A stretch of DNA of 64,000 nucleotides from Escherichia coli. Lineage in GTDB: Bacteria > Pseudomonadota > Gammaproteobacteria > Enterobacterales > Enterobacteriaceae. Location: assembly GCF_003334385.1 (NCBI RefSeq), contig NZ_QOWN01000025.1. The stretch is one strand, 5' to 3'. The notes under the pieces were generated by a model. The model did not search any database, was not told the origin of the DNA, and worked only from the letters and a program-made list of their open reading frames with translations. The position numbers were made by a program, and so were the translations under genes. Positions 1 through 64,000 of the stretch are shown in pieces (position 1 is the stretch's first letter; the number at the start of each line of letters is the position of its first letter).

Positions 1-63
1 TTATCGTGAGAGTAATTCATCGGCACGTTAAATCATATCAGGCGTAATACCACAACCCTTAAG

Positions 64-666
64 TTAGCGCTTATGGGGATCCTCCCCGCCATTGGCAAAC
101 CAGCTTGCGGCAAGGCGCTGTTTTTCTTTCATCTGACGTTGCAGGCTATCACCGGTGATCAGCCGTAACGCCTGATTCGGGCAAGCGCGAACGCAGGCCG
201 GACCTTCTGGCAAGAAATCACACAGGTCGCATTTCACCGCGACGGTCTGGACACCAGGTTCCCAGCGCAGCAAAGCATGTTGTGTTGGCGCGTTTTCTTC
301 GCCGTCTTTGAGTGAGCCTTCAGCCTGAAAAACATATTGCGCATGGGCATTCACCGGACGGCTTCCTGAAGCGCTGATTGCGCCAAATGGGCAGACCACG
401 GCGCAAAGCTTGCAGCCAATACAGAGGCTTTCGTTGAGTTGGATCGCATCATCCCTCTGAGAGATGGCATTGACCGGGCAGACCTGCAGGCAAGGGGCTT
501 CCTCACAGTGATGACACACGACAGGGGCAGTGATTGTTGACGTCTTCGCCAGGGCCAGGCGCGGGTGTTGCTGTAAACCTTGCGTTTTATGCACGTCCGA
601 ACAGGCAGCGAGACAGGTATTACATCCTGTACACCACAGTGGTTCGGCCACCACAAAGCGGTTCAT
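64..666 (-). CDS. hyfA: hydrogenase-4 component A, 4Fe-4S ferredoxin-type subunit
   Basis: ORF 64..705; ATG at 666 preceded by AAGGAG gives MNRFVVAEP...; several CxxCxxCxxxCP iron-sulfur motifs; lies downstream of bcp as in the E. coli hyf locus. Confidence 0.85.
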   Translation of the reverse strand: MNRFVVAEPLWCTGCNTCLAACSDVHKTQGLQQHPRLALAKTSTITAPVVCHHCEEAPCLQVCPVNAISQRDDAIQLNESLCIGCKLCAVVCPFGAISASGSRPVNAHAQYVFQAEGSLKDGEENAPTQHALLRWEPGVQTVAVKCDLCDFLPEGPACVRACPNQALRLITGDSLQRQMKEKQRLAASWFANGGEDPHKR

Positions 667-707
667 GTCGGCTCCTTGAAAATGATATGAAACATTGCAT
701 TTCATAT

Positions 708-723
708 TGCATAAAGGATGCCA
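708..723 (-). promoter_or_regulatory. candidate sigma54 (-24/-12) promoter for hyfA
   Basis: minus-strand reading TGGCATCCTTTATGCA matches the TGGCAC-N5-TTGCA spacing (GG and GC 10 nt apart), about 40 nt upstream of the hyfA ATG; hyf is known to be sigma54-dependent. Confidence 0.4.
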
Positions 724-918
724 TTCTGATTAACTCAATATATTCAATAAGTTATGTATTAACTGGATTCTGAACGGTACAAAAATGATGGTCATTAACG
801 TTCAGCAAAAAATGGATTCGACACCCGTGTCGCAGGGGAAAGCGAGAATGTGATCTTGATCACGAGAAGTGAGGTATGCTGGCCGCAAGCGCAGCCAGCA
901 CGGAATGGAGCAAAGTAA

Positions 919-1389
919 TCAGGCGTGTTCTTTCAGCCAGTTCAGCACAACGTCGTGGTGATTGCTGGTTTTGAAATCGTCAAAGACATGTTCGATTTTG
1001 CCATCAGCGTCAATCAGGAAGCTGATGCGATGAATGCCATCGTAGGTTTTGCCCATGAAGGACTTTTCACCCCAGACGCCGAATTGTTCGCACACCTGGT
1101 GGTCCTCATCAGACAGGAGCGTAAAGTTAAGCAGCTCTTTTTCCGCAAAACGGGAGAGTTTTTCGGGTTTATCGGTGCTGATACCCAGCACATCAACGCC
1201 CGCTTTTTTCAACTCATCCATGTTATCGCGTAAGCCGCAGGCCTGTACGGTACAGCCGGGGGTCATGGCTTTCGGGTAGAAATAAACCAGAACACGCTGT
1301 CCCTGGAAGTCGGTCAAATTAACTTGTTCTCCGTCTTGATCCGGCAAGCTAAATTTCGGTGCGATATCACCGGCTTTCAGTGGATTCAT
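919..1389 (-). CDS. bcp: thiol peroxidase / peroxiredoxin Bcp
   Basis: 156-aa ORF, AhpC/TSA-like with TPGCT active-site Cys motif; matches E. coli Bcp length. Confidence 0.9.
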   Translation of the reverse strand: MNPLKAGDIAPKFSLPDQDGEQVNLTDFQGQRVLVYFYPKAMTPGCTVQACGLRDNMDELKKAGVDVLGISTDKPEKLSRFAEKELLNFTLLSDEDHQVCEQFGVWGEKSFMGKTYDGIHRISFLIDADGKIEHVFDDFKTSNHHDVVLNWLKEHA

Positions 1390-1961
1390 TACTTAACTCC
1401 ATCCTGTTCATCATGTTGGGAATAATTGACGACGTTAATACTGCCTTGTGCATTGAGTTCTGTACATAGGGCTTTGAACGCTTGCTCAATATTTGCTGCG
1501 TCCGCAGATGCGGGGCTGTGGGCGGTTATCTGAATATGCAACTGCGCAGCCCGTTCATTTTCAGCAGGTTGCGTGCGCGACACCAGCTCCGCAATGTTCA
1601 TATGATGCGCGTCGAAAAGTGCTGTGAAGCGTTCAATTAAATGCGGGGAGTCTGCCACATCGACCTGAACCCAGACAGATGCTGGCATTGGCGGACGCGG
1701 ACGCGCCGTCGTGCGCTTCATCACGATTAAAAGATCCAGTTCGGCACCTTTCAACGGTAACGTTGATTCAATCAGAGTAATGGCATTCCATGAACCGGAA
1801 AGCAGCATAATAAACGTGAACTCTTCTCCCAGCATCGCCAGGCGACTGTCTTCAATATTACAGCCGCAACTACTGACATGACGGGTGATGGTGTTCACAA
1901 TTCCAGGGCGATCGGCACCCAACGCAGTGATCACCAGATAATGTTGCGATGACAGTGTCAA
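1389..1961 (-). CDS. gcvR: glycine cleavage system transcriptional repressor
   Basis: ORF 1389..2027; TTG start at 1961 with AAGGA RBS gives (M)TLSSQHYLVITALGADRPGIV (190 aa, ACT domains); stop overlaps the bcp ATG. Confidence 0.85.
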   Translation of the reverse strand: MTLSSQHYLVITALGADRPGIVNTITRHVSSCGCNIEDSRLAMLGEEFTFIMLLSGSWNAITLIESTLPLKGAELDLLIVMKRTTARPRPPMPASVWVQVDVADSPHLIERFTALFDAHHMNIAELVSRTQPAENERAAQLHIQITAHSPASADAANIEQAFKALCTELNAQGSINVVNYSQHDEQDGVK

Positions 1962-2106
1962 ACTGGTTATTCCTTTAAGGGGTGAGTTGTTCTTAAGGAA
2001 AGCATAAAAAAAACATGCATACAACAATCAGAACGGTTCTGTCTGCTTGCTTTTAATGCCATACCAAACGTACCATTGAGACACTTGTTTGCACAGAGGA
2101 TGGCCC

Positions 2107-2985
2107 ATGTTCACGGGAAGTATTGTCGCGATTGTTACTCCGATGGATGAAAAAGGTAATGTCTGTCGGGCTAGCTTGAAAAAACTGATTGATTATCATG
2201 TCGCCAGCGGTACTTCGGCGATCGTTTCTGTTGGCACCACTGGCGAGTCCGCTACCTTAAATCATGACGAACATGCTGATGTGGTGATGATGACGCTGGA
2301 TCTGGCTGATGGGCGCATTCCGGTAATTGCCGGGACCGGCGCTAACGCTACTGCGGAAGCCATTAGCCTGACGCAGCGCTTCAATGACAGTGGTATCGTC
2401 GGCTGCCTGACGGTAACCCCTTACTACAATCGTCCGTCGCAAGAAGGTTTGTATCAGCATTTCAAAGCCATCGCTGAGCATACTGACCTGCCGCAAATTC
2501 TGTATAATGTGCCGTCCCGTACTGGCTGCGATCTGCTCCCGGAAACGGTGGGCCGTCTGGCGAAAGTAAAAAATATTATCGGAATCAAAGAGGCAACAGG
2601 GAACTTAACGCGTGTAAACCAGATCAAAGAGCTGGTTTCAGATGATTTTGTTCTGCTGAGCGGCGATGATGCGAGCGCGCTGGACTTCATGCAATTGGGC
2701 GGTCATGGGGTTATTTCCGTTACGGCTAACGTCGCAGCGCGTGATATGGCCCAGATGTGCAAACTGGCAGCAGAAGGGCATTTTGCCGAGGCACGCGTTA
2801 TTAATCAGCGTCTGATGCCATTACACAACAAACTATTTGTCGAACCCAATCCAATCCCGGTGAAATGGGCATGTAAGGAACTGGGTCTTGTGGCGACCGA
2901 TACGCTGCGCCTGCCAATGACACCAATCACCGACAGTGGTCGTGAGACGGTCAGAGCGGCGCTTAAGCATGCCGGTTTGCTGTAA
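2107..2985 (+). CDS. dapA: 4-hydroxy-tetrahydrodipicolinate synthase
   Basis: ORF 2089..2985; internal ATG at 2107 gives [17 protein letters not shown] (292 aa). Confidence 0.9.
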
Positions 2986-3001
2986 AGTTTAGGGAGATTT
3001 G

Positions 3002-4036
3002 ATGGCTTACTCTGTTCAAAAGTCGCGCCTGGCAAAGGTTGCGGGTGTTTCGCTTGTTTTATTACTCGCTGCCTGTAGTTCTGACTCACGCTATAAGCGT
3101 CAGGTCAGTGGTGATGAAGCCTACCTGGAAGCGGCACCGCTTGCGGAGCTTCATGCCCCGGCTGGAATGATTTTGCCGGTGACCTCCGGTGATTATGCAA
3201 TCCCGGTGACCAACGGTAGTGGTGCTGTCGGTAAGGCGCTGGACATTCGTCCACCAGCCCAGCCGCTGGCACTGGTTTCTGGCGCGCGTACCCAGTTCAC
3301 GGGCGATACCGCTTCATTGCTGGTGGAAAATGGTCGTGGCAATACTCTGTGGCCGCAGGTGGTTAGCGTGCTGCAGGCGAAAAACTACACCATCACCCAA
3401 CGTGATGATGCTGGTCAGACACTGACCACCGATTGGGTACAATGGAACCGTCTGGACGAAGACGAGCAGTATCGTGGTCGTTATCAAATCTCTGTTAAGC
3501 CGCAGGGTTATCAGCAGGCGGTTACGGTTAAACTGCTGAACCTGGAACAGGCGGGCAAACCGGTTGCAGACGCGGCTTCCATGCAGCGTTACAGCACGGA
3601 GATGATGAACGTTATTTCCGCCGGTCTGGATAAATCTGCCACTGACGCCGCGAACGCTGCGCAAAATCGTGCCTCCACCACTATGGACGTACAAAGTGCA
3701 GCTGATGACACCGGTTTACCAATGCTGGTCGTACGCGGGCCGTTCAATGTGGTTTGGCAACGTCTGCCAGCGGCGCTGGAAAAAGTGGGCATGAAAGTGA
3801 CCGACAGCACCCGTTCGCAGGGCAACATGGCCGTAACTTATAAGCCGCTGTCTGACAGCGACTGGCAGGAACTGGGCGCGAGCGATCCAGGCCTGGCATC
3901 CGGTGACTATAAACTGCAGGTTGGCGATTTAGATAACCGCAGCAGCCTACAGTTCATCGATCCGAAAGGTCATACTCTGACTCAGAGTCAGAACGACGCG
4001 CTGGTAGCTGTCTTCCAGGCTGCGTTTAGCAAGTAA
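3002..4036 (+). CDS. bamC: outer membrane protein assembly lipoprotein BamC (NlpB)
   Basis: 344 aa from ATG 3002; signal peptide with lipobox LLAAC; immediately downstream of dapA. Confidence 0.9.
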
Positions 4037-4043
4037 AAATACA

Positions 4044-4070
4044 GGGCTGGAATCATCCGGCCCTTTTTTC
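4044..4070 (+). terminator. rho-independent terminator after dapA-bamC
   Basis: GGGCTGG...CCGGCCC stem followed by TTTTTT, 8 nt after the bamC stop. Confidence 0.5.
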
Positions 4071-4079
4071 TGATATGAT

Positions 4080-4095
4080 ACGCAAACGTGTGCGT
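4080..4095. promoter_or_regulatory. PurR operator (pur box) upstream of purC
   Basis: ACGCAAACGTGTGCGT is a near-palindromic match to the pur-box consensus ACGCAAACGTTTGCGT, about 155 nt upstream of the purC ATG. Confidence 0.55.
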
Positions 4096-4139
4096 CTGCA
4101 GGAAAACGCGATTTTAGCGGTAATTCGCACGAAATTTGT

Positions 4140-4195
4140 TTGTCGGACGTAGTTCGGATAAGGCGTTTACGCCGCATCCGACAAAACATCCGGCA
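4140..4195. repeat. REP (repetitive extragenic palindromic) element
   Basis: CGGATAAGGCGTTTACGCCGCATCCG core. Confidence 0.6.
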
Positions 4196-4248
4196 CACCA
4201 GACAGCAAAAGATTTTAAAACGTTAATTCACACCCAGGAGTGATAAAG

Positions 4249-4962
4249 ATGCAAAAGCAAGCTGAGTTGTATCGTGGTAAAGCGAAAACCGTATACAGCA
4301 CGGAAAACCCGGACCTGTTGGTGCTCGAATTCCGCAATGATACGTCAGCAGGGGATGGCGCGCGCATTGAGCAGTTTGATCGCAAAGGTATGGTGAACAA
4401 CAAGTTCAACTACTTCATTATGAGCAAACTGGCTGAAGCGGGTATCCCGACTCAAATGGAGCGTCTGCTCTCCGATACCGAATGTCTGGTGAAAAAGCTG
4501 GATATGGTGCCGGTTGAGTGTGTCGTGCGTAACCGTGCTGCTGGCTCTCTGGTGAAACGTCTTGGAATCGAAGAAGGTATTGAGCTGAACCCGCCGCTGT
4601 TCGATCTGTTCCTGAAAAACGACGCCATGCACGATCCGATGGTCAACGAATCTTACTGCGAAACCTTTGGCTGGGTGAGCAAAGAGAACCTGGCGCGTAT
4701 GAAAGAGCTGACCTACAAAGCGAACGACGTGCTGAAAAAACTGTTCGATGATGCTGGTCTGATTCTGGTCGACTTCAAGCTGGAATTTGGTCTGTACAAA
4801 GGCGAAGTGGTACTGGGTGATGAGTTCTCCCCGGACGGTAGCCGCCTGTGGGACAAAGAAACGCTGGAGAAAATGGACAAAGACCGTTTCCGCCAGAGCC
4901 TCGGTGGCCTGATCGAAGCCTATGAAGCCGTCGCCCGCCGCCTGGGTGTACAGCTGGACTGA
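4249..4962 (+). CDS. purC: phosphoribosylaminoimidazole-succinocarboxamide synthase
   Basis: 237 aa from ATG 4249 ([18 protein letters not shown]), AGGAG RBS. Confidence 0.9.
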
Positions 4963-4978
4963 TTTTTCTGTTCATCAT

Positions 4979-5003
4979 CTTGCCGTGCAGCTGGCACGGC
5001 AAG
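4979..5003 (+). terminator. perfect 10-bp stem hairpin downstream of purC (no T-tract)
   Basis: CTTGCCGTGC-AGCTG-GCACGGCAAG, 17 nt after the purC stop; lack of a U-tract makes terminator function uncertain. Confidence 0.3.
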
Positions 5004-5129
5004 ACAACCGCTCTCGGAATATATGCATTGAACGCTCATTCCTCCGCCATTTCATCCCGCTTTCCTGTGGTAATCTTCCTCTGAACCACCTACGATCATT
5101 TCTATAATGAATATATTGTTGAGGTATCT

Positions 5130-5993
5130 ATGCGTTGGCAAGGGCGACGTGAAAGTGACAATGTTGAAGACAGGCGCAACAGCTCTGGTGGTCCATCTAT
5201 GGGCGGTCCCGGTTTTCGCCTGCCAAGCGGTAAAGGCGGGCTGATTTTACTGATAGTCGTGCTGGTTGCAGGCTACTATGGTGTTGATTTAACCGGGTTG
5301 ATGACCGGGCAGCCGGTTTCCCAACAACAATCAACGCGGTCAATTAGCCCAAATGAAGACGAAGCCGCAAAATTCACCTCGGTGATTCTGGCAACCACGG
5401 AAGACACCTGGGGACAACAGTTCGAGAAGATGGGTAAGACCTATCAGCAACCGAAGCTGGTCATGTACCGTGGAATGACGCGTACCGGCTGCGGGGCGGG
5501 CCAGTCCATAATGGGGCCGTTCTATTGCCCGGCGGATGGCACGGTTTATATCGATCTCTCCTTCTATGATGACATGAAAGACAAACTTGGCGCGGATGGC
5601 GATTTTGCCCAGGGGTACGTTATCGCCCATGAAGTCGGTCATCATGTGCAGAAACTGTTAGGCATCGAGCCGAAAGTTCGTCAACTGCAACAAAACGCGA
5701 CGCAGGCGGAAGTAAACCGCTTATCTGTGCGTATGGAACTCCAGGCCGACTGTTTTGCCGGTGTCTGGGGGCATAGTATGCAGCAGCAAGGCGTTCTGGA
5801 AACCGGCGATCTGGAAGAGGCGCTGAACGCGGCGCAGGCCATCGGCGATGACCGTTTACAACAGCAAAGTCAGGGGCGAGTAGTACCAGACAGTTTCACT
5901 CATGGCACTTCTCAGCAACGCTACAGCTGGTTTAAACGTGGTTTCGACAGCGGCGATCCGGCACAATGCAATACTTTTGGTAAAAGCATTTAA
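5130..5993 (+). CDS. ypfJ: predicted membrane-anchored zinc metallopeptidase (YpfJ family)
   Basis: 287 aa; N-terminal hydrophobic helix [15 protein letters not shown]; HExxH motif in [10 protein letters not shown]. Confidence 0.85.
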
Positions 5994-6007
5994 CTTCCGG
6001 GGCAGGG

Positions 6008-8023
6008 ATGGCTGAACTGACTGCGCTTCACACATTAACAGCGCAAATGAAACGTGAAGGGATCCGCCGCTTGCTGGTGTTGAGCGGGGAAGAGGGTTGG
6101 TGTTTTGAGCATACTCTTAAGTTGCGTGATGCCTTACCTGGCGACTGGCTGTGGATTTCGCCGCGGCCAGATGCTGAAAACCACTGTTCTCCCTCGGCAC
6201 TACAAACTTTACTTGGGCGCGAGTTCCGGCATGCGGTATTCGACGCCCGCCACGGCTTTGATGCCGCTGCCTTTGCCGCACTTAGCGGAACGTTGAAAGC
6301 GGGAAGCTGGCTGGTTTTGTTACTCCCTGTATGGGAAGAGTGGGAAAACCAACCTGATGCCGACTCGCTGCGCTGGAGTGATTGCCCTGACCCTATTGCG
6401 ACGCCGCATTTTGTCCAGCATCTCAAACGCGTACTTACGGCGGATAACGAGGCTATCCTCTGGCGGCAAAACCAGCCATTCTCGTTGGCGCATTTTACTC
6501 CCCGTACTGACTGGTACCCCGCGACTGGCGCACCACAACCAGAACAACAGCAACTCTTAAAGCAGCTAATGACCATGCCGCCGGGCGTGGCAGCGGTAAC
6601 GGCTGCGCGTGGGCGCGGTAAGTCGGCGTTGGCAGGGCAACTCATTTCTCGTATTGCGGGCAGAGCGATTGTCACCGCGCCCGCAAAAGCGTCAACGGAT
6701 GTACTGGCACAATTTGCGGGCGAGAAGTTTCGCTTTATTGCGCCGGATGCCTTGTTAGCCAGCGATGAGCAAGCCGACTGGCTGGTGGTCGATGAAGCCG
6801 CAGCCATACCTGCGCCATTGTTGCATCAACTGGTATCGCGTTTTCCTCGAACGTTGTTAACCACTACGGTGCAGGGCTACGAAGGCACCGGACGTGGTTT
6901 TTTGCTGAAATTTTGCGCTCGCTTTCCGCATTTACACCGTTTTGAACTGCAACAGCCGATCCGCTGGGCGCAGGGATGCCCGCTGGAAAAAATGGTCAGC
7001 GAGGCACTGGTTTTTGACGATGAAAACTTCACCCATACACCACAAGGCAATATTGTCATTTCCGCATTTGAACAGACGTTATGGCAAAGCGATCCAGAAA
7101 CGCCGTTAAAGGTTTATCAGCTCTTGTCTGGTGCGCACTATCGGACTTCGCCGCTGGATTTACGCCGGATGATGGATGCACCAGGGCAACATTTTTTACA
7201 GGCGGCTGGCGAAAACGAGATTGCCGGGGCGCTGTGGCTGGTGGATGAGGGTGGATTATCTCAACAACTCAGTCAGGCGGTATGGGCAGGTTTTCGTCGC
7301 CCGCGGGGTAATCTGGTGGCCCAGTCGCTGGCGGCGCACGGCAACAATCCACTGGCGGCGACATTGCGTGGACGGCGGGTCAGCCGGATAGCAGTTCATC
7401 CGGCTCGTCAGCGGGAAGGCACAGGGCGGCAACTTATTGCTGGTGCTTTGCAATATACGCAAGACCTCGACTATCTTTCGGTGAGTTTTGGTTACACCGG
7501 GGAGTTATGGCGTTTCTGGCAACGCTGCGGTTTTGTGCTGGTGCGGATGGGTAATCATCGGGAAGCCAGCAGCGGTTGCTATACGGCGATGGCGCTGTTA
7601 CCGATGAGTGATGCGGGTAAACAGCTGGCTGAACGTGAGCATTACCGTTTACGTCGCGATGCGCAAGCTCTCGCGCAGTGGAATGGCGAAACGCTTCCTG
7701 TTGATCCACTAAACGATGCCGTCCTTTCTGACGACGACTGGCTTGAACTGGCCGGTTTTGCTTTCGCTCATCGTCCGCTATTAACGTCGTTAGGTTGCTT
7801 ATTGCGTCTGTTACAAACCAGTGAACTGGCATTACCGGCGCTGCGTGGGCGTTTACAGAAAAACGCCAGTGATGCGCAGTTATGTACCACACTTAAACTT
7901 TCAGGCCGCAAGATGTTACTGGTCCGTCAGCGGGAAGAGGCCGCGCAGGCGCTGTTCGCACTTAATGATGTTCGCACTGAGCGTCTGCGCGATCGCATAA
8001 CGCAATGGCAATTATTTCACTGA
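6008..8023 (+). CDS. tmcA: tRNA(Met) cytidine acetyltransferase
   Basis: 671 aa; Walker A-like TAARGRGKS; C-terminal GNAT-like region; matches E. coli TmcA length and position. Confidence 0.9.
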   Translation: MAELTALHTLTAQMKREGIRRLLVLSGEEGWCFEHTLKLRDALPGDWLWISPRPDAENHCSPSALQTLLGREFRHAVFDARHGFDAAAFAALSGTLKAGSWLVLLLPVWEEWENQPDADSLRWSDCPDPIATPHFVQHLKRVLTADNEAILWRQNQPFSLAHFTPRTDWYPATGAPQPEQQQLLKQLMTMPPGVAAVTAARGRGKSALAGQLISRIAGRAIVTAPAKASTDVLAQFAGEKFRFIAPDALLASDEQADWLVVDEAAAIPAPLLHQLVSRFPRTLLTTTVQGYEGTGRGFLLKFCARFPHLHRFELQQPIRWAQGCPLEKMVSEALVFDDENFTHTPQGNIVISAFEQTLWQSDPETPLKVYQLLSGAHYRTSPLDLRRMMDAPGQHFLQAAGENEIAGALWLVDEGGLSQQLSQAVWAGFRRPRGNLVAQSLAAHGNNPLAATLRGRRVSRIAVHPARQREGTGRQLIAGALQYTQDLDYLSVSFGYTGELWRFWQRCGFVLVRMGNHREASSGCYTAMALLPMSDAGKQLAEREHYRLRRDAQALAQWNGETLPVDPLNDAVLSDDDWLELAGFAFAHRPLLTSLGCLLRLLQTSELALPALRGRLQKNASDAQLCTTLKLSGRKMLLVRQREEAAQALFALNDVRTERLRDRITQWQLFH

Positions 8024-8096
8024 CTCCTTCAATTTTATCTCATGGTCATTGTGAGTCAGCGGCGTAAAATTAATGACATCAGTTAAGGAGTTCGCC

Positions 8097-8795
8097 ATGA
8101 AACATGACCATTTTGTTGTTCAAAGCCCGGATAAACCTGCGCAACAGTTGTTACTGCTTTTCCACGGTGTCGGGGATAACCCGGTGGCAATGGGGGAAAT
8201 AGGCAACTGGTTTGCACCGCTGTTTCCTGATGCGCTGGTGGTGAGTGTCGGTGGCGCGGAGCCGAGCGGTAATCCGGCGGGGCGTCAGTGGTTTTCGGTG
8301 CAGGGTATTACGGAAGATAATCGCCAGGCGCGTGTGGATGCGATCATGCCGACGTTTATTGAAACGGTGCGCTACTGGCAGAAACAGAGCGGAGTAGGGG
8401 CTAACGCCACGGCGCTCATCGGTTTCTCTCAAGGCGCGATTATGGTGCTGGAGAGCATTAAAGCCGAACCGGGCCTTGCTTCACGCGTCATTGCTTTTAA
8501 CGGACGCTATGCGAGCCTGCCGGAAACTGCGTCTACAGCCACGACAATTCACCTGATTCATGGCGGTGAAGATCCGGTTATCGATCTGGCGCATGCGGTT
8601 GCGGCGCAGGAAGCGTTAATCAGTGCCGGTGGTGACGTGACGCTGGATATCGTGGAGGATTTAGGCCATGCGATCGACAATCGCAGTATGCAATTTGCCC
8701 TGGATCACTTGCGTTATACCATTCCGAAACATTATTTCGACGAAGCGCTAAGTGGCGGTAAGCCTGGCGATGATGATGTGATTGAAATGATGTAA
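8097..8795 (+). CDS. ypfH: esterase YpfH (alpha/beta hydrolase)
   Basis: ORF 8073..8795; ATG 8097 with AAGGAG RBS gives MKHDHFVVQSP (232 aa); GFSQG nucleophile-elbow motif. Confidence 0.85.
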   Translation: MKHDHFVVQSPDKPAQQLLLLFHGVGDNPVAMGEIGNWFAPLFPDALVVSVGGAEPSGNPAGRQWFSVQGITEDNRQARVDAIMPTFIETVRYWQKQSGVGANATALIGFSQGAIMVLESIKAEPGLASRVIAFNGRYASLPETASTATTIHLIHGGEDPVIDLAHAVAAQEALISAGGDVTLDIVEDLGHAIDNRSMQFALDHLRYTIPKHYFDEALSGGKPGDDDVIEMM

Positions 8796-8809
8796 AAGAC
8801 AGATTACCT

Positions 8810-8893
8810 GGCCTGATAAGACGCGTGAGCGTCGCATCAGGCATCGTTCACCATTGCCGGATGCGGCGTTAACGCCTTATCCGGCCTACGGTT
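8810..8893. repeat. pair of inverted REP elements (BIME)
   Basis: GCCTGATAAGACGCGTGAGCGTCGCATCAGGC and GCCGGATGCGGCGTTAACGCCTTATCCGGCCTAC between convergent ypfH and ypfN. Confidence 0.6.
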
Positions 8894-8904
8894 GAGCACT
8901 CAGC

Positions 8905-9105
8905 TTACTTCTTCGGTTGATCCTTTTTCGGCCAGTCGTCGTCATCGTCCCACTTATCGTTGAAATCACGATGCGGGGGAAGCTCCGGCTTGTTGGCGAG
9001 AAATTTCTTATGGTCGACGCGCTTGAGATCTTTAATCACGTTCAGCAGGACGCCTACCAAAAAGACAATCACCAGAATCCACCAATATTTAGCCAGCCAG
9101 TCCAT
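8905..9105 (-). CDS. ypfN: small inner-membrane protein YpfN
   Basis: 66 aa from ATG 9105 ([24 protein letters not shown]...), single TM helix then acidic tail. Confidence 0.75.
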
Positions 9106-9132
9106 GCTTATTTCCTCTTGCAGAACCACTCA

Positions 9133-10260
9133 TCAGGCGACGAGCTGTTCCATGATACGTTGATACATACGGGCAAGTAGCTGCAGGTCGGCAGCGTTCA
9201 CACATTCATTAATTTTATGAATAGTGGCATTGACCGGCCCGAGTTCCACCACCTGCGCCCCCATGCGGGCAATAAAGCGCCCGTCGGACGTTCCGCCTGT
9301 GGTCAGTAGCTGCGGTTTAATTTCATTATAGTGCTCAACCGCGTTAACGACCGCATCCACCAGTTTACCGCGCGCGGTCAAAAATGGCTGCCCGGAAAGC
9401 CACCAATCCACCGTATAGCGCAGTTGATGTTTTTCAAGCAGGGCAAGCACCTGCGCTTTGATCATCTCATCAGTCAGTTCGGTGCTGAAGCGGAAGTTAA
9501 ACTGCACAAACAGTTCACCCGGAATAACGTTGTTACTGCCCGTTCCCGCCTGAATATTGGCAATCTGCATACTGGTCGCCGGGAAGAATTCATTGCCCTG
9601 ATCCCACTCAATAGCCACTAATTCATTAAGGAAAGGTGCTGCGCGATGTACCGGATTGTCAGCCAGATGTGGGTAGGCAACATGCCCCTGAACGCCATGA
9701 ATGGTAAGGTTGCAGGTTAATGATCCGCGACGACCATTTTTCACCACATCACCTACCACTTCGATACTCGACGGTTCGCCAACCAGGCAGTAATCGAGAC
9801 GCTCATTACGTGCCATTAACGCTTCGACGACTTTTACCGTACCGTTGTGGGCACTGGCTTCTTCATCAGAGGTGATCAGAAATGCCAGTCGCCCCGTATG
9901 GTTGGGATGTTGTGCGACAAAACGTTCTGCCGCCACCACCATCGCCGCCAGCGAGCCTTTCATATCTGCCGCACCGCGCCCGAATAACATGCCGTCACGA
10001 ATGGTGGGTTCAAACGGGGGATTGATCCAACGATCGGCGTCGCCAGGCGGCACCACGTCGGTATGCCCGGCAAAGGCTAACGTTTCACCCTGCCCACGCC
10101 ATGCCCAAAAATTCTGCGTATCGGCAAAGTCCATGCGTTCAACGGTAAAACCGATCGCCTGCAAACGTTCAATCAACAAAGCCTGGCATCCTGCATCATC
10201 AGGACTCAGGGAAGGGCGGCGAATAAGCTGTTGTGTCAGCTCAATAACCGGGCACGACAT
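9133..10260 (-). CDS. dapE: succinyl-diaminopimelate desuccinylase
   Basis: 375 aa M20 peptidase family. Confidence 0.9.
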
Positions 10261-10263
10261 AGA

Positions 10264-10638
<375 letters not shown>

Positions 10639-11000
10639 TTATGAGAATAAATACTCATTTAAGGGTGAAAACATTTTGCCTGCAAATGATTATCAGGAAA
10701 TATAACATTATCGAAGTATTCAAATTAACAACTATTAAATAATATTAAACATTTTTAACGTAAACATTAAGAATATTCATCTTGTTATCTGTCTGTATTT
10801 TAACCAGAATTAAATCAGTATTAGATGCCGTATGAATATCTCGAAATGTTGCTGTGTATCACATACAAATCATCACCGCAGGACCATAGTATTTACATAA
10901 GATTTGTCCCCCGGAGGTAGTCATCGCAGCAATCGAGTAAATTAGCTTCACCACGGTATATTGTTTCCGTAGAATACCCATAATTATAAGAGAGGTTGTT

Positions 11001-11060
11001 ATGATTGAACGTGAACTGGGGAACTGGAAAGACTTTATCGAAGTTATGCTTCGTAAGTAA
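11001..11060 (+). CDS. ypfM: 19-aa small protein YpfM
   Basis: ATG 11001 to TAA 11060 encodes MIERELGNWKDFIEVMLRK; AGAGAGG RBS 6 nt upstream; not in the ORF track because it is too short. Confidence 0.6.
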   Translation: MIERELGNWKDFIEVMLRK

Positions 11061-11120
11061 TTCCTGAGACAAAGTACAAACAGCAAGAACCCGCTGAGCA
11101 GGTTCTTAATCGGAAAGTTG

Positions 11121-11153
11121 AAAAAGGCGACACATTGGCATGTCGCCTTTTTT
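11121..11153. terminator. bidirectional rho-independent terminator (ypfM / acrD)
   Basis: AAAAAGGCGACA-CATTGGCA-TGTCGCCTTTTTT, a 7-bp GC stem flanked by an A-run and a T-run, 5 nt from the acrD stop. Confidence 0.55.
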
Positions 11154-11158
11154 ATTGC

Positions 11159-14100
11159 TTATTCCGGGCGCGGCTTCAGCGGGAAGCGGCGGCGCACCAG
11201 CACAAAGAACAGCGGCACGAAGTAAATAGCCAGAATAGTGGCCGAAATCATCCCGCCCATTACGCCAGTACCCACCGCATGCTGACCACCGGAACCGGCA
11301 CCCGTGCTGGTTGCCATTGGCAATACGCCGAAGATAAATGCCAGCGAGGTCATCAGAATCGGGCGTAAACGCTGACGGCAGGCGTGGAGCGTCGCTTCAA
11401 ACAGGTCGTGGCCTTTTTGGTTCATCTCGTTAGCAAACTCGACGATCAGGATGGCGTTTTTCGCCGATAAACCAATGACCGTTAACAGGCCCACCTGGAA
11501 GTAAACGTCGTTTTCCAGCCCGCGCATCCAGGTTGCCAGCAGCGCGCCGATTACCCCCAGCGGCACGACCAGCATTACCGAGAACGGCACCGACCAGCTT
11601 TCATACAACGCAGCCAGACACAGGAATACCACCAGCAAGGAAATGGCGTACAGCGCCGGAGCCTGCGCGCCGGAAAGCCGCTCCTGATACGACATCGCCG
11701 TCCACTCCAGACCAAAGCCGTTTGGCAGCTGCTTCACTAACGATTCCATAATATCCATCGCCGTACCGGTACTGACCCCCGGTGCGGCTTCCCCAACAAT
11801 CTCAACCGCAGAATAACCGTTATAGCGTTCCAGACGCGGCGAGCCTGTTTCCCAGCGTGAGGTCGCGAAAGCAGAGAAGGGCACCATGCCGCCATCTTTA
11901 TTTCGGACATACCAGAGATTGATGTCATCTGGCAGCATGCGATACGGCGCAGCTGCCTGCACATAGACTTTCTTCACGCGACCGCGATCCATAAAGTCAT
12001 TCACATAGCTCGAACCCCAGGCGGTTTGCAGTGTGTCGTTAATATCGTCGATAGCAACGCCCAGCGCCTGAGCTTTACGCTGGTCGATATCAATCTGCAA
12101 CTGCGGACTGTCGTCGAGGCCGTTATGGCGCACACGGGTTAGCTCCGGGTTTTCCGCCGCCAGCGCCAGCAACTGATTACGTGCTGCCATCAGCGCATCG
12201 TGACCCGCTCCAGCGTGGTCCTGCAACTCCATATCAAAACCTGCAGAACTACCAAGACCGCTAATTGCTGGCGGGCTGCTGGCGATAACGCGAGCTTCTT
12301 TAATTTGGTTAAACGCCTTCGTTGCACGCTCGATAATGGCAAACGAGGTGCCGGTCTTACTGTCGCGTTCGCTCCAGTCTTTCAGGCGGATAAACATTCG
12401 CGCCACGTTTTGCCCGTTACCCCCAGGGCCAGAACCAACGGTGGCAAACACCGACATGATGTTGTCTTTTTCATGGGTGAAGTAGTATTTCTCGATTTGC
12501 TCAACGACTTTCAGGGTCTGTTGTTGCGTTGAACCGCTGGGCAACTGTACCGAGGTAGTAAACATGCCACGGTCTTCCAGCGGTAAGAACGACGTCGGCA
12601 AACGCAGGAACAGGAACACCATGCCGCCAAGCAGCAGGACATAAATCACAATCCAGCGCAGGCTACGGTGGAGAATTTTCGCCACCCCTTTTTCGTAGCG
12701 TTCGGCGTTGCGGTTAAACATCTGGTTAAACCAGGCAAAAAAGCCTTTTTGCCCATGATGCTCACCTTTTTTCAGTGGCTTAAGTAGTGTGGCACACAGA
12801 GCCGGAGTGAGGATCATCGCTACCAGTACTGACAGCACCATCGCCGCAACAATGGTAATAGAGAACTGGCGATAGATGGCACCGGTGGTGCCGCCGAAGA
12901 AGGCCATTGGTACAAATACCGCCGAAAGAACCATCGCAATCCCGACCAGTGCCCCCTGGATCTGCCCCATCGATTTACGTGTGGCTTCGCGAGGAGTGAG
13001 TCCTTCCTCACTCATAATACGTTCGACGTTTTCCACCACCACGATGGCGTCATCCACCAGCAGACCGATCGCCAGCACCATCGCGAACATGGTTAAGGTG
13101 TTGACGCTGTAACCGAAGGCGTAAAGTACGGAGAAGGTTCCCATCAACACCACCGGCACGGCGATAGTGGGTATCAGCGTGGCGCGGAAGTTTTGCAGGA
13201 ACAGATACATAACGAGGAAAACCAGAGCGATAGCTTCCAGCAGCGTTTTCACCACGTCTTCAATGGAGGCTTTAACAAACGAGGTGGTTTCATACGCCAC
13301 CTTGTATTCCAGTCCATGCGGGAAATACTGCGCCAGCTCGTCGAGACGATTGAGCACCAGCTCCGCTGTCGCCATTTCGTTAGCGCCGGAGGCCAGTTTT
13401 ACCCCCAGCCCGGAGGCTGGCTTACCATTGAAGCGGCTAAGATAATCGTATTTCTCCGCCCCCATTTCGACGGTGGCGACATCGCCCAGCCTTACCTCTG
13501 AGCCGTCCTGATTGACCCGCAAGGTGATATCGCGGAACTGTTCTGGTGTTTGCAGCAGTGACTGGGCGTTAATGGTGGCGTTGAGCGCCTGCTTATCGAC
13601 GGAAGGTGTACCACCAAGTTGCCCAACCGCAATCTGCGCGTTCTGTGACTCAATGGCATCAGTGACATCTTTAGCCGTCATCTGGAAACTGTTGAGTTTC
13701 GCCGGGTCCAGCCAGATACGCATGGAATATTGCGAACCATAGGCATCGATATCCCCGACGCCATTCACGCGGCTTAACGGGTCCTGAATATTACTGGCAA
13801 CATAATCAGCAATATCCTGTTTATCCATCGAACCATCGGTAGAGACGAAGGCAATGGTCAGAATGTTGGTATCGCCGGTTTTACGCACCGTCACGCCCTG
13901 ATTTTGCACCGCCTGCGGTAACTTTCGCATGGCTGATTGCAGCTGGTTTTGTACTTGCTGCACGGCTTCGTCCGGATCGGTGCCTGCTTTAAAACTTAAA
14001 GTGACAGATGCCTGACCGGTGCCACTGCTCTGAGATGACATATACATGAGATTATCGAGGCCGGTCATATTTTGCTCGATAACCTGGGTCACGGTGTTTT

Positions 14101-14272
14101 CCAGCGTCTGGGCCGATGCGCCGGGATAGTTAGCGGTCACTCGCACATTCGGTGGCGCGAGATCGGGGTATTGTTCAACGGGCAATGAAAAAATCGCCAG
14201 GGTACCTGTCAGACACAACAGGATTGCCAGCACCCAGGCAAAAATGGGGCGATCAATAAAGAAATTCGCCAT
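11159..14272 (-). CDS. acrD: RND-family aminoglycoside efflux pump
   Basis: 1037 aa, 12-TM RND transporter ([19 protein letters not shown]...). Confidence 0.9.
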
Positions 14273-14435
14273 TAAAAGAGGACCTCGTGTTTCTGCGTAT
14301 CGTTGTAGGCTTGACTTGCTTCACTGTAGCGGCAAGGTACGAGCCAATCGTGGAGAAAAAAAGGAGTTAATGTAAATTATCATGCCCTTTTATACTGAAC
14401 CTTAAGTGCAAGTATTCTTTGGTCAGTAGGAGGCA

Positions 14436-16136
14436 TTACATTAACTGACTTTCCTCACCCTCCGCAGAGCGAAAGCTAATACTCACTAACGTGCCGCCGC
14501 CGGAAGGTTGTGAAAAAGTCAGCGTCCCACCTAGCCGTTCCGCGCGTTCGCGCATGATATTCAGACCATAATGACCTTCGGGTTCTTTCGGTTCACCGAT
14601 ACCAATCCCGTTATCACGGATATAAACCGTGTGATTGCCGTCCGGCGCGGTGACGCAACTGACGGCGATTTCGCTGGCGTTGGCGTGCTTCATCGCATTC
14701 AGCACCGCTTCGCGAATAATTTGCAACAAATGCACCTGCATTTGCGCATCCAGTGCCAGGGTTGGCAGACGGCAGTCGAGGGTCAGTTTGGCGCTGGTTT
14801 GATTTTGTAACGTATCCAGCATTTCCCTCAATGCGGAGGGGAGATCCGCCTGCTGCAGCGTCAGGCGGAAAGTAGTCAACAGCTCGCGTAACTGCCGATA
14901 AGCATCATTCAACGCCTGGGAAAAATCGGCCATGATACTTTGTGCGGTGGCGTTATCTTCCGGTATCGAACGCTTCAGTAACGTCAACTGGATACGTAAG
15001 TAAGAAAGTACCTGAGCCAGCGAGTCGTGCAATTCGCGGGCGATGGTCGCACGTTCTTCCATCAACAATAATTGCTGAAAATGCTTCTGCGCCTGATTAA
15101 AGTACAAACCGCGTCCCAGCATCGACGAAACGCTGTTAAGCAGCGGTTCTGATGATGAAACGTGACTATTTTGCCAGTGCAGTTCGCCGTAAACCGTCTC
15201 TTGCATTGTCACCGGTAAAATCTGCATCGGCAATTCCGGGTTTGGTTGCCCTTCGCTAATCCGCCAGTTTTCACCGACATTTAACTCCAGATATTCAGCC
15301 GCTTCATTGTCGCGAACAATCTGCAAAATATGGCGGAAACAATGCACATCAATCTGGCTAGTGTTCAGCGCCTGCGAACACTGATACAACACCTCCAGAC
15401 GACGCTTGGCCTCGTGGAGATCGCGGGTCTTTTCTTCTACTGACGCTTCCAGCGAACGGTACAATTTATGCAGCTCGCTCGACATCTGGTTAAAGGTTTT
15501 TGCAAGCAGACCAAGCTCATTCGGCAGGTTGGTATCCAGCGGCGGCGAGTCGAACTGCCCGTGTTCAATACGCTGACTGGCGGTAACCAGCTGATTCAGC
15601 GGGGCAACCACCTGATGGCGTATGCGGCGCAAAGTAAAAAAGACCAGCGTGAAAATACCGATGCCGCCAGCCAGGGAAATCGCCACCACCAGCAGCATTT
15701 TGCGTTCAGCGTAGTGCTGTAAAGCCAGTACGAACAGGTCTATCTGATTAACATAATTATTAATATTGGCCTGATACCACGGCAAATCGCCCTTGCTGAG
15801 CCGATTATTCATCTCCAGCCAGTTGGCATTCAGATGCGCATAGCGAGTTTTTACTGCTTCTGGCACATACCAGACGTTGAGGTTGGTTAATACCGGTGAA
15901 TGCAGTGCCTGCTGAAATAACTGGCGATGTGCATTGAGTTGTGGACTGCCACTTTGCAAGTCGTAGCCCAGGCGGTAACTCTGCATACGCAGCGATCCGG
16001 CAATATTGATAGCCTCAGCGTCGCGCAAACTGCTCGCCAGAGTTAGCAGAGCGATACCCGTGGAAAGAATCGACAGCAGCACAATGTAAAAAAAGGCCCG
16101 GGCCAGACTGGCCGAGACGGGTCGTTTAACAATCAC
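14436..16136 (-). CDS. narQ: nitrate/nitrite sensor histidine kinase
   Basis: ORF 14436..16151; GTG at 16136 with GGAGAAG RBS gives (M)IVKRPVSASLAR (566 aa); HAMP, H-box (ELHDSLAQ) and ATPase domains. Confidence 0.9.
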   Translation of the reverse strand: MIVKRPVSASLARAFFYIVLLSILSTGIALLTLASSLRDAEAINIAGSLRMQSYRLGYDLQSGSPQLNAHRQLFQQALHSPVLTNLNVWYVPEAVKTRYAHLNANWLEMNNRLSKGDLPWYQANINNYVNQIDLFVLALQHYAERKMLLVVAISLAGGIGIFTLVFFTLRRIRHQVVAPLNQLVTASQRIEHGQFDSPPLDTNLPNELGLLAKTFNQMSSELHKLYRSLEASVEEKTRDLHEAKRRLEVLYQCSQALNTSQIDVHCFRHILQIVRDNEAAEYLELNVGENWRISEGQPNPELPMQILPVTMQETVYGELHWQNSHVSSSEPLLNSVSSMLGRGLYFNQAQKHFQQLLLMEERATIARELHDSLAQVLSYLRIQLTLLKRSIPEDNATAQSIMADFSQALNDAYRQLRELLTTFRLTLQQADLPSALREMLDTLQNQTSAKLTLDCRLPTLALDAQMQVHLLQIIREAVLNAMKHANASEIAVSCVTAPDGNHTVYIRDNGIGIGEPKEPEGHYGLNIMRERAERLGGTLTFSQPSGGGTLVSISFRSAEGEESQLM

Positions 16137-16341
16137 ACGCGTCTTCTCCACAAAAAATCATTAATGTTCCAGTTCGCTGAAACGCAATTTAGTCAGTGAT
16201 GGGATTATTTGATCTGCCACAGTTTATAGCGAAATAGTTACTTATTCTGGGCACATGAACATTGCCGATTCCCCTGTAAGTCGGGTAATAACAACACTCA
16301 TATAAAGAATAAGGTTTTTACAACCAAAAAAGAAGGTCGTT

Positions 16342-18321
16342 ATGAATCGTTTTATTATGGCCAACAGTCAGCAATGTCTGGGTTGTCATGCTTGTGAAAT
16401 CGCCTGTGTCATGGCTCACAATGATGAGCAACATGTCCTGAGCCAACACCATTTTCATCCCCGAATTACGGTTATCAAACATCAACAGCAACGTAGTGCA
16501 GTGACCTGTCACCATTGTGAAGATGCGCCCTGCGCCCGTAGCTGCCCTAATGGCGCAATCAGCCACGTTGATGACAGCATTCAGGTCAATCAGCAAAAGT
16601 GTATTGGCTGTAAATCCTGCGTGGTGGCCTGTCCTTTTGGTACGATGCAAATCGTCCTGACACCCGTCGCGGCAGGAAAAGTAAAAGCCACGGCGCATAA
16701 ATGCGACCTTTGTGCGGGGCGCGAAAACGGTCCTGCCTGTGTTGAGAATTGCCCGGCGGACGCGCTGCAACTGGTCACTGACGTCGCACTCTCCGGCATG
16801 GCGAAATCCCGCCGCTTGCGCACCGCGCGTCAGGAACATCAACCGTGGCATGCCAGTACCGCGGCGCAAGAAATGCCGGTAATGAGTAAAGTCGAACAAA
16901 TGCAGGCAACGCCCGCGCGTGGCGAGCCGGATAAACTGGCGATTGAAGCGCGCAAAACCGGTTTTGATGAAATTTATCTGCCATTTCGCGCCGACCAGGC
17001 ACAACGGGAAGCCTCGCGCTGCCTTAAGTGCGGCGAGCACAGCGTTTGTGAATGGACCTGCCCGCTGCATAACCATATACCGCAGTGGATTGAACTGGTG
17101 AAAGCCGGAAACATCGACGCCGCCGTCGAGCTTTCTCACCAGACCAACACCCTGCCGGAAATTACCGGACGCGTTTGTCCGCAAGACCGTTTGTGTGAAG
17201 GTGCCTGTACTATTCGCGATGAGCACGGCGCGGTAACTATCGGCAACATTGAACGCTACATTTCAGATCAGGCGTTGGCGAAAGGTTGGCGTCCTGACTT
17301 AAGCCATGTCACCAAAGTGGACAAGCGGGTGGCGATTATCGGTGCAGGTCCGGCAGGGCTGGCCTGTGCGGATGTTCTGACCCGCAATGGCGTGGGGGTG
17401 ACGGTGTACGATCGCCATCCAGAAATCGGTGGCTTGCTCACTTTCGGCATTCCTTCTTTCAAACTGGATAAATCCCTGCTGGCACGCCGTCGGGAAATCT
17501 TCAGCGCGATGGGGATTCACTTCGAACTCAATTGTGAAGTGGGTAAAGATGTCTCTTTGGATTCGCTTTTGGAACAATACGACGCGGTCTTCGTTGGCGT
17601 AGGCACTTACCGTTCCATGAAAGCGGGTTTACCCAATGAAGATGCGCCGGGCGTTTATGACGCGCTGCCGTTCCTCATTGCCAACACTAAACAGGTGATG
17701 GGGCTCGAAGAGCTACCGGAAGAGCCGTTTATCAATACCGCCGGACTTAACGTCGTGGTACTGGGCGGCGGCGACACCGCGATGGACTGTGTGCGTACCG
17801 CACTGCGCCACGGCGCGAGTAACGTCACCTGCGCTTATCGTCGTGATGAAGCTAACATGCCAGGCTCGAAGAAAGAAGTGAAGAACGCCCGCGAAGAGGG
17901 GGCCAACTTCGAATTTAACGTCCAGCCGGTGGCGCTTGAGCTGAATGAACAAGGTCACGTCTGCGGGATTCGTTTCCTGCGCACGCGTCTTGGAGAGCCG
18001 GATGCCCAGGGGCGTCGGCGTCCAGTGCCGGTGGAAGGCAGTGAATTTGTCATGCCAGCCGACGCGGTGATTATGGCGTTTGGCTTCAATCCGCACGGGA
18101 TGCCGTGGCTGGAGTCGCACGGTGTAACGGTAGACAAATGGGGCCGCATCATCGCGGATGTGGAAAGCCAGTACCGTTACCAGACCACCAATCCGAAAAT
18201 CTTCGCTGGTGGTGACGCCGTGCGTGGTGCGGATCTGGTGGTTACCGCAATGGCAGAAGGACGTCATGCGGCACAGGGGATTATTGACTGGCTGGGGGTA
18301 AAATCAGTCAAATCTCACTGA
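16342..18321 (+). CDS. aegA: putative oxidoreductase, Fe-S plus FAD/NAD(P)-binding subunit
   Basis: 659 aa; N-terminal 4Fe-4S ferredoxin cysteine clusters, C-terminal GltD-like domain with GAGPAG dinucleotide motif. Confidence 0.9.
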   Translation: MNRFIMANSQQCLGCHACEIACVMAHNDEQHVLSQHHFHPRITVIKHQQQRSAVTCHHCEDAPCARSCPNGAISHVDDSIQVNQQKCIGCKSCVVACPFGTMQIVLTPVAAGKVKATAHKCDLCAGRENGPACVENCPADALQLVTDVALSGMAKSRRLRTARQEHQPWHASTAAQEMPVMSKVEQMQATPARGEPDKLAIEARKTGFDEIYLPFRADQAQREASRCLKCGEHSVCEWTCPLHNHIPQWIELVKAGNIDAAVELSHQTNTLPEITGRVCPQDRLCEGACTIRDEHGAVTIGNIERYISDQALAKGWRPDLSHVTKVDKRVAIIGAGPAGLACADVLTRNGVGVTVYDRHPEIGGLLTFGIPSFKLDKSLLARRREIFSAMGIHFELNCEVGKDVSLDSLLEQYDAVFVGVGTYRSMKAGLPNEDAPGVYDALPFLIANTKQVMGLEELPEEPFINTAGLNVVVLGGGDTAMDCVRTALRHGASNVTCAYRRDEANMPGSKKEVKNAREEGANFEFNVQPVALELNEQGHVCGIRFLRTRLGEPDAQGRRRPVPVEGSEFVMPADAVIMAFGFNPHGMPWLESHGVTVDKWGRIIADVESQYRYQTTNPKIFAGGDAVRGADLVVTAMAEGRHAAQGIIDWLGVKSVKSH

Positions 18322-18339
18322 TAGCCTGCGCAGACAAAC

Positions 18340-18387
18340 CCGACTTCACAGCGTAAGATAATTGTTCATTTCGCGCTGTGGAGTCGG
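18340..18387 (+). promoter_or_regulatory. RNA hairpin sequestering the nudK Shine-Dalgarno
   Basis: CCGACTTCACAGCG ... CGCTGTGGAGTCGG: 14-bp stem (one G-U pair), 20-nt loop; 3' arm contains GGAG and ends 1 nt before the nudK ATG. Confidence 0.4.
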
Positions 18388-18388
18388 T

Positions 18389-18964
18389 ATGACGCAACAA
18401 ATCACCCTCATTAAAGACAAAATTCTCTCCGATAACTATTTCACCCTGCACAACATTACTTACGATCTCACGCGCAAAGACGGCGAAGTTATCCGCCATA
18501 AACGTGAAGTGTACGATCGCGGCAATGGTGCGACGATCCTCCTGTACAACACGAAGAAAAAGACCGTGGTTCTGATTCGTCAGTTCCGTGTCGCTACCTG
18601 GGTTAATGGCAATGAAAGCGGGCAGCTGATTGAAAGCTGCGCCGGGCTGCTGGATAACGACGAACCGGAAGTGTGTATTCGCAAAGAAGCGATTGAAGAG
18701 ACGGGCTATGAAGTGGGTGAAGTGCGCAAATTATTTGAACTGTATATGTCGCCAGGCGGTGTGACTGAGCTAATCCACTTTTTTATCGCCGAATACAGTG
18801 ACAATCAGCGCGCTAACGCCGGTGGCGGTGTCGAAGATGAAGATATTGAAGTGCTCGAGCTGCCGTTCAGCCAGGCGCTGGAGATGATCAAAACCGGCGA
18901 GATACGTGACGGTAAGACGGTGTTATTGCTTAACTATTTGCAAACGTCACATTTAATGGACTGA
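18389..18964 (+). CDS. nudK: GDP-mannose pyrophosphatase (Nudix hydrolase)
   Basis: ORF 18362..18964; ATG 18389 gives [11 protein letters not shown] (191 aa); Nudix-box-like [21 protein letters not shown]. Confidence 0.85.
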
Positions 18965-19089
18965 AAAATAACAATAATATTTCGTTGTTTATTATTGGCT
19001 CAATCCGACAAATCCGATTGAGCCGCGCTACCTGCGCAACGAAGATACGACTTGTGCTGTTTGTTTGAACTTCTGGGGTCGTACCGTCC

Positions 19090-20133
19090 ATGCGCTATCG
19101 CATTTTCCTTCTCTTTTTTTTCGCTTTGTTGCCGACGTCTTTGGTGTGGGCGGCACCAGCGCAACGGGCGTTTTCCGACTGGCAGGTCACCTGTAATAAC
19201 CAAAATTTCTGCGTGGCGCGTAATACGGGCGATCATAATGGACTGGTGATGACCCTGAGCCGCAGCGCCGGGGCGCATACCGATGCCGTTTTACGTATTG
19301 AGCGCGGCGGATTGAAGTCGCCGGAGGCGTCAGAAGGGGAGATAGCGCCACGGCTGCTGTTAGATGGCGAGCCGTTGGCGTTAAGTGGTGACAAGTGGCG
19401 GATTTCACCATGGTTATTAGTAACCGATGATACGGCAACCATCACCGCGTTTTTGCAGATGATTCAGGAAGGGAAGGCAATCACCTTACGCGATGGCGAT
19501 CAGACCATTTCTCTGAGTGGCTTAAAAGCAGCGTTGTTGTTTATTGATGCTCAGCAAAAGCGCGTTGGCAGTGAAACCGCGTGGATCAAGAAAGGGGACG
19601 AACCGCCGCTCAGCGTACCGCCCGCGCCTGCGCTGAAAGAGGTCGCGGTGGTTAACCCAACGCCGACGCCACTCTCACTCGAAGAACGCAACGATTTGCT
19701 GGATTATGGAAACTGGCGGATGAATGGTCTGCGCTGCTCGCTTGATCCATTGCGTCGTGAGGTGAATGTCACTGCGCTGACTGATGATAAAGCGCTGATG
19801 ATGATTAGCTGTGAGGCAGGGGCCTATAACACCATTGATTTGGCATGGATTGTGTCGCGTAAAAAGCCACTAGCTTCGCGCCCGGTTCGGTTGCGTTTGC
19901 CGTTCAACAACGGTCAGGAGACGAATGAACTGGAACTGATGAACGCAACATTTGATGAGAAATCGCGTGAACTGGTGACCTTAGCGAAAGGGCGCGGATT
20001 AAGCGATTGTGGCATTCAGGCGCGCTGGCGCTTTGACGGTCAGCGTTTTCGCCTGGTGCGTTACGCCGCAGAACCCACCTGCGATAACTGGCATGGGCCA
20101 GACGCCTGGCCCACGTTGTGGATCACCCGTTAA
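19090..20133 (+). CDS. ypfG: DUF1176-family periplasmic protein
   Basis: 347 aa; N-terminal signal peptide MRYRIFLLFFFALLPTSLVWAAP. Confidence 0.8.
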   Translation: MRYRIFLLFFFALLPTSLVWAAPAQRAFSDWQVTCNNQNFCVARNTGDHNGLVMTLSRSAGAHTDAVLRIERGGLKSPEASEGEIAPRLLLDGEPLALSGDKWRISPWLLVTDDTATITAFLQMIQEGKAITLRDGDQTISLSGLKAALLFIDAQQKRVGSETAWIKKGDEPPLSVPPAPALKEVAVVNPTPTPLSLEERNDLLDYGNWRMNGLRCSLDPLRREVNVTALTDDKALMMISCEAGAYNTIDLAWIVSRKKPLASRPVRLRLPFNNGQETNELELMNATFDEKSRELVTLAKGRGLSDCGIQARWRFDGQRFRLVRYAAEPTCDNWHGPDAWPTLWITR

Positions 20134-20149
20134 ACAAAATGGCGGGACA

Positions 20150-20232
20150 TGTAGGCCGGATAAGACGCTGTAGGCCGGATAAGACGCGTCAGCGTCGCAT
20201 CCGGCAATCAGCATCCGGCAATCACCATCAGG
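20150..20232. repeat. REP/BIME cluster
   Basis: TAGGCCGGATAAGACGC repeated, then GACGCGTCAGCGTCGCATCCGGCA; between convergent ypfG and tktB. Confidence 0.6.
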
Positions 20233-22231
20233 CACCTTTCACTCCCAGCACCTTATGCGCTTTTGCCACAATATTCTCGGCGGTAAAGCCAAAGAACGGG
20301 AACAGCTTATCCGCCGGAGCAGATTCCCCGTAACCCGTCATCCCGACAATTGCCCCTTTCAGACCAACATACTTGTACCAGTAATCGGCAATACCTGCTT
20401 CCACCGCCACGCGAGCCGCAACGTTAGAAGGCAACACCGACTCCCGATATTCCTCATCCTGGGCGTCGAAAATATCGGTCGAGGGCAGGGAAACTACGCG
20501 TACATTGCGACCTTCTCCTGCTAATTTCTCTGCCGCTTGCAGGGTAATTTCCATCTCTGAACCGGTGGCAATCAGAATAATATCTGGCTTACCGCCGCTG
20601 TCTTTCAGCACATAACCGCCACGAGCAATCTCTTTAACCTGATCCGGCGTACGTTCCACCTGGGCCAGATTCTGCCTTGAGAGGATCAGTGCCGTCGGTC
20701 CGTTGTGGCGCTCAACCGCCAGCTTCCAGCCCACCGCCGCTTCCACCTGATCGCACGGTCGCCAGGTGCTGAAATTTGGCGTTAAGCGCAGGCTGGCCAG
20801 TTGCTCAACAGCCTGGTGCGTCGGACCATCTTCGCCCAGGCCAATTGAGTCGTGGGTATAAACCATAATCTGCCGCGCTTTCATCAGTGCCGCCATCCGC
20901 GCGGCGTTACGGGCGTATTCAACAAACATCAGGAACGTCGCGGTATACGGCACAAAGCCGCCGTGGTGCGCGATGCCGTTGGCGATAGCGGTCATGCCAA
21001 ATTCACGCACCCCGTAGTGAATGTAGTTGCCCGCTGGATCTTCCTTCAGCGAAACAGAACCTTTCCAGATGGTCAGGTTGCTGGGAGCCAGATCCGCCGA
21101 ACCGCCGAGCAACTCAGGCAGCATCGGCCCGTAAGCGTTAAGCGTATTTTGCGAAGCCTTACGGGTAGCGATTTTCGCCGGATTTGCCTGTAACTCATTG
21201 ATATATTTCTGAGTCGTTTTCTCCCAGTCCTTCGGTAAACCACCGCTCATCCGTCGGGTAAACTCTTCTGCCAGTTGCGGATGAGCCTTTTTATAGGCGG
21301 CAAACTTCTCATTCCAGCTCTGCTGCGCTTTTTCGCCTTTTTCACGGGCATCCCAGGCGTGATAAATCTCTTTAGGGATCTCAAATGGCGGATGGTGCCA
21401 GCCCAGTTTTTGCCGTGCCAGCGCCACTTCTTCTTCCCCCAGTGGTGCGCCGTGCGCCTCTTCCTTACCTGCTTTATTCGGCGAACCAAAGCCAATCACC
21501 GTACGGCAGATAATCAGCGACGGCTTATCTTTCACGCTTTGCGCTTCAAGGATCGCTTCCTTCACCGCCTGCGGATCGTGACCGTCGATTTCATGGATCA
21601 CATGCCAGTGATAGGCTTCAAAACGTTTTGCCGTATCGTCGGTAAACCAGCCTTCTGTTTCACCGTCGATGGAAATACCGTTGTGATCGTAAAAACCAAT
21701 CAGCTTGCCCAGTCCCAGCGTGCCTGCCAGCGAACAGACTTCGTGGGAAATACCTTCCATCAGGCAGCCGTCGCCCATAAACACATAGGTGAAGTGATCG
21801 ACGATCTCATGGTCTGGCTGGTTAAACTGCGCCGCCAGTGTACGCTCTGCTATCGCCAGCCCGACGGCGTTCGCCAAACCTTGTCCAAGCGGGCCGGTGG
21901 TGGTTTCAACGCCTGGCGTATAGCCAATCTCCGGGTGGCCTGGGGTTTTCGAATGCAACTGACGGAAGTTCTTCAGTTCTTCCAGCGGCAGGTCGTAACC
22001 GGTCAGATGTAGCAAACTGTAGAGCAGCATCGACGCGTGACCGTTGGAAAGAATAAAGCGGTCGCGATCATACCAGGTTGGGTCGGTAGGGTTATGTTTA
22101 AGAAAATCGTTCCACAGCACTTCGGCAATATCAGCCATGCCCATCGGCGCGCCGGGATGACCAGAGTTGGCTTTTTGTACCGCATCCATACTGAGTGCGC
22201 GAATCGCATTGGCAAGGTCTTTTCGGGACAT
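20228..22231 (-). CDS. tktB: transketolase 2
   Basis: ORF 20228..22294; ATG 22231 gives [18 protein letters not shown] (667 aa). Confidence 0.9.
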
Positions 22232-22250
22232 ATAACACTCCGTGGCTGGT

Positions 22251-23201
22251 TTATAGTTTGGCGGCAAGAAGATCTTCCAGTTTGCGTTGATCAACGGCGA
22301 ACAGACGAATGCCTTCAGACAGTTTTTCTACCGCCATCGCATCCTGATTGTGCTCCCAACGGAACTCCGCTTCGCTCATGGGAGCTGGGCGTGGGAACGT
22401 CTGAGAAGGTGGGATTAATTTACGTACCACTGGCGAAACTTTTTCCTGCAGCTCCTTCAGTAAATTCGGTGCGATAGTCAGTCGATCGCAGCCGGTTAAG
22501 GCGAGGATTTGTTCGGTGCGACGGAAGCTCGCGCCCATCACAATGGTTTCATAGTGGTGTTGCTTATAGTAGTCGTAGATATTGCGCACCGATTTAACGC
22601 CCGGATCTTCTTCCACCACATACGGGTCCATCGGCTTGCGTGCCTGATACCAGTCATAAATACGCCCGACAAACGGCGAAATCAGAAAAACGCCTGCTTC
22701 CGCACAGGCCCGTGCCTGTGCAAAAGAAAACAGCAGCGTCAGGTTGCAGTTAATACCTTCTTTTTCCAGCTCTTCTGCCGCGCGAATTCCTTCCCAGGTC
22801 GAAGCCAGCTTGATCAGAATGCGTGATTTCTCAACGCCTTGTTGCTGATACAAGTCCACCAGATGGCGCGCCTTCTCAATACTCTTTTCTTTATCAAAAG
22901 AGAGGCGTGCATCAACTTCTGTTGACACGCGACCGGGTACGATTTTGAGGATTTCAGCACCGAAATTGACCGCCAGTTTGTCACACGCTGCGACCACCTG
23001 TTGTTCCTGGGTCTTGCCATTTTTTTTACCCCAGGCGATAGCATCGTCTATTAAATGCTCATATTGTGATAATCCGGCAGCTTTGAGTAACAGCGAAGGA
23101 TTGGTGGTGGCATCCTGGGGATGATAATGGCGAATGGACTCAATATCGCCGCTGTCTGCCACGACAGTGGTGAACTGTTTGATGCCGTCTAACTCGTTCA
23201 T
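22251..23201 (-). CDS. talA: transaldolase A
   Basis: 316 aa ([19 protein letters not shown]); AAGGAG RBS. Confidence 0.9.
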
Positions 23202-23489
23202 AGGAAATACTCCTTGAAAAGTAAAGTGTTAGATGAGTGCGTTAATTCACACTTCTGAGAAATTTCGCTAAACGCATCAAAAAAGCATAGCAGACAGGCA
23301 TGGTATTGCTGGATTAAGCAGGTAACATCAGTGTTATAGGATTATTACCAAAACATTATATTAATGGTGAGAGTTTGGACTTGCTCAAAGTCTGTAGACT
23401 CCGGCAGGGTAATAATGTGCGCCACGTTGTGGGCAGGGGCTGTTGCCCACACACTTTATTTGTGAACGTTACGTGAAAGGAACAACCAA

Positions 23490-25769
23490 ATGGATGACCA
23501 GTTAAAACAAAGTGCACTTGATTTCCATGAATTTCCAGTTCCAGGGAAAATCCAGGTTTCTCCAACCAAGCCTCTGGCAACACAGCGCGATCTGGCGCTG
23601 GCCTACTCACCAGGCGTTGCCGCACCTTGTCTTGAAATCGAAAAAGACCCGTTAAAAGCCTACAAATATACCGCCCGCGGTAACCTGGTGGCGGTGATCT
23701 CTAACGGTACGGCGGTGCTGGGGTTAGGCAACATTGGCGCGCTGGCAGGCAAACCGGTGATGGAAGGCAAGGGCGTTCTGTTTAAGAAATTCGCCGGGAT
23801 TGATGTATTTGACATTGAAGTTGACGAACTCGACCCGGACAAATTTATTGAAGTTGTCGCCGCGCTCGAACCAACCTTCGGCGGCATCAACCTCGAAGAC
23901 ATTAAAGCGCCAGAATGTTTCTATATTGAACAGAAACTGCGCGAGCGGATGAATATTCCGGTATTCCACGACGATCAGCACGGCACGGCAATTATCAGCA
24001 CTGCCGCCATCCTCAACGGCTTGCGCGTGGTGGAGAAAAACATCTCCGACGTGCGGATGGTGGTTTCCGGCGCGGGTGCCGCAGCAATCGCCTGTATGAA
24101 CCTGCTGGTAGCGCTGGGTCTGCAAAAACATAACATCGTGGTTTGCGATTCAAAAGGCGTTATCTATCAGGGCCGTGAGCCAAACATGGCGGAAACCAAA
24201 GCCGCATATGCGGTGGTGGATGACGGCAAACGTACCCTCGATGATGTGATTGAAGGCGCGGATATTTTCCTGGGCTGTTCCGGCCCGAAAGTGCTGACCC
24301 AGGAAATGGTGAAGAAAATGGCTCGTGCGCCAATGATCCTGGCGCTGGCGAACCCGGAACCGGAAATTCTGCCGCCGCTGGCGAAAGAAGTGCGTCCGGA
24401 TGCCATCATTTGCACCGGTCGTTCTGACTATCCGAACCAGGTGAACAACGTCCTGTGCTTCCCGTTCATCTTCCGTGGCGCGCTGGACGTTGGCGCAACC
24501 GCCATCAACGAAGAGATGAAACTGGCGGCGGTACGTGCGATTGCAGAACTCGCCCATGCGGAACAGAGCGAAGTGGTGGCTTCAGCGTATGGCGATCAGG
24601 ATCTGAGCTTTGGTCCGGAATACATCATTCCAAAACCGTTTGATCCGCGCTTGATCGTTAAGATCGCTCCTGCGGTCGCTAAAGCCGCGATGGAGTCGGG
24701 CGTGGCGACTCGTCCGATTGCTGATTTCGACGTCTACATCGACAAGCTGACTGAGTTCGTTTACAAAACCAACCTGTTTATGAAGCCGATTTTCTCCCAG
24801 GCTCGCAAAGCGCCGAAGCGCGTTGTTCTGCCGGAAGGGGAAGAGGCGCGCGTTCTGCATGCCACTCAGGAACTGGTAACGCTGGGACTGGCGAAACCGA
24901 TCCTTATCGGTCGTCCGAACGTGATCGAAATGCGCATTCAGAAACTGGGCTTGCAGATCAAAGCGGGCGTTGATTTTGAGATCGTCAATAACGAATCCGA
25001 TCCGCGCTTTAAAGAGTACTGGACCGAATACTTCCAGATCATGAAGCGTCGCGGCGTCACTCAGGAACAGGCGCAGCGGGCGCTGATCAGTAACCCGACA
25101 GTGATCGGCGCGATCATGGTTCAGCGTGGGGAAGCCGATGCAATGATTTGCGGTACGGTGGGTGATTATCATGAACATTTTAGCGTGGTGAAAAATGTCT
25201 TTGGTTATCGCGATGGCGTTCACACCGCAGGTGCCATGAACGCGCTGCTGCTGCCGAGTGGTAACACCTTTATTGCCGATACATATGTTAATGATGAACC
25301 GGATGCAGAAGAGCTGGCGGAGATCACCTTGATGGCGGCAGAAACTGTCCGTCGTTTTGGTATTGAGCCGCGCGTTGCTTTGTTGTCGCACTCCAACTTT
25401 GGTTCTTCTGACTGCCCGTCGTCGAGCAAAATGCGTCAGGCGCTGGAACTGGTCAGGGAACGTGCACCAGAACTGATGATTGATGGTGAAATGCACGGCG
25501 ATGCAGCGCTGGTGGAAGCGATTCGCAACGACCGTATGCCGGACAGCTCTTTGAAAGGTTCCGCCAATATTCTGGTGATGCCGAACATGGAAGCTGCCCG
25601 CATTAGTTACAACTTACTGCGTGTTTCCAGCTCGGAAGGTGTGACTGTCGGCCCGGTGCTGATGGGTGTGGCGAAACCGGTTCACGTGTTAACGCCGATC
25701 GCATCGGTGCGTCGTATCGTCAACATGGTGGCGCTGGCCGTGGTAGAAGCGCAAACCCAACCGCTGTAA
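23490..25769 (+). CDS. maeB: NADP-dependent malic enzyme
   Basis: 759 aa; N-terminal malic-enzyme domain plus C-terminal phosphotransacetylase-like domain. Confidence 0.9.
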
Positions 25770-25788
25770 TTTTTTTTAACTCTCACGC

Positions 25789-25812
25789 TTACCCTGAATA
25801 TTCAGGGTAAGC
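25789..25812 (+). terminator. palindromic hairpin downstream of maeB
   Basis: CTTACCCTGAA-TATTCAGGGTAAG perfect palindrome, 20 nt after the maeB stop; weak T-tract. Confidence 0.35.
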
Positions 25813-26061
25813 AGTTTAGCTGCAATATATTAGTAAAGCTTATTACTGAGTTTGCGAATAATAAAAAAAAGCAGTCTATATAATATCTCGATATTATTTT
25901 ATTTATATTCATGCGTTGCATATGAAAGTTTATGCACCACAGCGAATATCTCTCCATTCTTAGTGATCTACCTCACCTTTTAAACGCGCTTGCCGAATTT
26001 TGTTATTTACTCTGACGAAAAATTGTCACGATACACGAAAGTTTTTCACAGGCGGCGACTC

Positions 26062-26397
26062 ATGGATAAAGAACGCATCATTCAGGAATTTGTGCCCGGC
26101 AAACAGGTCACACTGGCGCATCTCATCGCGCATCCCGGTGAGGAACTGGCGAAGAAAATCGGCGTTCCGGATGCGGGCGCAATTGGCATTATGACGCTAA
26201 CTCCCGGCGAAACGGCGATGATCGCCGGTGATTTAGCGCTGAAAGCCGCTGATGTGCATATCGGTTTTCTCGACCGATTCAGCGGTGCATTGGTGATTTA
26301 TGGCTCGGTGGGCGCAGTAGAAGAAGCGTTATCACAAACCGTCAGCGGTTTAGGTCGCTTATTAAATTATACGCTTTGTGAAATGACCAAAAGTTAA
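26062..26397 (+). CDS. eutS: ethanolamine microcompartment shell protein EutS (permuted BMC domain)
   Basis: ATG 26062 gives [10 protein letters not shown] (111 aa); first gene of the eut cluster. Confidence 0.9.
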
Positions 26398-26409
26398 TAC
26401 GAGGCATTC

Positions 26410-26889
26410 ATGAAACGAATTGCGTTTGTGGGTAGCGTCGGGGCAGGAAAAACAACGTTATTTAATGCGTTGCAGGGGAATTATACCCTCGCCAGAAAAA
26501 CACAGGCCGTGGAATTTAATGATAAGGGCGATATTGATACGCCGGGTGAATATTTTAACCATCCCCGCTGGTATCACGCCTTAATTACCACGCTACAGGA
26601 TGTAGACATGCTGATCTATGTCCATGGCGCAAATGACCCGGAAAGTCGGTTGCCTGCCGGGTTGCTGGATATTGGCGTCAGCAAACGGCAAATCGCCGTC
26701 ATCAGTAAAACGGACATGCCAGATGCTGACGTCGCCGCAACGCGAAAGTTATTGCTTGAGACGGGTTTCGAAGAGCCGATTTTCGAGCTAAACAGCCACG
26801 ACCCGCAAAGCGTGCAGCAACTGGTGGATTATCTGGCATCTCTCACCAAACAGGAGGAAGCAGGTGAAAAAACTCATCACAGCGAATGA
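26410..26889 (+). CDS. eutP: ethanolamine utilisation P-loop NTPase
   Basis: 159 aa; Walker A GSVGAGKTT. Confidence 0.9.
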   Translation: MKRIAFVGSVGAGKTTLFNALQGNYTLARKTQAVEFNDKGDIDTPGEYFNHPRWYHALITTLQDVDMLIYVHGANDPESRLPAGLLDIGVSKRQIAVISKTDMPDADVAATRKLLLETGFEEPIFELNSHDPQSVQQLVDYLASLTKQEEAGEKTHHSE

Positions 26890-27565
26890 TATTCGTGAAG
26901 CACACGCGCGCGGCGAACAGGCAATGTCCGTGGTTCTGCGCGCCAGCATTATTACCCCGGAAGCCCGTGAAGTGGCGGATCTACTGGGTTTTACCATCAC
27001 CGAATGTGATGAATCGATCCCGGTAACGGCGTCCGTGCCCGCCAGCGTGCCAGCCGACAAAACCGAAAGCCAGCGCATCCGCGAAACCATCATTGCCCAG
27101 CTGCCGGAAGGCCAGTTTACCGAAAGCCTGGTCGCACAGCTGATGGAAAAAGTGATGAAGGAAAAACAGTCGCTGGAGCAGGGCGCAATGCAGCCGAGCT
27201 TCAAATCGGTGACCGGCAAAGGCGGCATCAAAGTGATTGATGGCAGTAGCGTCAAGTTTGGTCGTTTCGACGGCGCAGAGCCGCATTGCGTGGGCTTGAC
27301 TGATCTTGTGACCGGAGACGACGGCAGCAGCATGGCCGCCGGTTTTATGCAGTGGGAGAACGCATTCTTCCCGTGGACCCTGAACTACGACGAAATCGAC
27401 ATGGTGCTGGAAGGGGAGCTGCATGTTCGCCACGAAGGCCAAACCATGATCGCCAAAGCAGGCGACGTGATGTTTATCCCGAAAGGCTCCAGCATCGAAT
27501 TTGGTACGACATCCAGCGTGAAATTCCTGTATGTCGCCTGGCCGGCTAACTGGCAATCCCTATGA
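26864..27565 (+). CDS. eutQ: ethanolamine utilisation cupin-fold protein
   Basis: 233 aa; overlaps the eutP 3' end by 26 nt. Confidence 0.85.
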   Translation: MKKLITANDIREAHARGEQAMSVVLRASIITPEAREVADLLGFTITECDESIPVTASVPASVPADKTESQRIRETIIAQLPEGQFTESLVAQLMEKVMKEKQSLEQGAMQPSFKSVTGKGGIKVIDGSSVKFGRFDGAEPHCVGLTDLVTGDDGSSMAAGFMQWENAFFPWTLNYDEIDMVLEGELHVRHEGQTMIAKAGDVMFIPKGSSIEFGTTSSVKFLYVAWPANWQSL

Positions 27566-28365
27566 AAGATTTCATCACCGAAGCATGGCTAAGAGCGAAC
27601 CATACGCTCAGCGAAGGCGCAGAGATCCATCTCCCTGCGGACAGTCGCCTGACGCCCTCTGCCCGGGAGTTGCTGGAAAGCCGCCATCTGCGCATCAAGT
27701 TTATTGACGAGCAGGGCCGCCTGTTTGTTGACGATGAACAGCAGCAGCCGCAGCCCGTTCATGGGCTGACCAGTAGCGATGAACATCCGCAGGCGTGCTG
27801 CGAACTGTGTCGCCAGCCGGTGGCAAAAAAGCCGGATACGCTGACTCACCTGTCGGCGGAAAAAATGGTCGCCAAAAGCGATCCGCGTCTGGGTTTTCGC
27901 GCGGTTCTCGACAGCACCATTGCGCTGGCAGTGTGGCTGCAAATTGAACTGGCGGAACCGTGGCAGCCGTGGCTGGCGGATATCCGTTCGCGTCTTGGCA
28001 ACATTATGCGCGCCGATGCGCTGGGGGAACCGCTGGGCTGCCAGGCGATTGTCGGGCTTTCTGACGAAGATCTGCATCGGCTTTCTCATCAGCCGCTGCG
28101 CTATCTCGACCACGATCATCTGGTGCCGGAAGCCAGCCACGGGCGCGATGCTGCGTTGCTCAATCTGCTACGCACCAAAGTGCGGGAAACCGAAACCGTA
28201 GCGGCGCAGGTCTTTATCACCCGCAGCTTTGAAGTATTACGCCCGGACATTTTGCAGGCGCTGAACCGCCTTTCGAGCACGGTCTACGTGATGATGATCC
28301 TGAGCGTAACGAAGCAGCCGCTAACGGTGAAGCAGATCCAACAACGACTGGGGGAAACGCAATGA
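27562..28365 (+). CDS. eutT: ethanolamine utilisation cobalamin adenosyltransferase
   Basis: 267 aa; 4-nt overlap with eutQ; Cys-rich HPQACCELC motif. Confidence 0.85.
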
Positions 28366-29378
28366 TTATTGAACGTTGTCGTGAACTGGCGTTGCGAGCG
28401 CCCGCCAGAGTGGTTTTTCCGGATGCGTTAGACCAACGTGTGCTGAAAGCCGCGCAATATTTACATCAACAAGGTCTGGCAACGCCCATTCTGGTCGCCA
28501 ATCCGTTTGAACTTCGTCAGTTTGCGCTCAGTCACGGCGTGGCGATGGACGGGCTACAGGTGATTGATCCGCATGGCAACCTCGCAATGCGGGAAGAATT
28601 TGCTCATCGCTGGCTGGCCCGCGCGGGCGAAAAAACGCCGCCGGATGCGCTGGAAAAACTTACCGACCCTCTGATGTTCGCCGCAGCAATGGTCAGCGCC
28701 GGTAAAGCGGATGTCTGTATCGCGGGCAACCTCTCTTCCACGGCAAATGTGCTGCGTGCCGGATTACGCATTATCGGCTTGCAGCCAGGCTGTAAAACGC
28801 TCTCTTCCATTTTCCTGATGTTGCCACAGTACAGCGGCCCGGCGTTGGGCTTTGCCGATTGCAGCGTGGTGCCACAGCCGACGGCGGCGCAGCTGGCGGA
28901 TATCGCGCTTGCCAGTGCCGAAACCTGGCGCGCCATCACCGGAGAAGAGCCGCGCGTGGCGATGCTGTCGTTTTCCAGCAATGGTAGCGCCCGTCACCCC
29001 TGTGTTGCTAACGTCCAGCAGGCGACAGAAATCGTCCGTGAGCGCGCACCAAAGCTGGTGGTGGATGGCGAGTTACAGTTTGACGCCGCCTTCGTGCCGG
29101 AAGTGGCGGCGCAAAAAGCGCCTGCCAGCCCGCTACAGGGCAAGGCCAATGTGATGGTTTTTCCGTCGCTGGAAGCCGGAAATATTGGTTACAAAATCGC
29201 ACAACGACTCGGCGGATATCGTGCCGTCGGGCCACTGATACAAGGACTTGCCGCGCCGATGCACGATCTCTCTCGTGGTTGTAGCGTGCAGGAAATTATC
29301 GAGCTGGCGCTGGTGGCAGCTGTGCCGCGTCAGACAGAAGTGAACCGCGAAAGCAGTTTACAAACACTGGTTGAATGA
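28362..29378 (+). CDS. eutD: phosphotransacetylase EutD (EutI)
   Basis: 338 aa Pta-like; 4-nt overlap with eutT. Confidence 0.9.
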
Positions 29379-29416
29379 ACGGTCCCGTTCTGGACCCTGA
29401 TAAAGAGGAAAGCACA

Positions 29417-29710
29417 ATGGAAGCATTAGGAATGATCGAAACCCGGGGCCTGGTTGCACTGATTGAGGCTTCTGACGCGATGGTGAAAGCTGCGCGCGTC
29501 AAGCTGGTTGGTGTTAAGCAGATTGGCGGCGGCCTGTGTACTGCCATGGTTCGTGGTGATGTTGCAGCCTGTAAAGCCGCGACCGATGCAGGTGCCGCAG
29601 CGGCACAGCGTATCGGCGAGCTGGTATCTGTACACGTTATCCCGCGTCCGCACGGCGACCTGGAAGAAGTCTTCCCGATCGGCCTGAAAGGCGATAGCAG
29701 CAACCTGTAA
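29417..29710 (+). CDS. eutM: microcompartment shell protein EutM (BMC hexamer)
   Basis: ATG 29417 gives [26 protein letters not shown] (97 aa), canonical BMC domain. Confidence 0.9.
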
Positions 29711-29816
29711 TCACCCTGTGTGACGTCGATTCGGGCGTCACGCTCTCTCCTTTTTCATTTTACCTTCTGCGGAGGGTAGGGGGAGCTTTTACCTGAAATA
29801 CGCCACGGAGGCGGGT

Positions 29817-30104
29817 ATGAAACTGGCAGTCGTCACTGGACAAATTGTTTGTACCGTACGCCATCACGGACTGGCGCATGACAAATTGCTGATGGTGGAA
29901 ATGATTGATCCACAAGGTAATCCTGACGGGCAATGCGCCGTCGCCATCGACAATATTGGCGCGGGAACCGGGGAGTGGGTGTTACTGGTGAGTGGCAGTT
30001 CCGCCCGCCAGGCGCATAAAAGCGAAACGTCACCGGTCGATCTGTGCGTGATTGGCATTGTCGATGAGGTGGTGTCTGGCGGTCAGGTAATTTTCCACAA
30101 ATAA
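29817..30104 (+). CDS. eutN: microcompartment vertex protein EutN (BMV pentamer)
   Basis: 95 aa (MKLAVVTGQIVCTVRHHG). Confidence 0.9.
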   Translation: MKLAVVTGQIVCTVRHHGLAHDKLLMVEMIDPQGNPDGQCAVAIDNIGAGTGEWVLLVSGSSARQAHKSETSPVDLCVIGIVDEVVSGGQVIFHK

Positions 30105-30115
30105 GGCAGAACATC

Positions 30116-31519
30116 ATGAATCAACAGGATATTGAACAGGTGGTGAAAGCGGTACTGCTGAAAATGCAAAGCAGTGACACGCCGTCCGCCGCCGTTCATG
30201 AGATGGGCGTTTTCGCGTCCCTGGATGACGCCGTTGCGGCAGCCAAAGTCGCCCAGCAAGGGTTAAAAAGCGTGGCAATGCGCCAGTTAGCCATTGCTGC
30301 CATTCGTGAAGCAGGCGAAAAACACGCCAGAGATTTAGCGGAACTTGCCGTCAGTGAAACCGGCATGGGGCGCGTTGAAGATAAATTTGCAAAAAACGTC
30401 GCTCAGGCGCGCGGCACACCAGGCGTTGAGTGCCTCTCTCCGCAAGTGCTGACTGGCGACAACGGCCTGACCCTAATTGAAAACGCACCCTGGGGCGTGG
30501 TGGCTTCGGTGACGCCTTCCACTAACCCGGCGGCAACCGTAATTAACAACGCCATCAGCCTGATTGCCGCGGGCAACAGCGTCATTTTTGCCCCGCATCC
30601 GGCGGCGAAAAAAGTCTCCCAGCGGGCGATTACGCTGCTCAACCAGGCGATTGTTGCCGCAGGTGGGCCGGAAAACTTACTGGTTACTGTGGCAAATCCG
30701 GATATCGAAACCGCGCAACGCTTGTTCAAGTTTCCGGGTATCGGCCTGCTGGTGGTAACCGGCGGCGAAGCGGTAGTAGAAGCGGCGCGTAAACACACCA
30801 ATAAACGTCTGATTGCCGCAGGCGCTGGCAACCCGCCGGTAGTGGTGGATGAAACCGCCGACCTCGCCCGTGCCGCTCAGTCCATCGTCAAAGGCGCTTC
30901 TTTCGATAACAACATCATTTGTGCCGACGAAAAGGTACTGATTGTTGTTGATAGCGTAGCCGATGAACTGATGCGTCTGATGGAAGGCCAGCACGCGGTG
31001 AAACTGACCGCAGAACAGGCGCAGCAGCTGCAACCGGTGTTGCTGAAAAATATCGACGAGCGCGGAAAAGGCACCGTCAGCCGTGACTGGGTTGGTCGCG
31101 ACGCAGGCAAAATCGCGGCGGCAATCGGCCTTAAAGTTCCGCAAGAAACGCGCCTGCTGTTTGTGGAAACCACCGCAGAACATCCGTTTGCCGTGACTGA
31201 ACTGATGATGCCGGTGTTGCCCGTCGTGCGCGTCGCCAACGTGGCGGATGCCATTGCGCTAGCGGTGAAACTGGAAGGCGGTTGCCACCACACGGCGGCA
31301 ATGCACTCGCGCAACATCGAAAACATGAACCAGATGGCGAATGCTATTGATACCAGCATTTTCGTTAAGAACGGACCGTGCATTGCCGGGCTGGGGCTGG
31401 GCGGGGAAGGCTGGACCACCATGACCATCACCACGCCAACCGGTGAAGGGGTAACCAGCGCGCGTACGTTTGTCCGTCTGCGTCGCTGTGTATTAGTCGA
31501 TGCGTTTCGCATTGTTTAA
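30116..31519 (+). CDS. eutE: CoA-acylating acetaldehyde dehydrogenase
   Basis: 467 aa aldehyde dehydrogenase family; N-terminal amphipathic helix (encapsulation-peptide-like). Confidence 0.9.
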   Translation: MNQQDIEQVVKAVLLKMQSSDTPSAAVHEMGVFASLDDAVAAAKVAQQGLKSVAMRQLAIAAIREAGEKHARDLAELAVSETGMGRVEDKFAKNVAQARGTPGVECLSPQVLTGDNGLTLIENAPWGVVASVTPSTNPAATVINNAISLIAAGNSVIFAPHPAAKKVSQRAITLLNQAIVAAGGPENLLVTVANPDIETAQRLFKFPGIGLLVVTGGEAVVEAARKHTNKRLIAAGAGNPPVVVDETADLARAAQSIVKGASFDNNIICADEKVLIVVDSVADELMRLMEGQHAVKLTAEQAQQLQPVLLKNIDERGKGTVSRDWVGRDAGKIAAAIGLKVPQETRLLFVETTAEHPFAVTELMMPVLPVVRVANVADAIALAVKLEGGCHHTAAMHSRNIENMNQMANAIDTSIFVKNGPCIAGLGLGGEGWTTMTITTPTGEGVTSARTFVRLRRCVLVDAFRIV

Positions 31520-31529
31520 GGAGTAACAG

Positions 31530-32366
31530 ATGGCGCACGACGAACAATGGCTCACCCCACGTCTGCAAACGGCGGCAACGCTGTGTAACCAGACGCCCGC
31601 CGCGACGGAATCTCCGCTGTGGCTGGGGGTGGATCTGGGCACCTGCGATGTGGTGTCGATGGTTGTCGACCGCGACGGTCAGCCAGTGGCGGTATGCCTC
31701 GACTGGGCCGATGTGGTTCGCGACGGCATCGTCTGGGATTTCTTCGGCGCTGTCACCATTGTTCGTCGCCATCTCGACACGCTCGAGCAGCAATTCGGTC
31801 GTCGTTTTAGCCATGCGGCGACTTCATTTCCTCCAGGTACGGACCCGCGTATTTCCATCAACGTGCTGGAATCTGCCGGACTGGAAGTGAGCCATGTGCT
31901 GGATGAGCCAACCGCAGTTGCGGATCTGCTGCAACTGGACAACGCCGGTGTAGTGGATATCGGCGGCGGCACTACCGGCATTGCCATCGTGAAAAAGGGC
32001 AAGGTGACGTACTCGGCGGATGAAGCCACCGGCGGACATCACATCTCTCTGACTCTCGCCGGAAATCGCCGTATTTCGCTGGAAGAGGCGGAGCAGTACA
32101 AGCGCGGTCACGGTGAAGAGATTTGGCCTGCGGTGAAACCGGTGTACGAAAAAATGGCGGACATTGTCGCCCGGCATATTGAAGGGCAGGGCATTACTGA
32201 TTTATGGCTGGCGGGCGGCTCTTGTATGCAACCGGGCGTGGCGGAACTGTTTCGCAAACAATTCCCGGCGTTACAGGTGCATTTACCGCAGCACAGTTTG
32301 TTTATGACCCCGCTGGCGATCGCCAGTAGTGGGCGAGAGAAAGCGGAGGGGCTATATGCAAAATGA
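31530..32366 (+). CDS. eutJ: Hsp70/actin-fold chaperone-like protein EutJ
   Basis: 278 aa; DLGTCDV and DIGGGTTG ATPase motifs. Confidence 0.9.
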   Translation: MAHDEQWLTPRLQTAATLCNQTPAATESPLWLGVDLGTCDVVSMVVDRDGQPVAVCLDWADVVRDGIVWDFFGAVTIVRRHLDTLEQQFGRRFSHAATSFPPGTDPRISINVLESAGLEVSHVLDEPTAVADLLQLDNAGVVDIGGGTTGIAIVKKGKVTYSADEATGGHHISLTLAGNRRISLEEAEQYKRGHGEEIWPAVKPVYEKMADIVARHIEGQGITDLWLAGGSCMQPGVAELFRKQFPALQVHLPQHSLFMTPLAIASSGREKAEGLYAK

Positions 32367-33543
32367 ATTGCAGACCGCGCTCTTTCAGGCGTTCGATACC
32401 CTGAATCTGCAACGGGTAAAAACATTTAGCGTTCCACCGGTGACGCTTTGCGGTCCGGGCTCGGTGAGCAGTTGCGGACAGCAAGCGCAAACGCGTGGGC
32501 TGAAACATCTGTTCGTGATGGCAGACAGCTTTTTGCATCAGGCAGGGATGACCGCCGGGCTGACGCGTAGCCTGACCGTTAAAGGTATCGCCATGACGCT
32601 CTGGCCATGTCCGGTGGGCGAACCGTGCATTACCGACGTGTGTGCAGCCGTGGCGCAGTTGCGTGAGTCAGGCTGTGATGGGGTGATCGCGTTTGGCGGC
32701 GGCTCGGTGCTGGATGCGGCGAAAGCCGTGACGTTGCTGGTGACGAACCCGGATAGCACGCTGGCAGAGATGTCAGAAACCAGCGTTCTGCAACCGCGCT
32801 TGCCGCTGATTGCCATTCCAACTACCGCCGGAACCGGCTCTGAAACCACCAATGTAACGGTGATTATCGACGCGGTGAGCGGGCGCAAGCAGGTGTTAGC
32901 CCATGCCTCGCTGATGCCGGATGTGGCGATCCTCGACGCCGCATTGACCGAAGGTGTGCCGTCGCATGTCACGGCGATGACCGGCATTGATGCGTTAACC
33001 CATGCCATTGAAGCATACAGCGCCCTGAACGCTACACCGTTTACCGACAGTCTGGCGATTGGTGCCATTGCGATGATTGGCAAATCGCTGCCGAAAGCGG
33101 TGGGCTACGGTCACGACCTTGCCGCGCGCGAGAGCATGTTGCTGGCTTCATGTATGGCGGGAATGGCGTTTTCCAGTGCGGGTCTTGGGTTGTGCCACGC
33201 GATGGCGCATCAGCCGGGCGCGGCGCTGCATATTCCGCACGGTCTCGCGAACGCCATGTTGCTGCCAACGGTGATGGAATTTAACCGGATGGTTTGTCGT
33301 GAACGCTTTAGTCAGATTGGTCGGGCACTGCGAACTAAAAAATCCGACGATCGTGACGCTATTAACGCGGTAAGTGAGCTGATTGCGGAAGTTGGGATTG
33401 GTAAACGACTGGGCGATGTTGGTGCGACATCTGCGCATTACGGCGCATGGGCGCAGGCCGCGCTGGAAGATATTTGTCTGCGCAGTAACCCGCGTACCGC
33501 CAGCCTGGAGCAGATTGTCGGCCTGTACGCAGCGGCGCAATAA
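32356..33543 (+). CDS. eutG: iron-containing alcohol dehydrogenase EutG
   Basis: ORF 32329..33543; ATG 32356 gives MQNELQTALF (395 aa); overlaps eutJ by 11 nt. Confidence 0.9.
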   Translation: MQNELQTALFQAFDTLNLQRVKTFSVPPVTLCGPGSVSSCGQQAQTRGLKHLFVMADSFLHQAGMTAGLTRSLTVKGIAMTLWPCPVGEPCITDVCAAVAQLRESGCDGVIAFGGGSVLDAAKAVTLLVTNPDSTLAEMSETSVLQPRLPLIAIPTTAGTGSETTNVTVIIDAVSGRKQVLAHASLMPDVAILDAALTEGVPSHVTAMTGIDALTHAIEAYSALNATPFTDSLAIGAIAMIGKSLPKAVGYGHDLAARESMLLASCMAGMAFSSAGLGLCHAMAHQPGAALHIPHGLANAMLLPTVMEFNRMVCRERFSQIGRALRTKKSDDRDAINAVSELIAEVGIGKRLGDVGATSAHYGAWAQAALEDICLRSNPRTASLEQIVGLYAAAQ

Positions 33544-33545
33544 AT

Positions 33546-33745
<200 letters not shown>

Positions 33746-33759
33746 AGGGAGTAAAGGCG

Positions 33760-34986
33760 ATGGGAATTAACGAAATCATCATGTACATCATGATGTTCTT
33801 TATGCTGATAGCTGCCGTAGACAGGATCCTGTCGCAGTTCGGCGGTTCTGCTCGTTTCCTCGGTAAGTTCGGTAAAAGTATCGAAGGATCAGGCGGTCAG
33901 TTCGAAGAAGGCTTTATGGCAATGGGCGCACTGGGCCTGGCGATGGTCGGTATGACCGCGCTGGCACCGGTACTGGCTCACGTTCTCGGGCCGGTAATTA
34001 TTCCGGTTTACGAAATGCTCGGCGCTAACCCATCGATGTTCGCCGGAACACTGCTGGCGTGCGATATGGGCGGCTTCTTCCTCGCCAAAGAGCTGGCGGG
34101 CGGCGACGTAGCCGCGTGGCTATACTCTGGGTTAATTCTCGGGTCGATGATGGGGCCAACGATTGTGTTTTCCATTCCGGTGGCGCTCGGCATTATCGAA
34201 CCTTCTGACCGTCGTTATCTGGCGCTCGGCGTGCTGGCGGGCATTGTGACCATTCCGATTGGTTGTATCGCTGGTGGTCTGGTTGCTATGTACTCCGGTG
34301 TGCAGATCAACGGCCAGCCGGTGGAATTCACTTTCGCCCTGATCCTGATGAACATGATCCCGGTGATCATTGTTGCGATTCTGGTGGCGCTGGGGCTGAA
34401 ATTCATCCCGGAAAAAATGATCAACGGCTTCCAGATCTTCGCCAAATTCCTCGTTGCATTGATCACCCTCGGTCTTGCCGCTGCGGTAGTGAAATTCCTG
34501 CTTGGCTGGGAACTGATCCCCGGTCTGGATCCTATCTTTATGGCCCCTGGCGATAAACCCGGTGAGGTGATGCGCGCCATTGAAGTTATCGGTTCTATCT
34601 CCTGCGTTCTGTTAGGGGCGTATCCGATGGTGCTGCTGCTGACTCGCTGGTTTGAAAAACCGCTGATGAGCGTCGGTAAAGTACTGAATATGAACAACAT
34701 CGCGGCAGCCGGCATGGTGGCAACGCTTGCCAACAACATCCCGATGTTCGGCATGATGAAGCAGATGGATACCCGCGGCAAAGTCATCAACTGCGCCTTC
34801 GCCGTTTCCGCTGCTTTCGCCCTGGGCGACCACTTAGGCTTCGCCGCTGCCAACATGAACGCCATGATCTTCCCGATGATTGTCGGCAAGTTGATCGGCG
34901 GCGTAACGGCGATTGGCGTGGCGATGATGCTGGTGCCAAAAGAAGACGCGACCGCGACTAAAACCGAAGCGGAGGCACAATCGTGA
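33760..34986 (+). CDS. eutH: ethanolamine permease EutH
   Basis: 408 aa polytopic membrane protein. Confidence 0.9.
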   Translation: MGINEIIMYIMMFFMLIAAVDRILSQFGGSARFLGKFGKSIEGSGGQFEEGFMAMGALGLAMVGMTALAPVLAHVLGPVIIPVYEMLGANPSMFAGTLLACDMGGFFLAKELAGGDVAAWLYSGLILGSMMGPTIVFSIPVALGIIEPSDRRYLALGVLAGIVTIPIGCIAGGLVAMYSGVQINGQPVEFTFALILMNMIPVIIVAILVALGLKFIPEKMINGFQIFAKFLVALITLGLAAAVVKFLLGWELIPGLDPIFMAPGDKPGEVMRAIEVIGSISCVLLGAYPMVLLLTRWFEKPLMSVGKVLNMNNIAAAGMVATLANNIPMFGMMKQMDTRGKVINCAFAVSAAFALGDHLGFAAANMNAMIFPMIVGKLIGGVTAIGVAMMLVPKEDATATKTEAEAQS

Positions 34987-36386
34987 ACACTCGCCAGCTA
35001 TTGAGCGTCGGTATCGATATCGGCACCACCACCACCCAGGTGATTTTCTCCCGGCTGGAGCTGGTTAACCGTGCGGCGGTGTCGCAGGTGCCGCGCTACG
35101 AATTCATTAAACGCGAAATTAGCTGGCAAAGTCCGGTGTTCTTTACCCCTGTCGATAAACAGGGCGGTTTAAAAGAAGCGGAACTGAAAACCTTAATACT
35201 CGAGCAATATCATGCTGCGGGTATTGAGCCGGAAAGCGTTGATTCTGGTGCCATCATCATCACCGGTGAAAGCGCGAAAACCCGCAATGCTCGCCCGGCG
35301 GTGATGGCGCTCTCTCAGTCGCTGGGCGATTTTGTCGTTGCCAGCGCCGGGCCGCACCTCGAATCCGTGATCGCCGGTCACGGAGCCGGGGCACAAACCC
35401 TTTCTGAACAACGGCTGTGTCGGGTACTGAATATCGACATCGGCGGTGGCACCGCGAACTACGCCCTGTTCGATGCCGGAAAAATCAGCGGCACTGCCTG
35501 CCTCAACGTCGGTGGTCGCCTGCTGGAAACCGACAGCCACGGGCGCGTGGTTTACGCTCATAAACCGGGGCAGATGATTGTGGATGAGTGCTTCGGTGCA
35601 GGCACCGACGCCCGTTCGCTGACCGGCGCGCAGCTGGTGCAGGTGACCCGGCGGATGGCAGAACTGATTGTCGAAGTGATTGACGGAACGCTCTCACCGC
35701 TCGCGCAGGCATTGATGCAAACCGGTTTGCTGCCCGCAGGTGTTACGCCCGAAATCATTACGCTTTCTGGCGGCGTGGGCGAATGTTATCGCCACCAGCC
35801 CGCCGACCCGTTCTGTTTTGCCGATATTGGCCCGCTGCTGGCAACTGCGCTGCATGACCATCCGCGCCTGCGTGAGATGAACGTACAGTTTCCGGCGCAA
35901 ACCGTGCGCGCCACGGTGATTGGCGCGGGCGCGCATACCCTTTCGCTCTCTGGCAGCACAATCTGGCTTGAGGGCGTACAACTGCCGCTGCGCAATTTGC
36001 CGGTGGCGATCCCGATTGATGAAACGGATCTGGTGGGGGCCTGGCAACAGGCGCTGATTCAGCTGGATCTTGATCCCAAAACTGACGCGTACGTGCTGGC
36101 GCTTCCCGCCTCGCTGCCTGTGCGTTACGCCGCGGTACTGACGGTCATCAACGCGTTGGTCGATTTCGTCGCGCGTTTTCCGAATCCGCATCCCCTGCTG
36201 GTGGTGGCCGGGCAGGACTTTGGTAAAGCTCTGGGCATGTTGTTGCGCCCACAGCTACAACAACTCCCGTTGGCAGTCATTGACGAAGTGATTGTCCGCG
36301 CGGGGGACTATATCGACATTGGTACGCCTCTTTTTGGCGGATCGGTTGTGCCGGTGACGGTGAAATCACTCGCATTTCCTTCCTGA
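34983..36386 (+). CDS. eutA: ethanolamine ammonia-lyase reactivase EutA
   Basis: 467 aa; 4-nt overlap with eutH. Confidence 0.9.
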   Translation: MNTRQLLSVGIDIGTTTTQVIFSRLELVNRAAVSQVPRYEFIKREISWQSPVFFTPVDKQGGLKEAELKTLILEQYHAAGIEPESVDSGAIIITGESAKTRNARPAVMALSQSLGDFVVASAGPHLESVIAGHGAGAQTLSEQRLCRVLNIDIGGGTANYALFDAGKISGTACLNVGGRLLETDSHGRVVYAHKPGQMIVDECFGAGTDARSLTGAQLVQVTRRMAELIVEVIDGTLSPLAQALMQTGLLPAGVTPEIITLSGGVGECYRHQPADPFCFADIGPLLATALHDHPRLREMNVQFPAQTVRATVIGAGAHTLSLSGSTIWLEGVQLPLRNLPVAIPIDETDLVGAWQQALIQLDLDPKTDAYVLALPASLPVRYAAVLTVINALVDFVARFPNPHPLLVVAGQDFGKALGMLLRPQLQQLPLAVIDEVIVRAGDYIDIGTPLFGGSVVPVTVKSLAFPS

Positions 36387-36397
36387 GGGAACGACTT

Positions 36398-37760
36398 ATG
36401 AAACTAAAGACCACATTGTTCGGCAATGTATATCAGTTTAAGGATGTAAAAGAGGTGCTGGCTAAAGCCAACGAACTGCGTTCGGGGGATGTGCTGGCGG
36501 GCGTCGCAGCGGCAAGCTCACAGGAGCGCGTGGCGGCAAAGCAGGTGTTGTCGGAAATGACCGTAGCGGACATCCGCAATAATCCGGTGATTGCCTATGA
36601 AGATGACTGCGTGACGCGGCTGATTCAGGACGATGTTAACGAAACGGCCTACAACCAGATTAAAAACTGGAGCATCAGCGAACTGCGTGAGTATGTGCTG
36701 AGCGATGAAACCAGCGTGGACGACATTGCCTTTACCCGCAAAGGGCTGACCTCGGAAGTGGTCGCGGCGGTAGCGAAGATTTGCTCCAACGCGGACCTGA
36801 TCTACGGCGCGAAGAAAATGCCGGTAATCAAAAAGGCCAATACCACCATCGGTATTCCGGGCACCTTTAGCGCCCGTTTGCAGCCAAATGACACCCGTGA
36901 CGACGTGCAAAGTATCGCCGCGCAAATCTACGAAGGGCTTTCCTTCGGGGTGGGCGATGCGGTGATCGGCGTTAACCCGGTGACTGACGACGTGGAAAAC
37001 TTAAGCCGCGTGTTGGATACCATCTATGGCGTGATCGACAAATTCAACATCCCAACTCAGGGCTGTGTACTGGCGCACGTCACCACCCAGATCGAAGCGA
37101 TCCGTCGTGGCGCACCGGGCGGGCTGATTTTCCAGAGTATCTGTGGCAGCGAAAAAGGGCTGAAAGAGTTTGGCGTGGAGCTGGCGATGCTCGACGAAGC
37201 GCGCGCAGTGGGCGCGGAGTTCAACCGTATCGCCGGGGGAAAACTGCCTCTACTTCGAAACCGGACAAGGCTCTGCGCTATCCGCTGGCGCTAACTTCGG
37301 CGCAGACCAGGTAACGATGGAAGCACGTAACTACGGGCTGGCGCGTCATTACGATCCGTTTATCGTCAACACCGTGGTCGGCTTTATTGGGCCGGAGTAT
37401 CTCTACAACGACCGCCAGATTATCCGTGCTGGCTTAGAAGATCACTTTATGGGCAAGCTGAGCGGCATCTCTATGGGCTGTGACTGCTGTTATACCAACC
37501 ACGCTGACGCTGACCAGAACCTCAACGAAAACCTGATGATCCTGCTCGCCACCGCAGGCTGCAACTACATCATGGGGATGCCGCTGGGTGATGACATCAT
37601 GCTCAACTACCAGACCACCGCATTCCACGATACCGCCACTGTGCGTCAGTTACTCAACCTGCGCCCGTCACCGGAGTTTGAACGCTGGCTGGAAAGCATG
37701 GGCATTATGGCAAACGGTCGCCTGACCAAACGGGCGGGCGATCCGTCACTGTTCTTCTGA
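36398..37760 (+). pseudogene. eutB: ethanolamine ammonia-lyase heavy chain, disrupted by a +1 frameshift
   Basis: Track splits EutB into 36398..37294 (298 aa) and 37170..37760 (196 aa). Frames switch at the G5 run 37235..37239: upstream frame reads ...FNRIAGG then nonsense; downstream frame reads ...SPGENCLYFETGQGS. Total span is 1363 nt, i.e. 454 codons plus one extra base. Confidence 0.8.
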
Positions 37761-37780
37761 TGACGCGGAGATAACATATC

Positions 37781-38668
37781 ATGGATCAAAAACAGATTGA
37801 AGAAATTGTACGCAGCGTGATGGCGTCAATGGGACAAGCGGCCCCCGCGCCGTCAGAAGCAAAGTGCGCCACCACCAACTGTGCGGCACCGGTGACCTCG
37901 GAAAGCTGTGCGCTGGATTTAGGTTCCGCTGAAGCAAAAGCGTGGATTGGTGTTGAAAATCCGCATCGCGCAGACGTATTAACAGAACTGCGCCGCAGCA
38001 CCGTGGCCCGCGTTTGTACCGGTCGTGCCGGTCCGCGTCCACGTACGCAGGCGCTGCTGCGTTTCCTGGCCGATCACTCTCGTTCGAAAGATACCGTACT
38101 GAAAGAAGTGCCGGAAGAGTGGGTGAAAGCGCAGGGCTTGCTGGAAGTACGCTCTGAAATTAGCGACAAAAATCTCTACCTGACTCGCCCGGATATGGGC
38201 CGCCGCCTGTGTGCAGAAGCTGTTGAAGCGCTGAAAGCGCAGTGTGTTGCCAATCCGGACGTACAGGTCGTTATTTCTGATGGCCTGTCAACTGATGCGA
38301 TCACCGTGAACTACGAAGAGATCCTGCCACCGCTGATGGCGGGCCTGAAACAGGCCGGGCTGAAAGTCGGTACACCATTCTTTGTTCGTTATGGTCGCGT
38401 GAAGATTGAAGATCAGATCGGTGAGATCCTCGGCGCGAAAGTAGTGATCCTGCTGGTGGGCGAACGTCCGGGGTTGGGTCAGTCAGAAAGCCTCTCCTGC
38501 TACGCCGTTTACTCGCCGCGTATGGCGACCACCGTTGAGGCCGATCGCACCTGTATCTCTAACATTCACCAGGGCGGCACGCCGCCGGTTGAAGCCGCAG
38601 CCGTCATTGTGGATTTGGCGAAACGTATGCTGGAGCAGAAAGCATCCGGCATCAACATGACCCGATAA
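37781..38668 (+). CDS. eutC: ethanolamine ammonia-lyase light chain
   Basis: 295 aa; N-terminal [17 protein letters not shown] amphipathic targeting-peptide-like segment. Confidence 0.9.
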
Positions 38669-38677
38669 GGAGGCATC

Positions 38678-39337
38678 ATGCCAGCTTTAGATTTGATTCG
38701 ACCGTCTGTCACCGCTATGCGGGTGATTGCCTCCGTTAACGCCGATTTTGCGCGTGAACTGAAATTGCCGCCGCATATTCGTAGCCTCGGTCTGATTTCT
38801 GCCGACTCCGATGACGTCACCTACATTGCCGCTGATGAAGCGACCAAGCAGGCGATGGTGGAAGTGGTGTATGGCCGCTCGCTATATGCGGGCGCTGCAC
38901 ACGGCCCGTCACCGACTGCCGGTGAAGTGCTGATTATGCTTGGTGGGCCAAACCCGGCGGAAGTGCGTGCAGGTCTGGATGCGATGATTGCGCATATTGA
39001 AAATGGCGCAGCTTTCCAGTGGGCTAATGACGCGCAAGATACGGCATTCCTGGCACATGTAGTTTCGCGTACCGGTTCTTATCTCTCATCAACCGCCGGG
39101 ATCACGCTTGGCGATCCGATGGCGTATCTGGTGGCACCGCCGCTGGAAGCGACCTATGGCATTGATGCAGCCCTGAAGTCTGCCGACGTACAGCTGGCGA
39201 CCTATGTCCCGCCACCGTCTGAAACCAACTACTCGGCAGCATTTTTAACCGGTAGCCAGGCAGCGTGTAAAGCAGCCTGTAACGCCTTTACCGATGCAGT
39301 GCTGGAAATCGCGCGTAATCCAATCCAGCGTGCGTAA
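38678..39337 (+). CDS. eutL: microcompartment shell protein EutL (tandem BMC)
   Basis: 219 aa. Confidence 0.9.
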
Positions 39338-39349
39338 CGGAGGTTGCCG

Positions 39350-39850
39350 ATGATCAATGCACTGGGATTGCTGGAAGTGGACGGCATGGTCGCCGCGATA
39401 GATGCAGCGGATGCCATGCTCAAAGCAGCTAACGTTCGTCTGCTCAGTCACGAAGTGCTTGACCCTGGTCGCTTAACGCTGGTGGTGGAAGGCGATCTGG
39501 CGGCGTGTCGTGCGGCGCTGGACGCAGGTTGTGCTGCCGCGATGCGTACCGGGCGTGTCATCAGCCGCAAGGAGATCGGTCGGCCAGACGATGACACCCA
39601 GTGGCTGGTTACTGGCTTTAACCGCCAGCCGAAGCAACCCGTAAGGGAACCCGACGCGCCAGTTATCGTCGCGGAATCTGCTGACGAGTTGTTGGCGCTG
39701 TTAACATCAGTACGTCAGGGAATGACGGCAGGAGAAGTGGCTGCCCACTTTGGCTGGCCGCTGGAAAAAGCCAGAAATGCGCTCGAACAGCTCTTTTCTG
39801 CCGGGACGTTACGTAAACGCAGTAGTCGTTATCGTCTCAAGCCCCATTAA
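39350..39850 (+). CDS. eutK: microcompartment shell protein EutK (BMC plus C-terminal HTH-like domain)
   Basis: ORF 39344..39850; ATG 39350 gives MINALGLLEVDGMVAAIDAADAMLKAA (166 aa). Confidence 0.85.
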   Translation: MINALGLLEVDGMVAAIDAADAMLKAANVRLLSHEVLDPGRLTLVVEGDLAACRAALDAGCAAAMRTGRVISRKEIGRPDDDTQWLVTGFNRQPKQPVREPDAPVIVAESADELLALLTSVRQGMTAGEVAAHFGWPLEKARNALEQLFSAGTLRKRSSRYRLKPH

Positions 39851-39895
39851 CCTGTCGGAGGTGCCGGGTGTCCTACAACACCCGGCATTAACATC

Positions 39896-40948
39896 ATGAA
39901 AAAGACCCGTACAGCCAATTTGCACCATCTTTATCATGAACCCTTACCCGAAAACCTGAAGCTCACGCCGAAGGTCGAAGTGGATAATGTTCATCAACGA
40001 CAGACAACGGATGTCTATGAACATGCTTTAACGATTACCGCCTGGCAGCAGATTTACGATCAGCTGCATCCGGGCAAGTTTCATGGTGAATTTACGGAAA
40101 TTCTACTCGATGATATTCAGGTTTTTCGTGAATACACCGGTCTGGCGCTGCGTCAGTCGTGCCTGGTCTGGCCGAACTCGTTCTGGTTTGGCATTCCGGC
40201 GACGCGCGGTGAGCAGGGATTTATCGGTTCGCAATGTCTGGGAAGCGCGGAAATCGCCACCCGCCCTGGTGGCACTGAATTTGAACTGAGCACGCCGGAT
40301 GATTACACGATCCTGGGCGTGGTGCTTTCTGAAGATGTCATCACCCGGCAGGCTAACTTTTTGCATAACCCGGATCGGGTATTACATATGTTGCGTAACC
40401 AGTCGGCGCTGGAAGTGAAAGAGCAGCATAAAGCCGCGCTGTGGGGCTTTGTCCAACAGGCGCTGGCGACGTTTTGCGAGAATCCGGAAAATCTCCATCA
40501 GCCTGCAGTGCGAAAAGTGCTGGGGGATAATTTGCTAATGGCGATGGGGGCCATGCTGGAAGAAGCGCAACCAATGGTGACGGCGGAAAGCATCAGTCAT
40601 CAGAGTTACCGTCGATTGCTTTCCCGCGCCCGTGAATATGTGCTGGAAAACATGTCCGAACCGGTGACGGTGCTGGATTTGTGTAATCAACTGCATGTCA
40701 GCCGCCGCACGCTACAAAACGCGTTTCACGCTATTTTAGGCATTGGCCCGAACGCGTGGCTGAAACGCATTCGCCTGAACGCCGTACGCCGCGAACTGAT
40801 AAGTCCGTGGTCGCAAAGTATGACGGTAAAAGACGCCGCCATGCAGTGGGGATTCTGGCATCTGGGGCAATTTGCCACGGATTACCAGCAGCTGTTTTCC
40901 GAGAAGCCGTCACTGACGCTGCATCAGCGGATGCGGGAGTGGGGGTGA
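39896..40948 (+). CDS. eutR: AraC-family transcriptional activator of the eut operon
   Basis: 350 aa; C-terminal AraC HTH; last gene of the cluster. Confidence 0.9.
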
Positions 40949-40953
40949 GGGAG

Positions 40954-41856
<903 letters not shown>

Positions 41857-42726
41857 TTATCGCTTTTTCGAATGTGCTTTCTGGTTGTCGAACCAGTGGA
41901 AATAACTGATCACGCCTTCAGCAATCGCTGTGGCGATTTTCTGACGAAACGCCGCCGTGCCTAACAGCCGTTCTTCTTCCGGGTTGGTGATAAACGAGGT
42001 TTCCACCAGCACCGAAGGAACCGACGGTGATTTCAACACCACAAATGCCGCTTGTTCGGTGTTGCGGCTGTGCAGTTTATGCACCGGCTTAATCTTCTTC
42101 AGAATATGCGAGCCGAGCGTCAGACTATTTTTAATGGTATCTGTTTGCACCAGATCAAACAGCACTTGTTGCAATAGGTGATCCTTGTCAGTCGCCTTTT
42201 TACCGGCAACTTCATCGGCGCGGTTTTCGCGTTCAGACAGGTATTTCGCCATTGCGCTACTTGCCCCACGGTTAGAGAGGGCAAATACCGAAGCACCGGC
42301 AGCTTTCGGGTTGGTAAAGCCATCGGCATGAATTGACATAAACAGATCTGCGCCATGTTTATGGGCGATTTCAACGCGATCGTAAAGTGGGATAAACGTA
42401 TCGCCAGAACGCGTTAAACGCGCATCAATCCCATGATTACGCAAAATGGAACGGACGTTTTTAGCAATCGCCAGCACCACATGTTTTTCTTTCGAACCGT
42501 TGCGTCCGATCGCTCCGGTATCAATTCCGCCGTGACCTGGATCGAGAACAACGACACGTTTGCCGCCAGATTTTTTGGCTTTCGGCTTGCTGTGTCCGTT
42601 GCTGGTTTTTAAAAGTTCGTCTTTGGCGATGGCTTGCGACATTCCTGACAACGTCAGGGCAGCCAAACCGGCTTTCAGCACCTGGCGGCGCGAAGTGAGT
42701 GTTTTTAGTGGTTTAAAAGTGCTCAT
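41857..42726 (-). CDS. amiA: N-acetylmuramoyl-L-alanine amidase A
   Basis: 289 aa; Tat-type signal (SRRQVLKAGLAALTL); Amidase_3 domain. Confidence 0.9.
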   Translation of the reverse strand: MSTFKPLKTLTSRRQVLKAGLAALTLSGMSQAIAKDELLKTSNGHSKPKAKKSGGKRVVVLDPGHGGIDTGAIGRNGSKEKHVVLAIAKNVRSILRNHGIDARLTRSGDTFIPLYDRVEIAHKHGADLFMSIHADGFTNPKAAGASVFALSNRGASSAMAKYLSERENRADEVAGKKATDKDHLLQQVLFDLVQTDTIKNSLTLGSHILKKIKPVHKLHSRNTEQAAFVVLKSPSVPSVLVETSFITNPEEERLLGTAAFRQKIATAIAEGVISYFHWFDNQKAHSKKR

Positions 42727-42939
42727 ACGGCCTGAGTTGTAATAATAAAGTTCCAGATGTTATATCGTATCGCGTAATCCGTTACGACGGTTTGCTGTTG
42801 AGAATTGTTTTACTTTTCATTTCAATAGTTGACAACTCCCCATTATGCCACTTTTTCAACCGATTTTCGTCAGATATTGGCTAATTCGACCGTTCACGCC
42901 ATAATCAGCCTTTTAACCCGCAAAAAGGTAACGAATACC

Positions 42940-43365
42940 ATGGAGATACGCGTATTTCGCCAGGAAGATTTCGAAGAGGTCATCACCCTTTGGGAGCGTT
43001 GCGACTTGCTGCGTCCGTGGAACGATCCGGAAATGGACATCGAGCGTAAGATGAACCATGACGTCAGTTTGTTTTTGGTCGCTGAGGTAAACGGTGACGT
43101 GGTCGGAACGGTGATGGGCGGTTATGACGGGCATCGCGGGTCTGCTTATTATCTTGGCGTGCATCCAGAGTTTCGTGGGCGTGGGATTGCCAATGCGTTG
43201 CTTAATCGGCTGGAGAAAAAGCTGATTGCTCGTGGCTGCCCGAAAATTCAGATCAATGTGCCGGAAGATAACGACATGGTGCTCGGAATGTATGAACGCC
43301 TGGGATATGAACACGCCGACGTGCTGAGTCTGGGTAAGCGTTTGATTGAAGATGAAGAGTACTGA
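42940..43365 (+). CDS. ypeA: GNAT-family acetyltransferase YpeA
   Basis: ORF 42829..43365; ATG 42940 gives [14 protein letters not shown] (141 aa). Confidence 0.85.
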
Positions 43366-43801
43366 GTTTCATCCTGTCCATTATGATGCGCACGGTCGCC
43401 TGCGTTTACCCTTGCTCTTCTGGCTTGTGCTATTGCTTCAGGCGCGAACCTGGGTGCTGTTTGTCATTGCCGGTGCGTCGCGCGAGCAGGGTACTGCGCT
43501 GCTAAATCTGTTTTATCCCGATCACGATAATTTCTGGCTGGGGCTGATTCCTGGCATTCCGGCGGTGCTGGCGTTTTTGTTGAGCGGTCGGCGGGCTACG
43601 TTTCCTCGCACCTGGCGTGTACTCTATTTTCTGTTGCTGTTGGCGCAGGTGGTTTTACTTTGCTGGCAACCGTGGCTGTGGCTGAACGGTGAATCCGTTA
43701 GCGGTATCGGTCTGGCGCTGGTAGTGGCGGATATTGTGGCGTTAATCTGGCTGCTGACCAATCGACGTTTACGCGCTTGTTTTAATGAAGTAAAAGAATA
43801 A
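43352..43801 (+). CDS. yfeZ: inner membrane protein YfeZ
   Basis: ATG 43352 ([15 protein letters not shown], 149 aa); hydrophobic helices; overlaps ypeA 3' end by 14 nt. Confidence 0.8.
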
Positions 43802-43861
43802 CGGCACTTTTTGGTGAATTTGCACTCCAAGCAACGTTATTGAATAACCAAAGGAAGTGAC

Positions 43862-44437
43862 ATGAAATCGCTGCGTTTAATGTTATGCGCTATGCCATTG
43901 ATGCTGACCGGCTGTTCCACGATGTCGTCAGTTAACTGGTCTGCCGCTAACCCGTGGAACTGGTTTGGGTCGTCCACCAAAGTGAGCGAGCAGGGCGTGG
44001 GTGAATTAACGGCGTCCACACCACTGCAAGAACAAGCCATTGCCGATGCGCTTGATGGCGATTATCGCCTGCGCAGCGGAATGAAAACCGCGAACGGCAA
44101 CGTGGTGCGCTTTTTTGAAGTGATGAAGGGCGACAACGTGGCGATGGTGATTAACGGCGATCAAGGCACGATCAGTCGCATTGACGTGCTGGATAGCGAT
44201 ATTCCTGCTGACACCGGTGTTAAAATCGGTACACCGTTTAGCGACCTTTACAGCAAAGCATTTGGCAATTGCCAAAAAGCTGATGGTGATGATAATCGTG
44301 CCGTCGAATGTAAAGCCGAAGGCAGTCAACATATTAGCTACCAGTTCAGCGGGGAATGGCGTGGTCCTGAAGGGTTAATGCCTTCGGACGATACCCTGAA
44401 AAACTGGAAAGTCAGTAAAATTATCTGGCGGCGTTAA
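43862..44437 (+). CDS. yfeY: lipoprotein YfeY (DUF1131)
   Basis: 191 aa; lipobox LTGCS. Confidence 0.85.
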   Translation: MKSLRLMLCAMPLMLTGCSTMSSVNWSAANPWNWFGSSTKVSEQGVGELTASTPLQEQAIADALDGDYRLRSGMKTANGNVVRFFEVMKGDNVAMVINGDQGTISRIDVLDSDIPADTGVKIGTPFSDLYSKAFGNCQKADGDDNRAVECKAEGSQHISYQFSGEWRGPEGLMPSDDTLKNWKVSKIIWRR

Positions 44438-44448
44438 TTTGCGTCTGA

Positions 44449-45432
<984 letters not shown>

Positions 45433-45512
45433 GCGTTTCTGATTCATTGATTAAAGGCCAGGCAGTAACATTACTGACTGGCCTCAGATTGTTGACCAAG
45501 TGCGCGTTGTAC

Positions 45513-45628
45513 ACGCCGGATGCGGCGTGAACGCCTTATCCGGCCTACGAAATCGTGCTAATTCAATATATTGTGGGCTCCACGTAGGCCTGATAAGCGT
45601 AGCGCATCAGGCAGTTTTGCGTTTGTCA
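45513..45628. repeat. REP-linker-REP (RIP/BIME-like) element, copy A
   Basis: GCCGGATGCGGCGTGAACGCCTTATCCGGCCTAC - AAATCGTGCTAATTCAATATATTG - GTAGGCCTGATAAGCGTAGCGCATCAGGC; flanked by near-identical 21-nt hairpin motifs at 45463..45483 and 45645..45665. Confidence 0.7.
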
Positions 45629-45671
45629 GCACTCTCAGACCAGCCAGTAACATTACTGACTGGCCTTTTTA

Positions 45672-46976
45672 TTACTTCTGCTTTAACGCCGCATACACCT
45701 GATCAACTACCCAACCATAAGTTGCAATCGGCAACTGACCGCTTTCGAACATATTGGGATTCTTTTGCGGATCGGCAACCGGCGAATGTGGCTTGTTGCT
45801 TAACATCACAATCGTCATATGATTCACCGGATCGATAACGGTCACCGTTCCGGTCCAGCCAGTGTGACCGTAGGTTTGCGGGCTTGCCAGCGTGCCAAAC
45901 GTCGGCGTCATGGTGGCATTACCATTCACGCGCCAGCCGAGGCCAAAAGTGGCATCTTCCTTAGAGCTGGTGGTGAACATCTTCACCGTTTCCGCATTGA
46001 ACAGCTGCACATCACCATAGCCCCCGCCGTTCAGCATCGTTTGCATTAACACCGCAATATCGCCGGTATTGGAAAACAAACCTGCGTGCCCGGAAACGCC
46101 GCCCATCGAATAAAAGGCTTTTTCATCGTGCACCTGACCCCAGAGAGTGGAGGTGCGGATATTCGGGAAATGGATCACGCCATCGCGGGTATTGCCGTTC
46201 AATTCCGTGGCGGCAATTTGTTGCGGTTTAAAGCCTTTCAGCAGCGGGTTAAATACCGTATGTGTCAGGCCGAGCGGGCGATAAATCGACTCTTCAACAT
46301 AGCGGTCAAGCGGCTGACCGGTAACCGACTCGACGATAAATCCAAGCAGCATATAATCGACATCGCTGTAGATATGTTTGCTGCCGGGCTGATATTCCAG
46401 CGGCGTGCGCTTGATCATCTCCAGCGTCTGGCCTTTATCCTGGGAATATAACGCGCCCGCGACCGCTTTATTCGGGTATTGCGGATCTGCCGGGAAACCG
46501 CCGCTGTGATGCAGCAGGTCAGAAATCCGCAGGGTGTTTTTGCCTTTAATGGTGTCATTTGGACTATCGGCAAACCCCGGAATATATTTCGCAATCCGAT
46601 CGTCAGGATGCAGTTTGCCTTCGCTCATCAGCTTTTGCAGGGCGAAGTTCGTGGCGTACATTTTGGTGTTTGAGGCCAGGTCATACAGCGTCCCGGTGGT
46701 GGCTTTGACAGGCTGTTCCATCAACACGCTGCCATCGTACTTTTTCGCCGCTCCCCAGGCTTTGCGATACACAATCTGATTATCTTTAATGATCAGCAGG
46801 TTTACGCTGGGATAACCGACATCAACTTGCTGGCTAATCCAGCGATCCATCTGGTTAAGCCGTTCGACGTTAAACCCTGCTTTCTCTGGCGAGCTTTCTG
46901 TCAGAACAGGGTATTTTGCGGCGCTGACGCTACAACTAACAGCCAGCAGAGAAAGATAGAGCATTGTCCGTTTCAT
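45672..46976 (-). CDS. yfeW: penicillin-binding protein 4B (class C beta-lactamase fold)
   Basis: ORF 45672..47063; ATG 46976 gives MKRTMLYLSLLAVSCSVSA (434 aa); SxxK motif (SNTK). Confidence 0.85.
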   Translation of the reverse strand: MKRTMLYLSLLAVSCSVSAAKYPVLTESSPEKAGFNVERLNQMDRWISQQVDVGYPSVNLLIIKDNQIVYRKAWGAAKKYDGSVLMEQPVKATTGTLYDLASNTKMYATNFALQKLMSEGKLHPDDRIAKYIPGFADSPNDTIKGKNTLRISDLLHHSGGFPADPQYPNKAVAGALYSQDKGQTLEMIKRTPLEYQPGSKHIYSDVDYMLLGFIVESVTGQPLDRYVEESIYRPLGLTHTVFNPLLKGFKPQQIAATELNGNTRDGVIHFPNIRTSTLWGQVHDEKAFYSMGGVSGHAGLFSNTGDIAVLMQTMLNGGGYGDVQLFNAETVKMFTTSSKEDATFGLGWRVNGNATMTPTFGTLASPQTYGHTGWTGTVTVIDPVNHMTIVMLSNKPHSPVADPQKNPNMFESGQLPIATYGWVVDQVYAALKQK

Positions 46977-46980
46977 GATA

Positions 46981-48405
<1,425 letters not shown>

Positions 48406-48408
48406 GGG

Positions 48409-49305
48409 TTATTCCTTGTCTAAAACCTGACGAATAAAGCCGCCGTGTTGATCCAGGCGTTTTTTAGCTTCTGCGGCATCGAGATTTTTCAGCACCATCA
48501 CAATGGCCGTTTTACAGTTGCGCTCGCAAGCAATTAACGCCGCTTCCGCTTGCTCTGCGCTACATCCGGTGGCGTTTTTAACAATATTGACCTGTCGCAC
48601 ATGCAGTTTTTCGTTGGTGGCGACCACATCGACCATCAGGTTGCCGAACACTTTGCCGGATTTAATCATCAGCCCGGTGGAAAGCATATTGAGCACCAGT
48701 TTCTGCGCTGTACCTGCTTTCATCCGCGAAGAACCGGTAACAACTTCGGCACCTACAATCGGTGTAATGGCAAACTCAGCGGTGGTTGAAACGGCGCTCC
48801 CCGGATTACAGGAAATTCCCACTGTGCGGCAGCCGAGCTGGCGTGCGTATTCCAGTCCGGCAATCACATACGGCGTGCGACCGCTGGCAGCAATGCCAAC
48901 CACCACATCCTGTGCCGTTAAATTAATATTTTTCAGATCATTAACACCGCCTTCCCGGCTATCTTCCGCGCCTTCCACCGCGTGCTGAATGGCATATTCG
49001 CCGCCAGCAATCAAACCAACCACCAGACCCGGTTTCACGCCGTAGGTGGGCGGACATTCGCTGGCATCCAGAATCCCCAGACGACCGGATGTTCCCGCAC
49101 CGAGGTAAATCAGACGCCCGCCGCCGCTTACCTGGGCGTGGATAACATCGATCGCCGCGGCGATATCCGGCAGTACGCGCTCAACGGCAAGCGGTACGGT
49201 TTTATCTTCATCGTTGATAATCCGGCACATTTCCAGCGTCGATACGCGGTCAATTTCAGCCGAGGCGGTGTTCGAGCCTTCAGTAATCATCTTTTCAAAT
49301 TGCAT
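48409..49305 (-). CDS. murQ: N-acetylmuramic acid 6-phosphate etherase
   Basis: 298 aa SIS-domain protein. Confidence 0.9.
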
Positions 49306-49468
49306 CGGTGGTGACCTTACTATTTACGATCAAATAATTGCAGATGTATGGAATCATATATCCCGAATTGACAGGCTTAAAGGAATCATTGAGTCTACAC
49401 TCGCAGAGTGTGAAGAGCGTCATAAGAACTTAAGCGGAATTTATGCTGCCAGCCCAGGAGAGTGGAAG

Positions 49469-50326
49469 ATGTTGTACCTGACGAAAATAAGCAATGCGGG
49501 GAGTGAATTCACCGAAAACGAGCAAAAAATCGCTGACTTTCTGCAGGCCAACGTGAGTGAGCTGCAATCCGTTTCTTCACGGCAGATGGCGAAACAGCTC
49601 GGCATTAGCCAGTCGAGCATAGTGAAATTTGCCCAAAAACTCGGCGCGCAAGGATTTACTGAATTGCGTATGGCGTTAATAGGCGAATACAGTGCCAGCC
49701 GGGAGAAAACGAATGCCACGGCACTGCACCTGCACAGTTCGATTACCAGTGATGATTCGCTGGAAGTGATCGCGCGCAAACTGAATCGCGAAAAAGAGCT
49801 GGCGCTGGAGCAAACCTGCGCGTTGCTCGATTACGCGCGGCTGCAAAAAATCATTGAGGTCATCAGTAAAGCACCGTTTATCCAGATAACGGGCCTGGGC
49901 GGATCGGCGCTGGTGGGGCGCGATCTGTCGTTCAAACTGATGAAAATTGGCTATCGCGTGGCCTGCGAAGCCGACACGCACGTACAAGCCACCGTTTCCC
50001 AGGCGTTGAAAAAAGGCGATGTACAAATCGCTATCTCTTACAGCGGCAGTAAAAAAGAGATTGTCTTGTGCGCAGAAGCGGCACGAAAGCAGGGGGCAAC
50101 GGTGATTGCCATTACTTCTCTGACTGACTCTCCGCTGCGGCGGCTGGCGCATTTCACCCTCGATACCGTTTCCGGAGAAACCGAATGGCGTAGCTCGTCG
50201 ATGTCTACCCGCACGGCGCAAAATTCTGTTACCGATTTACTGTTTGTTGGCCTTGTGCAACTCAATGATGTGGAGTCATTGAAAATGATTCAGCGCAGCA
50301 GTGAGCTAACACAACGCCTGAAATGA
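49469..50326 (+). CDS. murR: RpiR-family transcriptional regulator MurR
   Basis: ORF 49214..50326 begins inside murQ on the opposite strand; ATG 49469 gives [14 protein letters not shown] (285 aa), HTH plus SIS domain; divergent from murQ. Confidence 0.85.
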
Positions 50327-50454
50327 TGCATAAAGCAGCGACTGGATTGAGATTTTCCTGAATTAGTGAGCTGATCCGCAGCAATATTTTGTTTATCCTG
50401 TATTTTCAGAGGGAATGGAGTGTAACGCTCTGTATTAACAAGGAGAGCATTAAA

Positions 50455-51246
50455 ATGGGTAAACTCACGGGCAAGACAGCACTGATTACGGGCGCATTGC
50501 AGGGAATTGGCGAAGGAATTGCCAGAACTTTTGCACGTCATGGCGCGAACCTAATCTTGCTGGATATCTCCCCTGAGATCGAAAAGCTGGCGGACGAACT
50601 GTGTGGTCGTGGTCATCGCTGTACGGCGGTTGTCGCCGATGTGCGTGACCCGGCGTCGGTAGCCGCAGCTATCAAACGCGCGAAGGAAAAAGAAGGGCGC
50701 ATTGATATCCTGGTGAATAACGCAGGCGTTTGTCGTCTGGGCAGTTTCCTCGATATGAGCGATGACGATCGCGATTTCCATATTGACATCAATATTAAAG
50801 GCGTATGGAACGTCACGAAGGCGGTGCTGCCGGAGATGATTGCCCGCAAAGATGGTCGCATTGTGATGATGTCTTCAGTCACTGGTGATATGGTGGCCGA
50901 TCCTGGCGAAACGGCGTACGCCTTAACGAAAGCGGCGATTGTTGGCCTGACAAAATCGCTGGCGGTGGAGTACGCGCAGTCTGGTATTCGCGTTAACGCC
51001 ATTTGCCCGGGATACGTGCGCACACCAATGGCGGAAAGCATTGCCCGCCAGTCGAACCCGGAAGATCCAGAGTCGGTGCTGACTGAAATGGCGAAAGCAA
51101 TCCCGATGCGTCGCCTCGCCGATCCGCTGGAAGTCGGCGAACTGGCGGCCTTCCTCGCATCGGATGAATCCAGCTATTTAACCGGTACACAGAATGTGAT
51201 TGATGGCGGCAGCACACTGCCGGAGACGGTTAGCGTCGGTATCTGA
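50455..51246 (+). CDS. ucpA: short-chain dehydrogenase/reductase UcpA
   Basis: ORF 50389..51246; ATG 50455 with AGGAGA RBS gives MGKLTGKTALITGALQGIGEG (263 aa), Rossmann TGxxxGxG. Confidence 0.85.
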   Translation: MGKLTGKTALITGALQGIGEGIARTFARHGANLILLDISPEIEKLADELCGRGHRCTAVVADVRDPASVAAAIKRAKEKEGRIDILVNNAGVCRLGSFLDMSDDDRDFHIDINIKGVWNVTKAVLPEMIARKDGRIVMMSSVTGDMVADPGETAYALTKAAIVGLTKSLAVEYAQSGIRVNAICPGYVRTPMAESIARQSNPEDPESVLTEMAKAIPMRRLADPLEVGELAAFLASDESSYLTGTQNVIDGGSTLPETVSVGI

Positions 51247-51257
51247 TTCACCTCTGT

Positions 51258-51290
51258 TTCCTCCCTGCATTTGTGGGGAGGATTTCGTCT
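51258..51290 (+). terminator. candidate terminator after ucpA
   Basis: CCTCCC-TGCATTTGTG-GGGAGG hairpin followed by ATTTCGTCTT. Confidence 0.35.
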
Positions 51291-51549
51291 TGAACTAAGT
51301 TCACCAGGCTATTTTATTTGTCATTTTGGCCCCGGGCAGTGCTCGAAATCCTCACGTACTATGTGTACGCTCCGGTTTCTCCGCGCTGTTCGTGTCCAAA
51401 CTGACTGCAACAATTACGCCTGTTGAACCAAGTTCTTATTCCCTTTTCAACTTCCAAATCACCAAACGGTATATAAAACCGTTACTCCTTTCACGTCCGT
51501 TATAAATATGATGGCTATTAGAAAGTCATTAAATTTATAAGGGTGCGCA

Positions 51550-52566
51550 ATGGCCGTTAACTTACTGAAAAAGAACTCACTCGCGCTGGTCGCTTCTCTG
51601 CTGCTGGCGGGCCATGTACAGGCAACGGAACTGCTGAACAGTTCTTATGACGTCTCCCGCGAGCTGTTTGCCGCCCTGAATCCGCCGTTTGAGCAACAAT
51701 GGGCAAAAGATAACGGCGGCGACAAACTGACGATAAAACAATCTCATGCCGGGTCATCAAAACAGGCGCTGGCGATTTTACAGGGCTTAAAAGCCGACGT
51801 TGTCACTTATAACCAGGTGACCGACGTACAAATCCTGCACGATAAAGGCAAGCTGATCCCGGCCGACTGGCAGTCGCGCCTGCCGAATAATAGCTCGCCG
51901 TTCTACTCCACCATGGGCTTCCTGGTGCGTAAGGGTAACCCGAAGAATATCCACGATTGGAACGACCTGGTGCGCTCCGACGTGAAGCTGATTTTCCCGA
52001 ACCCGAAAACGTCGGGTAACGCGCGTTATACCTATCTGGCGGCATGGGGCGCAGCGGATAAAGCTGACGGTGGTGACAAAGGCAAAACCGAACAGTTTAT
52101 GACCCAGTTCCTGAAAAACGTTGAAGTGTTCGATACTGGCGGTCGTGGCGCGACCACCACTTTTGCCGAGCGCGGCCTGGGCGATGTGCTGATTAGCTTC
52201 GAATCGGAAGTGAACAACATCCGTAAACAGTATGAAGCGCAGGGCTTTGAAGTGGTGATTCCGAAAACCAACATTCTGGCGGAATTCCCGGTGGCGTGGG
52301 TTGATAAAAACGTGCAGGCCAACGGTACGGAAAAAGCCGCCAAAGCCTATCTGAACTGGCTCTATAGCCCGCAGGCGCAAACCATCATCACCGACTATTA
52401 CTACCGCGTGAATAACCCGGAGGTGATGGACAAACTGAAAGACAAATTCCCGCAGACCGAGCTGTTCCGCGTGGAAGACAAATTTGGCTCCTGGCCGGAA
52501 GTGATGAAAACCCACTTCACCAGCGGCGGCGAGTTAGACAAGCTGTTAGCGGCGGGGCGTAACTGA
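51550..52566 (+). CDS. cysP: thiosulfate/sulfate ABC transporter periplasmic binding protein
   Basis: 338 aa with signal peptide. Confidence 0.9.
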
Positions 52567-53399
52567 TGTTTGCTGTCTCCTCCAGACGCGTGCTGCCGGG
52601 CTTTACCTTAAGCCTCGGCACCAGTCTGCTGTTTGTGTGCCTGATTTTGCTGCTGCCGCTCTCCGCGCTGGTGATGCAACTGGCCCAGATGAGCTGGGCG
52701 CAGTACTGGGAGGTGATCACCAACCCGCAGGTGGTCGCGGCCTACAAAGTAACGCTGCTGTCGGCGTTTGTGGCATCGATTTTTAACGGCGTTTTCGGTC
52801 TGCTGATGGCGTGGATCCTAACCCGCTATCGCTTCCCAGGCCGCACGCTGCTTGATGCGCTGATGGATTTACCCTTTGCGCTGCCAACGGCTGTCGCCGG
52901 TTTAACGCTGGCCTCGCTCTTTTCCGTAAACGGTTTTTACGGTGAATGGCTGGCGAAGTTTGATATCAAAGTCACCTATACATGGCTGGGGATTGCGGTG
53001 GCTATGGCCTTTACCAGCATTCCGTTTGTGGTGCGTACCGTGCAGCCGGTGCTGGAAGAGTTAGGCCCGGAATATGAAGAAGCGGCGGAAACGCTTGGTG
53101 CAACGCGCTGGCAGAGTTTCTGCAAAGTGGTGCTGCCGGAGCTTTCTCCGGCGCTGGTGGCGGGCGTGGCGCTGTCGTTTACCCGTAGTCTTGGTGAATT
53201 TGGCGCGGTGATTTTTATCGCCGGAAATATCGCGTGGAAGACGGAAGTGACGTCGCTGATGATTTTTGTGCGCTTACAGGAGTTTGATTACCCGGCAGCG
53301 AGCGCGATTGCTTCGGTGATCCTCGCGGCATCTCTGCTGCTGCTGTTCTCAATTAACACTCTGCAAAGTCGCTTTGGTCGGCGTGTGGTAGGTCATTAA
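52566..53399 (+). CDS. cysU: sulfate/thiosulfate ABC transporter permease
   Basis: 277 aa; start overlaps the cysP stop. Confidence 0.9.
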   Translation: MFAVSSRRVLPGFTLSLGTSLLFVCLILLLPLSALVMQLAQMSWAQYWEVITNPQVVAAYKVTLLSAFVASIFNGVFGLLMAWILTRYRFPGRTLLDALMDLPFALPTAVAGLTLASLFSVNGFYGEWLAKFDIKVTYTWLGIAVAMAFTSIPFVVRTVQPVLEELGPEYEEAAETLGATRWQSFCKVVLPELSPALVAGVALSFTRSLGEFGAVIFIAGNIAWKTEVTSLMIFVRLQEFDYPAASAIASVILAASLLLLFSINTLQSRFGRRVVGH

Positions 53400-54274
53400 T
53401 GGCGGAAGTTACCCAATTGAAGCGTTATGACGCGCGCCCGATTAACTGGGGCAAATGGTTTCTGATTGGCATCGGGATGCTGGTTTCGGCGTTCATCCTG
53501 CTGGTGCCGATGATTTACATCTTCGTGCAGGCATTCAGCAAGGGGCTGATGCCGGTTTTACAGAATCTGGCCGATCCGGACATGCTGCACGCCATCTGGC
53601 TGACGGTGATGATCGCGCTGATTGCCGTACCGGTAAACCTGGTGTTCGGCATTCTGCTGGCCTGGCTGGTGACGCGCTTTAACTTCCCTGGACGCCAGTT
53701 ACTGCTGACGCTACTGGACATTCCGTTTGCCGTATCGCCGGTGGTTGCCGGTCTGGTGTATTTGCTGTTCTACGGCTCTAACGGCCCGCTCGGCGGTTGG
53801 CTCGACGAGCATAACCTGCAAATTATGTTCTCCTGGCCGGGAATGGTGCTGGTCACCATCTTCGTGACGTGTCCGTTTGTGGTGCGCGAACTGGTGCCGG
53901 TGATGTTAAGCCAGGGCAGCCAGGAAGACGAAGCGGCGATTTTGCTTGGCGCGTCCGGCTGGCAGATGTTCCGTCGCGTCACATTACCGAACATCCGCTG
54001 GGCGCTGCTTTATGGCGTGGTGTTGACCAACGCCCGCGCAATTGGCGAGTTTGGCGCGGTGTCGGTGGTTTCCGGCTCGATTCGCGGCGAAACCCTGTCG
54101 CTGCCGTTACAGATTGAATTGCTGGAGCAGGACTACAACACCGTCGGCTCCTTTACCGCTGCGGCGCTGTTAACGCTGATGGCGATTATCACCCTGTTTT
54201 TAAAAAGTATGTTGCAGTGGCGCCTGGAGAATCAGGAAAAACGCGCACAGCAGGAGGAACATCATGAGCATTGA
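53399..54274 (+). CDS. cysW: sulfate/thiosulfate ABC transporter permease
   Basis: 291 aa; start overlaps the cysU stop. Confidence 0.9.
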
Positions 54275-55361
54275 GATTGCCAATATTAAGAAGTCGTTTG
54301 GTCGCACCCAGGTGCTGAACGATATCTCACTGGATATTCCTTCAGGTCAGATGGTCGCGTTGCTGGGGCCGTCCGGTTCCGGGAAAACCACGCTGCTGCG
54401 CATTATCGCCGGGCTGGAGCATCAAACCAGCGGGCATATTCGCTTCCACGGCACCGACGTGAGCCGCCTGCACGCACGTGATCGTAAAGTCGGTTTCGTG
54501 TTCCAGCATTACGCGCTGTTCCGCCATATGACGGTGTTCGACAATATCGCTTTTGGCCTGACGGTGCTGCCGCGTCGCGAGCGCCCGAATGCCGCAGCCA
54601 TCAAAGCGAAAGTGACAAAATTGCTGGAAATGGTCCAGCTTGCCCATCTGGCGGATCGTTATCCGGCGCAGCTTTCCGGCGGCCAGAAACAGCGCGTGGC
54701 GCTGGCGCGCGCGCTGGCTGTGGAACCGCAAATTCTGCTGCTTGATGAACCGTTTGGCGCGCTGGATGCGCAGGTGCGTAAAGAGCTGCGTCGCTGGCTG
54801 CGTCAACTCCATGAAGAACTAAAATTCACCAGCGTTTTTGTGACCCACGATCAGGAAGAAGCGACCGAAGTAGCTGATCGTGTAGTTGTGATGAGCCAGG
54901 GCAATATTGAACAGGCTGACGCGCCGGATCAGGTATGGCGCGAACCGGCGACCCGTTTTGTGCTCGAATTTATGGGCGAAGTGAACCGCCTGCAGGGAAC
55001 CATTCGCGGCGGGCAGTTCCATGTTGGCGCGCATCGCTGGCCGCTGGGCTACACACCTGCGTATCAGGGGCCGGTGGATCTCTTCCTGCGCCCTTGGGAA
55101 GTGGATATCAGCCGCCGTACCAGCCTCGATTCGCCGCTGCCGGTACAGGTACTGGAAGCCAGCCCGAAAGGTCACTACACCCAATTAGTGGTGCAGCCGC
55201 TGGGGTGGTACAACGAACCGCTGACGGTCGTGATGCATGGCGACGATGCCCCGCAGCGTGGCGAGCGTTTATTCGTTGGTCTGCAACATGCGCGGCTGTA
55301 TAACGGCGACGAGCGTATCGAAACCCGCGATGAGGAACTTGCTCTCGCACAAAGCGCCTGA
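54264..55361 (+). CDS. cysA: sulfate/thiosulfate ABC transporter ATP-binding protein
   Basis: 365 aa; Walker [10 protein letters not shown], signature LSGGQKQR; 11-nt overlap with cysW. Confidence 0.9.
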
Positions 55362-55382
55362 TAGGTTGAGTGAATGTTAAAC

Positions 55383-55414
55383 GCCCGGAGGCGCTTCCCG
55401 CGATCCGGGCTTTT
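55383..55414 (+). terminator. terminator-like hairpin between cysA and cysM
   Basis: GCCCGGA-GGCGCTTCCCGCGA-TCCGGGC followed by TTTTT, 22 nt after the cysA stop. Confidence 0.45.
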
Positions 55415-55431
55415 TAATGGCAAGGTTTGTA

Positions 55432-55472
55432 ACCTGTAGACCTGATAAGACGCGCAAGCGTCGCATCAGGCA
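55432..55472. repeat. REP element inside the cysA-cysM spacer
   Basis: GACCTGATAAGACGCGCAAGCGTCGCATCAGGC. Confidence 0.6.
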
Positions 55473-55494
55473 ACACCACGTATGGATAGAGATC

Positions 55495-56406
55495 GTGAGT
55501 ACATTAGAACAAACAATAGGCAATACGCCTCTGGTGAAGTTGCAGCGAATGGGGCCGGATAACGGCAGTGAAGTGTGGTTAAAACTGGAAGGCAATAACC
55601 CGGCAGGTTCGGTGAAAGATCGTGCGGCACTTTCGATGATCGTCGAGGCGGAAAAGCGCGGGGAAATTAAACCGGGTGATGTCTTAATCGAAGCCACCAG
55701 TGGTAACACCGGCATTGCGCTGGCAATGATTGCCGCGCTGAAAGGCTATCGCATGAAATTGCTGATGCCCGACAACATGAGCCAGGAACGCCGTGCGGCG
55801 ATGCGTGCTTATGGTGCGGAACTGATTCTTGTCACCAAAGAGCAGGGCATGGAAGGTGCGCGCGATCTGGCGCTGGAGATGGCGAATCGTGGCGAAGGAA
55901 AGCTGCTCGATCAGTTCAATAATCCCGATAACCCTTATGCGCATTACACCACCACTGGGCCGGAAATCTGGCAGCAAACCGGCGGGCGCATCACTCATTT
56001 TGTCTCCAGCATGGGGACGACCGGCACTATCACCGGCGTCTCACGCTTTATGCGCGAACAATCCAAACCGGTGACCATTGTCGGCCTGCAACCGGAAGAG
56101 GGCAGCAGCATTCCCGGCATTCGCCGCTGGCCTACGGAATATCTGCCGGGGATTTTCAACGCTTCTCTGGTGGATGAGGTGCTGGATATTCATCAGCGCG
56201 ATGCGGAAAACACCATGCGCGAACTGGCGGTGCGGGAAGGAATATTCTGTGGCGTCAGCTCCGGCGGCGCGGTTGCCGGAGCACTGCGGGTGGCAAAAGC
56301 TAACCCTGACGCGGTGGTGGTGGCGATCATCTGCGATCGTGGCGATCGCTACCTTTCTACCGGGGTGTTTGGGGAAGAGCATTTTAGCCAGGGGGCGGGG
56401 ATTTAA
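55495..56406 (+). CDS. cysM: cysteine synthase B
   Basis: ORF 55417..56406 spans the REP; GTG at 55495 gives (M)STLEQTIGNTPLVKL (303 aa), PLP-dependent. Confidence 0.85.
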   Translation: MSTLEQTIGNTPLVKLQRMGPDNGSEVWLKLEGNNPAGSVKDRAALSMIVEAEKRGEIKPGDVLIEATSGNTGIALAMIAALKGYRMKLLMPDNMSQERRAAMRAYGAELILVTKEQGMEGARDLALEMANRGEGKLLDQFNNPDNPYAHYTTTGPEIWQQTGGRITHFVSSMGTTGTITGVSRFMREQSKPVTIVGLQPEEGSSIPGIRRWPTEYLPGIFNASLVDEVLDIHQRDAENTMRELAVREGIFCGVSSGGAVAGALRVAKANPDAVVVAIICDRGDRYLSTGVFGEEHFSQGAGI

Positions 56407-56428
56407 GGATTAATAGCATCGGAGACTG

Positions 56429-56543
<115 letters not shown>

Positions 56544-56594
56544 ATAAACAAAGCGCACTTTTTTAACAGTTGTTGCTGCCGACAAATGCAGTAT

Positions 56595-57329
56595 TTAATT
56601 TTCGTGAGGAAACGCCGTAAGGTCATCAATCATTTTTTGAAGTATTGGTGAGTCCTGACCGTCACCCCATTGAAGAATTTTTGCGGTAAGCTGATGACGC
56701 GCTAGTGCATTGAGTCCCATCTTTTTAAGTTTATGGGAGATTTTACCCATGACTTTAATCTGACCGAATGCAGTTGCGTAGGTAATCATATTGCTCTGGA
56801 TAGTGCTCATTTCATCGACTAGTAATTGCGCACGAACATCCTCTTCAAGAATACTGTCCATAGCGATGTATTTCATACCCCACATAGTTTCAATTAACAT
56901 TTGAGGGAAATCAGCACAGTCCAGATCCGGCTCTTTACGGAGGCTATTTTCAAGAACGTTTAGAGCATCAGCACCTTCATCGCTGCCAAAAGGAGATTCT
57001 TCATCCCAGCAACACATATAAAGTGGATCAGTAAAATGGCACTGGAAGTTTGGGTGTGACGTTTTAACATGTAACCCAATTTCTTCATCATCAAAATAGT
57101 AGCGATCCATGAAGTTAAACTTTGGATCTTCTTGATAGCCTTTCTTCATTTTTGCGGCAATCAATTTACTGGCTTCTTTCAGACACTGTTCTTCATTATC
57201 GAACTCTTTTGTCTGGAATTTACCAATACTACCTACCTTGCCATAGTTGACAGCTAAACTATCCCCTTCGTAATCTATCCACCAAAATTTATTCGATTTT
57301 TCATCGTGATAAATAAAGCGTTTTTTCAT
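56595..57329 (-). CDS. yfeS: WGR-domain protein YfeS
   Basis: 244 aa; MKKRFIYHDEKSNKFWWIDYEGDSLAVNYGKVGS resembles a WGR domain. Confidence 0.8.
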   Translation of the reverse strand: MKKRFIYHDEKSNKFWWIDYEGDSLAVNYGKVGSIGKFQTKEFDNEEQCLKEASKLIAAKMKKGYQEDPKFNFMDRYYFDDEEIGLHVKTSHPNFQCHFTDPLYMCCWDEESPFGSDEGADALNVLENSLRKEPDLDCADFPQMLIETMWGMKYIAMDSILEEDVRAQLLVDEMSTIQSNMITYATAFGQIKVMGKISHKLKKMGLNALARHQLTAKILQWGDGQDSPILQKMIDDLTAFPHEN

Positions 57330-57361
57330 GTTACCTCCTGTAAATGCCTTCCCAAAGCGGA

Positions 57362-57736
57362 TTAATTTCCTTCCGCAGGCACCGTTTTATCCGTCTGCGC
57401 AATTAACGCATGTAAAAAAGGCTGTGCGTTCTCATCGCTCTTACCGGGGATCTTCACAATATACGGCTTCCCAGTAATCGATGACGACGAAGCAACCTTA
57501 TCAATAAACTGCTCGGCAGTGTCAATGCGGTTACGGGTATTGCCGAGCTTCAGACGCAGATGAGAAACCGCTTCATAGCAGGTATGTTCATCACCGTTGC
57601 GCACAAATATCAAATCCTTTTTCTGTGCTAATCCCTCCAGCATGGCGTTGATGCGGGCTTCTTCATGGGCAGTTAACTTCGCGTAAACGGGGAGTGTCAT
57701 TAGTAGTGTAATGACCAGACAAATGATTTTCTTCAT
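57362..57736 (-). CDS. yfeK: small secreted protein YfeK (DUF5329)
   Basis: 124 aa; signal peptide [19 protein letters not shown]. Confidence 0.8.
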
Positions 57737-57761
57737 TGAATTACCTTATCCTTGTTTTGTG

Positions 57762-57804
<43 letters not shown>

Positions 57805-57840
57805 TTACGATGAGGATCATCGGCAAGGAGAAAAAATTAA

Positions 57841-58692
57841 ATGAGTAGTTTGTTGTTGTTTAACGATAAGAGTAGGGCACTGCAGGCGGATATCGTCGCC
57901 GTGCAGTCGCAGGTGGTTTACGGCAGCGTGGGCAACAGCATTGCCGTGCCTGCTATCAAACAGAACGGCCTGAATGTCTTTGCCGTGCCGACGGTATTGC
58001 TGAGCAATACGCCGCATTATGACACTTTCTACGGTGGTGCGATTCCGGACGAATGGTTTAGCGGCTATTTGCGTGCGCTTCAGGAGCGTGATGCGCTGCG
58101 CCAACTTCGTGCTGTAACCACGGGCTATATGGGAACGGCATCGCAAATCAAAATCCTTGCCGAGTGGCTGACTGCGCTACGCAAAGACCATCCTGACCTA
58201 TTGATCATGGTCGATCCGGTGATTGGCGATATTGATAGCGGAATTTATGTCAAACCTGACCTTCCCGAAGCGTATCGACAATATTTACTGCCGCTGGCGC
58301 AGGGAATTACCCCCAATATCTTTGAGTTGGAAATCCTGACCGGTAAAAATTGCCGCGATCTCGACAGTGCCATTGCTGCCGCAAAAAGTCTGCTTTCAGA
58401 CACATTAAAATGGGTGGTGGTTACCAGCGCCTCCGGTAATGAAGAAAATCAGGAGATGCAGGTTGTGGTGGTCACTGCCGACAGCGTGAATGTCATTTCC
58501 CATTCACGGGTAAAAACCGACCTGAAAGGGACTGGCGACCTGTTTTGTGCTCAGCTCATCAGTGGCTTGCTGAAAGGGAAGGCGTTAACCGATGCAGTGC
58601 ACCGAGCGGGGTTGCGCGTACTGGAAGTGATGCGCTACACCCAGCAGCATGAGAGCGATGAATTGATTTTGCCGCCGCTGGCGGAAGCATAA
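57841..58692 (+). CDS. pdxK: pyridoxal/pyridoxine/pyridoxamine kinase
   Basis: 283 aa ribokinase-fold PL kinase. Confidence 0.9.
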
Positions 58693-58721
58693 AAAAATGG
58701 CGCCGATGGGCGCCATTTTTC
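58693..58721. terminator. bidirectional terminator between convergent pdxK and crr
   Basis: AAAAAAATGGCGCC-GATG-GGCGCCATTTTT. Confidence 0.6.
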
Positions 58722-58734
58722 ACTGCGGCAAGAA

Positions 58735-59244
58735 TTACTTCTTGATGCGGATAACCGGGGTTTCACCCACGGTTACGCTACCGGACAGTTTGATCAGTTC
58801 TTTGATTTCGTCCATGTTGGAGATAACAACCGGAGTCAGGGTAGACTTGGCTTTCTCTTCCAGCAGCGGCAGATCAAATTCAATGACAGTATCGCCAACT
58901 TTCACGCGCTGACCTTCTTCAGCAATACGCTTGAAGCCTTCGCCTTTCAGTTCAACGGTGTCGATACCGAAGTGGACGAACAGTTCAACGCCGCTATCAG
59001 ATTCGATAGAGAATGCGTGGTTGGTTTCAAAGATTTTACCAATGGTGCCGTCTACTGGCGCGACCATTTTGTTACCCGTTGGTTTGATAGCAATACCATC
59101 ACCAACGATTTTTTCCGCAAAAACGACATCCGGCACGTCTTCGATATTGACGATCTCGCCAGAGAGCGGAGCAATGATCTCAATAGTTCCGGTATCCTTC
59201 TTGTCGTCGGAAACCAGAGATTTCAGTTTATCGAACAAACCCAT
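58735..59244 (-). CDS. crr: PTS glucose-specific EIIA component
   Basis: 169 aa ([39 protein letters not shown]). Confidence 0.95.
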
Positions 59245-59284
59245 GATCTTCTCCTAAGCAGTAAATTGGGCCGCATCTCGTGGA

Positions 59285-61012
59285 TTAGCAGATTGTTTTT
59301 TCTTCAATGAACTTGTTAACCAGCGTCATTAACTCGTCCGTTGTCGGTTGAGCAAGAGCCTGCTCTGCTAACACCTTCGCATCTTCGAAGTTCGTGTTAC
59401 GGATAATCTTCTTAATGCGCGGGATAGAAATGGCGCTCATAGAGAATTCGTCCAGACCCATCCCCAGCAACAGAAGTGTAGCACGTTCATCGCCAGCAAG
59501 CTCACCACACATGCCAGTCCATTTGCCTTCAGCATGAGAAGCATCAATAACTTGCTTGATCAAGTTCAGCACGGACGGTGACATTGGCTGGTAAAGGTGT
59601 GAAATCATATCATTACCACGGTCAACTGCCAGAGTGTACTGCGTTAAATCATTGGTGCCGATACTAAAGAAATCAACTTCTTTGGCTAAATGACGTGCAA
59701 TTGTTGCGGCAGCCGGTGTTTCCACCATTACGCCGATTTCAATTGACTCGTCAAACGCTTTACCTTCGTCGCGCAGTTCCTGTTTGTAGATTTCGATCTC
59801 TTTGCGCAGTGCACGCACTTCTTCAACAGAGATGATCATCGGGAACATAATGCGCAATTTACCGAAAGCCGAGGCACGCAGGATAGCGCGGAGCTGATCG
59901 CGCAGGATCTCTCTACGATCCATCGCGATACGGATAGCGCGCCAGCCGAGGAACGGGTTCTCTTCTTTCGGGAAGTTCATGTATGGCAGCTCTTTGTCGC
60001 CGCCGATGTCCATGGTACGAACGATAACCGCTTGCGAGCCACACGCTTCAGCCACTGCTTTGTAAGCAGCAAACTGTTCTTCTTCAGTGGGCAGTGCGTC
60101 GCGGTCCATGAACAGGAACTCAGTACGATACAGACCAACGCCTTCAGCGCCGTTACGCTCTGCACCTTCAACGTCACGAACCGTACCAATGTTAGCGCAT
60201 ACTTCTACCTGGTGACCGTCCAGCGTAATAGCTGGCAGATCTTTCAGTTTAGCAAGCTCTGCTTTTTCAGAAGCCACTTGCTCCTGAACAGCGCGCATTT
60301 TATCAATAACTTCGTTGGTTGGATTGACGTAAACCTGATTATTTACGGCATCCAGAATCAGATAGTCGTCATTTTTCACCTGAGAGGTGACGCTACCGGT
60401 ACCCACGATAGCAGGTAGTTCCAGAGAACGCGCCATGATAGAGGTGTGGGAAGTACGGCCACCCGCGTCGGTGATGAAACCCAGCACCTTCTTCAGGTTC
60501 AGCTGTGCGGTTTCGGACGGCGTCAGGTCAGCGGCAACCAGAATGACTTCATCCTGAATGGCGCTCAGGTCGATAATCTTCAGGCCCAGGATGTTGCGCA
60601 GCAGGCGCTTACCGATATCACGTACGTCAGCCGCACGTTCTTTCAGGTATTCATCATCCAGCTCTTCCAGGGCAGAAGCCTGACCTTCGATAACTTCATG
60701 AGCAGCTGCGTCAGCTGTCATGTGCTTATCTTTAATCAGGGCTATGATTTCCTGCTCCAGCTCCTCATCTTCGAGCAGCATAATATGCCCTTCAAAGATG
60801 GCTTCTTTTTCTTCACCGAACGTTTCACCAGCTTTCGTTTTGATCGTTTCCAGCTGGGCTGATGCCTTGGCACGACCGCTCAGAAAACGTTCAACTTCCT
60901 GATCAACCTGGTCGGCAGAAATTTTTTTCCGGTCAATGACAATTTCGTCTTCTTTCAGAAGCAGAGCTTTACCGAAAGCGATACCCGGGGATGCTAAAAT
61001 GCCTGAAATCAT
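59285..61012 (-). CDS. ptsI: PTS enzyme I
   Basis: 575 aa ([19 protein letters not shown]). Confidence 0.95.
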
Positions 61013-61056
61013 AACCCTACCTTACTTGTGACTGATTTTTAAAAGAACCCGGGAAA

Positions 61057-61314
61057 TTACTCGAGTTCCGCCATCAGTTTAACCAGATGTTCAACCGCTT
61101 TCTGCTCGTCTTCGCCTTCTGCGGAGATAGTCACAACGGTACCTTGAGTCAGGCCCAGAGTCTGCAGTTTAAACAGGCTTTTCGCGCTGGCGCTTTTGCC
61201 GTTGGAAGTCACAGTAATTTCAGAAGTGAAGCCCTTAGCTTCTTTTACAAACTGGGCAGCAGGGCGGGTGTGCAGACCGTTCGGAGCGGTAATGGTAACT
61301 TCTTGCTGGAACAT
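61057..61314 (-). CDS. ptsH: phosphocarrier protein HPr
   Basis: 85 aa ([29 protein letters not shown]), His15 context. Confidence 0.95.
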
Positions 61315-61648
61315 TGTATTTCCCCAACTTATAGGTTTAGTGTTGTGGAACTAAAGTCTAGCCTGGCGGTTCGACTTTAGCCTGTATTGTTAGCGCCAGT
61401 TTTTAACAGACGCGACGCACGAAGAGCGCAATACAGTCCATTGCTGGCGGGTGTTGACCGCTGACGTTTCGTACGTCATTAAACATTATGCCGCTAAAGG
61501 AAGAATTGAACCAAATCATAAAATCGATTCAGCTTTGGCTTTTCCTGTAACGATTAATTTCGCGCATCAAAATAATTAGTCTGGTTAAATACCAGTTCCG
61601 ACAGGCTGAATCAATGCCAGGAGGGGCGAAAGTTTGAAGCAGGCCACA

Positions 61649-61678
61649 AAAAAGCACCTAAAAAGGTGCTTTTTTACG
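61649..61678. terminator. rho-independent terminator downstream of cysK (bidirectional geometry)
   Basis: AAAAAAGCACC-TAAAAA-GGTGCTTTTTT, 20 nt from the cysK stop. Confidence 0.55.
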
Positions 61679-61697
61679 CATTTTTAACAAGCTGGCA

Positions 61698-62669
61698 TTA
61701 CTGTTGCAATTCTTTCTCAGTGAAGAGATCGGCAAACAATGCGGTGCTTAAATAACGCTCACCCGATGATGGTAGAATAACCACAATATTCTTGTTGGTA
61801 AAGCTTTCATCTTCTTGTAGTTTCAACGCCGCGGCAACAGCTGCTCCAGAAGAGATACCTGCAAGAATACCTTCTTCTTCCATCAGACGACGCGCGGTAG
61901 AAATCGCTTCTTCATTGGTGATGCCAATGACTTTATCGACCAGCTTGAGATCGAGGTTAGCCGGGATAAAACCAGCGCCAATACCCTGAATTTTATGCGG
62001 GCCAGGTTTAATCTCTTCACCTGCCAGCGCCTGGGCGATAACTGGAGAATCGGTTGGCTCAACGGCGACAGAGATAAGATCGGTCTTGCCTTTGGTGCCT
62101 TTAATGTAGCGGCTGACGCCAGTCAGCGTACCGCCAGTCCCAACGCCAGCAATAAATACATCAACCTGACCGTCGGTATCTTCCCATATCTCCAGACCGG
62201 TGGTCTTTTCGTGAATTTCAGGGTTTGCCGGATTGCTGAATTGTTGCAGCAGCAGGTATTTCTCTGGATTGCTGGCGACAATTTCTTCTGCTTTTTGGAT
62301 TGCGCCTTTCATGCCTTTAGCACCTTCCGTCAGCACCAGGTTTGCACCTAACGCTTTCAGCAGCTTGCGGCGTTCAATACTCATGGTTTCTGGCATGGTC
62401 AGGGTGAGTTTGTAACCGCGAGCGGCAGCTACATAGGCCAGTGCAATCCCGGTATTACCGCTGGTCGGTTCAACCAGTTCAACGCCTGGTTTCAGCACGC
62501 CGCGCTTTTCGGCATCCCAAATCATGTTGGCACCGATACGGCACTTAACGCTGAAGCTGGGGTTACGAGATTCCACCTTCGCCAGAATGCGTCCGTTACC
62601 GATGCGATTCAGGCGAACCAGCGGCGTGTGACCGATAGTCAGCGAGTTATCTTCAAAAATCTTACTCAT
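61698..62669 (-). CDS. cysK: cysteine synthase A (O-acetylserine sulfhydrylase)
   Basis: 323 aa PLP enzyme ([26 protein letters not shown]). Confidence 0.95.
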
Positions 62670-62793
62670 GGCCTGTCCTTAACTGTATGAAATTGGGATA
62701 CAACAGGTAGCATACCCGCTCAGAGAATATGCGGAAGTAAGGATTTAGCATATCTATATACAGAAGGGAAATAATGACATGCAAGATGGAATA

Positions 62794-62815
62794 AGGGGCG
62801 GCATAAGCCACCCCT
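62794..62815 (-). terminator. candidate hairpin terminator downstream of cysZ
   Basis: minus strand AGGGGUGGC-UUAU-GCCGCCCCU, 9-bp stem with one G-U; weak U-tract. Confidence 0.3.
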
Positions 62816-62853
62816 GTTTCACACAAACGGTTTACAAAATAACCGGTAGATTG

Positions 62854-63615
62854 TTACCGCCACATCGCGTGTTTATCGCGATAGCAATCGACCCACATCG
62901 CCGTCGCGCCACAAACGGCAACGGGCATGATGAACAGATTAAGCAGCGGGATCATCGTAAACAGGCTGGTTAAAGCACCAAACTGCATATTGGTGATTTT
63001 GCGTGTGCGCAGGGCGGTGCGCATCTCTTTAAACGGCACTTTGTGGTTATCGAAGGGGTAATCGCAATACTGGATGGCTAACATCCAGGCGCTAAACAGG
63101 AACCACAGTACCGGCGCGACGGTTTGCCCAATACCAGGGATGAAGTAAAGAATTAGTAATACAATTGCGCGCGGCAGATACCAGGCAAATTTTTGCCATT
63201 CGCGTTTCATGATTCGCGGCACATCTTTCATGATACCGAAAATCCCGGTATCTGGCGGTGTAGCGCCAGTCAATCGTGCTTCCAGTTGTTCAGCCAATAA
63301 ACCGTTAAACGGAGCGGCAATCCAGTTAGCAATCGTGGAGAAGAAATAGCCAAACACTAACAGCACAGAGATGACAGCCAGAGGCCACAACAGATAACTC
63401 AGCCATTGTAGCCAGTCCGGAACGTAACTCATGAGAGTCGGGATCCAGACATCGAGCTGTGTAAAGAGCCACCAGAATGCGCCCCCCATCAACAAAATAT
63501 TGACCAGCAGCGGTAAAATAACGAAACGCCGAATCCCAGGTTGCGAGACGAGCTTCCAGCCTTGCGCAAAATAGTAAAAACCGCTGCGTGGGGCAGATGT
63601 GAATGATGAAACCAT
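62854..63615 (-). CDS. cysZ: sulfate transporter CysZ
   Basis: 253 aa polytopic membrane protein. Confidence 0.9.
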
Positions 63616-63772
63616 AATCAGGATGAGCTCCTTTTGACCAATCCCAGGAAAATTCTGCGTATTTTACCGGGTAATTGCGCAATGGACAGTTAGGATATGT
63701 TCGAAAAAACAGCAAAAAGCACGATTTCATCTATCTTTGTGCTGTGAAAGTTAATAGTGCACTTGCACTTGA

Positions 63773-64000
<228 letters not shown>

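Follow-up and report, generated by a model that had tools for sequence, protein, structure and literature searches.

The spacer that separates bcp from hyfA in the stretch of E. coli DNA analysed here (64 kb; referred to below as the window) carries, on the strand from which hyfA is read, a short sequence with the appearance of a sigma-54 promoter. The question raised by this locus is whether this sequence represents a genuine promoter for hyfA or a chance resemblance and, if it is genuine, which genes it serves in this strain. Our analyses indicate that the element is almost certainly hyfAp, the promoter from which the hydrogenase-4 (hyf) operon of E. coli is transcribed in a sigma-54-dependent manner. 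This promoter is already known, having been experimentally characterised and catalogued for more than 20 years (EcoCyc; genome-wide sigma-54 maps), and the K-12 hyfAp (EcoCyc; OS23) shares with the element described here the same 17-mer, the same distance to the ATG and the same flanking genes, bcp and hyfA. The present work mainly confirms that a real -24/-12 promoter is recognisable from raw sequence; as a by-product, it has yielded a map of the conserved hyf control region, comprising a CRP-type site, a palindromic candidate enhancer, an invariant block and an IHF-like site.

Based upon the list of open reading frames and public annotation, the genes identified include hyfA (666..64, with its ATG at 666..664 on the minus strand), bcp (1389..919), gcvR, dapA, and bamC, and the annotation of this locus in E. 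coli K-12 MG1655 is gcvR-bcp-hyfA. The window is 100% identical to MG1655 over positions 75..1400, which includes the spacer and hyfA down to position 75. The features that make up the promoter proper are as follows.

708..724, minus strand: sigma-54 -24/-12 promoter, 17-mer ATGGCATCCTTTATGCA, equivalent to ChIP-seq site OS23 and kept in Citrobacter and Kosakonia
696..697, minus strand: predicted transcription start; the rule of PMC4591121 gives 697, at 19 nt past the centre of the motif (716) and at a distance of 31 nt to the ATG
672..677, minus strand: Shine-Dalgarno sequence AAGGAG, 5 nt ahead of the hyfA ATG; GGAGCC is invariant in a 7-species alignment

A preliminary description of this DNA had proposed a sigma54-type GG/GC element on the minus strand of 708..723, about 40 nt 5' of the hyfA ATG at 666, together with a strong AAGGAG ribosome-binding site for that ATG. 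Both the exact sequence and the spacing of this element were confirmed, its 3' end (708) was found to be 41 nt from the A of the ATG, and the ribosome-binding site was located at 677..672. The 16-mer TGGCATCCTTTATGCA occurs only once in the 64-kb window, on the minus strand at 723..708, where its GG (722-721) and GC (710-709) are 10 nt apart, as in the canonical -24/-12 spacing. The minus strand around the hyfA promoter reads ...TTAATCAGAATGGCATCCTTTATGCAATATGAAATGCAATGTTTCATATCATTTTCAAGGAGCCGACATGAAC..., and the element within it, read as TGGCAT-N5-ATGCA, shows two departures from the consensus TGGCAC-N5-TTGCW, viz. an A for T just before TGC and a T for C after GGCA. It is intergenic, within the 252-nt bcp-hyfA spacer (918..667), and is on the hyfA-sense strand.

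With a start at 697, the GC of the element falls at -13/-12 and the GG at -25/-24; a start at 696 shifts these by one nucleotide, and both placements fit. Position 696 is presumably the hyfA start that was reportedly mapped by primer extension to 30 bp upstream of the gene. The open reading frame list also offered an in-frame ATG at 705 (ORF 64..705) as the start of hyfA. This candidate was rejected as an artefact of the listing: it is located past the -12 box but ahead of the transcription start, and the mRNA made from this promoter does not include it. A perfect inverted repeat, ATATGAAA-N7-TTTCATAT, was also observed at 685..707 (minus strand), on both sides of the transcription start; the K-12-type, O157 and PEC165 alleles of E. 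coli all have this repeat, and it is not conserved in Citrobacter or Kosakonia.

The significance of the motif was examined in a number of different ways. The loose pattern TGGC-N8-TGCW is present 13 times in the window, compared to an expectation of 7.6 +/- 2.9. A position-specific matrix (PSSM) was trained on 41 published intergenic E. coli sigma-54 sites, from which hyf was left out, and in this analysis the hyf element scored 13.7 bits, ranking 4th in the window and below 35 of the 41 training sites (training range 8.8-21.8). In random sequences of the same dinucleotide make-up, matches that are equal or better are expected about 2.4 times per 64 kb on both strands, and with the Barrios 186-promoter matrix the hyf element ranked 8th in the window. 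By score alone, the -24/-12 motif is indistinguishable from chance in 64 kb, and the case for a promoter is therefore not rested upon the motif score. What raises the hyf element above chance is its position (between genes, in the orientation of hyfA and at 41 nt to the ATG), together with published occupancy and conservation; for the 80 nt or so that precede any one start codon, the chance of a match on the correct strand is estimated from the random rate to be approximately 0.0015.

The highest-scoring sigma-54 PSSM match in the window, CTGGCATTACTGTTGCA, was found at 61692..61708 (plus strand), antisense in the 3' end of cysK (61698..62669, minus strand). This sequence has been published as IA18, one of the intragenic sites of the sigma-54 ChIP-seq map (Bonocora et al. 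2015, PMC4591121), and the fact that the best match in the window is a published site indicates that the scan is meaningful. Three additional sigma-54-like motifs were observed at 53108..53124 (plus strand, 14.6), 51406..51422 (minus strand, 14.0) and 18042..18058 (minus strand, 13.5). They are absent from the main-text tables of the ChIP-seq paper (PMC4591121), and their number is about that expected by chance.

Occupancy of the hyf element by sigma-54 had been shown by others. In the ChIP-seq study, the site for hyfA, OS23, is listed on the plus strand of K-12 with the motif ATGGCATCCTTTATGCA, a fold-above-threshold value of 16 and a PSSM score of 10.524; its start is predicted at a distance of 31 nt to hyfA, and the site carries the flag 'C', which denotes "experimentally confirmed in EcoCyc" (PMC4591121, Table 1). 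By genomic SELEX (gSELEX) with the RpoN holoenzyme, Shimada et al. 2021 (PMC8743547) obtained a peak of 92% for the spacer bcp>hyfA, and when NtrC was added this peak was at 100%, the highest in the genome. For the hyf promoter of Proteus mirabilis, dependence upon rpoN and fhlA has been demonstrated by reporter assay (PMC7658346). Induction by formate or low pH via FhlA or HyfR is cited in the same work. The 17-mer of OS23 corresponds exactly to positions 724..708 of the window. In E. coli, hyfA expression is reportedly dependent upon sigma-54, FhlA, and HyfR, and is said to be lost in an rpoN mutant.

To assess conservation outside of Escherichia, HyfA was scanned for using one genome per species, which yielded 45 loci, none of them from Escherichia. 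Of the 43 hyfA/hycB-like loci from these other genera that could be scored, 30 have a -24/-12 motif with a score of 10 bits or more, located 38-83 nt ahead of the start codon. Six of the loci (4 from Citrobacter and 2 from Kosakonia) are syntenic, with bcp upstream and a hyfB of 675 aa downstream, and only in these could the spacer be aligned with that of E. coli. The promoter has the form ATGGCATCCTTTGTGCA in the 4 Citrobacter and TTGGCACAnCTTATGCT in the 2 Kosakonia loci, at the same distance to hyfA, and the alignment of the spacers reveals sharp conserved footprints amid otherwise diverged sequence. Similar to E. coli, the hyf (FHL-2) loci of Citrobacter, Kosakonia, Proteus/Providencia/Morganella, Dickeya, and Pectobacterium contain a -24/-12 element 38-83 nt from the hyfA-like gene, with TGTCGA motifs upstream and an IHF-like AACnAnTGAT block in between, although in the loci beyond Citrobacter and Kosakonia the spacers are not alignable and the neighbouring genes differ from those in E. 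coli. The earlier proposal that a sigma54-type promoter serves hyfA is thus supported by the OS23 17-mer, the gSELEX peak, the identity to K-12, and the conservation in Citrobacter and Kosakonia.

In contrast to these points, the remark in the preliminary description that the window ends before any upstream activator sites is incorrect. As hyfA is on the minus strand, upstream of it means higher coordinates, and the entire 252-nt bcp-hyfA spacer (918..667) is inside the window and can be assessed; the earlier remark resulted from a mix-up of the strands. Conserved candidate activator sites were found at 864..742. These sites, and a hairpin further upstream, are listed below, with their centres given relative to a start at 697; the proteins named for them are assigned by sequence likeness and are to be read as putative.

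742..754, minus strand: TAACTTATTGAAT, an IHF-like site that matches the complement of WATCAANNNNTTR except for 1 mismatch; centre about -51
779..794, minus strand: block of 16 nt, TGACCATCAyTTTTGT, invariant across Escherichia, Citrobacter, and Kosakonia; centre about -90
818..832, minus strand: palindrome CGACACGGGTGTCGA, candidate FhlA/HyfR enhancer (UAS); centre about -128
849..864, minus strand: CRP-type site cGTGATCAAGATCACA, matching TGTGA-N6-TCACA at 9/10 positions; centre about -160
877..900, minus strand: hairpin TGCTGGCTGC-N4-GCGGCCAGCA, directly 3' of the bcp stop

The palindrome at 818..832 is unique in the window, where 0.03 occurrences are expected, and in the alignment with Citrobacter and Kosakonia it is kept as CGACAC-N3-TGCCGA (consensus CGACAC-N3-TGYCGA). 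Its 8-mer CGACACGG and the 7-mers GTGTCGA and TGTCGAA are common to the upstream regions of K-12 hyc-hyp and hydN, and in 33 hyfA/hycB-like loci TGTCG/CGACA was found upstream of the sigma-54 motifs at 12.8 per kb, compared to a background of 2.5 per kb, a five-fold enrichment. From its uniqueness, the shared 7- and 8-mers, and the enrichment of TGTCG/CGACA, we infer that this palindrome acts as the FhlA/HyfR enhancer. A published FhlA matrix based upon 13 sites (PMC7658346) gave the palindrome a score of only 5.0, which counts against this assignment. Within the spacer, the matrix gave its highest score, 9.9, to the CRP-like palindrome, and in the rest of the window 20 sites scored above 10.7; we regard the matrix as uninformative for locating the enhancer.

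In the alignment of Escherichia, Citrobacter, and Kosakonia, no other nearly invariant run in the spacer is as long as the block at 779..794. This block showed no fit to the FNR, CRP, or IHF consensus or to the published FhlA consensus, and it is possibly a second activator site. Both this block (-90) and the palindrome (-128) are predicted sites that fall in the region about 80-200 nt upstream that is suited to an AAA+ activator. The IHF-like site aligns as TAACnnnTTGAww and is perfect (TAACTAATTGATT) in Citrobacter NCU1. The IHF pattern is common by chance (7 found in the window, 5.2 expected), so the support for 742..754 comes from its conserved position only. For the CRP-type pattern, 2 matches were found in the window as against 0.34 expected; in the site at 849..864 the half-sites are conserved and the 6-nt spacer varies (e.g., Citrobacter TGTGACTAATATCACA), as expected for CRP. 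The other match in the window, GTGA-N6-TCACA (GTGATGGTGTTCACA) at 1885..1899 (plus strand), is within the gcvR coding region.

The hairpin at 877..900 is a probable terminator of bcp, and in the Citrobacter loci a GC-rich hairpin followed by a T-run is present at the same place 3' of bcp. A scan had also flagged the palindrome at 832..819 as terminator-like. This call was rejected, as bcp has a better hairpin at 900..877, and in Citrobacter and Kosakonia the right arm of the palindrome is TGCCG with no compensating change, which indicates that it is the sequence rather than the pairing that is conserved. A promoter scan of positions 600..1000 found no promoter of the sigma-70 type, and a housekeeping promoter was therefore set aside as the main driver of hyfA.

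In the mechanism that we propose, RNA polymerase containing sigma-54 would bind to the GG (-24) and GC (-12) at 722..709, where it would be held as a closed complex. Opening of this complex would require FhlA or the paralogous HyfR, both of them AAA+ enhancer-binding proteins, acting through upstream sites, DNA looping, and ATP hydrolysis. The activator would be bound at the palindrome (832..818, about -128) and perhaps also at the block at 794..779 (about -90), with looping probably aided by the IHF-like site at 754..742. Transcription starting at approximately 696/697 would then yield a leader of 30-31 nt containing the AAGGAG ribosome-binding site of hyfA. Expression of hyf is said to require cAMP-CRP, which the CRP-type site at 864..849 fits and would explain.

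The FhlA-dependent promoters of the formate regulon (hycAp, hypAp, fdhFp, and hydNp) resemble hyfAp in the location of the -24/-12 element, which is 20-41 nt away from the start of the gene, and in their upstream regions, which are rich in TGTCG/CGACA repeats. However, the tandem TGTCG-N-GACA repeats of these other promoters are absent from the hyf upstream region, which has instead a single everted palindrome, CGACAC-N2-GTGTCG, and a separate invariant block. Unlike the others, hyfAp also has a low score with the FhlA matrix, contains a CRP-type site in addition, and has a paralogous activator of its own, HyfR.

Variation within the species was examined in 5,426 complete E. coli genomes, of which 4,298 contain the full bcp-hyfA spacer. 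In about 1,100 of the 5,426 genomes, the match to the spacer (window 667..918) is confined to its first 49 nt; in ST131, yfgO and bepA come directly after bcp, and the whole hyf operon is absent together with its promoter. The -24 box is TGACAT rather than TGGCAT (GG to GA) in 139 of the 5,426 genomes, which belong essentially to the O157:H7 lineage, and the allele of this lineage, as seen in strain 6535NalR in comparison with window positions 724..708, has three nearby changes besides this one. The G that is changed is a near-invariant position of the -24 element, and the predicted effect of GG to GA in O157:H7 is therefore that sigma-54 should bind to hyfAp more weakly or not at all.

The strain analysed here has a further peculiarity, at the other end of hyfA.

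1..74, minus strand: left end of IS421 (IS186/IS4-family), inserted in the 3' end of hyfA
64..666, minus strand: hyfA, hydrogenase-4 ferredoxin-type subunit, with its last 8 codons replaced by HKR-stop through the insertion sequence

The identity to K-12 stops at window position 75, after which the inverted repeat of IS421 begins, and a target duplication of 12 bp, GGGAGGATCCCC, is present at 86..75. The element, approximately 1.34 kb long, interrupts hyfA at a point 26 nt short of where the gene stops in K-12, with its transposase gene co-oriented with hyf; in locus L001 the insertion is placed at 7315-8676, and in strain AR_0149 hyfB resumes past IS421, about 1.34 kb on. The hyfA-IS421 junction was detected in 51 of the 5,426 complete E. 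coli genomes. Hence, in this strain the downstream operon context differs from that of the K-12 hyfAp by virtue of the IS421 at the 3' end of hyfA. The insertion (51 genomes), the GG to GA change (139) and the absence of hyf (about 1,100) could help to explain why hydrogenase-4 appears 'silent' or dispensable in many E. coli.

Two other explanations of the element itself have to be weighed against an active hyfAp. It could be a chance GG-N10-GC match, in which case the transcription of hyfA would be due to a sigma-70 promoter or to read-through from bcp. The non-significance of the motif score by itself is in keeping with this possibility, as is the location of the co-oriented bcp 252 nt upstream of hyfA, but sigma-54 occupancy by both ChIP-seq and gSELEX has been published for exactly the hyf sequence, the motif is kept across genera while the flanking spacer diverges, the spacer contains no sigma-70-type match and a hairpin stands behind the bcp stop; we regard a chance origin as extremely improbable. 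Alternatively, the element could be a poised sigma-54 site, at which a closed complex forms that seldom, if ever, proceeds to transcription in wild-type E. coli, hyf being a 'silent operon'. Native hyf expression in E. coli has been reported to be poor (PMC7384014), and the binding of sigma-54 to sites in a transcriptionally inactive state has been stressed by Bonocora et al. (PMC4591121). The tolerance of GG to GA in the -24 box by the O157:H7 lineage and the roughly 1,100 genomes without hyf also point in this direction. However, overexpressed HyfR is reported to raise hyfA-lacZ expression about 1,000-fold. The promoter is also classed in EcoCyc as experimentally confirmed, the hydrogenase-4 systems under its orthologues in Proteus and Pectobacterium are active, and the joint conservation of the promoter with its upstream sites argues for its use. 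A poised site of this kind is viewed as rather unlikely.

The remaining readings concern what hyfAp serves in strains containing IS421. As the insertion is between hyfA and hyfB, the genes that follow hyfA may have lost the service of the promoter, and in IS421 strains it may be uncoupled from hyfB-focB. It is a real possibility, to which we assign somewhat less than an even chance, that the promoter is genuine and is uncoupled from hydrogenase-4 by a polar IS421, so that it drives only a hyfA altered at its C-terminus, possibly with read-through into the co-oriented transposase gene. The end of the K-12 identity at position 75 with the IS421 inverted repeat next to it, the 12-bp target duplication, the resumption of hyfB after the insertion in AR_0149, and the shared orientation of the transposase and hyf are all in accordance with such uncoupling, whereas read-through or an outward-facing promoter of the insertion sequence could still express hyfB-focB; in either case, uncoupling modifies rather than replaces the identification of the element as hyfAp. 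A more specific, and in our view improbable, proposal is that the sigma-54 promoter, responsive to formate and acid, reads through the truncated hyfA into the co-oriented IS421 transposase gene, which would place both the expression of the transposase and transposition under the control of FhlA/HyfR and sigma-54 while hydrogenase-4 is silenced by polarity. If true, this would apply to the present strain and to 50 other sequenced E. coli.

Follow-up and report, generated by a model that had tools for sequence, protein, structure and literature searches.

A sigma-70 promoter nested in an RNA hairpin between aegA and nudK of Escherichia coli, and its possible role in insulating nudK translation

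The closest described parallels to the arrangement reported here come from insertion sequences, from the pyrC and pyrD genes, and from the int gene of lambda. In E. coli and Salmonella, pyrC and pyrD are controlled by start-site selection, as found by Turnbough and colleagues. The start position decides whether the leader carries a 5' arm that sequesters the Shine-Dalgarno (SD) sequence, and hence whether the message is translated. Lambda int is subject to retroregulation by sib, which lies 3' of the gene and brings about RNase III cleavage and decay; the sib structure is complete on read-through RNA alone, such that one promoter expresses the gene and the other is silenced. The IS50/Tn5 element reportedly is protected from outside transcription (work by Krebs, Schulz and Reznikoff). 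For IS10/Tn10, protection of this kind is credited to Davis, Simons and Kleckner (1985 Cell 43:379), as cited in PMC13181058. In these elements, transcription from the element's own promoter begins between the arms of a hairpin, with the ribosome-binding site in the 3' arm; the 5' arm is present on outside transcripts alone, and these are translationally silent. The outcome is insulation from upstream promoters.

The hairpin between aegA and nudK would work like the insertion-sequence case without being a member of that set. The ribosome-binding site of nudK pairs with sequence upstream of the gene's own start (the 5' arm precedes +1 at 18366), the promoter lies between the arms with its start site in the loop, and the resulting leader is open (-6.1 kcal/mol). 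Several differences must also be noted. The nudK gene is a chromosomal housekeeping gene and not a mobile element, its outside transcription comes from one fixed, regulated neighbour, aegA, and its anti-SD arm is the promoter spacer itself. Furthermore, the silencing of nudK read-through RNA is a property that we infer. Whereas the pyrC starts lie a few bases apart in one promoter and are chosen by CTP/GTP, the alternatives for nudK are two promoters, that of aegA and its own. Likewise, sib acts 3' through RNase III decay, but the nudK hairpin would act by SD occlusion. An intrinsic terminator offers another likeness, in that a G+C-rich stem stands directly 3' of a stop codon, but the nudK hairpin has no U-tract, carries a 20-nt loop and was not called by a consensus scan. 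No paper that treats nudK together with aegA was found in the literature searched, and thus the aegA-nudK hairpin appears to be an undescribed instance of a known logic.

The hairpin and the promoter nested in it

Around the hairpin, the window (the whole 64-kb stretch of DNA that was analysed, to which all coordinates refer) carries the sequence of E. coli K-12; a tested interval of 4 kb showed no difference from MG1655. The genes are ordered narQ (- strand), aegA (+), nudK (+), ypfG (+) and tktB (-). The aegA coding sequence (16342..18321, + strand) lies 5' of nudK and is co-oriented with it, as taken from the list of open reading frames and the RefSeq annotation of the identical K-12 sequence. 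The same sources place nudK, which encodes GDP-mannose pyrophosphatase, at 18389..18964 on the + strand, with its ATG at 18389-18391. Expression of aegA is said, following a 1996 characterisation of the locus, to be induced anaerobically and repressed by nitrate. A simple consensus scan called no terminator-like sites in 18000-18800, hence none between aegA and nudK.

The 5' arm of the hairpin, an anti-SD sequence (CCGACTTCACAGCG, 18340-18353, + strand), is supported by sequence, fold and covariation, and the 3' arm (CGCTGTGGAGTCGG, 18374-18387, + strand) by sequence and fold. Together they form 14 contiguous pairs, 13 of them Watson-Crick and one U-G (18346/18381), closing a loop of 20 nt (18354-18373). 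The 3' arm includes the SD sequence GGAG (18380-18383), and a single base separates the stem from the nudK ATG. A preliminary description of this DNA had reported these arm coordinates, the 14-bp stem with one G-U pair, the 20-nt loop, the GGAG in the 3' arm and an arm end 1 nt before the ATG, and every one of these points is correct in the sequence. It had also proposed RNA folding as a check, and RNAfold indeed predicts a stable stem: the segment 18325-18405 folds at -32.9 kcal/mol, whereas 200 dinucleotide-shuffled sequences average -16.5 +/- 2.8 (z = -5.8) and none of the 200 folds as well. The opposite strand folds more weakly (-29.7 kcal/mol, z = -3.5), and in the read-through context the predicted probability that the SD is paired, P(SD paired), is 1.0.

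Its further remark that the structure lacks a U-tract and is unlikely to be a simple aegA terminator is borne out as well. There is no U-tract 3' of the stem, where the tail reads UAUGACGCAAC, and an intrinsic terminator was rejected on account of the 20-nt loop, this tail and the 0 sites called in 18000-18800. The hairpin did not appear in the output of a whole-window repeat search, because its longest exact seed is 7 nt, and that search was replaced by a custom scan for uninterrupted stems of at least 14 bp with at most one G-U pair and a loop of 3-30 nt. Across the 64-kb window, the custom scan returned two stems, the nudK hairpin and a terminator-like stem at 11119-11154; in 20 simulations of the window under a first-order Markov model, it found no stems of at least 14 bp. 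Chance does not account for the hairpin, whose existence is confirmed.

A sigma-70 promoter for nudK is nested in this hairpin. Its -35 element, CAGACA (18331..18336, + strand; -35 to -30 relative to the mapped start), is identified by conservation of GACA and by its position inside an active Salmonella fragment described below. The -10 element, TAAGAT (18354..18359, + strand; -12 to -7), of which TAnnAT is invariant, provides the first six bases of the loop. Between these elements lies a spacer of 17 nt (18337-18353, + strand) that contains the whole 5' arm. CAGACA and TAAGAT, separated by 17 nt and with +1 seven nt downstream, have the layout of a sigma-70 promoter. This promoter has 8/12 consensus matches and was missed by the simple scan because that score falls below the cut-off of 9/12. 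The spacer is the one part of a promoter without sequence constraint. Here, the 5' arm is situated entirely inside the spacer, and the 3' arm is common to read-through RNA and to RNA from the nudK promoter.

The start site itself comes from published data. Primary 5' ends were mapped genome-wide in MG1655 by Kim et al. 2012 (PLoS Genet 8:e1002867, PMC3415461), whose Table S1 holds a sole transcription start site (TSS) for nudK (b2467), at position 2581523 of NC_000913.2 on the minus strand. This entry has 161 reads and a 5' UTR of 23 nt; many other entries in the same table have 2-20 reads (PMC3415461). The accompanying string of 51 nt, CACTGATAGCCTGCGCAGACAAACCCGACTTCACAGCGTAAGATAATTGTT, ends in ...GCGTAAGATAATTGTT, and its last base is +1 (PMC3415461). 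The string equals positions 18316-18366 of the window and so puts +1 at 18366 on the + strand, the position also reached by placing the entry via the nudK ATG. This base falls in the hairpin loop: the 5' arm ends 13 nt before it, and TAAGAT exactly 7 nt before it.

The preliminary description had recognised that a nudK start inside or downstream of the 5' arm would prevent the hairpin from forming on the mRNA, and the published start in the loop is of exactly this kind. Because transcription starts in the loop and the 5' arm is excluded, nudK's own mRNA cannot form the hairpin. When the leader is folded from 18366 it is unstructured (-6.1 kcal/mol, z +1.0 relative to shuffles). Burial of the nudK ribosome-binding site, as originally put forward, can thus be kept for aegA read-through RNA and must be given up for the gene's own message, which starts in the loop.

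Evidence from Salmonella is in general agreement. Duprey and Groisman 2020 (PMC7387798; corrected in PMC10790772) cloned a 55-bp Salmonella yffH/nudK fragment, CCTTCAGCAGACAAAACCGACCTCACGGCGTAATATTAATGCTCTTTTTACACCC, which drives constitutive expression in vivo and supports transcription in vitro (PMC7387798, PMC10790772). The fragment is homologous to window positions 18324-18378 and contains the -35 element, the 5' arm, the -10 element, the loop and just 5 nt of the 3' arm, without the SD arm. The yffH/nudK mRNA of Salmonella is reported to be invariant across many conditions and serves as a normaliser (PMC7387798). The authors number their fragment -50 to +5 (PMC7387798), which sets the Salmonella +1 eight nt downstream of the E. 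coli start; the agreement is inexact, and both positions are past the 5' arm. For Klebsiella pneumoniae, no TSS for KPN_02801 was found among the entries listed.

Several other element types were considered for the hairpin. An RNA thermometer, a riboswitch or another curated leader element was rejected, given that the 5' arm is outside the nudK mRNA and no Rfam model matches. Specifically, an Rfam scan of 17800-19200 at E <= 10 gave no match overlapping the hairpin; the only two matches in that interval were chance hits to miRNA models away from it. A REP or BIME element was likewise rejected, because the hairpin is single-copy, unlike the REP-like palindromes of the window (for example 8856-8885, GCCGGATGCGGCG...). 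In a set of 5426 E. coli genomes, it is chromosomal, the median number of places per genome is 1, and aegA and nudK flank it in every case.

Conservation of the hairpin and its link to aegA

Conservation was assessed with 80 orthologous nudK loci from other Enterobacteriaceae, for which the upstream 100 nt were read. An alignment (A1) was made of 66 enterobacterial loci with aegA directly upstream of nudK. Standard pairs fill 94.8% of the pair cells in A1, versus 39-46% when the 3' partners are slid by 1-3 columns. Changes on both sides are seen in 8 of the 14 pairs (56 cells), compared with a shuffled mean of 4.9 pairs (23.7 cells), and the covariation score of A1 was reached by 0/500 shuffles. 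The arms CCGACTTCACAGCG / CGCTGTGGAGTCGG of E. coli correspond to CCGGTTTCACGGCG / CGCCGTGGAGCCGG in Citrobacter and to CGGGTTCCGCAGCG / CGCTGTGGGGCCCG in Klebsiella, each pair having changed together. Pairing is favoured in the + strand RNA (94.8%, versus 77.3% as - strand) because 156 of the 834 cells, about 19%, are G-U. These patterns of substitution indicate that the hairpin is under selection as + strand RNA.

Two further features are conserved in A1: GACAA just 5' of the 5' arm and TAnnAT immediately 3' of it. The T, A, A and T of TAnnAT (hexamer positions 1, 2, 5 and 6) are invariant in 66/66 loci and the middle two bases vary; in GACA (A1 columns 8-11), each base is kept in 92-98% of the loci (61-65/66). 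The two motifs are spaced by 17 nt, and the conserved nnGACA-17 nt-TAnnAT marks a sigma-70 promoter. All 66 loci also share the GG of the SD sequence.

In all genera it is the SD region that forms the 3' arm, which stops 1-3 nt short of the start codon. Far less constant is the gap that separates the aegA stop codon from the 5' arm: about 8 nt in Klebsiella, 18 nt in E. coli and more than 100 nt in Citrobacter, where REP-like elements intervene. Such elements have expanded the spacer between the genes to 106-191 nt in Citrobacter loci (L006, L013, L015-L019), and SD pairing is kept. Three Kosakonia loci (L023, L030, L055) have an insertion of 16 nt that separates the 5' arm from the -10 element; SD pairing is again kept, with a longer loop. 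Judging from these rearrangements, pairing tracks the SD sequence and not a fixed position. A few aegA-linked loci do have weak stems (L025, L047, L073).

Ten of the 80 loci have no aegA in the upstream sequence covered, which was 1.5 kb for each except L043, for which it was only 495 nt. They represent at least seven genera, with sources in Salmonella, Pseudescherichia vulneris, Enterobacter, Leclercia, Pluralibacter, Siccibacter and Franconibacter. Upstream of nudK, six of these loci carry a divergent acrD-like gene (L038, L040, L057, L058, L071, L077), one carries a divergent narQ (L032) and one an unnamed gene on the minus strand (L021). The 495 nt of L043 hold no clearly assignable gene, and L080 has a co-oriented upstream gene that is apparently of cytochrome type (CxxCH).

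The hairpin is weaker in the loci without aegA, with the exception of L032, whose stem is strong, presumably because aegA was lost recently. Median P(SD paired), computed over -75..+12, is 0.61 without aegA (n=10) versus 1.00 with aegA (n=71; Mann-Whitney p = 1.4e-5, kinship ignored). Median folding energy over -75..+3 is -20.9 kcal/mol without aegA (n=10) versus -29.9 kcal/mol with it (n=71; Mann-Whitney p = 3e-5, kinship likewise ignored). Overall divergence does not explain the weak stems, because aegA-linked loci with equally distant NudK proteins (76-78% identity; L072, L074-L079) keep stems of -28 to -36 kcal/mol. Within Pseudescherichia, the aegA-linked locus L063 has a stem of -26.9 kcal/mol versus -14.9 kcal/mol for the aegA-less L038. 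These predicted stabilities show that hairpin strength is linked to a co-oriented aegA. The promoter motif, by comparison, is kept in 7 of the 10 aegA-less loci. Because the motif survives there while the stem weakens, the comparison indicates that the promoter serves nudK everywhere and that the stem is maintained where aegA reads toward nudK.

Proposed function and competing explanations

On balance, the hairpin probably insulates nudK translation from aegA transcription, with some contribution from Rho or from effects on the aegA 3' end allowed for. RNA made from the nudK promoter has a leader of 23 nt, and because this leader carries the 3' arm alone, its SD would be open and NudK would be made constitutively. 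Any RNA that includes the 5' arm, and thus both arms, must start upstream of 18340; aegA transcription is the only plausible source of it. Transcription of aegA presumably crosses into nudK, given the absence of a terminator; for the same reason, aegA-derived RNA should carry both arms, and the 14-bp stem (about -29 to -33 kcal/mol) would lock the SD. From this stability, the stem is predicted to block nudK initiation on read-through RNA in vivo, and nudK would go untranslated on that RNA because its SD is locked. In this manner, the hairpin could serve as a transcript-origin filter that shields housekeeping nudK from regulated aegA. The preliminary idea that nudK is gated through aegA read-through survives in part: the link to read-through fits the evidence, but its likely direction is a block and not coupling. 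No aegA start is present in the TSS table under the conditions used for it (PMC3415461).

Fate of the blocked RNA might also matter. The start of nudK contains a C-rich, G-poor stretch (18400..18477, + strand; C 32%, G 8%) that, by its composition, is a candidate Rho loading site if left untranslated. Its C-G value of 0.24 ranks in the top 0.1% of all 78-nt windows in the 64 kb. A role for Rho at the start of nudK is plausible: the untranslated stretch could let Rho terminate the aegA transcript, and the hairpin might then cap the 3' end of aegA mRNA against exonucleases. Thus, the hairpin may promote Rho termination or protect the aegA 3' end, in addition to occluding the SD. The idea that the C>G skew is specific to aegA-linked loci was examined and rejected, since orthologues with and without aegA are alike in this respect (p = 0.15). 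Because the skew is present whether or not aegA lies upstream, it lends no specific support to Rho.

The same features raise another possibility, which we consider rather unlikely and nevertheless worth serious attention: that the hairpin has been selected for the sake of aegA, as an mRNA 3'-end structure. Once Rho-dependent termination or processing has occurred, it might act as a barrier to exonucleases, or else it might itself cause termination or pausing in a non-canonical way, and its overlap with the nudK SD would be incidental to a very compact spacer. Such a structure equally predicts a strong stem with aegA and a weaker one without it (9/10 loci, L032 excepted). Moreover, no other 3' structure lies between aegA and nudK in E. 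coli, and the C-rich, G-poor stretch is downstream of the hairpin. What speaks for insulation instead is the way in which pairing follows the SD. The 3' arm is always the SD region, ending 1-3 nt before the start codon, and pairing with it is kept despite REP-like insertions that could themselves protect a 3' end, and despite the 16-nt insertion in Kosakonia. In addition, a stem without a U-tract is not an intrinsic terminator. A weak point in the same direction is that no 3' end for aegA or nudK is among the entries listed in one aerobic E. coli study; neither gene occurs in those entries of the supplements of Adams 2021, which mapped 3' ends aerobically. The same absence also counts against the insulation reading. 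The two functions are compatible, and both effects could act on the same RNA.

Gating of nudK translation by a hairpin in its own leader, whether through temperature, an RNA-binding factor or coupling to aegA ribosomes, now seems highly unlikely and is largely refuted by the mapped start. Temperature and an RNA-binding factor had both been suggested in the preliminary description, but the main nudK mRNA starts past the 5' arm and cannot form the hairpin, and neither a thermosensor nor a switch gated by a factor is supported on that RNA. The stem does cover the SD and is stable, but an RNA thermometer would need a stem much weaker than a perfect 14-bp one of about -29 kcal/mol, and no Rfam family matches it. 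Coupling to aegA translation is improbable: with anything from about 8 to more than 100 nt between the aegA stop codon and the 5' arm, ribosomes that terminate on aegA would have no consistent means of opening the stem. A long-leader nudK RNA could in principle come from a weak promoter-like site inside aegA (18047-18074), but a single match of this type is at chance level (0.8 expected), and the sole mapped nudK start is in the loop.

Finally, it is scarcely credible that the inverted repeat acts as DNA, either as the operator of a dimeric regulator or as a cruciform that overlaps the nudK promoter and controls initiation: repressor operators typically lie where these arms do, on either side of the -10 element and the start site, but arm sequences change between genera with complementarity kept, where an operator would keep its sequence; about 19% of cells are G-U, which pair just in + strand RNA (94.8% versus 77.3%) and are mismatched in DNA or the - strand, a bias that speaks against both a DNA operator and an antisense RNA; in loci that lack aegA the repeat has decayed and the promoter has stayed; and nudK/yffH expression is reported to be constitutive (PMC7387798).

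Implications and additional observations

If insulation of nudK by the hairpin is confirmed, it would explain how nudK can be expressed constantly although a regulated gene ends about 70 nt before it and no terminator separates the two. It would also mean that a promoter spacer can have a second use, as one arm of a regulatory RNA structure. For genome annotation, the locus carries a caution, namely that the start site must be known before a hairpin burying an SD sequence is taken to control translation of the gene's mRNA. Translation that depends on transcript origin, and Rho termination gated by translation, could both be studied at this locus in a clean and compact setting, with 14 spacer bases that can be changed without touching the -35 element, the -10 element or the SD.

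A broader proposal is that anti-SD arms in promoter spacers are a general and unrecognised means by which enterobacteria insulate tandem genes not separated by a terminator and hand the blocked RNA to Rho, with aegA-nudK as the first chromosomal example. We regard this generalisation as doubtful. If it were true, translation of the downstream gene would report its own promoter alone, and the transfer of blocked RNA to Rho would create a terminator that acts on foreign transcripts alone. The aegA-nudK pair, through covariation and through decay of the stem after loss of aegA, would then stand as the evolutionary proof.

Some observations at the margins of the alignment deserve mention. In many folds an outer helix is seen, in which GACA can pair with the UGUC of the AUGUC start region. 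Retention of GACA for RNA pairing was considered and rejected, because GACA is equally conserved in 16 sequences (A at column 69) whose second codon breaks this pairing. In E. coli strain H1, a match to the hairpin region falls into two pieces, and it is not a hairpin variant: aegA is frameshifted there (RefSeq), and the extra bases, about 29, are apparently within aegA. In the most divergent E. coli genome examined, two internal positions of the stem are mismatched and the promoter is intact.

Insertions and substitutions around the nudK hairpin

The promoter of nudK is nested in the 14-bp hairpin (18340-18353 paired with 18374-18387) that buries the nudK Shine-Dalgarno (SD) sequence, and certain orthologous loci carry changes in or near this arrangement. 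In three loci from Kosakonia and Enterobacter sp. Bisph1 (L023, L030 and L055), an insertion of ~16 nt, located in the region ~80-20 nt upstream of nudK, separates the anti-SD arm from the -10 element. The inserted bases are ACGACGCTTCGCAGCG-like and look as if part of the 5' arm had been duplicated. This insertion disrupts the conserved GACA-17-TAnnAT promoter spacing, while SD pairing is retained despite it, with a longer loop. In seven Citrobacter loci (L006, L013 and L015-L019), REP-like palindromes (e.g., GCCTGATGGCGCTTCGCTTATCAGGC) have been inserted between the aegA stop codon and the nudK promoter. The spacer reaches 106-191 nt as a result, and both promoter and hairpin are intact downstream of the palindromes.

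Within E. coli, the most divergent copy (L084; strain MFDS1022581, NZ_CP169399.1, 186-236) has 95% identity. An A-to-C change in the 5' arm and a T-to-A change in the 3' arm create two internal mismatches in its stem, and the -35, -10 and SD elements are all unaltered. Another E. coli copy (L083; strain YZ22PE165, NZ_CP139130.1) has ~29 additional bases inside the region matched by 18150-18550, which apparently fall within aegA, a gene annotated in this genome as a frameshifted pseudogene.

Transcription start assignments

A Salmonella nudK promoter fragment (primer 16981), homologous to 18324-18378 of the window, was given by its authors as -50 to +5 (PMC7387798). By this numbering, the Salmonella +1 position follows the -10 element by 15 nt and lies 8 nt downstream of the base homologous to 18366, where the E. 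coli start was mapped. In the imp fragment of the same study, the best -10 match lies at fragment positions 31-36, the same offset as in the nudK fragment, and the fragment numbering may be systematically offset. The sole consensus promoter-like match near the hairpin is TTGTCA-16-GATTAT within aegA (18047-18074, + strand), where the 2012 start site table (Kim et al. 2012) lists no start; a single match is not above chance (0.8 expected).

Base composition at the start of nudK

The first ~80 nt of the nudK coding sequence (18400-18477) are 32% C and 8% G, a composition in the top 0.1% among the 78-nt windows of the stretch. Orthologues keep this excess of C over G (median skew +0.12 vs -0.08 across the remaining gene), both with and without an upstream aegA. 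The C-rich segment could be a rut-like site or just a property of the gene's N-terminal coding region.

Other stems and palindromes in the window

REP-like palindromes at 8856-8885, 33616-33658 and 56461-56523 (sequences GCCGGATGCGGCG..., CTTATCAGGCCTACAA / TTGTAGGCCGGATAAG) belong to the ordinary extragenic repeats of E. coli and show no sequence relationship to the nudK hairpin. Besides that hairpin, the only uninterrupted 14-bp stem in the window is formed by TGAAAAAGGCGACA and TGTCGCCTTTTTTA (11119-11154; 8-nt loop). The T-rich 3' side of this stem gives it the look of an intrinsic terminator, which may be bidirectional.

Follow-up and report, generated by a model that had tools for sequence, protein, structure and literature searches.

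The ethanolamine (eut) operon of this strain raises a double question. In E. coli K-12 MG1655 a prophage, CPZ-55, lies between eutA and eutB; in the window (the whole 64,000-nucleotide stretch of DNA that was analysed) the two genes are neighbors. Does the missing prophage set the strain apart from K-12, and is an operon with such an orderly layout functional?

The operon occupies positions 26062-40948 on the + strand, where the ORF list gives eutS-P-Q-T-D-M-N-E-J-G-H-A-B-C-L-K-R contiguously from the eutS ATG to the eutR stop. In a profile search 16 of the 17 genes reached the NCBIfam curated cut-off; 14 match models that bear Eut names, EutD matches a phosphotransacetylase model and EutE an aldehyde dehydrogenase model. 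In strain SCU-104, whose locus is nearly identical, the RefSeq annotation gives coordinates that agree to the base, and the locus is colinear with the annotated SCU-104 and MG1655 loci. The contiguous 17-gene order proposed in the first-pass annotation is thus borne out by ORFs, coordinates and NCBIfam matches alike. The region is very probably the canonical enterobacterial 17-gene eut operon, for B12-dependent ethanolamine catabolism in a protein microcompartment, uninterrupted but with a broken eutB. Its features are:

26062..26397, + strand: eutS, microcompartment shell protein, 111 aa (NF012012, 247 bits against a cut-off of 123; SCU-104 RefSeq annotation)
26410..26889, + strand: eutP, 159 aa (NF012011, 350 bits)
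26864..27565, + strand: eutQ, 233 aa (NF012001, 502 bits)
27562..28365, + strand: eutT, corrinoid adenosyltransferase, 267 aa (NF011595, 571 bits)
28362..29378, + strand: eutD, phosphotransacetylase, 338 aa (NF007233, 411 bits)
29417..29710, + strand: eutM, major BMC-H shell protein, 97 aa (NF012018, 213 bits)
29817..30104, + strand: eutN, pentameric vertex protein, 95 aa, intact in the window (NF011992, 210 bits)
30116..31519, + strand: eutE, acetaldehyde dehydrogenase, 467 aa (NF011927, 738 bits)
31530..32366, + strand: eutJ, 278 aa (NF011660, 403 bits)
32356..33543, + strand: eutG, alcohol dehydrogenase, 395 aa (NF011998, 888 bits)
33545..33729, + strand: 1.9 copies of a REP/BIME-type 100-bp unit in the eutG-eutH spacer (Rfam naRNA4 match at 33598-33679)
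33760..34986, + strand: eutH, ethanolamine permease, 408 aa (NF011665, 874 bits)
34983..36386, + strand: eutA, ethanolamine ammonia-lyase reactivase, 467 aa (NF007991, 1069 bits)
36398..37760, + strand: eutB pseudogene, ethanolamine ammonia-lyase large subunit (halves below the NF011649 cut-off; SCU-104 copy annotated 'frameshifted')
37781..38668, + strand: eutC, ethanolamine ammonia-lyase small subunit, 295 aa, intact (NF003971, 340 bits)
38678..39337, + strand: eutL, BMC-T shell protein, 219 aa (NF011934, 400 bits)
39350..39850, + strand: eutK, shell protein, 166 aa (NF012010, 362 bits)
39896..40948, + strand: eutR, AraC-type activator, last gene, 350 aa (NF007522, 789 bits, positions 1-350 of 350)

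The set of shell proteins is complete (BMC-H EutM, EutK and EutS; BMC-T EutL; pentamer EutN), all being full length and above cut-off. In the proposed scheme EutS, M, N, L and K would form the shell, EutBC the lyase with EutA as its reactivase, EutH the permease and EutR the activator, while EutE, D, G, T, P, Q and J would be the downstream enzymes. An Rfam scan of the operon gave only the REP-derived naRNA4 match, and promoter and terminator scans of it gave nothing above shuffled background.

At the junction, the last base of the eutA TGA is 36386 and the first of the eutB ATG is 36398, a spacing of 11 nucleotides that the first reading also gave. These 11 nucleotides are GGGAACGACTT. Alignment to MG1655 and to strain BMH-17-0027 defines the following feature:

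36379..36397, + strand: empty attachment site, a single 8-bp core CTTCCTGA (the last 8 nucleotides of eutA, including the TGA) followed by the 11-nucleotide spacer GGGAACGACTT

In the MG1655 record (NC_000913.3) CPZ-55 is annotated as a cryptic prophage between eutB and eutA. The alignment shows an insert of 6,790 bp placed exactly after the eutA stop codon, with the core CTTCCTGA on both flanks, where the window has one copy; in BMH-17-0027 the same core flanks an insert of 12,992 bp. The same 8-bp duplication at the CPZ-55 insertion has been reported (PMC6379469). The window thus lacks the K-12-type eut::CPZ-55 allele (intZ-yffS after the eutA stop, with CTTCCTGA duplicated). Annotation and alignment both uphold the claim that MG1655 has CPZ-55 at this point and the window does not: the junction in that record is interrupted, and the site in the window is empty. 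The core serves IntZ-type integrative elements as their site at the eutA stop, here unoccupied. An empty junction fits a never-inserted and a precisely excised state equally and does not discriminate between them, because K-12 derivatives that have lost CPZ-55 show the identical sequence. Most likely CPZ-55 never entered this lineage, to judge from its confinement to K-12.

How unusual is the uninterrupted state? With a 230-bp junction query, the same contiguous eutA-eutB junction was found in 4,965 of 5,426 complete E. coli genomes (91.5%). (A 15-kb whole-operon query was uninformative as a count of uninterrupted operons, for it joined pieces 6.8 kb apart into one place.) At least 80% of CPZ-55 is present in about 213 genomes, and among those listed nearly all are K-12 laboratory strains; other intZ-type elements account for some 200 further genomes. 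In a published survey CPZ-55 was found in 8% of 638 genomes (PMC6379469). The uninterrupted operon is therefore the usual E. coli form, the textbook arrangement, and the MG1655-type prophage a well-documented exception. This is known biology that matters little, and the junction of the window is not noteworthy in itself.

Nor is a missing CPZ-55 suitable for typing a strain as non-K-12, because the K-12 derivatives DH5alpha, DH1, NEB 5-alpha, RR1 and XL1-Blue all lack it and have a junction identical to that of the window. Loss of CPZ-55 from K-12 derivatives is on record (PMC11148124, PMC5379014), and several records labelled MG1655 show the same contiguous junction. Typing therefore rests on SNPs. 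Over 64 kb the window and MG1655 share 99.98% identity, with 10 SNPs and one indel between them. Identity is 100% for the 9,520 bp from eutP codon 154 to the eutA stop, and the 7 further substitutions between the end of eutA and position 64000 all fall outside the eut operon; a SNP at 26781 gives EutP Ile at residue 124 where MG1655 has Met. Positions 1-74 of the window are divergent from MG1655. Seven of the 10 SNPs and the eutB frameshift recur in SCU-104, a human commensal of phylogroup A, ST8125 (PMC11251922); it is the only strain in the collection to share them and the closest relative there, at 15 SNPs from the window over 64 kb.

Could the strain nevertheless be a K-12 laboratory derivative, for instance of the DH1/DH5alpha lineage, from which CPZ-55 was precisely excised, so that the junction is a post-excision and not a pre-insertion state? 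The 99.98% identity and the shared junction of the derivatives and MG1655-labelled records would fit. We nonetheless regard this as extremely unlikely. Strains of the K-12 laboratory pedigree differ from one another by far fewer than 10 SNPs per 64 kb, and the window does not show the handful of SNPs genome-wide from MG1655 that marks the K-12 lineage. Moreover, the seven SNPs and the frameshift occur in a wild human ST8125 isolate and in gut-metagenome contigs, the extra G of the frameshift is missing from K-12 records, and the first 74 positions diverge from MG1655. To judge from these sequence comparisons the window derives from a natural strain of phylogroup A, nearly K-12-identical in this stretch and sister to SCU-104. 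The first-pass annotation had offered a non-K-12 lineage or the pre-insertion state as consequences of the missing prophage; the strain is indeed not K-12, given its 10 SNPs from MG1655 and the sharing of seven with SCU-104, but the missing prophage is not diagnostic of this.

The second question turns on eutB, whose lesion lies at codon 280:

37235..37239, + strand: GGGGG run, one G more than the GGGG of MG1655 (sequence and alignment)

A 76-bp stretch here has matches in 5,239 complete genomes, and 5,238 of these read GGGG in place of GGGGG. The reading frame (36398-37294) encodes 280 native and 18 out-of-frame residues, 298 aa in all. Removing one G restores a 453-aa protein whose residues 1-453 are identical to those of MG1655 EutB and of PDB 3ABO chain A, in agreement with the frameshift first noted. 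The two halves match NF011649 separately, at positions 2-278 (356 bits) and 279-451 (292 bits), against a cut-off of 554. The signature enzyme thus has an intact eutC and a eutB split at codon 280. Truncation after residue 280 falls before Glu287, a key active-site residue (PMC8473560, PMC4413051), and removes the C-terminal 173 residues. In the proposed mechanism, slipped-strand addition of a G to the G4 run would leave a large subunit that stops after 280 native residues and a meaningless tail of 18. The strain could then make no active ethanolamine ammonia-lyase, so that the frameshift should abolish ethanolamine use and the strain is predicted to be Eut-negative with all its other eut genes intact. 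B12-dependent growth on ethanolamine and formation of microcompartments are likewise predicted to fail. In the window the eutB frameshift appears to be the sole functional lesion; its stop may also be polar on eutC-L-K-R. The earlier suggestion of a locus intact in layout but possibly non-functional, for another reason than in K-12, is supported by the split profile match and the truncated translation.

Is the frameshift real? A single-base lesion in a homopolymer run, with the extra G in only one of 5,426 complete RefSeq genomes, is what a sequencing or assembly error in a fully functional operon would look like. The distribution of the allele makes the chance of such an error next to negligible. 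The exact 298-aa product is present in 105 contigs in 204 blocks from independent projects (NCBI, ENA, JGI, Logan), among whose sources are the isolate KTE14, a strain of the NCTC and metagenome assemblies from the human gut, and it comes from SPAdes, MEGAHIT and long-read pipelines. (A scan of JGI metagenome contigs with the 26-nucleotide G5 pattern for more haplotypes had no matches.) The G5 allele also follows the clade defined by the seven shared SNPs, and sub-lineages carry second eut nonsense mutations, as expected if the operon were already dead. These data indicate that eutB G5 is a real, inherited allele. A different reading accepts the allele but takes it as leaky: ribosomes would slip +1 on G5 after GGG, before the rare GGA, or the run would revert appreciably, leaving the operon down-tuned or switchable and not dead. 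Read from the sequence, GGG_GGA permits perfect P-site tRNA re-pairing after a +1 shift, and low-level slippage there could in principle yield some full-length EutB. However, phase variation usually needs a run longer than 5 nucleotides, there is no evident stimulatory element, and the further fixed nonsense mutations in eutN, eutA and eutR of relatives argue against selection maintaining the operon; we consider a leaky or switchable operon very unlikely.

The sister haplotypes shown all have a second nonsense mutation, in eutN, eutA or eutR. Three sub-lineages of the frameshift clade have independently acquired the stops eutN Q65* (carried by SCU-104 and by the L012 group), eutA Q302* and eutR E42*, one of the three at a Dcm CCAGG deamination hot spot. 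Three stops among eight independent eut point mutations compare with a neutral expectation by mutation type of P(>=3) ~0.004, in a test that was post hoc, with small numbers and a non-random sample of contigs gathered by look-up. Because the frameshift is joined in sisters by second nonsense mutations, we read the locus as a decaying, predicted Eut-negative operon. It is conceivable, though rather unlikely, that selection and not mere drift favored the repeated second-site knock-outs as a means of silencing, the frameshifted operon being still inducible by ethanolamine and B12 with the inducer not consumed; the window would then represent the basal, frameshift-only stage. The stepwise stops in relatives illustrate, on a small scale and cleanly, how an operon decays once its key enzyme is lost. 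Ethanolamine is a nutrient thought to be important in gut competition, and a human-gut E. coli lineage predicted to be unable to use it would provide natural Eut-negative commensals for comparison.

How does the locus compare with known ones? In Salmonella enterica and most E. coli (e.g. Nissle 1917, UPEC, EHEC) the operon matches that of the window in its 17 genes, their order and orientation, the final position of eutR, and the close packing and overlap of neighboring genes (PMC7617246, PMC6652756); the difference is that eutB of the window is a frameshifted pseudogene, so that the signature enzyme is missing. SCU-104 (NZ_CP053284.1; human rectal swab) is like the window in its empty junction, its G5 frameshift and its seven SNPs from MG1655, but has in addition eutN Q65* (30009 C>T); in the 64 kb another 11 transitions are private to SCU-104, against three private transitions in the window. 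The window is not SCU-104 itself, given the 15 substitutions, the different left end and a eutN that is intact. Of the SNPs between the two only 30009 is at a Dcm (CCWGG) site, so that neither systematic long-read error nor 5mC hot spots would explain them in general. The IntZ-type islands at eutA/eutB, CPZ-55 and the 13-kb element of BMH-17-0027, use the same core at the eutA stop, where the window has no element. In MG1655/BW25113 the 6,790-bp CPZ-55 island, with nine genes on the opposite strand, separates eutA from an intact eutB; the window shares the core CTTCCTGA at the eutA stop but lacks the island, and its eutB is broken. The Eut-negative phenotype of K-12 is reported to arise from the insertion, which keeps eutB from being induced (PMC7617246, PMC6379469), whereas in the window the predicted defect lies in the enzyme itself.

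The eut region (26062-40948, + strand) contains 17 co-oriented genes in the order eutS-P-Q-T-D-M-N-E-J-G-H-A-B-C-L-K-R. The first-pass annotation had described this order as contiguous, with eutA and eutB meeting at 36386/36398, and the ORF list, the sequence and a computed gene table all bear this out; the coordinates equal those annotated by RefSeq for the near-identical locus in the commensal strain SCU-104. Adjacent genes are 9-45 nt apart or overlap by 4-26 nt, with two wider spacers as exceptions, eutM-eutN (106 nt) and eutG-eutH (216 nt). The latter contains a 100-bp REP/BIME-like unit in 1.9 copies (33545-33729) and a match to Rfam naRNA4 (RF02564, 33598-33679); in strain BMH-17-0027 this spacer is 116 nt, a length consistent with one such unit. 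Sixteen of the 17 products reach the curated NCBIfam cut-off, nearly all at full length. For fourteen of these the model is named for Eut; EutD and EutE hit the models of phosphotransacetylase and aldehyde dehydrogenase, respectively. Its genes and their order, its shell proteins and its regulator place the locus among enterobacterial 17-gene eut operons; the one defining feature that it lacks is an intact signature enzyme.

The eutA gene ends at 36386 and eutB starts at 36398, the intervening 11-nt spacer being GGGAACGACTT. In MG1655 (NC_000913.3) the annotation places 'cryptic prophage CPZ-55' (intZ, yffL-yffS) between eutB and eutA. Identity between the window and MG1655 is 100% in the stretch ending at the eutA stop codon, and the MG1655 alignment resumes at the 11-nt spacer, past a 6,790-bp insert. 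Because the alignment shows this insert after the eutA stop, the MG1655 junction is not contiguous, and the claim that CPZ-55 lies there in MG1655 and is absent from the window holds. The insert is flanked by an 8-bp core, CTTCCTGA, which is the final 8 nt of eutA and lies within a longer imperfect repeat; the window has a single copy of the core. The identical 8-bp duplication has been described at CPZ-55 (PMC6379469).

Does an empty junction type a strain as non-K-12? By itself it does not. The empty site is not unusual in E. coli: a 230-bp query with the junction at its centre found it contiguous in 4,965 of 5,426 complete genomes. A 15-kb operon query gave an uninterrupted single-piece match in DH5alpha, NEB 5-alpha, DH1 derivatives, HST04, ER1821R, RR1 and RV308, and in seven records labelled 'K-12 MG1655' (CP010438-CP010444), which have a contiguous eutA-eutB junction. 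(CP010445, the eighth record of that series, retains CPZ-55.) DH5alpha has an eutA-eutB gap of 11 nt and an exact copy of the window's 200-bp junction, and XL1-Blue and RR1 are reported to be without CPZ-55 (PMC11148124, PMC5379014). Taken with DH1, DH5alpha and XL1-Blue, the records CP010438-CP010444 suggest that scarless loss of CPZ-55 is possible in laboratory lineages. Since K-12 derivatives carry the identical empty junction, it does not tell a site that was never occupied from one that lost its insert precisely.

CPZ-55 is covered to at least 80% in 213 genomes, 212 of which reach 99% identity or more; among the matches listed, nearly all carriers are laboratory strains of K-12. The literature agrees, with CPZ-55 in 8% of 638 genomes (PMC6379469). 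In about 200 other genomes the match is limited to an intZ-like integrase of 80-90% identity, which in the genomes checked belongs to a different island occupying the eutA/eutB site. BMH-17-0027, for instance, has a 12,992-bp element at the junction with the same core as CPZ-55. A family of IntZ-type islands has repeatedly integrated at this junction. The BMH-17-0027 island lies at 15990-28992 of its locus (L007) and CPZ-55 at 18692-25481 of the MG1655 locus (L002), the 8-bp core being common to both. This ~13-kb CPZ-55 relative encodes an integrase, an HNH endonuclease, a 726-aa hypothetical protein and an HTH protein. In some records the yffO gene of CPZ-55 carries a terminase small subunit-like annotation, which hints at a phage-satellite origin.

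Strain relationships come from the SNPs. Window 75-64000 differs from MG1655 by 10 substitutions and an extra G (99.98% identity), and the window differs from SCU-104 by 15 substitutions and no indels. In the three-way comparison, seven SNPs and the frameshift are common to the window and SCU-104 against MG1655; 12 SNPs are private to SCU-104 and three to the window. SCU-104, isolated from a healthy student, belongs to phylogroup A and ST8125 (PMC11251922). On this pattern of sharing we take the source to be a natural strain of phylogroup A whose sister is SCU-104 and which, in this region, differs very little from K-12. The proposal of a non-K-12 lineage or a pre-insertion state thus stands in its first part, by the SNPs and not by the empty junction; for the second, we infer the pre-insertion state as the most economical reading, given that CPZ-55 hardly occurs outside K-12.

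All 15 window/SCU-104 differences (window 53-64000) are transitions. The SCU-104-private changes have a skewed spectrum (11 of 12 G:C>A:T; on the + strand eight C>T vs three G>A), and only one sits at a Dcm site. The sole window/MG1655 substitution inside the operon is at 26781, eutP codon 124, which is ATT (Ile) in the window, in SCU-104 and in several further strains, and ATG (Met) in MG1655. Window 1-74 (hyfA-hyfB region) does not align to MG1655 and is fully covered by other E. coli genomes; the first 52 bases do not align to SCU-104, where an IS421 transposase gene occupies that position.

The extra G lies in eutB, where 37235-37239 reads GGGGG in place of GGGG. The frame encodes 280 native residues, then GKLPLLRNRTRLCAIRWR, with a stop at 37292-37294. 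Removing one G gives a 453-aa protein identical to MG1655 EutB; over residues 1-453 this repaired protein aligns with the E. coli enzyme of known crystal structure (3ABO and related entries; 1,019.5 bits). The two halves match positions 2-278 and 279-451 of the EutB model, both below cut-off. The truncated product is without the C-terminal 173 residues and Glu287, a residue cited as key to the active site (PMC8473560, PMC4413051); for this reason ethanolamine ammonia-lyase should be absent, with a predicted loss of phenotype.

Among complete RefSeq genomes, the 76-nt stretch with five Gs occurs in SCU-104 only. The exact 298-aa product is found on 105 contigs in a 15-billion-protein collection (indexed in 204 blocks) from NCBI (KTE14 and two other accessions), ENA, JGI and Logan. 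The contigs examined include SPAdes and MEGAHIT metagenome assemblies, one draft genome and a 5.29-Mb contig of GCA_900449955.1, and in all of them the eutA-eutB spacing is 11 nt. The presence of this product across such varied assemblies effectively excludes an assembly artefact. Four representative contigs of 20.9 kb each were compared with the window.

Second eut lesions in haplotypes carrying the eutB frameshift (window positions)
30009, eutN Q65*: L012 group, 16 contigs represented; same eutN stop in SCU-104
35886, eutA Q302*: L014 group and L015, 7 contigs represented
40019, eutR E42*: L013, 1 contig represented
Window: frameshift only, no second eut lesion

All the frameshift sister haplotypes listed thus bear a second nonsense mutation in eut, a different one in each of the three entries; the groups were built on neighbouring proteins being 'mostly the same', so some hidden members may be without the listed mutation. 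The eight independent eut point mutations comprise three nonsense, four missense and one synonymous, leaving out a 43-bp tract in eutG and three single-base deletions in L015 that may be assembly errors. The eutG tract (32544-32586) has six substitutions in L013, a metagenome contig otherwise nearly identical to the window, a pattern suggestive of a short recombination event. Under neutrality, with the mutation types taken into account, three or more stops have a probability of ~0.004, an excess over expectation from a post hoc test on small numbers and non-random sampling. Such an excess could reflect adaptive silencing of a gratuitously inducible operon, to which we give a low probability. 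The eutN stop falls on a Dcm site (CCAGG), a classical hot spot for amber mutations, and because of this and the nature of the test our main reading is relaxed selection on an operon that the broken eutB is predicted to have inactivated beforehand.

The operon observation is confirmed and its first interpretation supported, with caveats on typing and on the inferred steps. None of this is a new kind of finding: the operon, the polymorphism for CPZ-55 and the annotation of the SCU-104 copy as a pseudogene are already on record. The suggestion that the locus may have lost function by another route than in K-12 describes the case well, the predicted loss of function following from the truncated enzyme. 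K-12 is reported to be Eut-negative because the insertion blocks eutB induction and microcompartment formation (PMC7617246); there the defect is an insertion that blocks induction, whereas in the window it would lie in the enzyme itself.

Follow-up and report, generated by a model that had tools for sequence, protein, structure and literature searches.

A one-base insertion in a G run of eutB, very probably an inherited pseudogene of a rare phylogroup-A lineage of Escherichia coli

The window analysed here, a stretch of 64,000 nucleotides of E. coli DNA, harbours a complete eut operon, in which the gene order eutH-eutA-eutB-eutC-eutL-eutK-eutR is identical to that of the annotated records of strains SCU-104 and LR-06. 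Translation of every annotated gene revealed 61 of 62 genes to be intact, the sole broken one being eutB, and thereby upheld, within the window, the statement of the sequence-only reading that none of the 16 remaining eut genes is shortened. The context of eutB is the usual one, with eutA upstream, eutC immediately downstream and both lying inside eutS...eutR; eutA ends at position 36386, eutB starts at 36398, and no prophage is present there in the window. The features concerned are as follows.

26062..40948, + strand: eut operon, eutS-P-Q-T-D-M-N-E-J-G-H-A-B-C-L-K-R (coordinates carried over from the annotated records of SCU-104 and LR-06)
36398..37760, + strand: whole eutB pseudogene, ethanolamine ammonia-lyase large (alpha) subunit, at 1363 nt one longer than the usual 1362
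36398..37294, + strand: ORF translated from the eutB start, 298 aa, residues 1-280 native followed by GKLPLLRNRTRLCAIRWR (ORF list)
37235..37239, + strand: G5 run, the inserted G being the lesion; ancestral G4, GCC GGG GAA AAC (direct reading and alignment with LR-06)
37239..37760, + strand: out-of-frame eutB remainder, native codons 281-453 plus stop; the ORF at 37170-37760 reads ...GENCLYFETGQGSALSAG...
37317..37760, + strand: 147-aa C-terminal fragment from Met307 (gene calls downstream of the break)
37781..38668, + strand: eutC, small subunit, intact ORF of 295 aa

Read directly, positions 37229-37245 of the window are ATCGCCGGGGGAAAACT, with five G at 37235-37239. Alignment with LR-06, a strain with four G and an intact operon, opens one single-base gap at the run, and within the eut operon the extra G at 37235 is the sole difference between the two. 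Over 49.9 kb the window and LR-06 are separated by two indels only, the second being A8 versus A7 at 25863-25870, upstream of eutS. The frame that starts with the ATG at 36398 runs through ...EFNRIAG into GKLPLLRNRTRLCAIRWR and stops at 37292-37294, giving a product of 298 aa, while the following frame, ...SPGENCLYFETGQGSALSAG..., ends at the native eutB stop at 37760. In this way eutB is split after 280 native codons, which are followed by 18 out-of-frame codons, the first wrong residue being 281.

Direct reading and the ORF translations therefore bear out what had been claimed from the letters alone, namely a five-G run at 37235..37239 that splits eutB, an upstream frame ending in ...EFNRIAG and a native frame resuming downstream. 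The early stop and the C-terminal loss described there are real, but the figures attached to them require correction: the stop was placed 20 codons past the shift, where 18 wrong residues put it at about 19 codons, and the loss was given as about 175 residues, where it is 173. The claim that one G fewer restores a 453-codon EutB proved correct, as removal of one G yields a continuous 453-aa protein, and this repaired translation aligns along its whole length, residues 1-453, with 3ABO_A, the E. coli EutB chain of a solved PDB structure (E = 0, 1019.5 bits); similarity to characterised EutB is thus full-length once the G is removed. In a precomputed table, the EutB family of Pfam (PF06751) hits both fragments. 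The 147-aa C-terminal fragment is a separate gene call in loci L002-L005, and the same call accompanies any upstream break of eutB, with at least 1000 contigs showing it. RefSeq annotates eutB on the identical stretch of SCU-104 as a pseudogene, 'frameshifted'; in that strain the break is already flagged by standard annotation, and the gene is an ordinary pseudogene.

With positions taken from the repaired translation, Glu287, Asp362 and Met392 are encoded past residue 280 and out of frame only. Residues 281-306, Glu287 included, belong to neither the 298-aa nor the 147-aa fragment, even if the latter is translated. The window eutB lacks an uninterrupted frame carrying Arg160, Gln162, Asn193, Glu287, Asp362 and Met392 and, as judged from its reading frames, is a pseudogene of the EutB family rather than a functional member. 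Glu287 is a key residue in the radical-pair formation and migration chemistry of this enzyme (PMC4413051; PMC8473560). Ribosomes that start at the eutB ATG would make 280 native and 18 wrong residues and stop, leaving out the C-terminal 173 residues. Since the truncated protein would lack the catalytic Glu287 together with the active-site residues Asp362 and Met392, it would not be expected to provide ethanolamine ammonia-lyase, and no active EutBC could form. The lack of active EutBC would in turn render the eut operon non-functional despite its other genes being intact, and the strain should fail to use ethanolamine as a nitrogen or carbon source, a predicted Eut-minus phenotype.

The eutC gene, left without its partner, lies downstream of ∼490 nt of eutB RNA that is now untranslated. 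A polar effect of the eutB lesion on eutC through eutR is possible. The terminator scan, which says nothing useful about polarity, gave two overlapping terminator-like matches at 37730-37747, near the native eutB end (2 found, 0.6 ± 0.9 expected), and no such site ahead of that end.

The exact 298-aa frameshift product is present on 105 public contigs (NCBI, ENA, JGI/IMG, Logan) from unrelated projects, is indexed in 204 blocks, and has accessions that include EOU57532.1 (E. coli KTE14) and STM32534.1. The carrier assemblies comprise short-read isolate and metagenome assemblies, a fragmented draft, long-contig and hybrid assemblies. Five G were read directly in all eight carrier loci:

SCU-104, complete genome, hybrid MiSeq + MinION: five G
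ERZ826796, SPAdes-style contig, coverage 237: five G
ERZ27269188, MEGAHIT-style contig: five G
GCA_030007155.1: five G
GCA_900449955.1, 5.29-Mb contig: five G
GCA_037022815.1: five G
GCA_000407805.1: five G
GCA_002190145.1, draft contig LYBI01000528.1: five G

The last of these, LYBI01000528.1, is identical to the window over 21,425 nt (100% identity), the run included. Contigs of the Logan runs ERR1948963 and SRR7819145 ended short of eutB. SCU-104, which belongs to sequence type ST8125, shows zero indels relative to the window over the aligned positions 53-64000 and 10 differences, all of them transitions. This spectrum prompted the idea of a mutator (mismatch-repair-deficient) lineage, in which indels in homopolymers would be favoured as well; the idea was dropped once more carriers were added, since the spectrum then became mixed (5 transversions among ∼15 point changes) and the SNP density was ordinary.

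Among complete genomes the allele is rare. A 66-nt probe for the site matched 5235 complete E. coli genomes, of which SCU-104 alone was 100% identical, whereas the other 39 among the matches listed span 65 bases rather than 66. The window thus departs from 5234 of the 5235 by a discrete change, for which chance does not come into question. A 44-nt five-G probe, which cannot seed on four-G alleles, found one of 5426 complete E. coli genomes, again SCU-104. In metagenomes, a wobble-tolerant five-G pattern matched 0 contigs versus 58 for the four-G pattern, the latter number being a small denominator for the comparison. The five-G allele on any other haplotype was found neither among the 5426 complete genomes nor among the 58 metagenome contigs. 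In seven of the eight carrier loci, those that span the gene whole, eutB equals the common phylogroup-A allele save for the G; the remaining carrier (L077), which covers the window only from position 36981, matches it at 100% identity from there on, run included. The sequence-only reading had named two observations that would tell against it, and neither was made: four G were seen in no assembly of the carrier lineage, nor did any intact eutB turn up with five G in this place. No paper describing a five-G eutB allele was found in the literature.

From the SNPs over 20.9 kb of flanking sequence a conflict-free tree was obtained, (L004, L005), (window, (L003, (SCU-104, L002))), with the lesion preceding every split among the compared loci. 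The same allele in all carriers, together with the absence of conflict among the flanking SNPs, is what is seen in a lineage-specific pseudogene inherited by descent. Because the five-G group has no private SNP in the window besides the G itself, its monophyly rests on the shared lesion and the compatible flanking SNPs, and the allele could also have spread by recombination within the one haplotype. Taken together, the eutB lesion is very probably a genuine, inherited slippage pseudogene of single origin, accompanied by loss of Eut function. Replication slippage would have added one G to GGGG at eutB codons 280-281 (GCC GGG GAA to GCC GGG GGA), presumably once, in a rare phylogroup-A lineage of E. 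coli that has inherited the insertion since. Three options had been offered at the outset, and only the genuine inactivating mutation is retained, because the same frameshift occurs on 105 contigs from unrelated projects and its carriers form one group with branches; a phase-variable site and a homopolymer sequencing error, the two others, are set aside for the reasons given below.

The operon has been damaged further within the carrier group. Nonsense mutations were found in eutN (Q65*, in SCU-104 and L002), in eutA (Q302*, in L004, L005 and L016, on 28 contigs) and in eutR (E42*, in L003), none of which is carried by the window type. The locus L011 has the same 209-aa eutR gene call as L003, E42* itself having been read only in L003. 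In total, eight eut coding changes were counted among the carriers (three nonsense, four missense, one synonymous) versus five coding changes in a 6.3 kb flank, and with such tiny counts the eut and flanking genes do not differ significantly. One must also bear in mind that the look-up displays only loci with differing neighbour proteins, and the count of eut lesions is biased towards broken genes. The secondary nonsense mutations therefore fit decay after function had been lost, a loss old enough to have left its mark, and relaxed selection is at most suggested by them, since the sample of lesions is biased and the numbers are small.

The same mutations may be read as adaptive rather than neutral, the loss of Eut having been selected and the subsequent mutations of eutR, eutN and eutA serving to silence a microcompartment operon that had become wasteful. 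Three independent nonsense mutations in three sub-branches, making up 3 of 8 eut coding changes versus roughly 5% expected for random mutations, speak for it, as do the varied lesions by which eut genes, eutB among them, have been broken in many other lineages of E. coli and Shigella. However, the sampling favours loci with altered gene sets, the comparison with the flanking genes, tiny in its numbers, is not significant, and neutral decay after the first knockout predicts the same pattern. Moreover, eutN Q65* is due to a C-to-T substitution of the inner C in a CCAGG site, a known deamination hotspot, so that its recurrence needs no selection. Adaptive loss is hence considered unlikely, though not negligible. 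Slightly less likely still seems the particular version in which Eut loss is advantageous in this commensal phylogroup-A lineage and selection drove the parallel silencing (eutR E42*, eutN Q65*, eutA Q302*); the cost of a microcompartment without its signature enzyme could be the cause of such silencing.

Returning to the pseudogene itself, the break might be leaky, with ribosomes slipping +1 on GGG-G often enough to make full-length EutB and keep the operon useful. In +1 frameshifting, re-pairing of the P-site tRNA is a general mechanism, and GCC GGG GGA permits perfect P-site re-pairing of tRNA-Gly in the +1 frame, the product being exactly wild type; the codon that follows GGG is the infrequent GGA, and the window type keeps its 16 other eut genes intact. 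Yet other E. coli lack the site, so that it is no conserved programmed signal, and it has neither an in-frame stop codon nor an upstream Shine-Dalgarno-like stimulator of the prfB kind, the zero-frame codon past GGG being GGA rather than a stop. Spontaneous +1 shifting at such sites usually stays well under 1%. The loss of eutN, eutA or eutR in sub-branches suggests that the operon is not under purifying selection, and the intact operon of the window is equally well explained by a recent lesion, there being no other change in the operon relative to LR-06. Some full-length EutB might be produced at a low level by a +1 slip on GGG-G, but recoding that keeps the operon useful is regarded as very improbable.

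A phase-variable (contingency) site, at which the G tract would toggle eutB by reversible slippage at a useful rate, is more improbable again. The lesion is indeed a +1 change in a homopolymer that a -1 change would restore, and three G stand at the run in L009, an assembly resembling K-12. In its type of mutation, and in that alone, the lesion resembles the contingency loci of Neisseria, Haemophilus, Campylobacter and others, where a one-base change in a homopolymer within a coding region shifts the frame. Known contingency loci, however, have tracts of roughly 7 or more bases, whereas the tract in eutB, a metabolic gene, counts four G in its ancestral form and five here. The run is unremarkable among the 13 eutB runs of at least four bases, which include a native G5 at gene positions 87-91. 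Length does not vary among the carriers, all eight loci having five G despite divergence sufficient for secondary mutations, and the only other variant is the three-G run of L009; its interpretation as tract instability was rejected, as this assembly shows further long-read-type indels within 4.4 kb (at a CCTGG site and a G5 run). Nor does the off form recur in unrelated backgrounds, since all carriers share one eutB haplotype and the searches of 5426 complete genomes and 58 metagenome contigs gave no five-G allele on another. Permanent knockouts of eutN, eutA and eutR would not be expected of a switch kept in use.

Just as hard to credit is a homopolymer sequencing or assembly error in a genome that truly has four G and an intact eutB, even though long-read and older pyrosequencing data are notorious for gaining or losing single bases in G runs, the allele occurs in just one of 5426 complete genomes, and error-bearing assemblies of the region do exist (L012 with four single-base insertions in eutB alone, L009 with three G at the run plus two more deletions nearby). 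Those assemblies are recognised by their many indels, 31 gap openings in 6.4 kb for L012 and 7 in 4.4 kb for L009; the five-G allele, in contrast, is accompanied by zero indels versus SCU-104 and by no other broken gene in 64 kb (one of 62 in all). Nor is it restricted to a single assembly or error-prone technology, since the identical allele recurs in eight or more records of various kinds, each assembled on its own, and on 105 contigs in all, and the window matches a fragmented draft (contig 528 of LYBI01) of the sort typical of short reads. Finally, the carriers share descent, and the eut nonsense substitutions of their sub-branches are no homopolymer artefact. Error is rejected because exact recurrence across these assemblies is not expected of it.

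As an inherited eutB pseudogene, the five-G allele may be compared with several known systems. Strains of Salmonella enterica and E. coli made eutB-null in the laboratory cannot draw nitrogen or carbon from ethanolamine, although the remainder of the operon is present. Like them, the carriers have no large catalytic subunit of the adenosylcobalamin-dependent ethanolamine ammonia-lyase; unlike them, they bear a natural allele of a wild lineage, found on ∼100 public contigs, and their phenotype is a predicted one. Other E. coli and Shigella eut pseudogenes likewise have a gene or the operon inactivated in wild strains, and the broken eutB genes give the same 147-aa fragment call. Among natural eutB lesions, Q304* was found in L007, L013 and L014 and a 13-nt duplication in L008 and L010; the source names for eutN Q65* include Shigella sonnei and S. 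boydii. These differ from the insertion in their mutational nature, Q304* and eutN Q65* being C-to-T changes at CCAGG and the duplication lying between GCGCTA repeats, and in distribution, for Q304* and the duplication are found on more than one haplotype and the +G allele on one alone.

In the eut operon of E. coli K-12, whose coding sequences stay intact, the prophage CPZ-55 lies between eutA and eutB; in the K-12-like assembly L009 a phage integrase is located directly upstream of eutB. K-12 and the window each carry a lineage-specific structural lesion in this section of the operon and have a phylogroup-A background, and K-12 eutB is 99.9% identical to that of the window with one gap. The K-12 insertion, however, is placed between genes, while the lesion of the window is inside the coding sequence with no prophage involved. 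A further case is the commensal E. coli BG1, which has all 17 eut genes yet cannot assimilate ethanolamine (PMC5634895). Premature stops are absent in BG1, and suspicion falls on a 72-bp in-frame insertion in eutT together with 34 amino-acid changes (PMC5634895). Both are wild commensal E. coli with eut genes, BG1 being a non-user and the window a predicted one, but in the window the cause would be an unambiguous eutB frameshift.

Beyond the strain itself the significance of the finding is little. As a method, it offers an example of how a real homopolymer frameshift may be told apart from an error without reads, that is, by the exact product in independent assemblies, by intact neighbouring genes, and by descent with secondary decay. 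The extra G is, in addition, a clean single-base marker for the lineage. Should selected silencing be true after all, the carrier group would represent a natural time series of operon shut-down. Ethanolamine is a gut nutrient exploited by many E. coli (PMC6168858), and the truncated frame predicts that a rare, human-associated phylogroup-A lineage, of which SCU-104 is a member, would be unable to use it.

The eutB gene (large, catalytic subunit of ethanolamine ammonia-lyase) is the one damaged member of the eut operon, and the features concerned are as follows.

26062..40948, + strand, eut operon of 17 genes
36398-37760, + strand, eutB pseudogene
37235-37239, + strand, run of five G within ATCGCCGGGGGAAAACT (37229-37245; sequence read directly)
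37292-37294, + strand, stop codon of the frame opened at the ATG 36398

The frame from the ATG reads ...EFNRIAG, continues with GKLPLLRNRTRLCAIRWR and yields a product of 298 aa, while ...GENCLYFETGQGSALSAG... is carried in the next frame through to the native eutB stop at 37760. Deletion of one G gives a 453-aa protein matching residues 1-453 of the solved E. coli EutB chain 3ABO_A (E = 0). The sequence-only reading, that eutB is split by an extra G and would be repaired by one G less, is therefore retained, with its counts slightly corrected: residue 280 is the last correct one, the out-of-frame tail is 18 residues long, and 173 residues of the native protein are missing. The statement that the other 16 eut genes are full length was borne out as well, since gene-by-gene translation of the genes with coordinates transferable from annotated relatives found 61 of the 62 in the window intact, all 16 among them.

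Among complete E. coli genomes the allele is extremely rare. The 1363-nt eutB found matches in 5390 of 5426 genomes, but a base-for-base match only in SCU-104 (NZ_CP053284.1), where RefSeq already annotates eutB as a 'frameshifted' pseudogene; the next-best matches, K-12 MG1655 included, show 99.9% identity over a span of 1362 nt. A 66-nt probe of the site was 100% identical in one of 5235 genomes, and the other 39 among the matches listed span 65 nt. SCU-104 was also the sole match in complete genomes of a 44-nt five-G probe, designed to lack any 28-base seed on four-G alleles, and no five-G allele on another haplotype was found with it there. A wobble-tolerant scan of metagenome contigs returned 0 matches to the five-G pattern versus 58 to the four-G pattern. 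In strain LR-06 (four G) all 17 eut genes are annotated as intact, and the extra G is its only difference from the window inside the operon.

Five G were read directly in eight carrier loci, and the exact 298-aa product occurs on 105 contigs in NCBI, ENA, JGI/IMG and Logan (204 blocks in the index), including EOU57532.1 (E. coli KTE14) and STM32534.1.

Carriers of the five-G allele
SCU-104, complete genome, MiSeq plus MinION reads, hybrid assemblers (PMC7407071)
ERZ826796, SPAdes-style contig name, coverage 237
ERZ27269188, MEGAHIT-style contig name
GCA_900449955.1, 5.29-Mb contig
GCA_030007155.1, GCA_037022815.1, GCA_000407805.1 and GCA_002190145.1

Seven of the eight loci cover the whole of eutB and carry exactly the common phylogroup-A sequence plus the G; the eighth (L077) covers only the part from window 36981 onward and matches the window exactly over that part. 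SCU-104 itself belongs to phylogroup A, ST8125 (PMC11251922). The sites that vary across the 20.9 kb in common give, with no conflict, the branching order (L004, L005), window, L003, (SCU-104, L002), all of these being carriers. Of the three explanations offered by the sequence-only reading, a genuine inactivating mutation is thus the one supported. Phase variation of the G run is not supported: five G occur on no other haplotype searched, and nothing marks the run as a designed switch, because the tract is short and eutB holds 13 homopolymer runs of at least 4 bases, one of them a native G5. A homopolymer sequencing error, the third option, is rejected, as a random error would not recur identically in such different assemblies, and error-bearing assemblies look different (L012, 4 single-base insertions within eutB and 31 gap openings in 6.4 kb; L009, 7 gap openings in 4.4 kb).

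Several smaller irregularities were seen in related loci. The K-12-like L009 (GCA_053109875.1) has only three G in this run (window-equivalent 37235-37236), and it also lacks one base at a CCTGG site and one in a G5 run of eutR (40165, 40522); most likely these are long-read errors and no second natural allele. In the carrier L005 (GCA_900449955.1) three additional single-base deletions (30265, 40472, 41667) split eutE, eutR and hemF; they are absent from other carriers and may be real or assembly errors. The metagenome-derived carrier L003 shows 6 substitutions, 5 of them synonymous, within 43 nt of eutG (codons 63-77; 32544-32586), which may be the trace of a short recombined tract or of a chimera in the metagenome contig.

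Within the first 41.4 kb compared, 10 substitutions separate the window from SCU-104; three more lie at 3133, 8748 and 10925 and two more at 60494 and 62194, and there are no indels across the aligned 53-64000. The draft contig LYBI01000528.1 (GCA_002190145.1, 70.9 kb) is 100% identical to the window across 21,425 nt, five G included. Compared with SCU-104 and LR-06, murP of the window has two private non-synonymous changes, 96 nt apart (47300, G369E; 47396, P337L); the exact MurP protein, found on 5 contigs in one look-up and on 7 in another, led to LYBI01000528.1. The window therefore very probably derives from this fragmented draft assembly or from an isolate almost identical to it. The sole other indel relative to LR-06 in 49.9 kb is a run of A8 at 25863-25870, shared with SCU-104, versus A7 in LR-06; it lies between maeB and eutS, roughly 190 nt ahead of eutS. 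The window starts (1-75) inside an IS186/IS421-type element, presumably IS186, whose 23-bp terminal repeat CAACCCTTAAGTTAGCGCTTATG (53-75) adjoins GGGGATCCTCCCC at the 3' end of hyfA (stop at 64-66). At this junction RefSeq annotates a transposase of the IS421 family (IS4-like). Of the 5426 complete genomes, 51 have the same junction. The 23-bp repeat is present here in SCU-104 too, with divergence beyond it, which would fit an element in the opposite orientation, judging by the two ends of IS186.

Three carrier sub-branches each bear an additional eut nonsense mutation of their own, the window type bearing none.

30009 (window-equivalent), eutN Q65*, in SCU-104 and L002 (L001/L002); eutN is thus an internal-stop pseudogene in SCU-104 through one substitution and intact in the window
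35886, eutA Q302*, in L004, L005 and L016; truncated product on 28 contigs
40019, eutR E42*, in L003; L011 has a eutR gene call of the same 209 aa

The most parsimonious order places the eutB frameshift before the other hits. Coding changes in eut amount to 3 nonsense, 4 missense and 1 synonymous, versus 5 in 6.3 kb of flank. The later hits fit relaxed selection on an operon already without its key enzyme, although this is only suggestive, because the counts are small and the look-up preferentially displays loci with differing gene sets. They may reflect selection to silence the operon rather than drift.

Truncated EutB keeps Arg160, Gln162 and Asn193, with Asp362, Met392 and Glu287 beyond the break, the last described as a key residue in radical-pair formation and the migration step (PMC4413051; PMC8473560). 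Gene callers report a C-terminal fragment of 147 aa starting at Met307; since residues 281-306 are absent from both pieces, a split enzyme is not plausible. E. coli is not known to have a second ethanolamine ammonia-lyase, and use of ethanolamine by carriers is therefore not expected. The ~490 nt of untranslated eutB RNA upstream of eutC might in addition have a polar effect that lowers expression of the genes from eutC to eutR. Ribosomes may slip +1 on GGG-G and leave a trace of full-length EutB, but nothing points to a programmed slip, given the unshifted gene of other E. coli and the lack of a stop codon at the site.

Other eut lesions recur where the +G allele does not. eutB Q304* (L007, L013, L014; 37308) was found on two haplotypes, and eutN Q65* on 190 contigs, among whose source names are Shigella sonnei and S. 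boydii. Both TAG alleles, which recur in other lineages, arise from CAG by C-to-T at the inner C of CCAGG (Dcm), a classic methyl-cytosine deamination hotspot, and both sites look like such hotspots. In L008 and L010 eutB is interrupted after gene position 875-876 (about 37274) by a tandem duplication of 13 nt, GCGCTATCCGCTG, with GCGCTA repeats on its flanks. The duplication occurs on two haplotypes, of which one otherwise equals the repaired allele of the window and the other differs from it at 34 places, which suggests a recurrent microhomology-mediated event. The CCAGG hotspots and GCGCTA repeats would thus account for the recurrence of these lesions, unlike the +G allele with its single haplotype. 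E. coli K-12 carries a prophage between eutA and eutB, and in L009 eutB is preceded by an integrase gene. The commensal strain BG1 is unable to use ethanolamine in spite of an operon without stop codons (PMC5634895), unlike the window with its eutB frameshift. The +G allele is an ordinary slippage-type frameshift pseudogene, which standard annotation already flags and which serves as a lineage marker; in nature, E. coli and Shigella commonly lose eut function, by many routes.

Follow-up and report, generated by a model that had tools for sequence, protein, structure and literature searches.

The first 19 residues of EutC encoded in the analysed stretch of Escherichia coli DNA (64,000 nt, hereafter the window) almost certainly constitute an encapsulation peptide of the metabolosome type, i.e. 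an amphipathic helix connected through a disordered linker (about 25-30 residues) to the small-subunit domain of ethanolamine ammonia-lyase. This finding is correct but not new, since published work deals with exactly the same residues. A modest value remains in the eutB-null allele located next to eutC, which is a genuine and widespread natural variant, present in many independently sequenced isolates and metagenomes.

The eutC gene is a plus-strand ORF of 295 codons (37781-38668), the first 20 of which occupy positions 37781-37840. A GGAG Shine-Dalgarno sequence (37767..37770, plus strand) can be read in the sequence 10 nt 5' of the ATG. On the basis of the hydrophobic moment, the predicted helix and the identity to Salmonella EutC1-19, residues 1-19 (37781..37837, plus strand) were assigned to the encapsulation peptide. 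Residues 20-43 (37838..37909, plus strand) make up a flexible low-complexity linker, rich in A, P, S and T and variable in both length and sequence, and residues 44-295 with the stop codon (37910..38668, plus strand) the catalytic, cobalamin-side domain of the small subunit. EutC passed the small-subunit family test (Pfam PF05985 / NCBIfam NF003971), scoring above the cut-off across the catalytic domain: the score against NF003971 was 339.6 bits (cut-off 230), and the profile match covered residues 52-294 only. Over its full length the protein shows 100% identity to the light chain of E. coli ethanolamine ammonia-lyase in PDB 5ysn_B. The catalytic domain starts around residue 44-52 and was modelled by AlphaFold2 with pLDDT values above 90. 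The crystallised chain in PDB 3any_B is truncated and has residue 44 as its first residue; because crystal forms such as 3any begin there, the peptide itself has yet to be seen in a solved structure.

In an earlier note on this DNA the N-terminus of EutC was described as amphipathic, with a low-complexity linker before the catalytic domain, and both features were recovered by computation. Helical hydrophobic moments (Eisenberg) were calculated for EutC segments of 11, 14 and 17 residues (about 280 segments). The segment starting at residue 4 ranked first at all three lengths, and residues 4-17 have the strongest helical moment in the protein. The helical periodicity, for which the earlier note had suggested a check, places I6, I9, V10, V13, M14 and M17 on one hydrophobic face (arc 80-220 degrees). 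In shuffle tests the amphipathicity of residues 3-17 gave p = 0.02, that of residues 1-17 alone p = 0.08. The AlphaFold2 model, built from an alignment of 44 sequences (mean pLDDT 89.8), shows a helix at residues 3-18 (pLDDT 82-88), coil at 19-49 and a confidently predicted domain thereafter, thus moment and model agree on an amphipathic alpha-helix in the range of 15-20 residues. Over residues 21-40 of the linker the pLDDT falls to about 46-50. A, P, S, T and G account for 65% of residues 18-43, versus 36% in the whole protein, and this segment is among the 26-mers of lowest entropy. That the linker is flexible and poorly conserved is seen alike in the alignment, the entropy, the pLDDT and the bounds of the profile match. 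This modular helix-linker-domain layout is the architecture that defines encapsulation peptides.

The N-terminus of EutC had also been said to parallel that of EutE (gene at 30116-31519; N-terminus MNQQDIEQVVKAVLLKM), and this holds: 7 of 17 positions are identical (M1, Q3, I6, E7, V10, V13 and M17). The encapsulation peptide of EutE, assigned from the translation and the strict motif, comprises residues 1-20 (MNQQDIEQVVKAVLLKMQSS; 30116..30175, plus strand). The core I-E-x-[IV]-V-[RK]-x-V-[ML] has exactly two matches in the six frames of the window, one in EutC and one in EutE, both at residue 6, where about 0.0006 matches would be expected by chance from the amino-acid frequencies. Of the motif proposed in the note, this core is exact in both proteins, whereas the preceding Q-x-I fits EutE only: EutE has Q4-D5-I6, but in EutC the glutamine is one residue out of register (Q3-x-x-I6 or Q5-I6). 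The N-terminus of EutE is less strongly amphipathic than that of EutC, its moment ranking 25th of 457 at length 11.

Conservation across the family follows the same boundaries. In 15 enterobacterial EutC proteins of 75-95% identity residues 1-17 are nearly invariant, I6, V10, V13 and M17 (all present in our EutC) being invariant or nearly so, while residues 18-43 are hypervariable and contain indels; conservation returns at ESCALDLGS. For a wider comparison one representative was taken per 50%-identity cluster, which yielded 94 full-length EutC proteins below 70% identity. An N-terminal extension of at least 34 amino acids before the conserved domain was found in 59 of these, and at least 32 of the 59 carry the strict amphipathic motif within their first 30 residues, whereas none of the 35 short forms does (Fisher p = 3.9e-9). 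The figure of 32 is a lower bound, since the strict regular expression undercounts distant peptides and missed such visibly peptide-like sequences as MNENTVEQIVVAVVRELQ and MDKQLVEMVTKLVVEKL.

The association of the peptide with shell genes was looked at in a sample of four loci. The peptide-bearing homologue P0141 has a EutL homologue (49% identity) as its next downstream gene, and the second peptide-bearing locus (L007) gave a weak BMC-domain hit only. Two short-form homologues have no BMC-domain genes nearby, whether over the contig or over 10 kb to each side. Acinetobacter baumannii has a EutC without the signal and a genome without shell genes (PMC9426561). Taken together, the four loci, the 94 EutC proteins and the A. 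baumannii literature indicate that the extension is absent from homologues without microcompartments. Locus L007, a JGI metagenome contig, is an unusual setting for a peptide-bearing EutC: next to this protein (P0243, 35% identity) it encodes, at 10860-12134, a 424-aa protein in which the weak BMC-domain hit is fused to a Cob_adeno_trans (adenosyltransferase) domain, and other shell genes are absent within 10 kb on either side. Two further homologues, P0209 (684 aa) and P0247 (753 aa), have EutB-like N-termini (MKLEIKMFQKKYQFESIKEVLAKANEEKSGD...) and match EutC at residues 456-679 and 491-732, respectively; judged by sequence, they appear to be single-chain EutB-EutC fusions.

The reading of these residues as an encapsulation peptide is further borne out by published experiments on the identical 19-mer. 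Choudhary et al. (2012) fused EutC1-19 of Salmonella LT2, which is identical to residues 1-19 of our EutC, to EGFP and beta-galactosidase (PMC3299773), and both fusions were taken up into native Eut compartments of Salmonella as well as into recombinant shells in E. coli (PMC3299773). The localisation of E. coli EutC1-20-GFP was described in native E. coli W3110 (PMC11334477). The GFP-fusion experiment that the earlier note proposed had thus already been published with a positive outcome in all three settings. Yang et al. (2024) found that deletion of eutC(2-19) left EutB in the cytosol and abolished growth on ethanolamine; EutC1-20 bound EutQ with a Kd of 5.5 uM, and the hydrophobic face common to EutC and EutE was defined as I6, V10, V13 and M17 (10.1101/2024.05.17.594633). 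In the same study enzymes without peptides were described to piggyback, EutB, which has no peptide, riding in on EutC (10.1101/2024.05.17.594633). As to the binding partner, EutS was reported in 2012 to be necessary and sufficient in recombinant shells (PMC3299773), while the 2024 work identified EutQ as the adaptor in native BMCs (10.1101/2024.05.17.594633). It must be noted that the strains used in these functional experiments, Salmonella LT2 and E. coli K-12/W3110, represent lineages other than the present one. In this literature the identical sequence is shown to be enough for bringing foreign proteins into Eut compartments and to be necessary for the encapsulation of EutBC. Besides targeting, the EutC peptide drives self-association and condensation of the cargo (PMC12339742).

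Could the helix be a chance amphipathic segment, or an element of oligomerisation or solubility without a role in targeting? Amphipathic helices are common, the shuffle of residues 1-17 alone falls short of the usual threshold, and the peptide does promote aggregation and condensation (10.1101/2024.05.17.594633; PMC12339742). Against this stand the localisation and deletion experiments on the identical peptide (PMC3299773, PMC11334477, 10.1101/2024.05.17.594633), which refute such a reading, as well as the restriction of the core motif to EutC and EutE within the six frames of the window, the juxtaposition of a conserved helix and a hypervariable linker, and the lack of the extension in the short forms of EutC. 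We give this explanation practically no credence, and none of the evidence speaks against an encapsulation peptide.

The encapsulation peptide stands at the end of a cargo enzyme inside a BMC locus with shell genes. All E. coli genes of the operon are present in the order eutS-P-Q-T-D(pta)-M-N-E-J-G-H-A-B-C-L-K-R, with eutA and eutB adjacent. The shell genes eutS (26062..26397), eutM (29417..29710), eutN, the vertex gene (29817..30104), eutL (38678..39337) and eutK (39350..39850), all on the plus strand, are intact, as are eutR and eutC. So is eutQ (26864..27565, plus strand; 233-aa ORF), which encodes the published adaptor of the EutC and EutE peptides. Its contact residues I76, L80, F85, L93 and V97 (codons 76-97, nt 27089-27154) have the spacing of the published Salmonella residues I72, L76, F81, L89 and V93 with an offset of +4. 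By their residues, the hydrophobic face of the peptide and the matching N-terminal EutQ helices H3 and H4 thus both appear to be present. An Rfam scan of the window returned REP-type naRNA4 and ES036 only, nothing bearing on eutC: the naRNA4 (REP-derived) matches lie in the eutG-eutH gap (33598-33679) and downstream of ypfH (8810-8886), the ES036 sRNA match near cysM/yfeS (56467-56509). An A run at 25863-25871, between maeB and eutS and some 190 nt 5' of the latter, is one A longer than in strain LR-06; besides the extra base in eutB described below, no other indel separates the 64 kb from that strain.

The exception in the operon is eutB (36398..37760, plus strand), the gene of the large subunit of ethanolamine ammonia-lyase, which is a pseudogene consisting of two ORFs and differs from its LR-06 counterpart by a single-base gap. 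The G run at 37235-37239 (codon 280) contains five G where other genomes have four, and the frameshift leads to a premature stop at 37292-37294. The resulting ORFs, 36398-37294 and 37170-37760, match positions 2-278 and 268-451 of the EutB profile, and removal of one G from the run restores a 453-aa ORF. Scored against NF011649, the two fragments (298 and 196 aa) reached 356.1 and 298.5 bits, both below the cut-off of 554; neither thus qualifies as a functional EutB, for which one uninterrupted ORF of about 453 aa with a score over 554 bits would be expected.

An extra base in a G run is open to suspicion, since homopolymer indels are the classic error type of long-read sequencing. If the frameshift were such an error, EutB would be intact and EutBC would be encapsulated normally. 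In favour of an error one may also cite that E. coli SCU-104 was the sole strain, out of 5,391 matching complete E. coli genomes, to align over all 2,271 nt without a gap. The truncated product of 298 aa, however, is recorded in exactly this form on 105 contigs of NCBI (E. coli KTE14, for example), JGI, Logan and ENA, human-gut and Illumina gut-metagenome assemblies among them. The collection has it in the index of 204 blocks, which include gut-metagenome assemblies made from short reads with SPAdes or MEGAHIT. Short-read contigs with the five-G (G5) allele carry private SNPs of their own. Moreover, although homopolymer runs of 5 nt or more number 240 in the window, not one indel separates it from SCU-104, in which eutB is likewise marked by PGAP as a pseudogene and 'frameshifted', and only two separate it from LR-06. 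The exact-sequence look-ups of the 298-aa product effectively refute a sequencing error, which we regard as very improbable. The frameshift of eutB, which had been noticed from the sequence alone, is therefore a genuine, inherited and lineage-wide allele, as follows from the 105 contigs, the short-read assemblies with private SNPs and the small number of indels.

A real frameshift might still be leaky. The P-site tRNA-Gly on GGG could slip by +1 on the G5 run, producing a low level of wild-type EutB, so that some active EutBC would be imported. On paper the shift from GCC GGG GGA to GCC GGG-G GAA would allow a perfect GGG-to-GGG re-pairing and would regenerate the wild-type A-G-E-N, and GGA, the next zero-frame codon, is a less-used glycine codon in E. 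coli. An EutB restored in this way, or by reversion, would span the junction ...NRIAGENCLYFETGQ... But the run is not accompanied by a stimulatory element of the prfB type (internal Shine-Dalgarno sequence or stop codon), and ribosomes slip spontaneously on runs of 5 nt at a frequency that is normally far below 1%, which counts against recoding. The secondary inactivating mutations of the operon in relatives, described below, also argue against its upkeep. For these reasons recoding of eutB seems highly unlikely to us, if marginally less so than a sequencing error.

Among complete genomes that of SCU-104 comes closest; 63,948 nt align to it with 15 SNPs and without an indel. One of these SNPs, C-to-T at window position 30009 (position 5612 of our locus L001), changes eutN codon 65 to a stop (Q65*, annotated as 'internal stop') in SCU-104, while eutN of the window is intact. 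The SNP spectrum is oddly one-sided, 11 of the 15 having C or G in the window and T or A in SCU-104. G5 alleles of eutB are also carried by metagenome loci L010-L012. In L012 eutA is split into ORFs of 301 and 160 aa by a lesion at 2491-2507, C-to-T at the equivalent of window position 35886, and this is a second inactivating lesion beside the eutB G5 in one operon. Both eutN Q65* and the split eutA fit an operon that drifts after loss of function and is no longer selected, and the eut operon is probably a decaying loss-of-function locus here. The G5 allele marks a circulating E. coli lineage that presumably cannot exploit ethanolamine, a compound tied to competitiveness in the gut. At the other end of the window (positions 1-75), the sequence begins within the terminal part of IS421, an IS4-like element whose insertion site is the 3' end of hyfA; other genomes, e.g. 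LR-06, have hyfB in this place. Several complete E. coli genomes share exactly this junction (AR_0149, CP8-3_Sichuan, BA92 and others). SCU-104 has IS421 there, too, but the first 52 nt of the window are unmatched in it and the left-end junction differs.

With eutB broken, normal import of active EutBC is impossible in this strain, and the peptide would deliver, at most, a catalytically useless EutC in the frameshifted lineage. Packaging of EutC without EutB, which the earlier note had raised, is a reasonable inference from the genuine frameshift and the published sufficiency of the peptide. It is possible, and we hold it only tentatively, that upon induction the Eut shell forms and EutC is packaged via its peptide and EutQ, giving compartments that contain a non-catalytic small subunit. 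Consistent with this, the peptide by itself is enough for targeting and does not need EutB (PMC3299773, PMC11334477). The window has a real lesion in eutB and intact copies of eutQ, eutS, eutM, eutN, eutL, eutK, eutR and eutC, the last with a GGAG ribosome-binding site of its own. On the other hand, 487 nt remain untranslated between the premature eutB stop and eutC, and an untranslated stretch after a premature stop generally allows Rho-dependent polarity in operons. We searched for an independent promoter that would free eutC from the operon transcript, and a consensus scan found no sigma-70-like site at 37200-37900; the two weak terminator-like hairpins seen there, inside the 3' end of eutB, were not considered meaningful. 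Given the untranslated stretch and the lack of a promoter-like site, polarity on eutC, eutL, eutK and eutR is plausible. EutL, which is essential to the association of shell and cargo (10.1101/2024.05.17.594633), is encoded downstream of the eutB lesion. The further decay in relatives (eutN of SCU-104, eutA of L012) suggests an operon without selection. Finally, structural work made use of an N-terminally truncated EutC chain. Full-length EutC is poorly soluble, hence the truncated chain in the crystals, and lone EutC may therefore be unstable.

One can go a step further and picture a human-gut E. coli lineage, with the G5 allele on 105 or more contigs, that has lost EutB but in some members has kept shell, EutQ, EutC and EutE intact, and in which either compartments with orphan EutC assemble when the operon is induced, or ethanolamine use is switched on and off reversibly, at low frequency, by the G5 run. 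This is a long shot. The former would amount to a natural state of an empty or mis-loaded organelle holding an orphan, catalytically dead EutC, the latter to a switch operated by reversion or by +1 slippage at the run, and either would be a natural experiment on BMC assembly independent of cargo. The G5 lineage could serve as a natural background in which to ask if Eut shells still form, and cargo with a peptide still assembles, when the signature enzyme is missing.

It is instructive to compare the EutC peptide, a textbook encapsulation peptide and a standard tag of synthetic biology for loading Eut nanocompartments, with related systems. At the protein level there is no difference between this EutC and that of E. 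coli K-12 W3110, from which EutC(1-20) was taken, or the chains of PDB 5ysn, 3abo and 3any. EutC of Salmonella LT2 shares residues 1-19, the operon position, the helix-linker-domain layout and the EutQ contact residues, but its linker differs in sequence, the E. coli linker being three residues shorter, and in the present lineage eutB is a pseudogene. EutE(1-20) belongs to the same operon and has the same core from residue 6. It is, however, more hydrophobic (A12, L14, L15), has a lower computed moment and is carried by a different cargo, aldehyde dehydrogenase. The two peptides are reported to bind the same crevice of EutQ with different affinities, and deletion of eutE(2-21) delocalises EutE (10.1101/2024.05.17.594633).

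More distant parallels are offered by other microcompartments. PduP and PduD of the Pdu microcompartment resemble EutC in having an N-terminal amphipathic helix of about 18 residues followed by a linker, although they belong to another organelle with other cargo, and no pdu locus was found in the 64-kb window. Like EutC, they combine condensation of the cargo with its encapsulation and contain a charge pair of the E7/R11 type, which in EutC is E7/R11 itself; they differ by an acidic residue where EutC has S16, and EutC condenses more weakly than they do (PMC12339742). CcmN of the beta-carboxysome likewise joins a short amphipathic helix through a linker to a domain and associates with the shell. 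Its peptide, unlike that of EutC, is C-terminal, does not have the metabolosome motifs and drove no condensation of cargo (PMC12339742).

Follow-up and report, generated by a model that had tools for sequence, protein, structure and literature searches.

Results

The convergent genes yfeX and yfeW are separated, in the E. coli DNA analysed here, by two near-identical stem-loops, H1 and H2, that enclose a BIME-1-type element. The features of this intergenic region are given in Table 1 in the coordinates of the window, the whole 64,000-nucleotide stretch of contig NZ_QOWN01000025.1 on which the analysis was based.

Table 1. Features of the yfeX-yfeW region (window coordinates).
Feature	Coordinates	Strand	Basis
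yfeX (porphyrinogen peroxidase) CDS, stop TAA at 45430-45432	44533..45432	+	ORF list; RefSeq annotation of identical E. coli sequence
A-tract AAA, kept with the left hairpin copy	45453..45455	.	Sequence; also precedes the single hairpin of empty alleles
H1, left stem-loop copy, AGGCCAGGCAGTAACATTACTGACTGGCCT	45455..45484	.	Repeat, inverted-repeat and folding analyses; comparison with empty alleles
BIME-1-type element, 152 bp	45485..45636	.	Comparison with other genomes and with other BIME-1 copies
Left inverted-repeat-like terminus, CAGATTGTTGACCAA	45485..45499	.	Inverted repeat; terminus conserved at other BIME-1 sites
Y-type REP, inverted (iREP on the + strand), ends in CTAC	45515..45548	-	Sequence; inverted repeats; sub-threshold naRNA4 match; definition in PMC3333891
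Long linker (L) with IHF-consensus-like core AATTCAATATATTG at 45560-45573	45549..45583	.	Sequence
Z-type REP, GTAG head, GTAGGCCTGATAAGCGTAGCGCATCAGGC	45584..45612	+	Sequence; inverted repeat; Rfam scan; definition in PMC3333891
Right inverted-repeat-like terminus, TTTGTCAGCACTCTC	45622..45636	.	Inverted repeat; other BIME-1 sites
H2, right stem-loop copy, AGACCAGCCAGTAACATTACTGACTGGCCT	45637..45666	.	Repeat and inverted-repeat analyses; folding
T-tract TTTTTATT, kept with the right hairpin copy, overlaps the yfeW stop	45666..45673	+	Sequence; ORF list; comparison with empty alleles
yfeW / pbp4B CDS, 434 aa, stop at 45672-45674 (complement of TTA)	45672..46976	-	ORF list; 1305 nt in RefSeq records

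The two stem-loops are copies of one sequence. A preliminary description of this DNA had reported two exact copies of a 21-mer, CAGTAACATTACTGACTGGCC, one at 45463-45483 and one at 45645-45665, each in a longer imperfect palindrome and on either side of a REP-linker-REP element. Our reading of the sequence agrees on all three counts: both 21-mers are exact and lie on the + strand, both palindromes have 14-nt arms around a 2-nt centre, and the REP-linker-REP element lies between them. The 21-mer had no chance match in 100 dinucleotide-preserving shuffles of the window. Extending it yields a 30-nt repeat (45455-45484 versus 45637-45666) that is 28/30 identical with a start-to-start spacing of 182 nt, H2 differing from H1 by substitutions at positions 3 and 8. 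The overlap with the yfeW stop codon that had been ascribed to the second copy applies to its tail, TTTTTATT, and not to the repeat itself, since 45665 is the last position of the 21-mer and 45666 that of the hairpin. Folded as RNA, H1 and H2 reach -18.6 and -11.3 kcal/mol on the + strand and -19.7 and -20.8 kcal/mol on the - strand, where the A-tract becomes a UUUAAU tail after H1. A 47-nt inverted repeat of 81% identity, absent from the earlier account, spans 45453-45499 and 45622-45668 because the element's own ends are inverted repeats.

The element between the copies carries the signature of BIME-1. A Y-type and a Z-type REP stand in inverted orientation with CTAC and GTAG heads, and the linker core, AATTCAATATATTG, is common to every BIME-1 locus retrieved. 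In E. coli K-12, BIME-1 also goes by the annotations RIP and RIB. Compared by eye, the core and the IHF consensus WATCAANNNNTTR agree at 8 of 9 positions, which makes the core a predicted IHF-like site; the long linker of BIME-1 often holds an IHF site (PMC3333891). Judged by its sequence, the element is an ordinary BIME-1 that matches the published description (PMC3333891, PMC1187871), 152 bp long or 154 bp if a terminal T (45484) and A (45637) are counted as part of it. A permissive Rfam scan of 45509-45661 returned sub-threshold matches only, to naRNA4 (36.3 and 22.1 bits, gathering score 59.5) and, over the linker, to ES036/CssrF (27.3 bits, gathering score 37.6). Both probably reflect REP sequence similarity only, and no known RNA family accounts for the hairpin.

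Two further copies of the element illustrate its range of contexts. The fepA-entD copy is about 91% identical and lacks a flanking hairpin; it is fixed in E. coli (5,346 of 5,426 genomes) and thus unusable as a filled/empty pair. Another copy lies within the window itself, in the cysM-yfeS intergenic region (56420-56570, - strand), and is carried by 1,383 of 5,426 genomes; it is likewise unusable as a pair, its flanks being absent from genomes without it. In a metagenomic allele of this copy (L094), a complete 30-nt hairpin, ATTTGTCGGCAGCAACAACTGCCGACAAAT, abuts the element, and relative to that allele the window copy is missing about 21 nt across the right arm of the hairpin and the left terminus of the element.

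The yfeX-yfeW element is polymorphic within E. coli. Between 1,402 and 1,403 of 5,426 complete genomes (about 26%) carry the filled allele, each with one unit, and no inter-unit junction occurs in the 1,403, which is the single-copy state in which BIME-1 has been described (PMC3333891). The other 74% are without the element; presence/absence variation of BIME-1 among E. coli isolates has already been published (PMC1187871). The preliminary description had asked whether genomes lacking the REPs carry a single hairpin, and most do: they have exactly one, AAAGGCCAGGCAGTAACATTACTGACTGGCCTTTTTATT, and are exactly 182 bp shorter. This empty allele reads ...GATTAAAGGCCAGGCAGTAACATTACTGACTGGCCTTTTTATTAC..., a single hairpin with an A-tract on one side and a T-tract on the other, and in the O157:H7-type allele the hairpin is identical to H1. 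A tandem-hairpin query looked for the case named as refuting a link with insertion, both hairpins without the element, and found none among the sampled rows, whose spans were 45 nt (one hairpin), 36 nt (a partial match) or 227 nt (filled) and never 75 nt. Genome-wide, the hairpin occupies a median of one place per genome and two in filled genomes, with no other locus. A dispersed repeat was rejected on this ground, and because the hairpin is found nowhere else in the genome, we regard it as target DNA rather than part of a mobile element.

The neighbourhood of the locus also varies. In about a quarter of genomes, including ATCC 25922, the match ends some 45 nt beyond the single hairpin, and a hypothetical protein replaces the pbp4B annotation. 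Some E. coli lack pbp4B here; in one of them, SCPM-O-B-8794 (L005, 2398-2600), a different BIME lies between yfeX and murP.

Outgroups point to a single hairpin as the ancestral state. We surveyed by BLAST the region downstream of yfeX in species-representative genomes that have YfeX. Citrobacter sp. R56, Awk 4 and NCU1 each carry one orthologous hairpin, a perfect palindrome followed by a T-tract, and no REP, so that at the level of the genus one hairpin is ancestral. The R56 hairpin, with a U-tract behind it, has a folding energy of -28.4 kcal/mol. Salmonella enterica subsp. arizonae also has a single hairpin, a different one. A contig labelled as a Citrobacter sp. MAG (L006) has an E. coli-type empty allele and a YfeX that matches the E. 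coli protein at 100% identity; it probably comes from E. coli and was mis-binned into that MAG.

Within Escherichia, hairpin and element together form a 182-bp tandem unit whose copy number differs between lineages, as in a minisatellite or VNTR. The unit is present in 0, 1, 2 or 7.2 copies, head to tail, the array numbers coming from draft assemblies. E. whittamii has one unit in a hairpin-element-hairpin arrangement, Escherichia sp. E1V33 has two units and a final hairpin (draft assembly), and Escherichia sp. MOD1-EC7003 has seven elements alternating with eight hairpins (draft assembly), which TRF resolves as period 182, 7.2 copies and 96% identity. E. albertii retains a hairpin and the element, directly after which a deletion runs on into yfeW as far as window position 46292. 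E. albertii NBRC 107761 (L010, 1117-1330) has lost about 655 bp that hold the second hairpin as well as the 3' third of yfeW, and the deletion endpoint coincides exactly with the right terminus of the element. Direct repeats of 30 nt lying 182 nt apart can explain both loss to one hairpin and growth to two or seven units.

The insertion at yfeX-yfeW is orthologous in the Escherichia species compared. Among five of them identity is 96-98% for the element at this locus and 92-96% for yfeX; paralogous copies of the element reach about 91% at most. On this basis we treat the insertion as shared. It is either old or has spread through homologous exchange. Because four other Escherichia species carry it, the E. 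coli empty alleles may be secondary losses by H1-H2 recombination rather than sites that were never filled, a reading towards which we lean.

Duplication of flanking sequence extends to other BIME-1 sites. From 120 metagenomic stretches with the BIME-1 core we obtained 23 distinct sites with full flanks and scored the left flank of each against its right flank, with mismatched site pairs as the null (mean 6.5, 99th percentile 10, maximum 13). Direct repeats above the 99th percentile, scoring 12-26, were found at 7 of the 23, with about 0.23 sites expected; the other 16 have no clear duplication. All seven have their repeats 0-2 nt away from the ends of the element and a left copy that forms a stable hairpin (-12 to -21 kcal/mol); two of them, L090 and L100, have a partly decayed right copy. 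At L113, for example, a site not in E. coli and so unusable as a filled/empty pair there, AAACGCCGGAGCAATCCGGCGTT stands on both sides of the element with 23/23 identity. The hairpin sequence differs at every BIME-1 site.

Hairpins border BIME-1 more often than they occur further out. Of 46 windows adjacent to the element, 25 have a hairpin foot no more than 4 nt from it, compared with 7 of 46 control windows placed 60 nt further out (Fisher p = 1.5e-4). Classed by hairpin stability, with H for hairpin and E for element, the 23 sites comprise six H-E, five E-H, seven H-E-H and five with no hairpin.

Filled and empty alleles could be paired at three loci besides yfeX-yfeW, and at each the duplicated segment is the stem-loop itself. 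These are ysgA-metE (20-nt duplication; the filled allele being a metagenomic locus, with 0 filled E. coli genomes), yfiE-srmB (25-nt duplication; filled in 2,525 genomes) and mscK-rsmS (duplication of about 20 nt, the empty allele being diverged; filled in 3,881 genomes). All three are convergent gene pairs with one hairpin in the empty allele. That hairpin lies between A- and T-tracts at yfeX-yfeW, ysgA-metE and mscK-rsmS; at yfiE-srmB it has an A-tract but is followed by GAGATT, with no T-tract. At the four loci, the repeats abut both ends of the element, the empty site holds one copy, and the duplicated segment equals the stem-loop to within 1-2 nt. Across BIME-1 sites, the length of the duplication (27-30, 25, 23, 20, about 20 and 4 nt) tracks that of the stem-loop and is not the constant that a transposase would fix. 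No clean empty allele was obtained for the katE-chbG site. At ysgA-metE (L114, oriented), one hairpin copy reads GGGTGGCGTTGCCACCC and the other GGGTGGTGTTACCACCC, a compensatory pair of differences that leaves both stems intact and hints at selection for the structure of both copies.

The site with the shortest repeat lies close by. The yfeZ-yfeY site has no hairpin, and only a 4-nt AACG repeat stands beside its element. This second polymorphic BIME-1 site is empty in the window (43795-43805, GAAT/AACGGCAC, the slash marking the insertion point) and filled, with the AACG repeat, in E. whittamii and Escherichia sp. E1V33. The element was located at about 640-760 in L007 and L008 and at 357-746 in L009. 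In MOD1-EC7003 the yfeZ-yfeY element is present in three tandem copies of period 130 with 9 nt of left flank inside the unit, an amplification that fits the flank-capturing model of PMC3333891.

Insertion has redistributed the parts of what looks like a bidirectional intrinsic terminator, to judge from the single hairpin that the empty allele places between A-tract and T-tract. The empty allele folds at -20.2 kcal/mol followed by UUUUUAUU on the + strand and at -20.7 kcal/mol followed by UUUAAU on the - strand. In the window, H1 is followed on the + strand by CAGAUUG and H2 by UUUUUAUU; on the - strand, GAGAGUG follows H2 and UUUAAU follows H1. A tract is thus kept only by H2 on the + strand (-11.3 kcal/mol) and by H1 on the - strand (-19.7 kcal/mol). 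Since the gene-proximal hairpins lack a U-tract, read-through to the distal, tract-bearing hairpin is probable, and in K-12 both convergent transcripts are likely extended by about 182 nt through the element. Such read-through would likely give yfeX and yfeW overlapping, REP-containing 3' UTRs. Full-length transcripts, in which H1 pairs with H2 around the REPs, fold at -98.8 and -105.6 kcal/mol on the two strands (z-scores -6.8 and -8.9).

A consensus terminator scan reported no terminator in the region, whose imperfect stem falls outside what the scan can judge; the miss is probably owed to the internal mismatch and short loop. A promoter scan gave one weak promoter-like site, inside yfeX, and a literature search found no paper linking yfeX or yfeW to terminators.

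Discussion

We consider it probable that a terminator hairpin shared by yfeX and yfeW was duplicated whole when BIME-1 inserted at its base. The two convergent genes would at the start have shared one bidirectional intrinsic terminator composed of A-tract, stem-loop and T-tract. A BIME-1-type element of 152-154 bp would then have inserted exactly at the base of the stem-loop, duplicating all of it (27-30 nt) to give the order A-tract, H1, element, H2, T-tract. The filled allele shows this pattern, with a complete stem-loop on both sides, the A-tract beside the left copy and the T-tract beside the right. Because the duplication recurs at other sites, we infer that it arose with the insertion. 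Recombination between the direct repeats would later have restored the single hairpin in some lineages and added units in others (two and seven in two Escherichia species). Against this account, the filled allele is found in each of the four other Escherichia species sampled, so that it is ambiguous which of the two E. coli states gave rise to the other. A further 16 of the 23 BIME-1 sites show no clear duplication, and the yfeZ-yfeY site has a 4-nt repeat only.

This account draws together two suggestions of the preliminary description. Insertion linked to duplication of a pre-existing terminator hairpin gains support from the one-hairpin empty alleles and from Citrobacter. A target-site duplication stands in part: direct repeats abut the element at both ends, against a single copy in the empty site, but the length of the repeat is not fixed and follows the local hairpin.

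The geometry of the duplication suggests how the target may be cut. One strand would be severed at each foot of the stem-loop, probably during its extrusion as a hairpin or cruciform, and the stagger then filled in. That BIME-1 integration is directed by structure in this manner, with cuts at both feet of an extruded hairpin or cruciform and a duplication as long as the hairpin, is a proposal that we make tentatively, as possible rather than probable. A fixed short stagger at the cruciform base, which predicts hairpin length plus 4 nt, was rejected because the duplications equal the stem-loop to within 1-2 nt.

The candidate enzyme is the REP-associated Y1 transposase, TnpAREP. Its strong in vitro cleavage motif in E. 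coli, GGCC/T (the slash marking the cut), lies at the feet of REP hairpins in single-stranded DNA (PMC3333891). In Escherichia sp. E1V33 the junctions read GGCC/T on both strands, each on its own strand; in the window (K-12), the top strand reads GGCC/T and the bottom strand GGTC/T, owing to a G-to-A change in H2. When junctions are read by eye, a C precedes the terminal T of the element at only about 5 of 12 sites, and the C/T cleavage rule of RAYTs, which fits yfeX-yfeW, was rejected as a general explanation since it fails at most other junctions. Against TnpAREP, IS200/IS605-type Y1 transposases, the family to which it belongs, are reported to leave no target duplications. In a simple model that cuts both strands at the 3' foot, one daughter chromosome would be H-E and the other E-H, neither of them H-E-H; the H-E-H product therefore calls for a 5'-foot stagger or an extra step.

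The strongest competitor is a two-stage origin, which we judge unlikely as a whole. The element would first have landed beside the hairpin without duplicating it (H-E or E-H), the product that a single-strand Y1-transposase reaction at the 3' foot of the hairpin would be expected to yield. The second hairpin would have come later, by sister-chromosome exchange within the element (H-E x E-H) or by flank-capturing segmental duplication or rolling-circle-like amplification. One-sided sites are in fact as common as two-sided ones (six H-E and five E-H beside seven H-E-H), and E. albertii has H-E followed by a deletion. Amplification driven by TnpAREP has been proposed to be able to sequester flanking sequence (PMC3333891), and the nearby second BIME-1 of MOD1-EC7003 is amplified threefold with 9 nt of flank in the unit. 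The scheme nonetheless requires at least two rare events to coincide at many independent sites. It sits poorly with arrays of the form (H-E)n-H, which start and finish with a hairpin as a simple tandem duplication of H-E would not, and with a duplicated segment that equals the stem-loop to within 1-2 nt at four filled/empty sites. Nor was an H-E allele with intact yfeW seen at the yfeX-yfeW locus.

Two other origins fare far worse. In the first, the mobile element would bring terminal hairpins of its own, and excision would leave a solo remnant behind as the empty allele; the whole 216-nt structure is indeed a long quasi-palindrome whose RNA pairs H1 with H2. We give this very little credence in view of the different hairpin sequence at every BIME-1 site, the confinement of the yfeX-yfeW hairpin to its own locus, the orthologous Citrobacter hairpin without a REP and the fepA-entD copy without a flanking hairpin. 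That the repeats have nothing to do with insertion, arising by chance or as independently selected terminators, seems less credible still: each convergent gene might benefit from a stem-loop of its own, but the copies agree at 28/30 positions, asymmetric loop included, the shuffles gave no match, the O157:H7-type empty allele has a hairpin identical to H1, and a similar pattern occurs at other BIME-1 sites, well above the null.

The yfeX-yfeW element can be set beside several known systems. It resembles BIME-1 in its inverted Y-type and Z-type REPs, its conserved long linker with a putative IHF-like site, its length of about 150 bp and its extragenic position at gene 3' ends. It departs from the BIME-1 of the accessible literature, single-copy and without target duplication, in being flanked by a duplicated target stem-loop and, in two other Escherichia species, tandemly amplified with that stem-loop to two and seven units. 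The inverted REP doublet, GTAG heads and GGCC/T top-strand junction recall REPIN/RAYT systems, in which TnpAREP is a Y1 relative of IS200/IS605, whereas IS200/IS605-type transposition leaves no direct repeats and most other BIME-1 junctions break the C/T rule. REPs have been described as lacking MITE signatures (Delihas 2011, PMC3184786). Like MITEs, the element is short and non-autonomous with inverted-repeat-like ends (T CAGATTGTTGACAA ... TTGTCATCAGTCTC A) and has direct repeats of target DNA at its flanks with one copy in the empty site; unlike in MITEs, the duplication is 20-30 nt where it equals a local stem-loop and 4 nt or none without a hairpin. A duplication that varies with the stem-loop points to cuts defined by structure rather than by the enzyme. 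The empty allele, for its part, resembles a bidirectional intrinsic terminator in its A-tract, GC-rich 14-bp stem, T-tract and stability of about -20 kcal/mol on both strands, a likeness lost in the filled allele, which splits the tracts between the hairpin copies and leaves the gene-proximal hairpins without a U-tract.

Among the repeats of E. coli, REP/BIME elements are the most abundant. To our knowledge, a hairpin-length target duplication is an undescribed footprint for these elements and for Y1/HUH transposases. Our search of the searchable literature found neither whole-stem-loop duplication as a footprint of BIME-1 nor co-amplification of BIME-1 with its target stem-loop; a prior description in older papers, such as Bachellier et al. 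1997 (Genetics 145:551) and Gilson et al. 1991, is possible. Should the older literature already contain the duplication, yfeX-yfeW would be a well-documented example only.

A reproducible hairpin-length footprint offers a direct handle on how BIME-1 spreads, in a field where the mechanism behind REP/BIME distribution is not known and no in vivo system exists (PMC3333891). From the footprint one would expect insertion to be aimed at the base of an extruded hairpin. If true, it would be the first concrete in vivo signature of BIME-1 insertion, and structure-directed cutting would explain why BIME-1 lies at the 3' ends of convergent genes and transcription units. Locally, the insertion has split a putative bidirectional terminator, probably lengthened both convergent 3' UTRs and created an unstable 182-bp unit.

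Intergenic DNA secondary structure is also the target of elements that insert into hairpins or palindromes, such as IS621 and IS1397, which enter REPs. REP dimers have likewise been found within palindromes in T. roseum and H. neapolitanus (Di Nocera 2013, PMC3733652). In those cases the palindrome is split or the REP entered, whereas at yfeX-yfeW the complete target hairpin is duplicated. The yfeX-yfeW element has itself served as such a target: E. coli KW21 (L003, 2709-3984) carries a frameshifted IS621 of the IS110 family inside it, between element positions 102 and 103, where the Z-type REP has its GTAG head, and so exemplifies the targeting of a REP by an IS.
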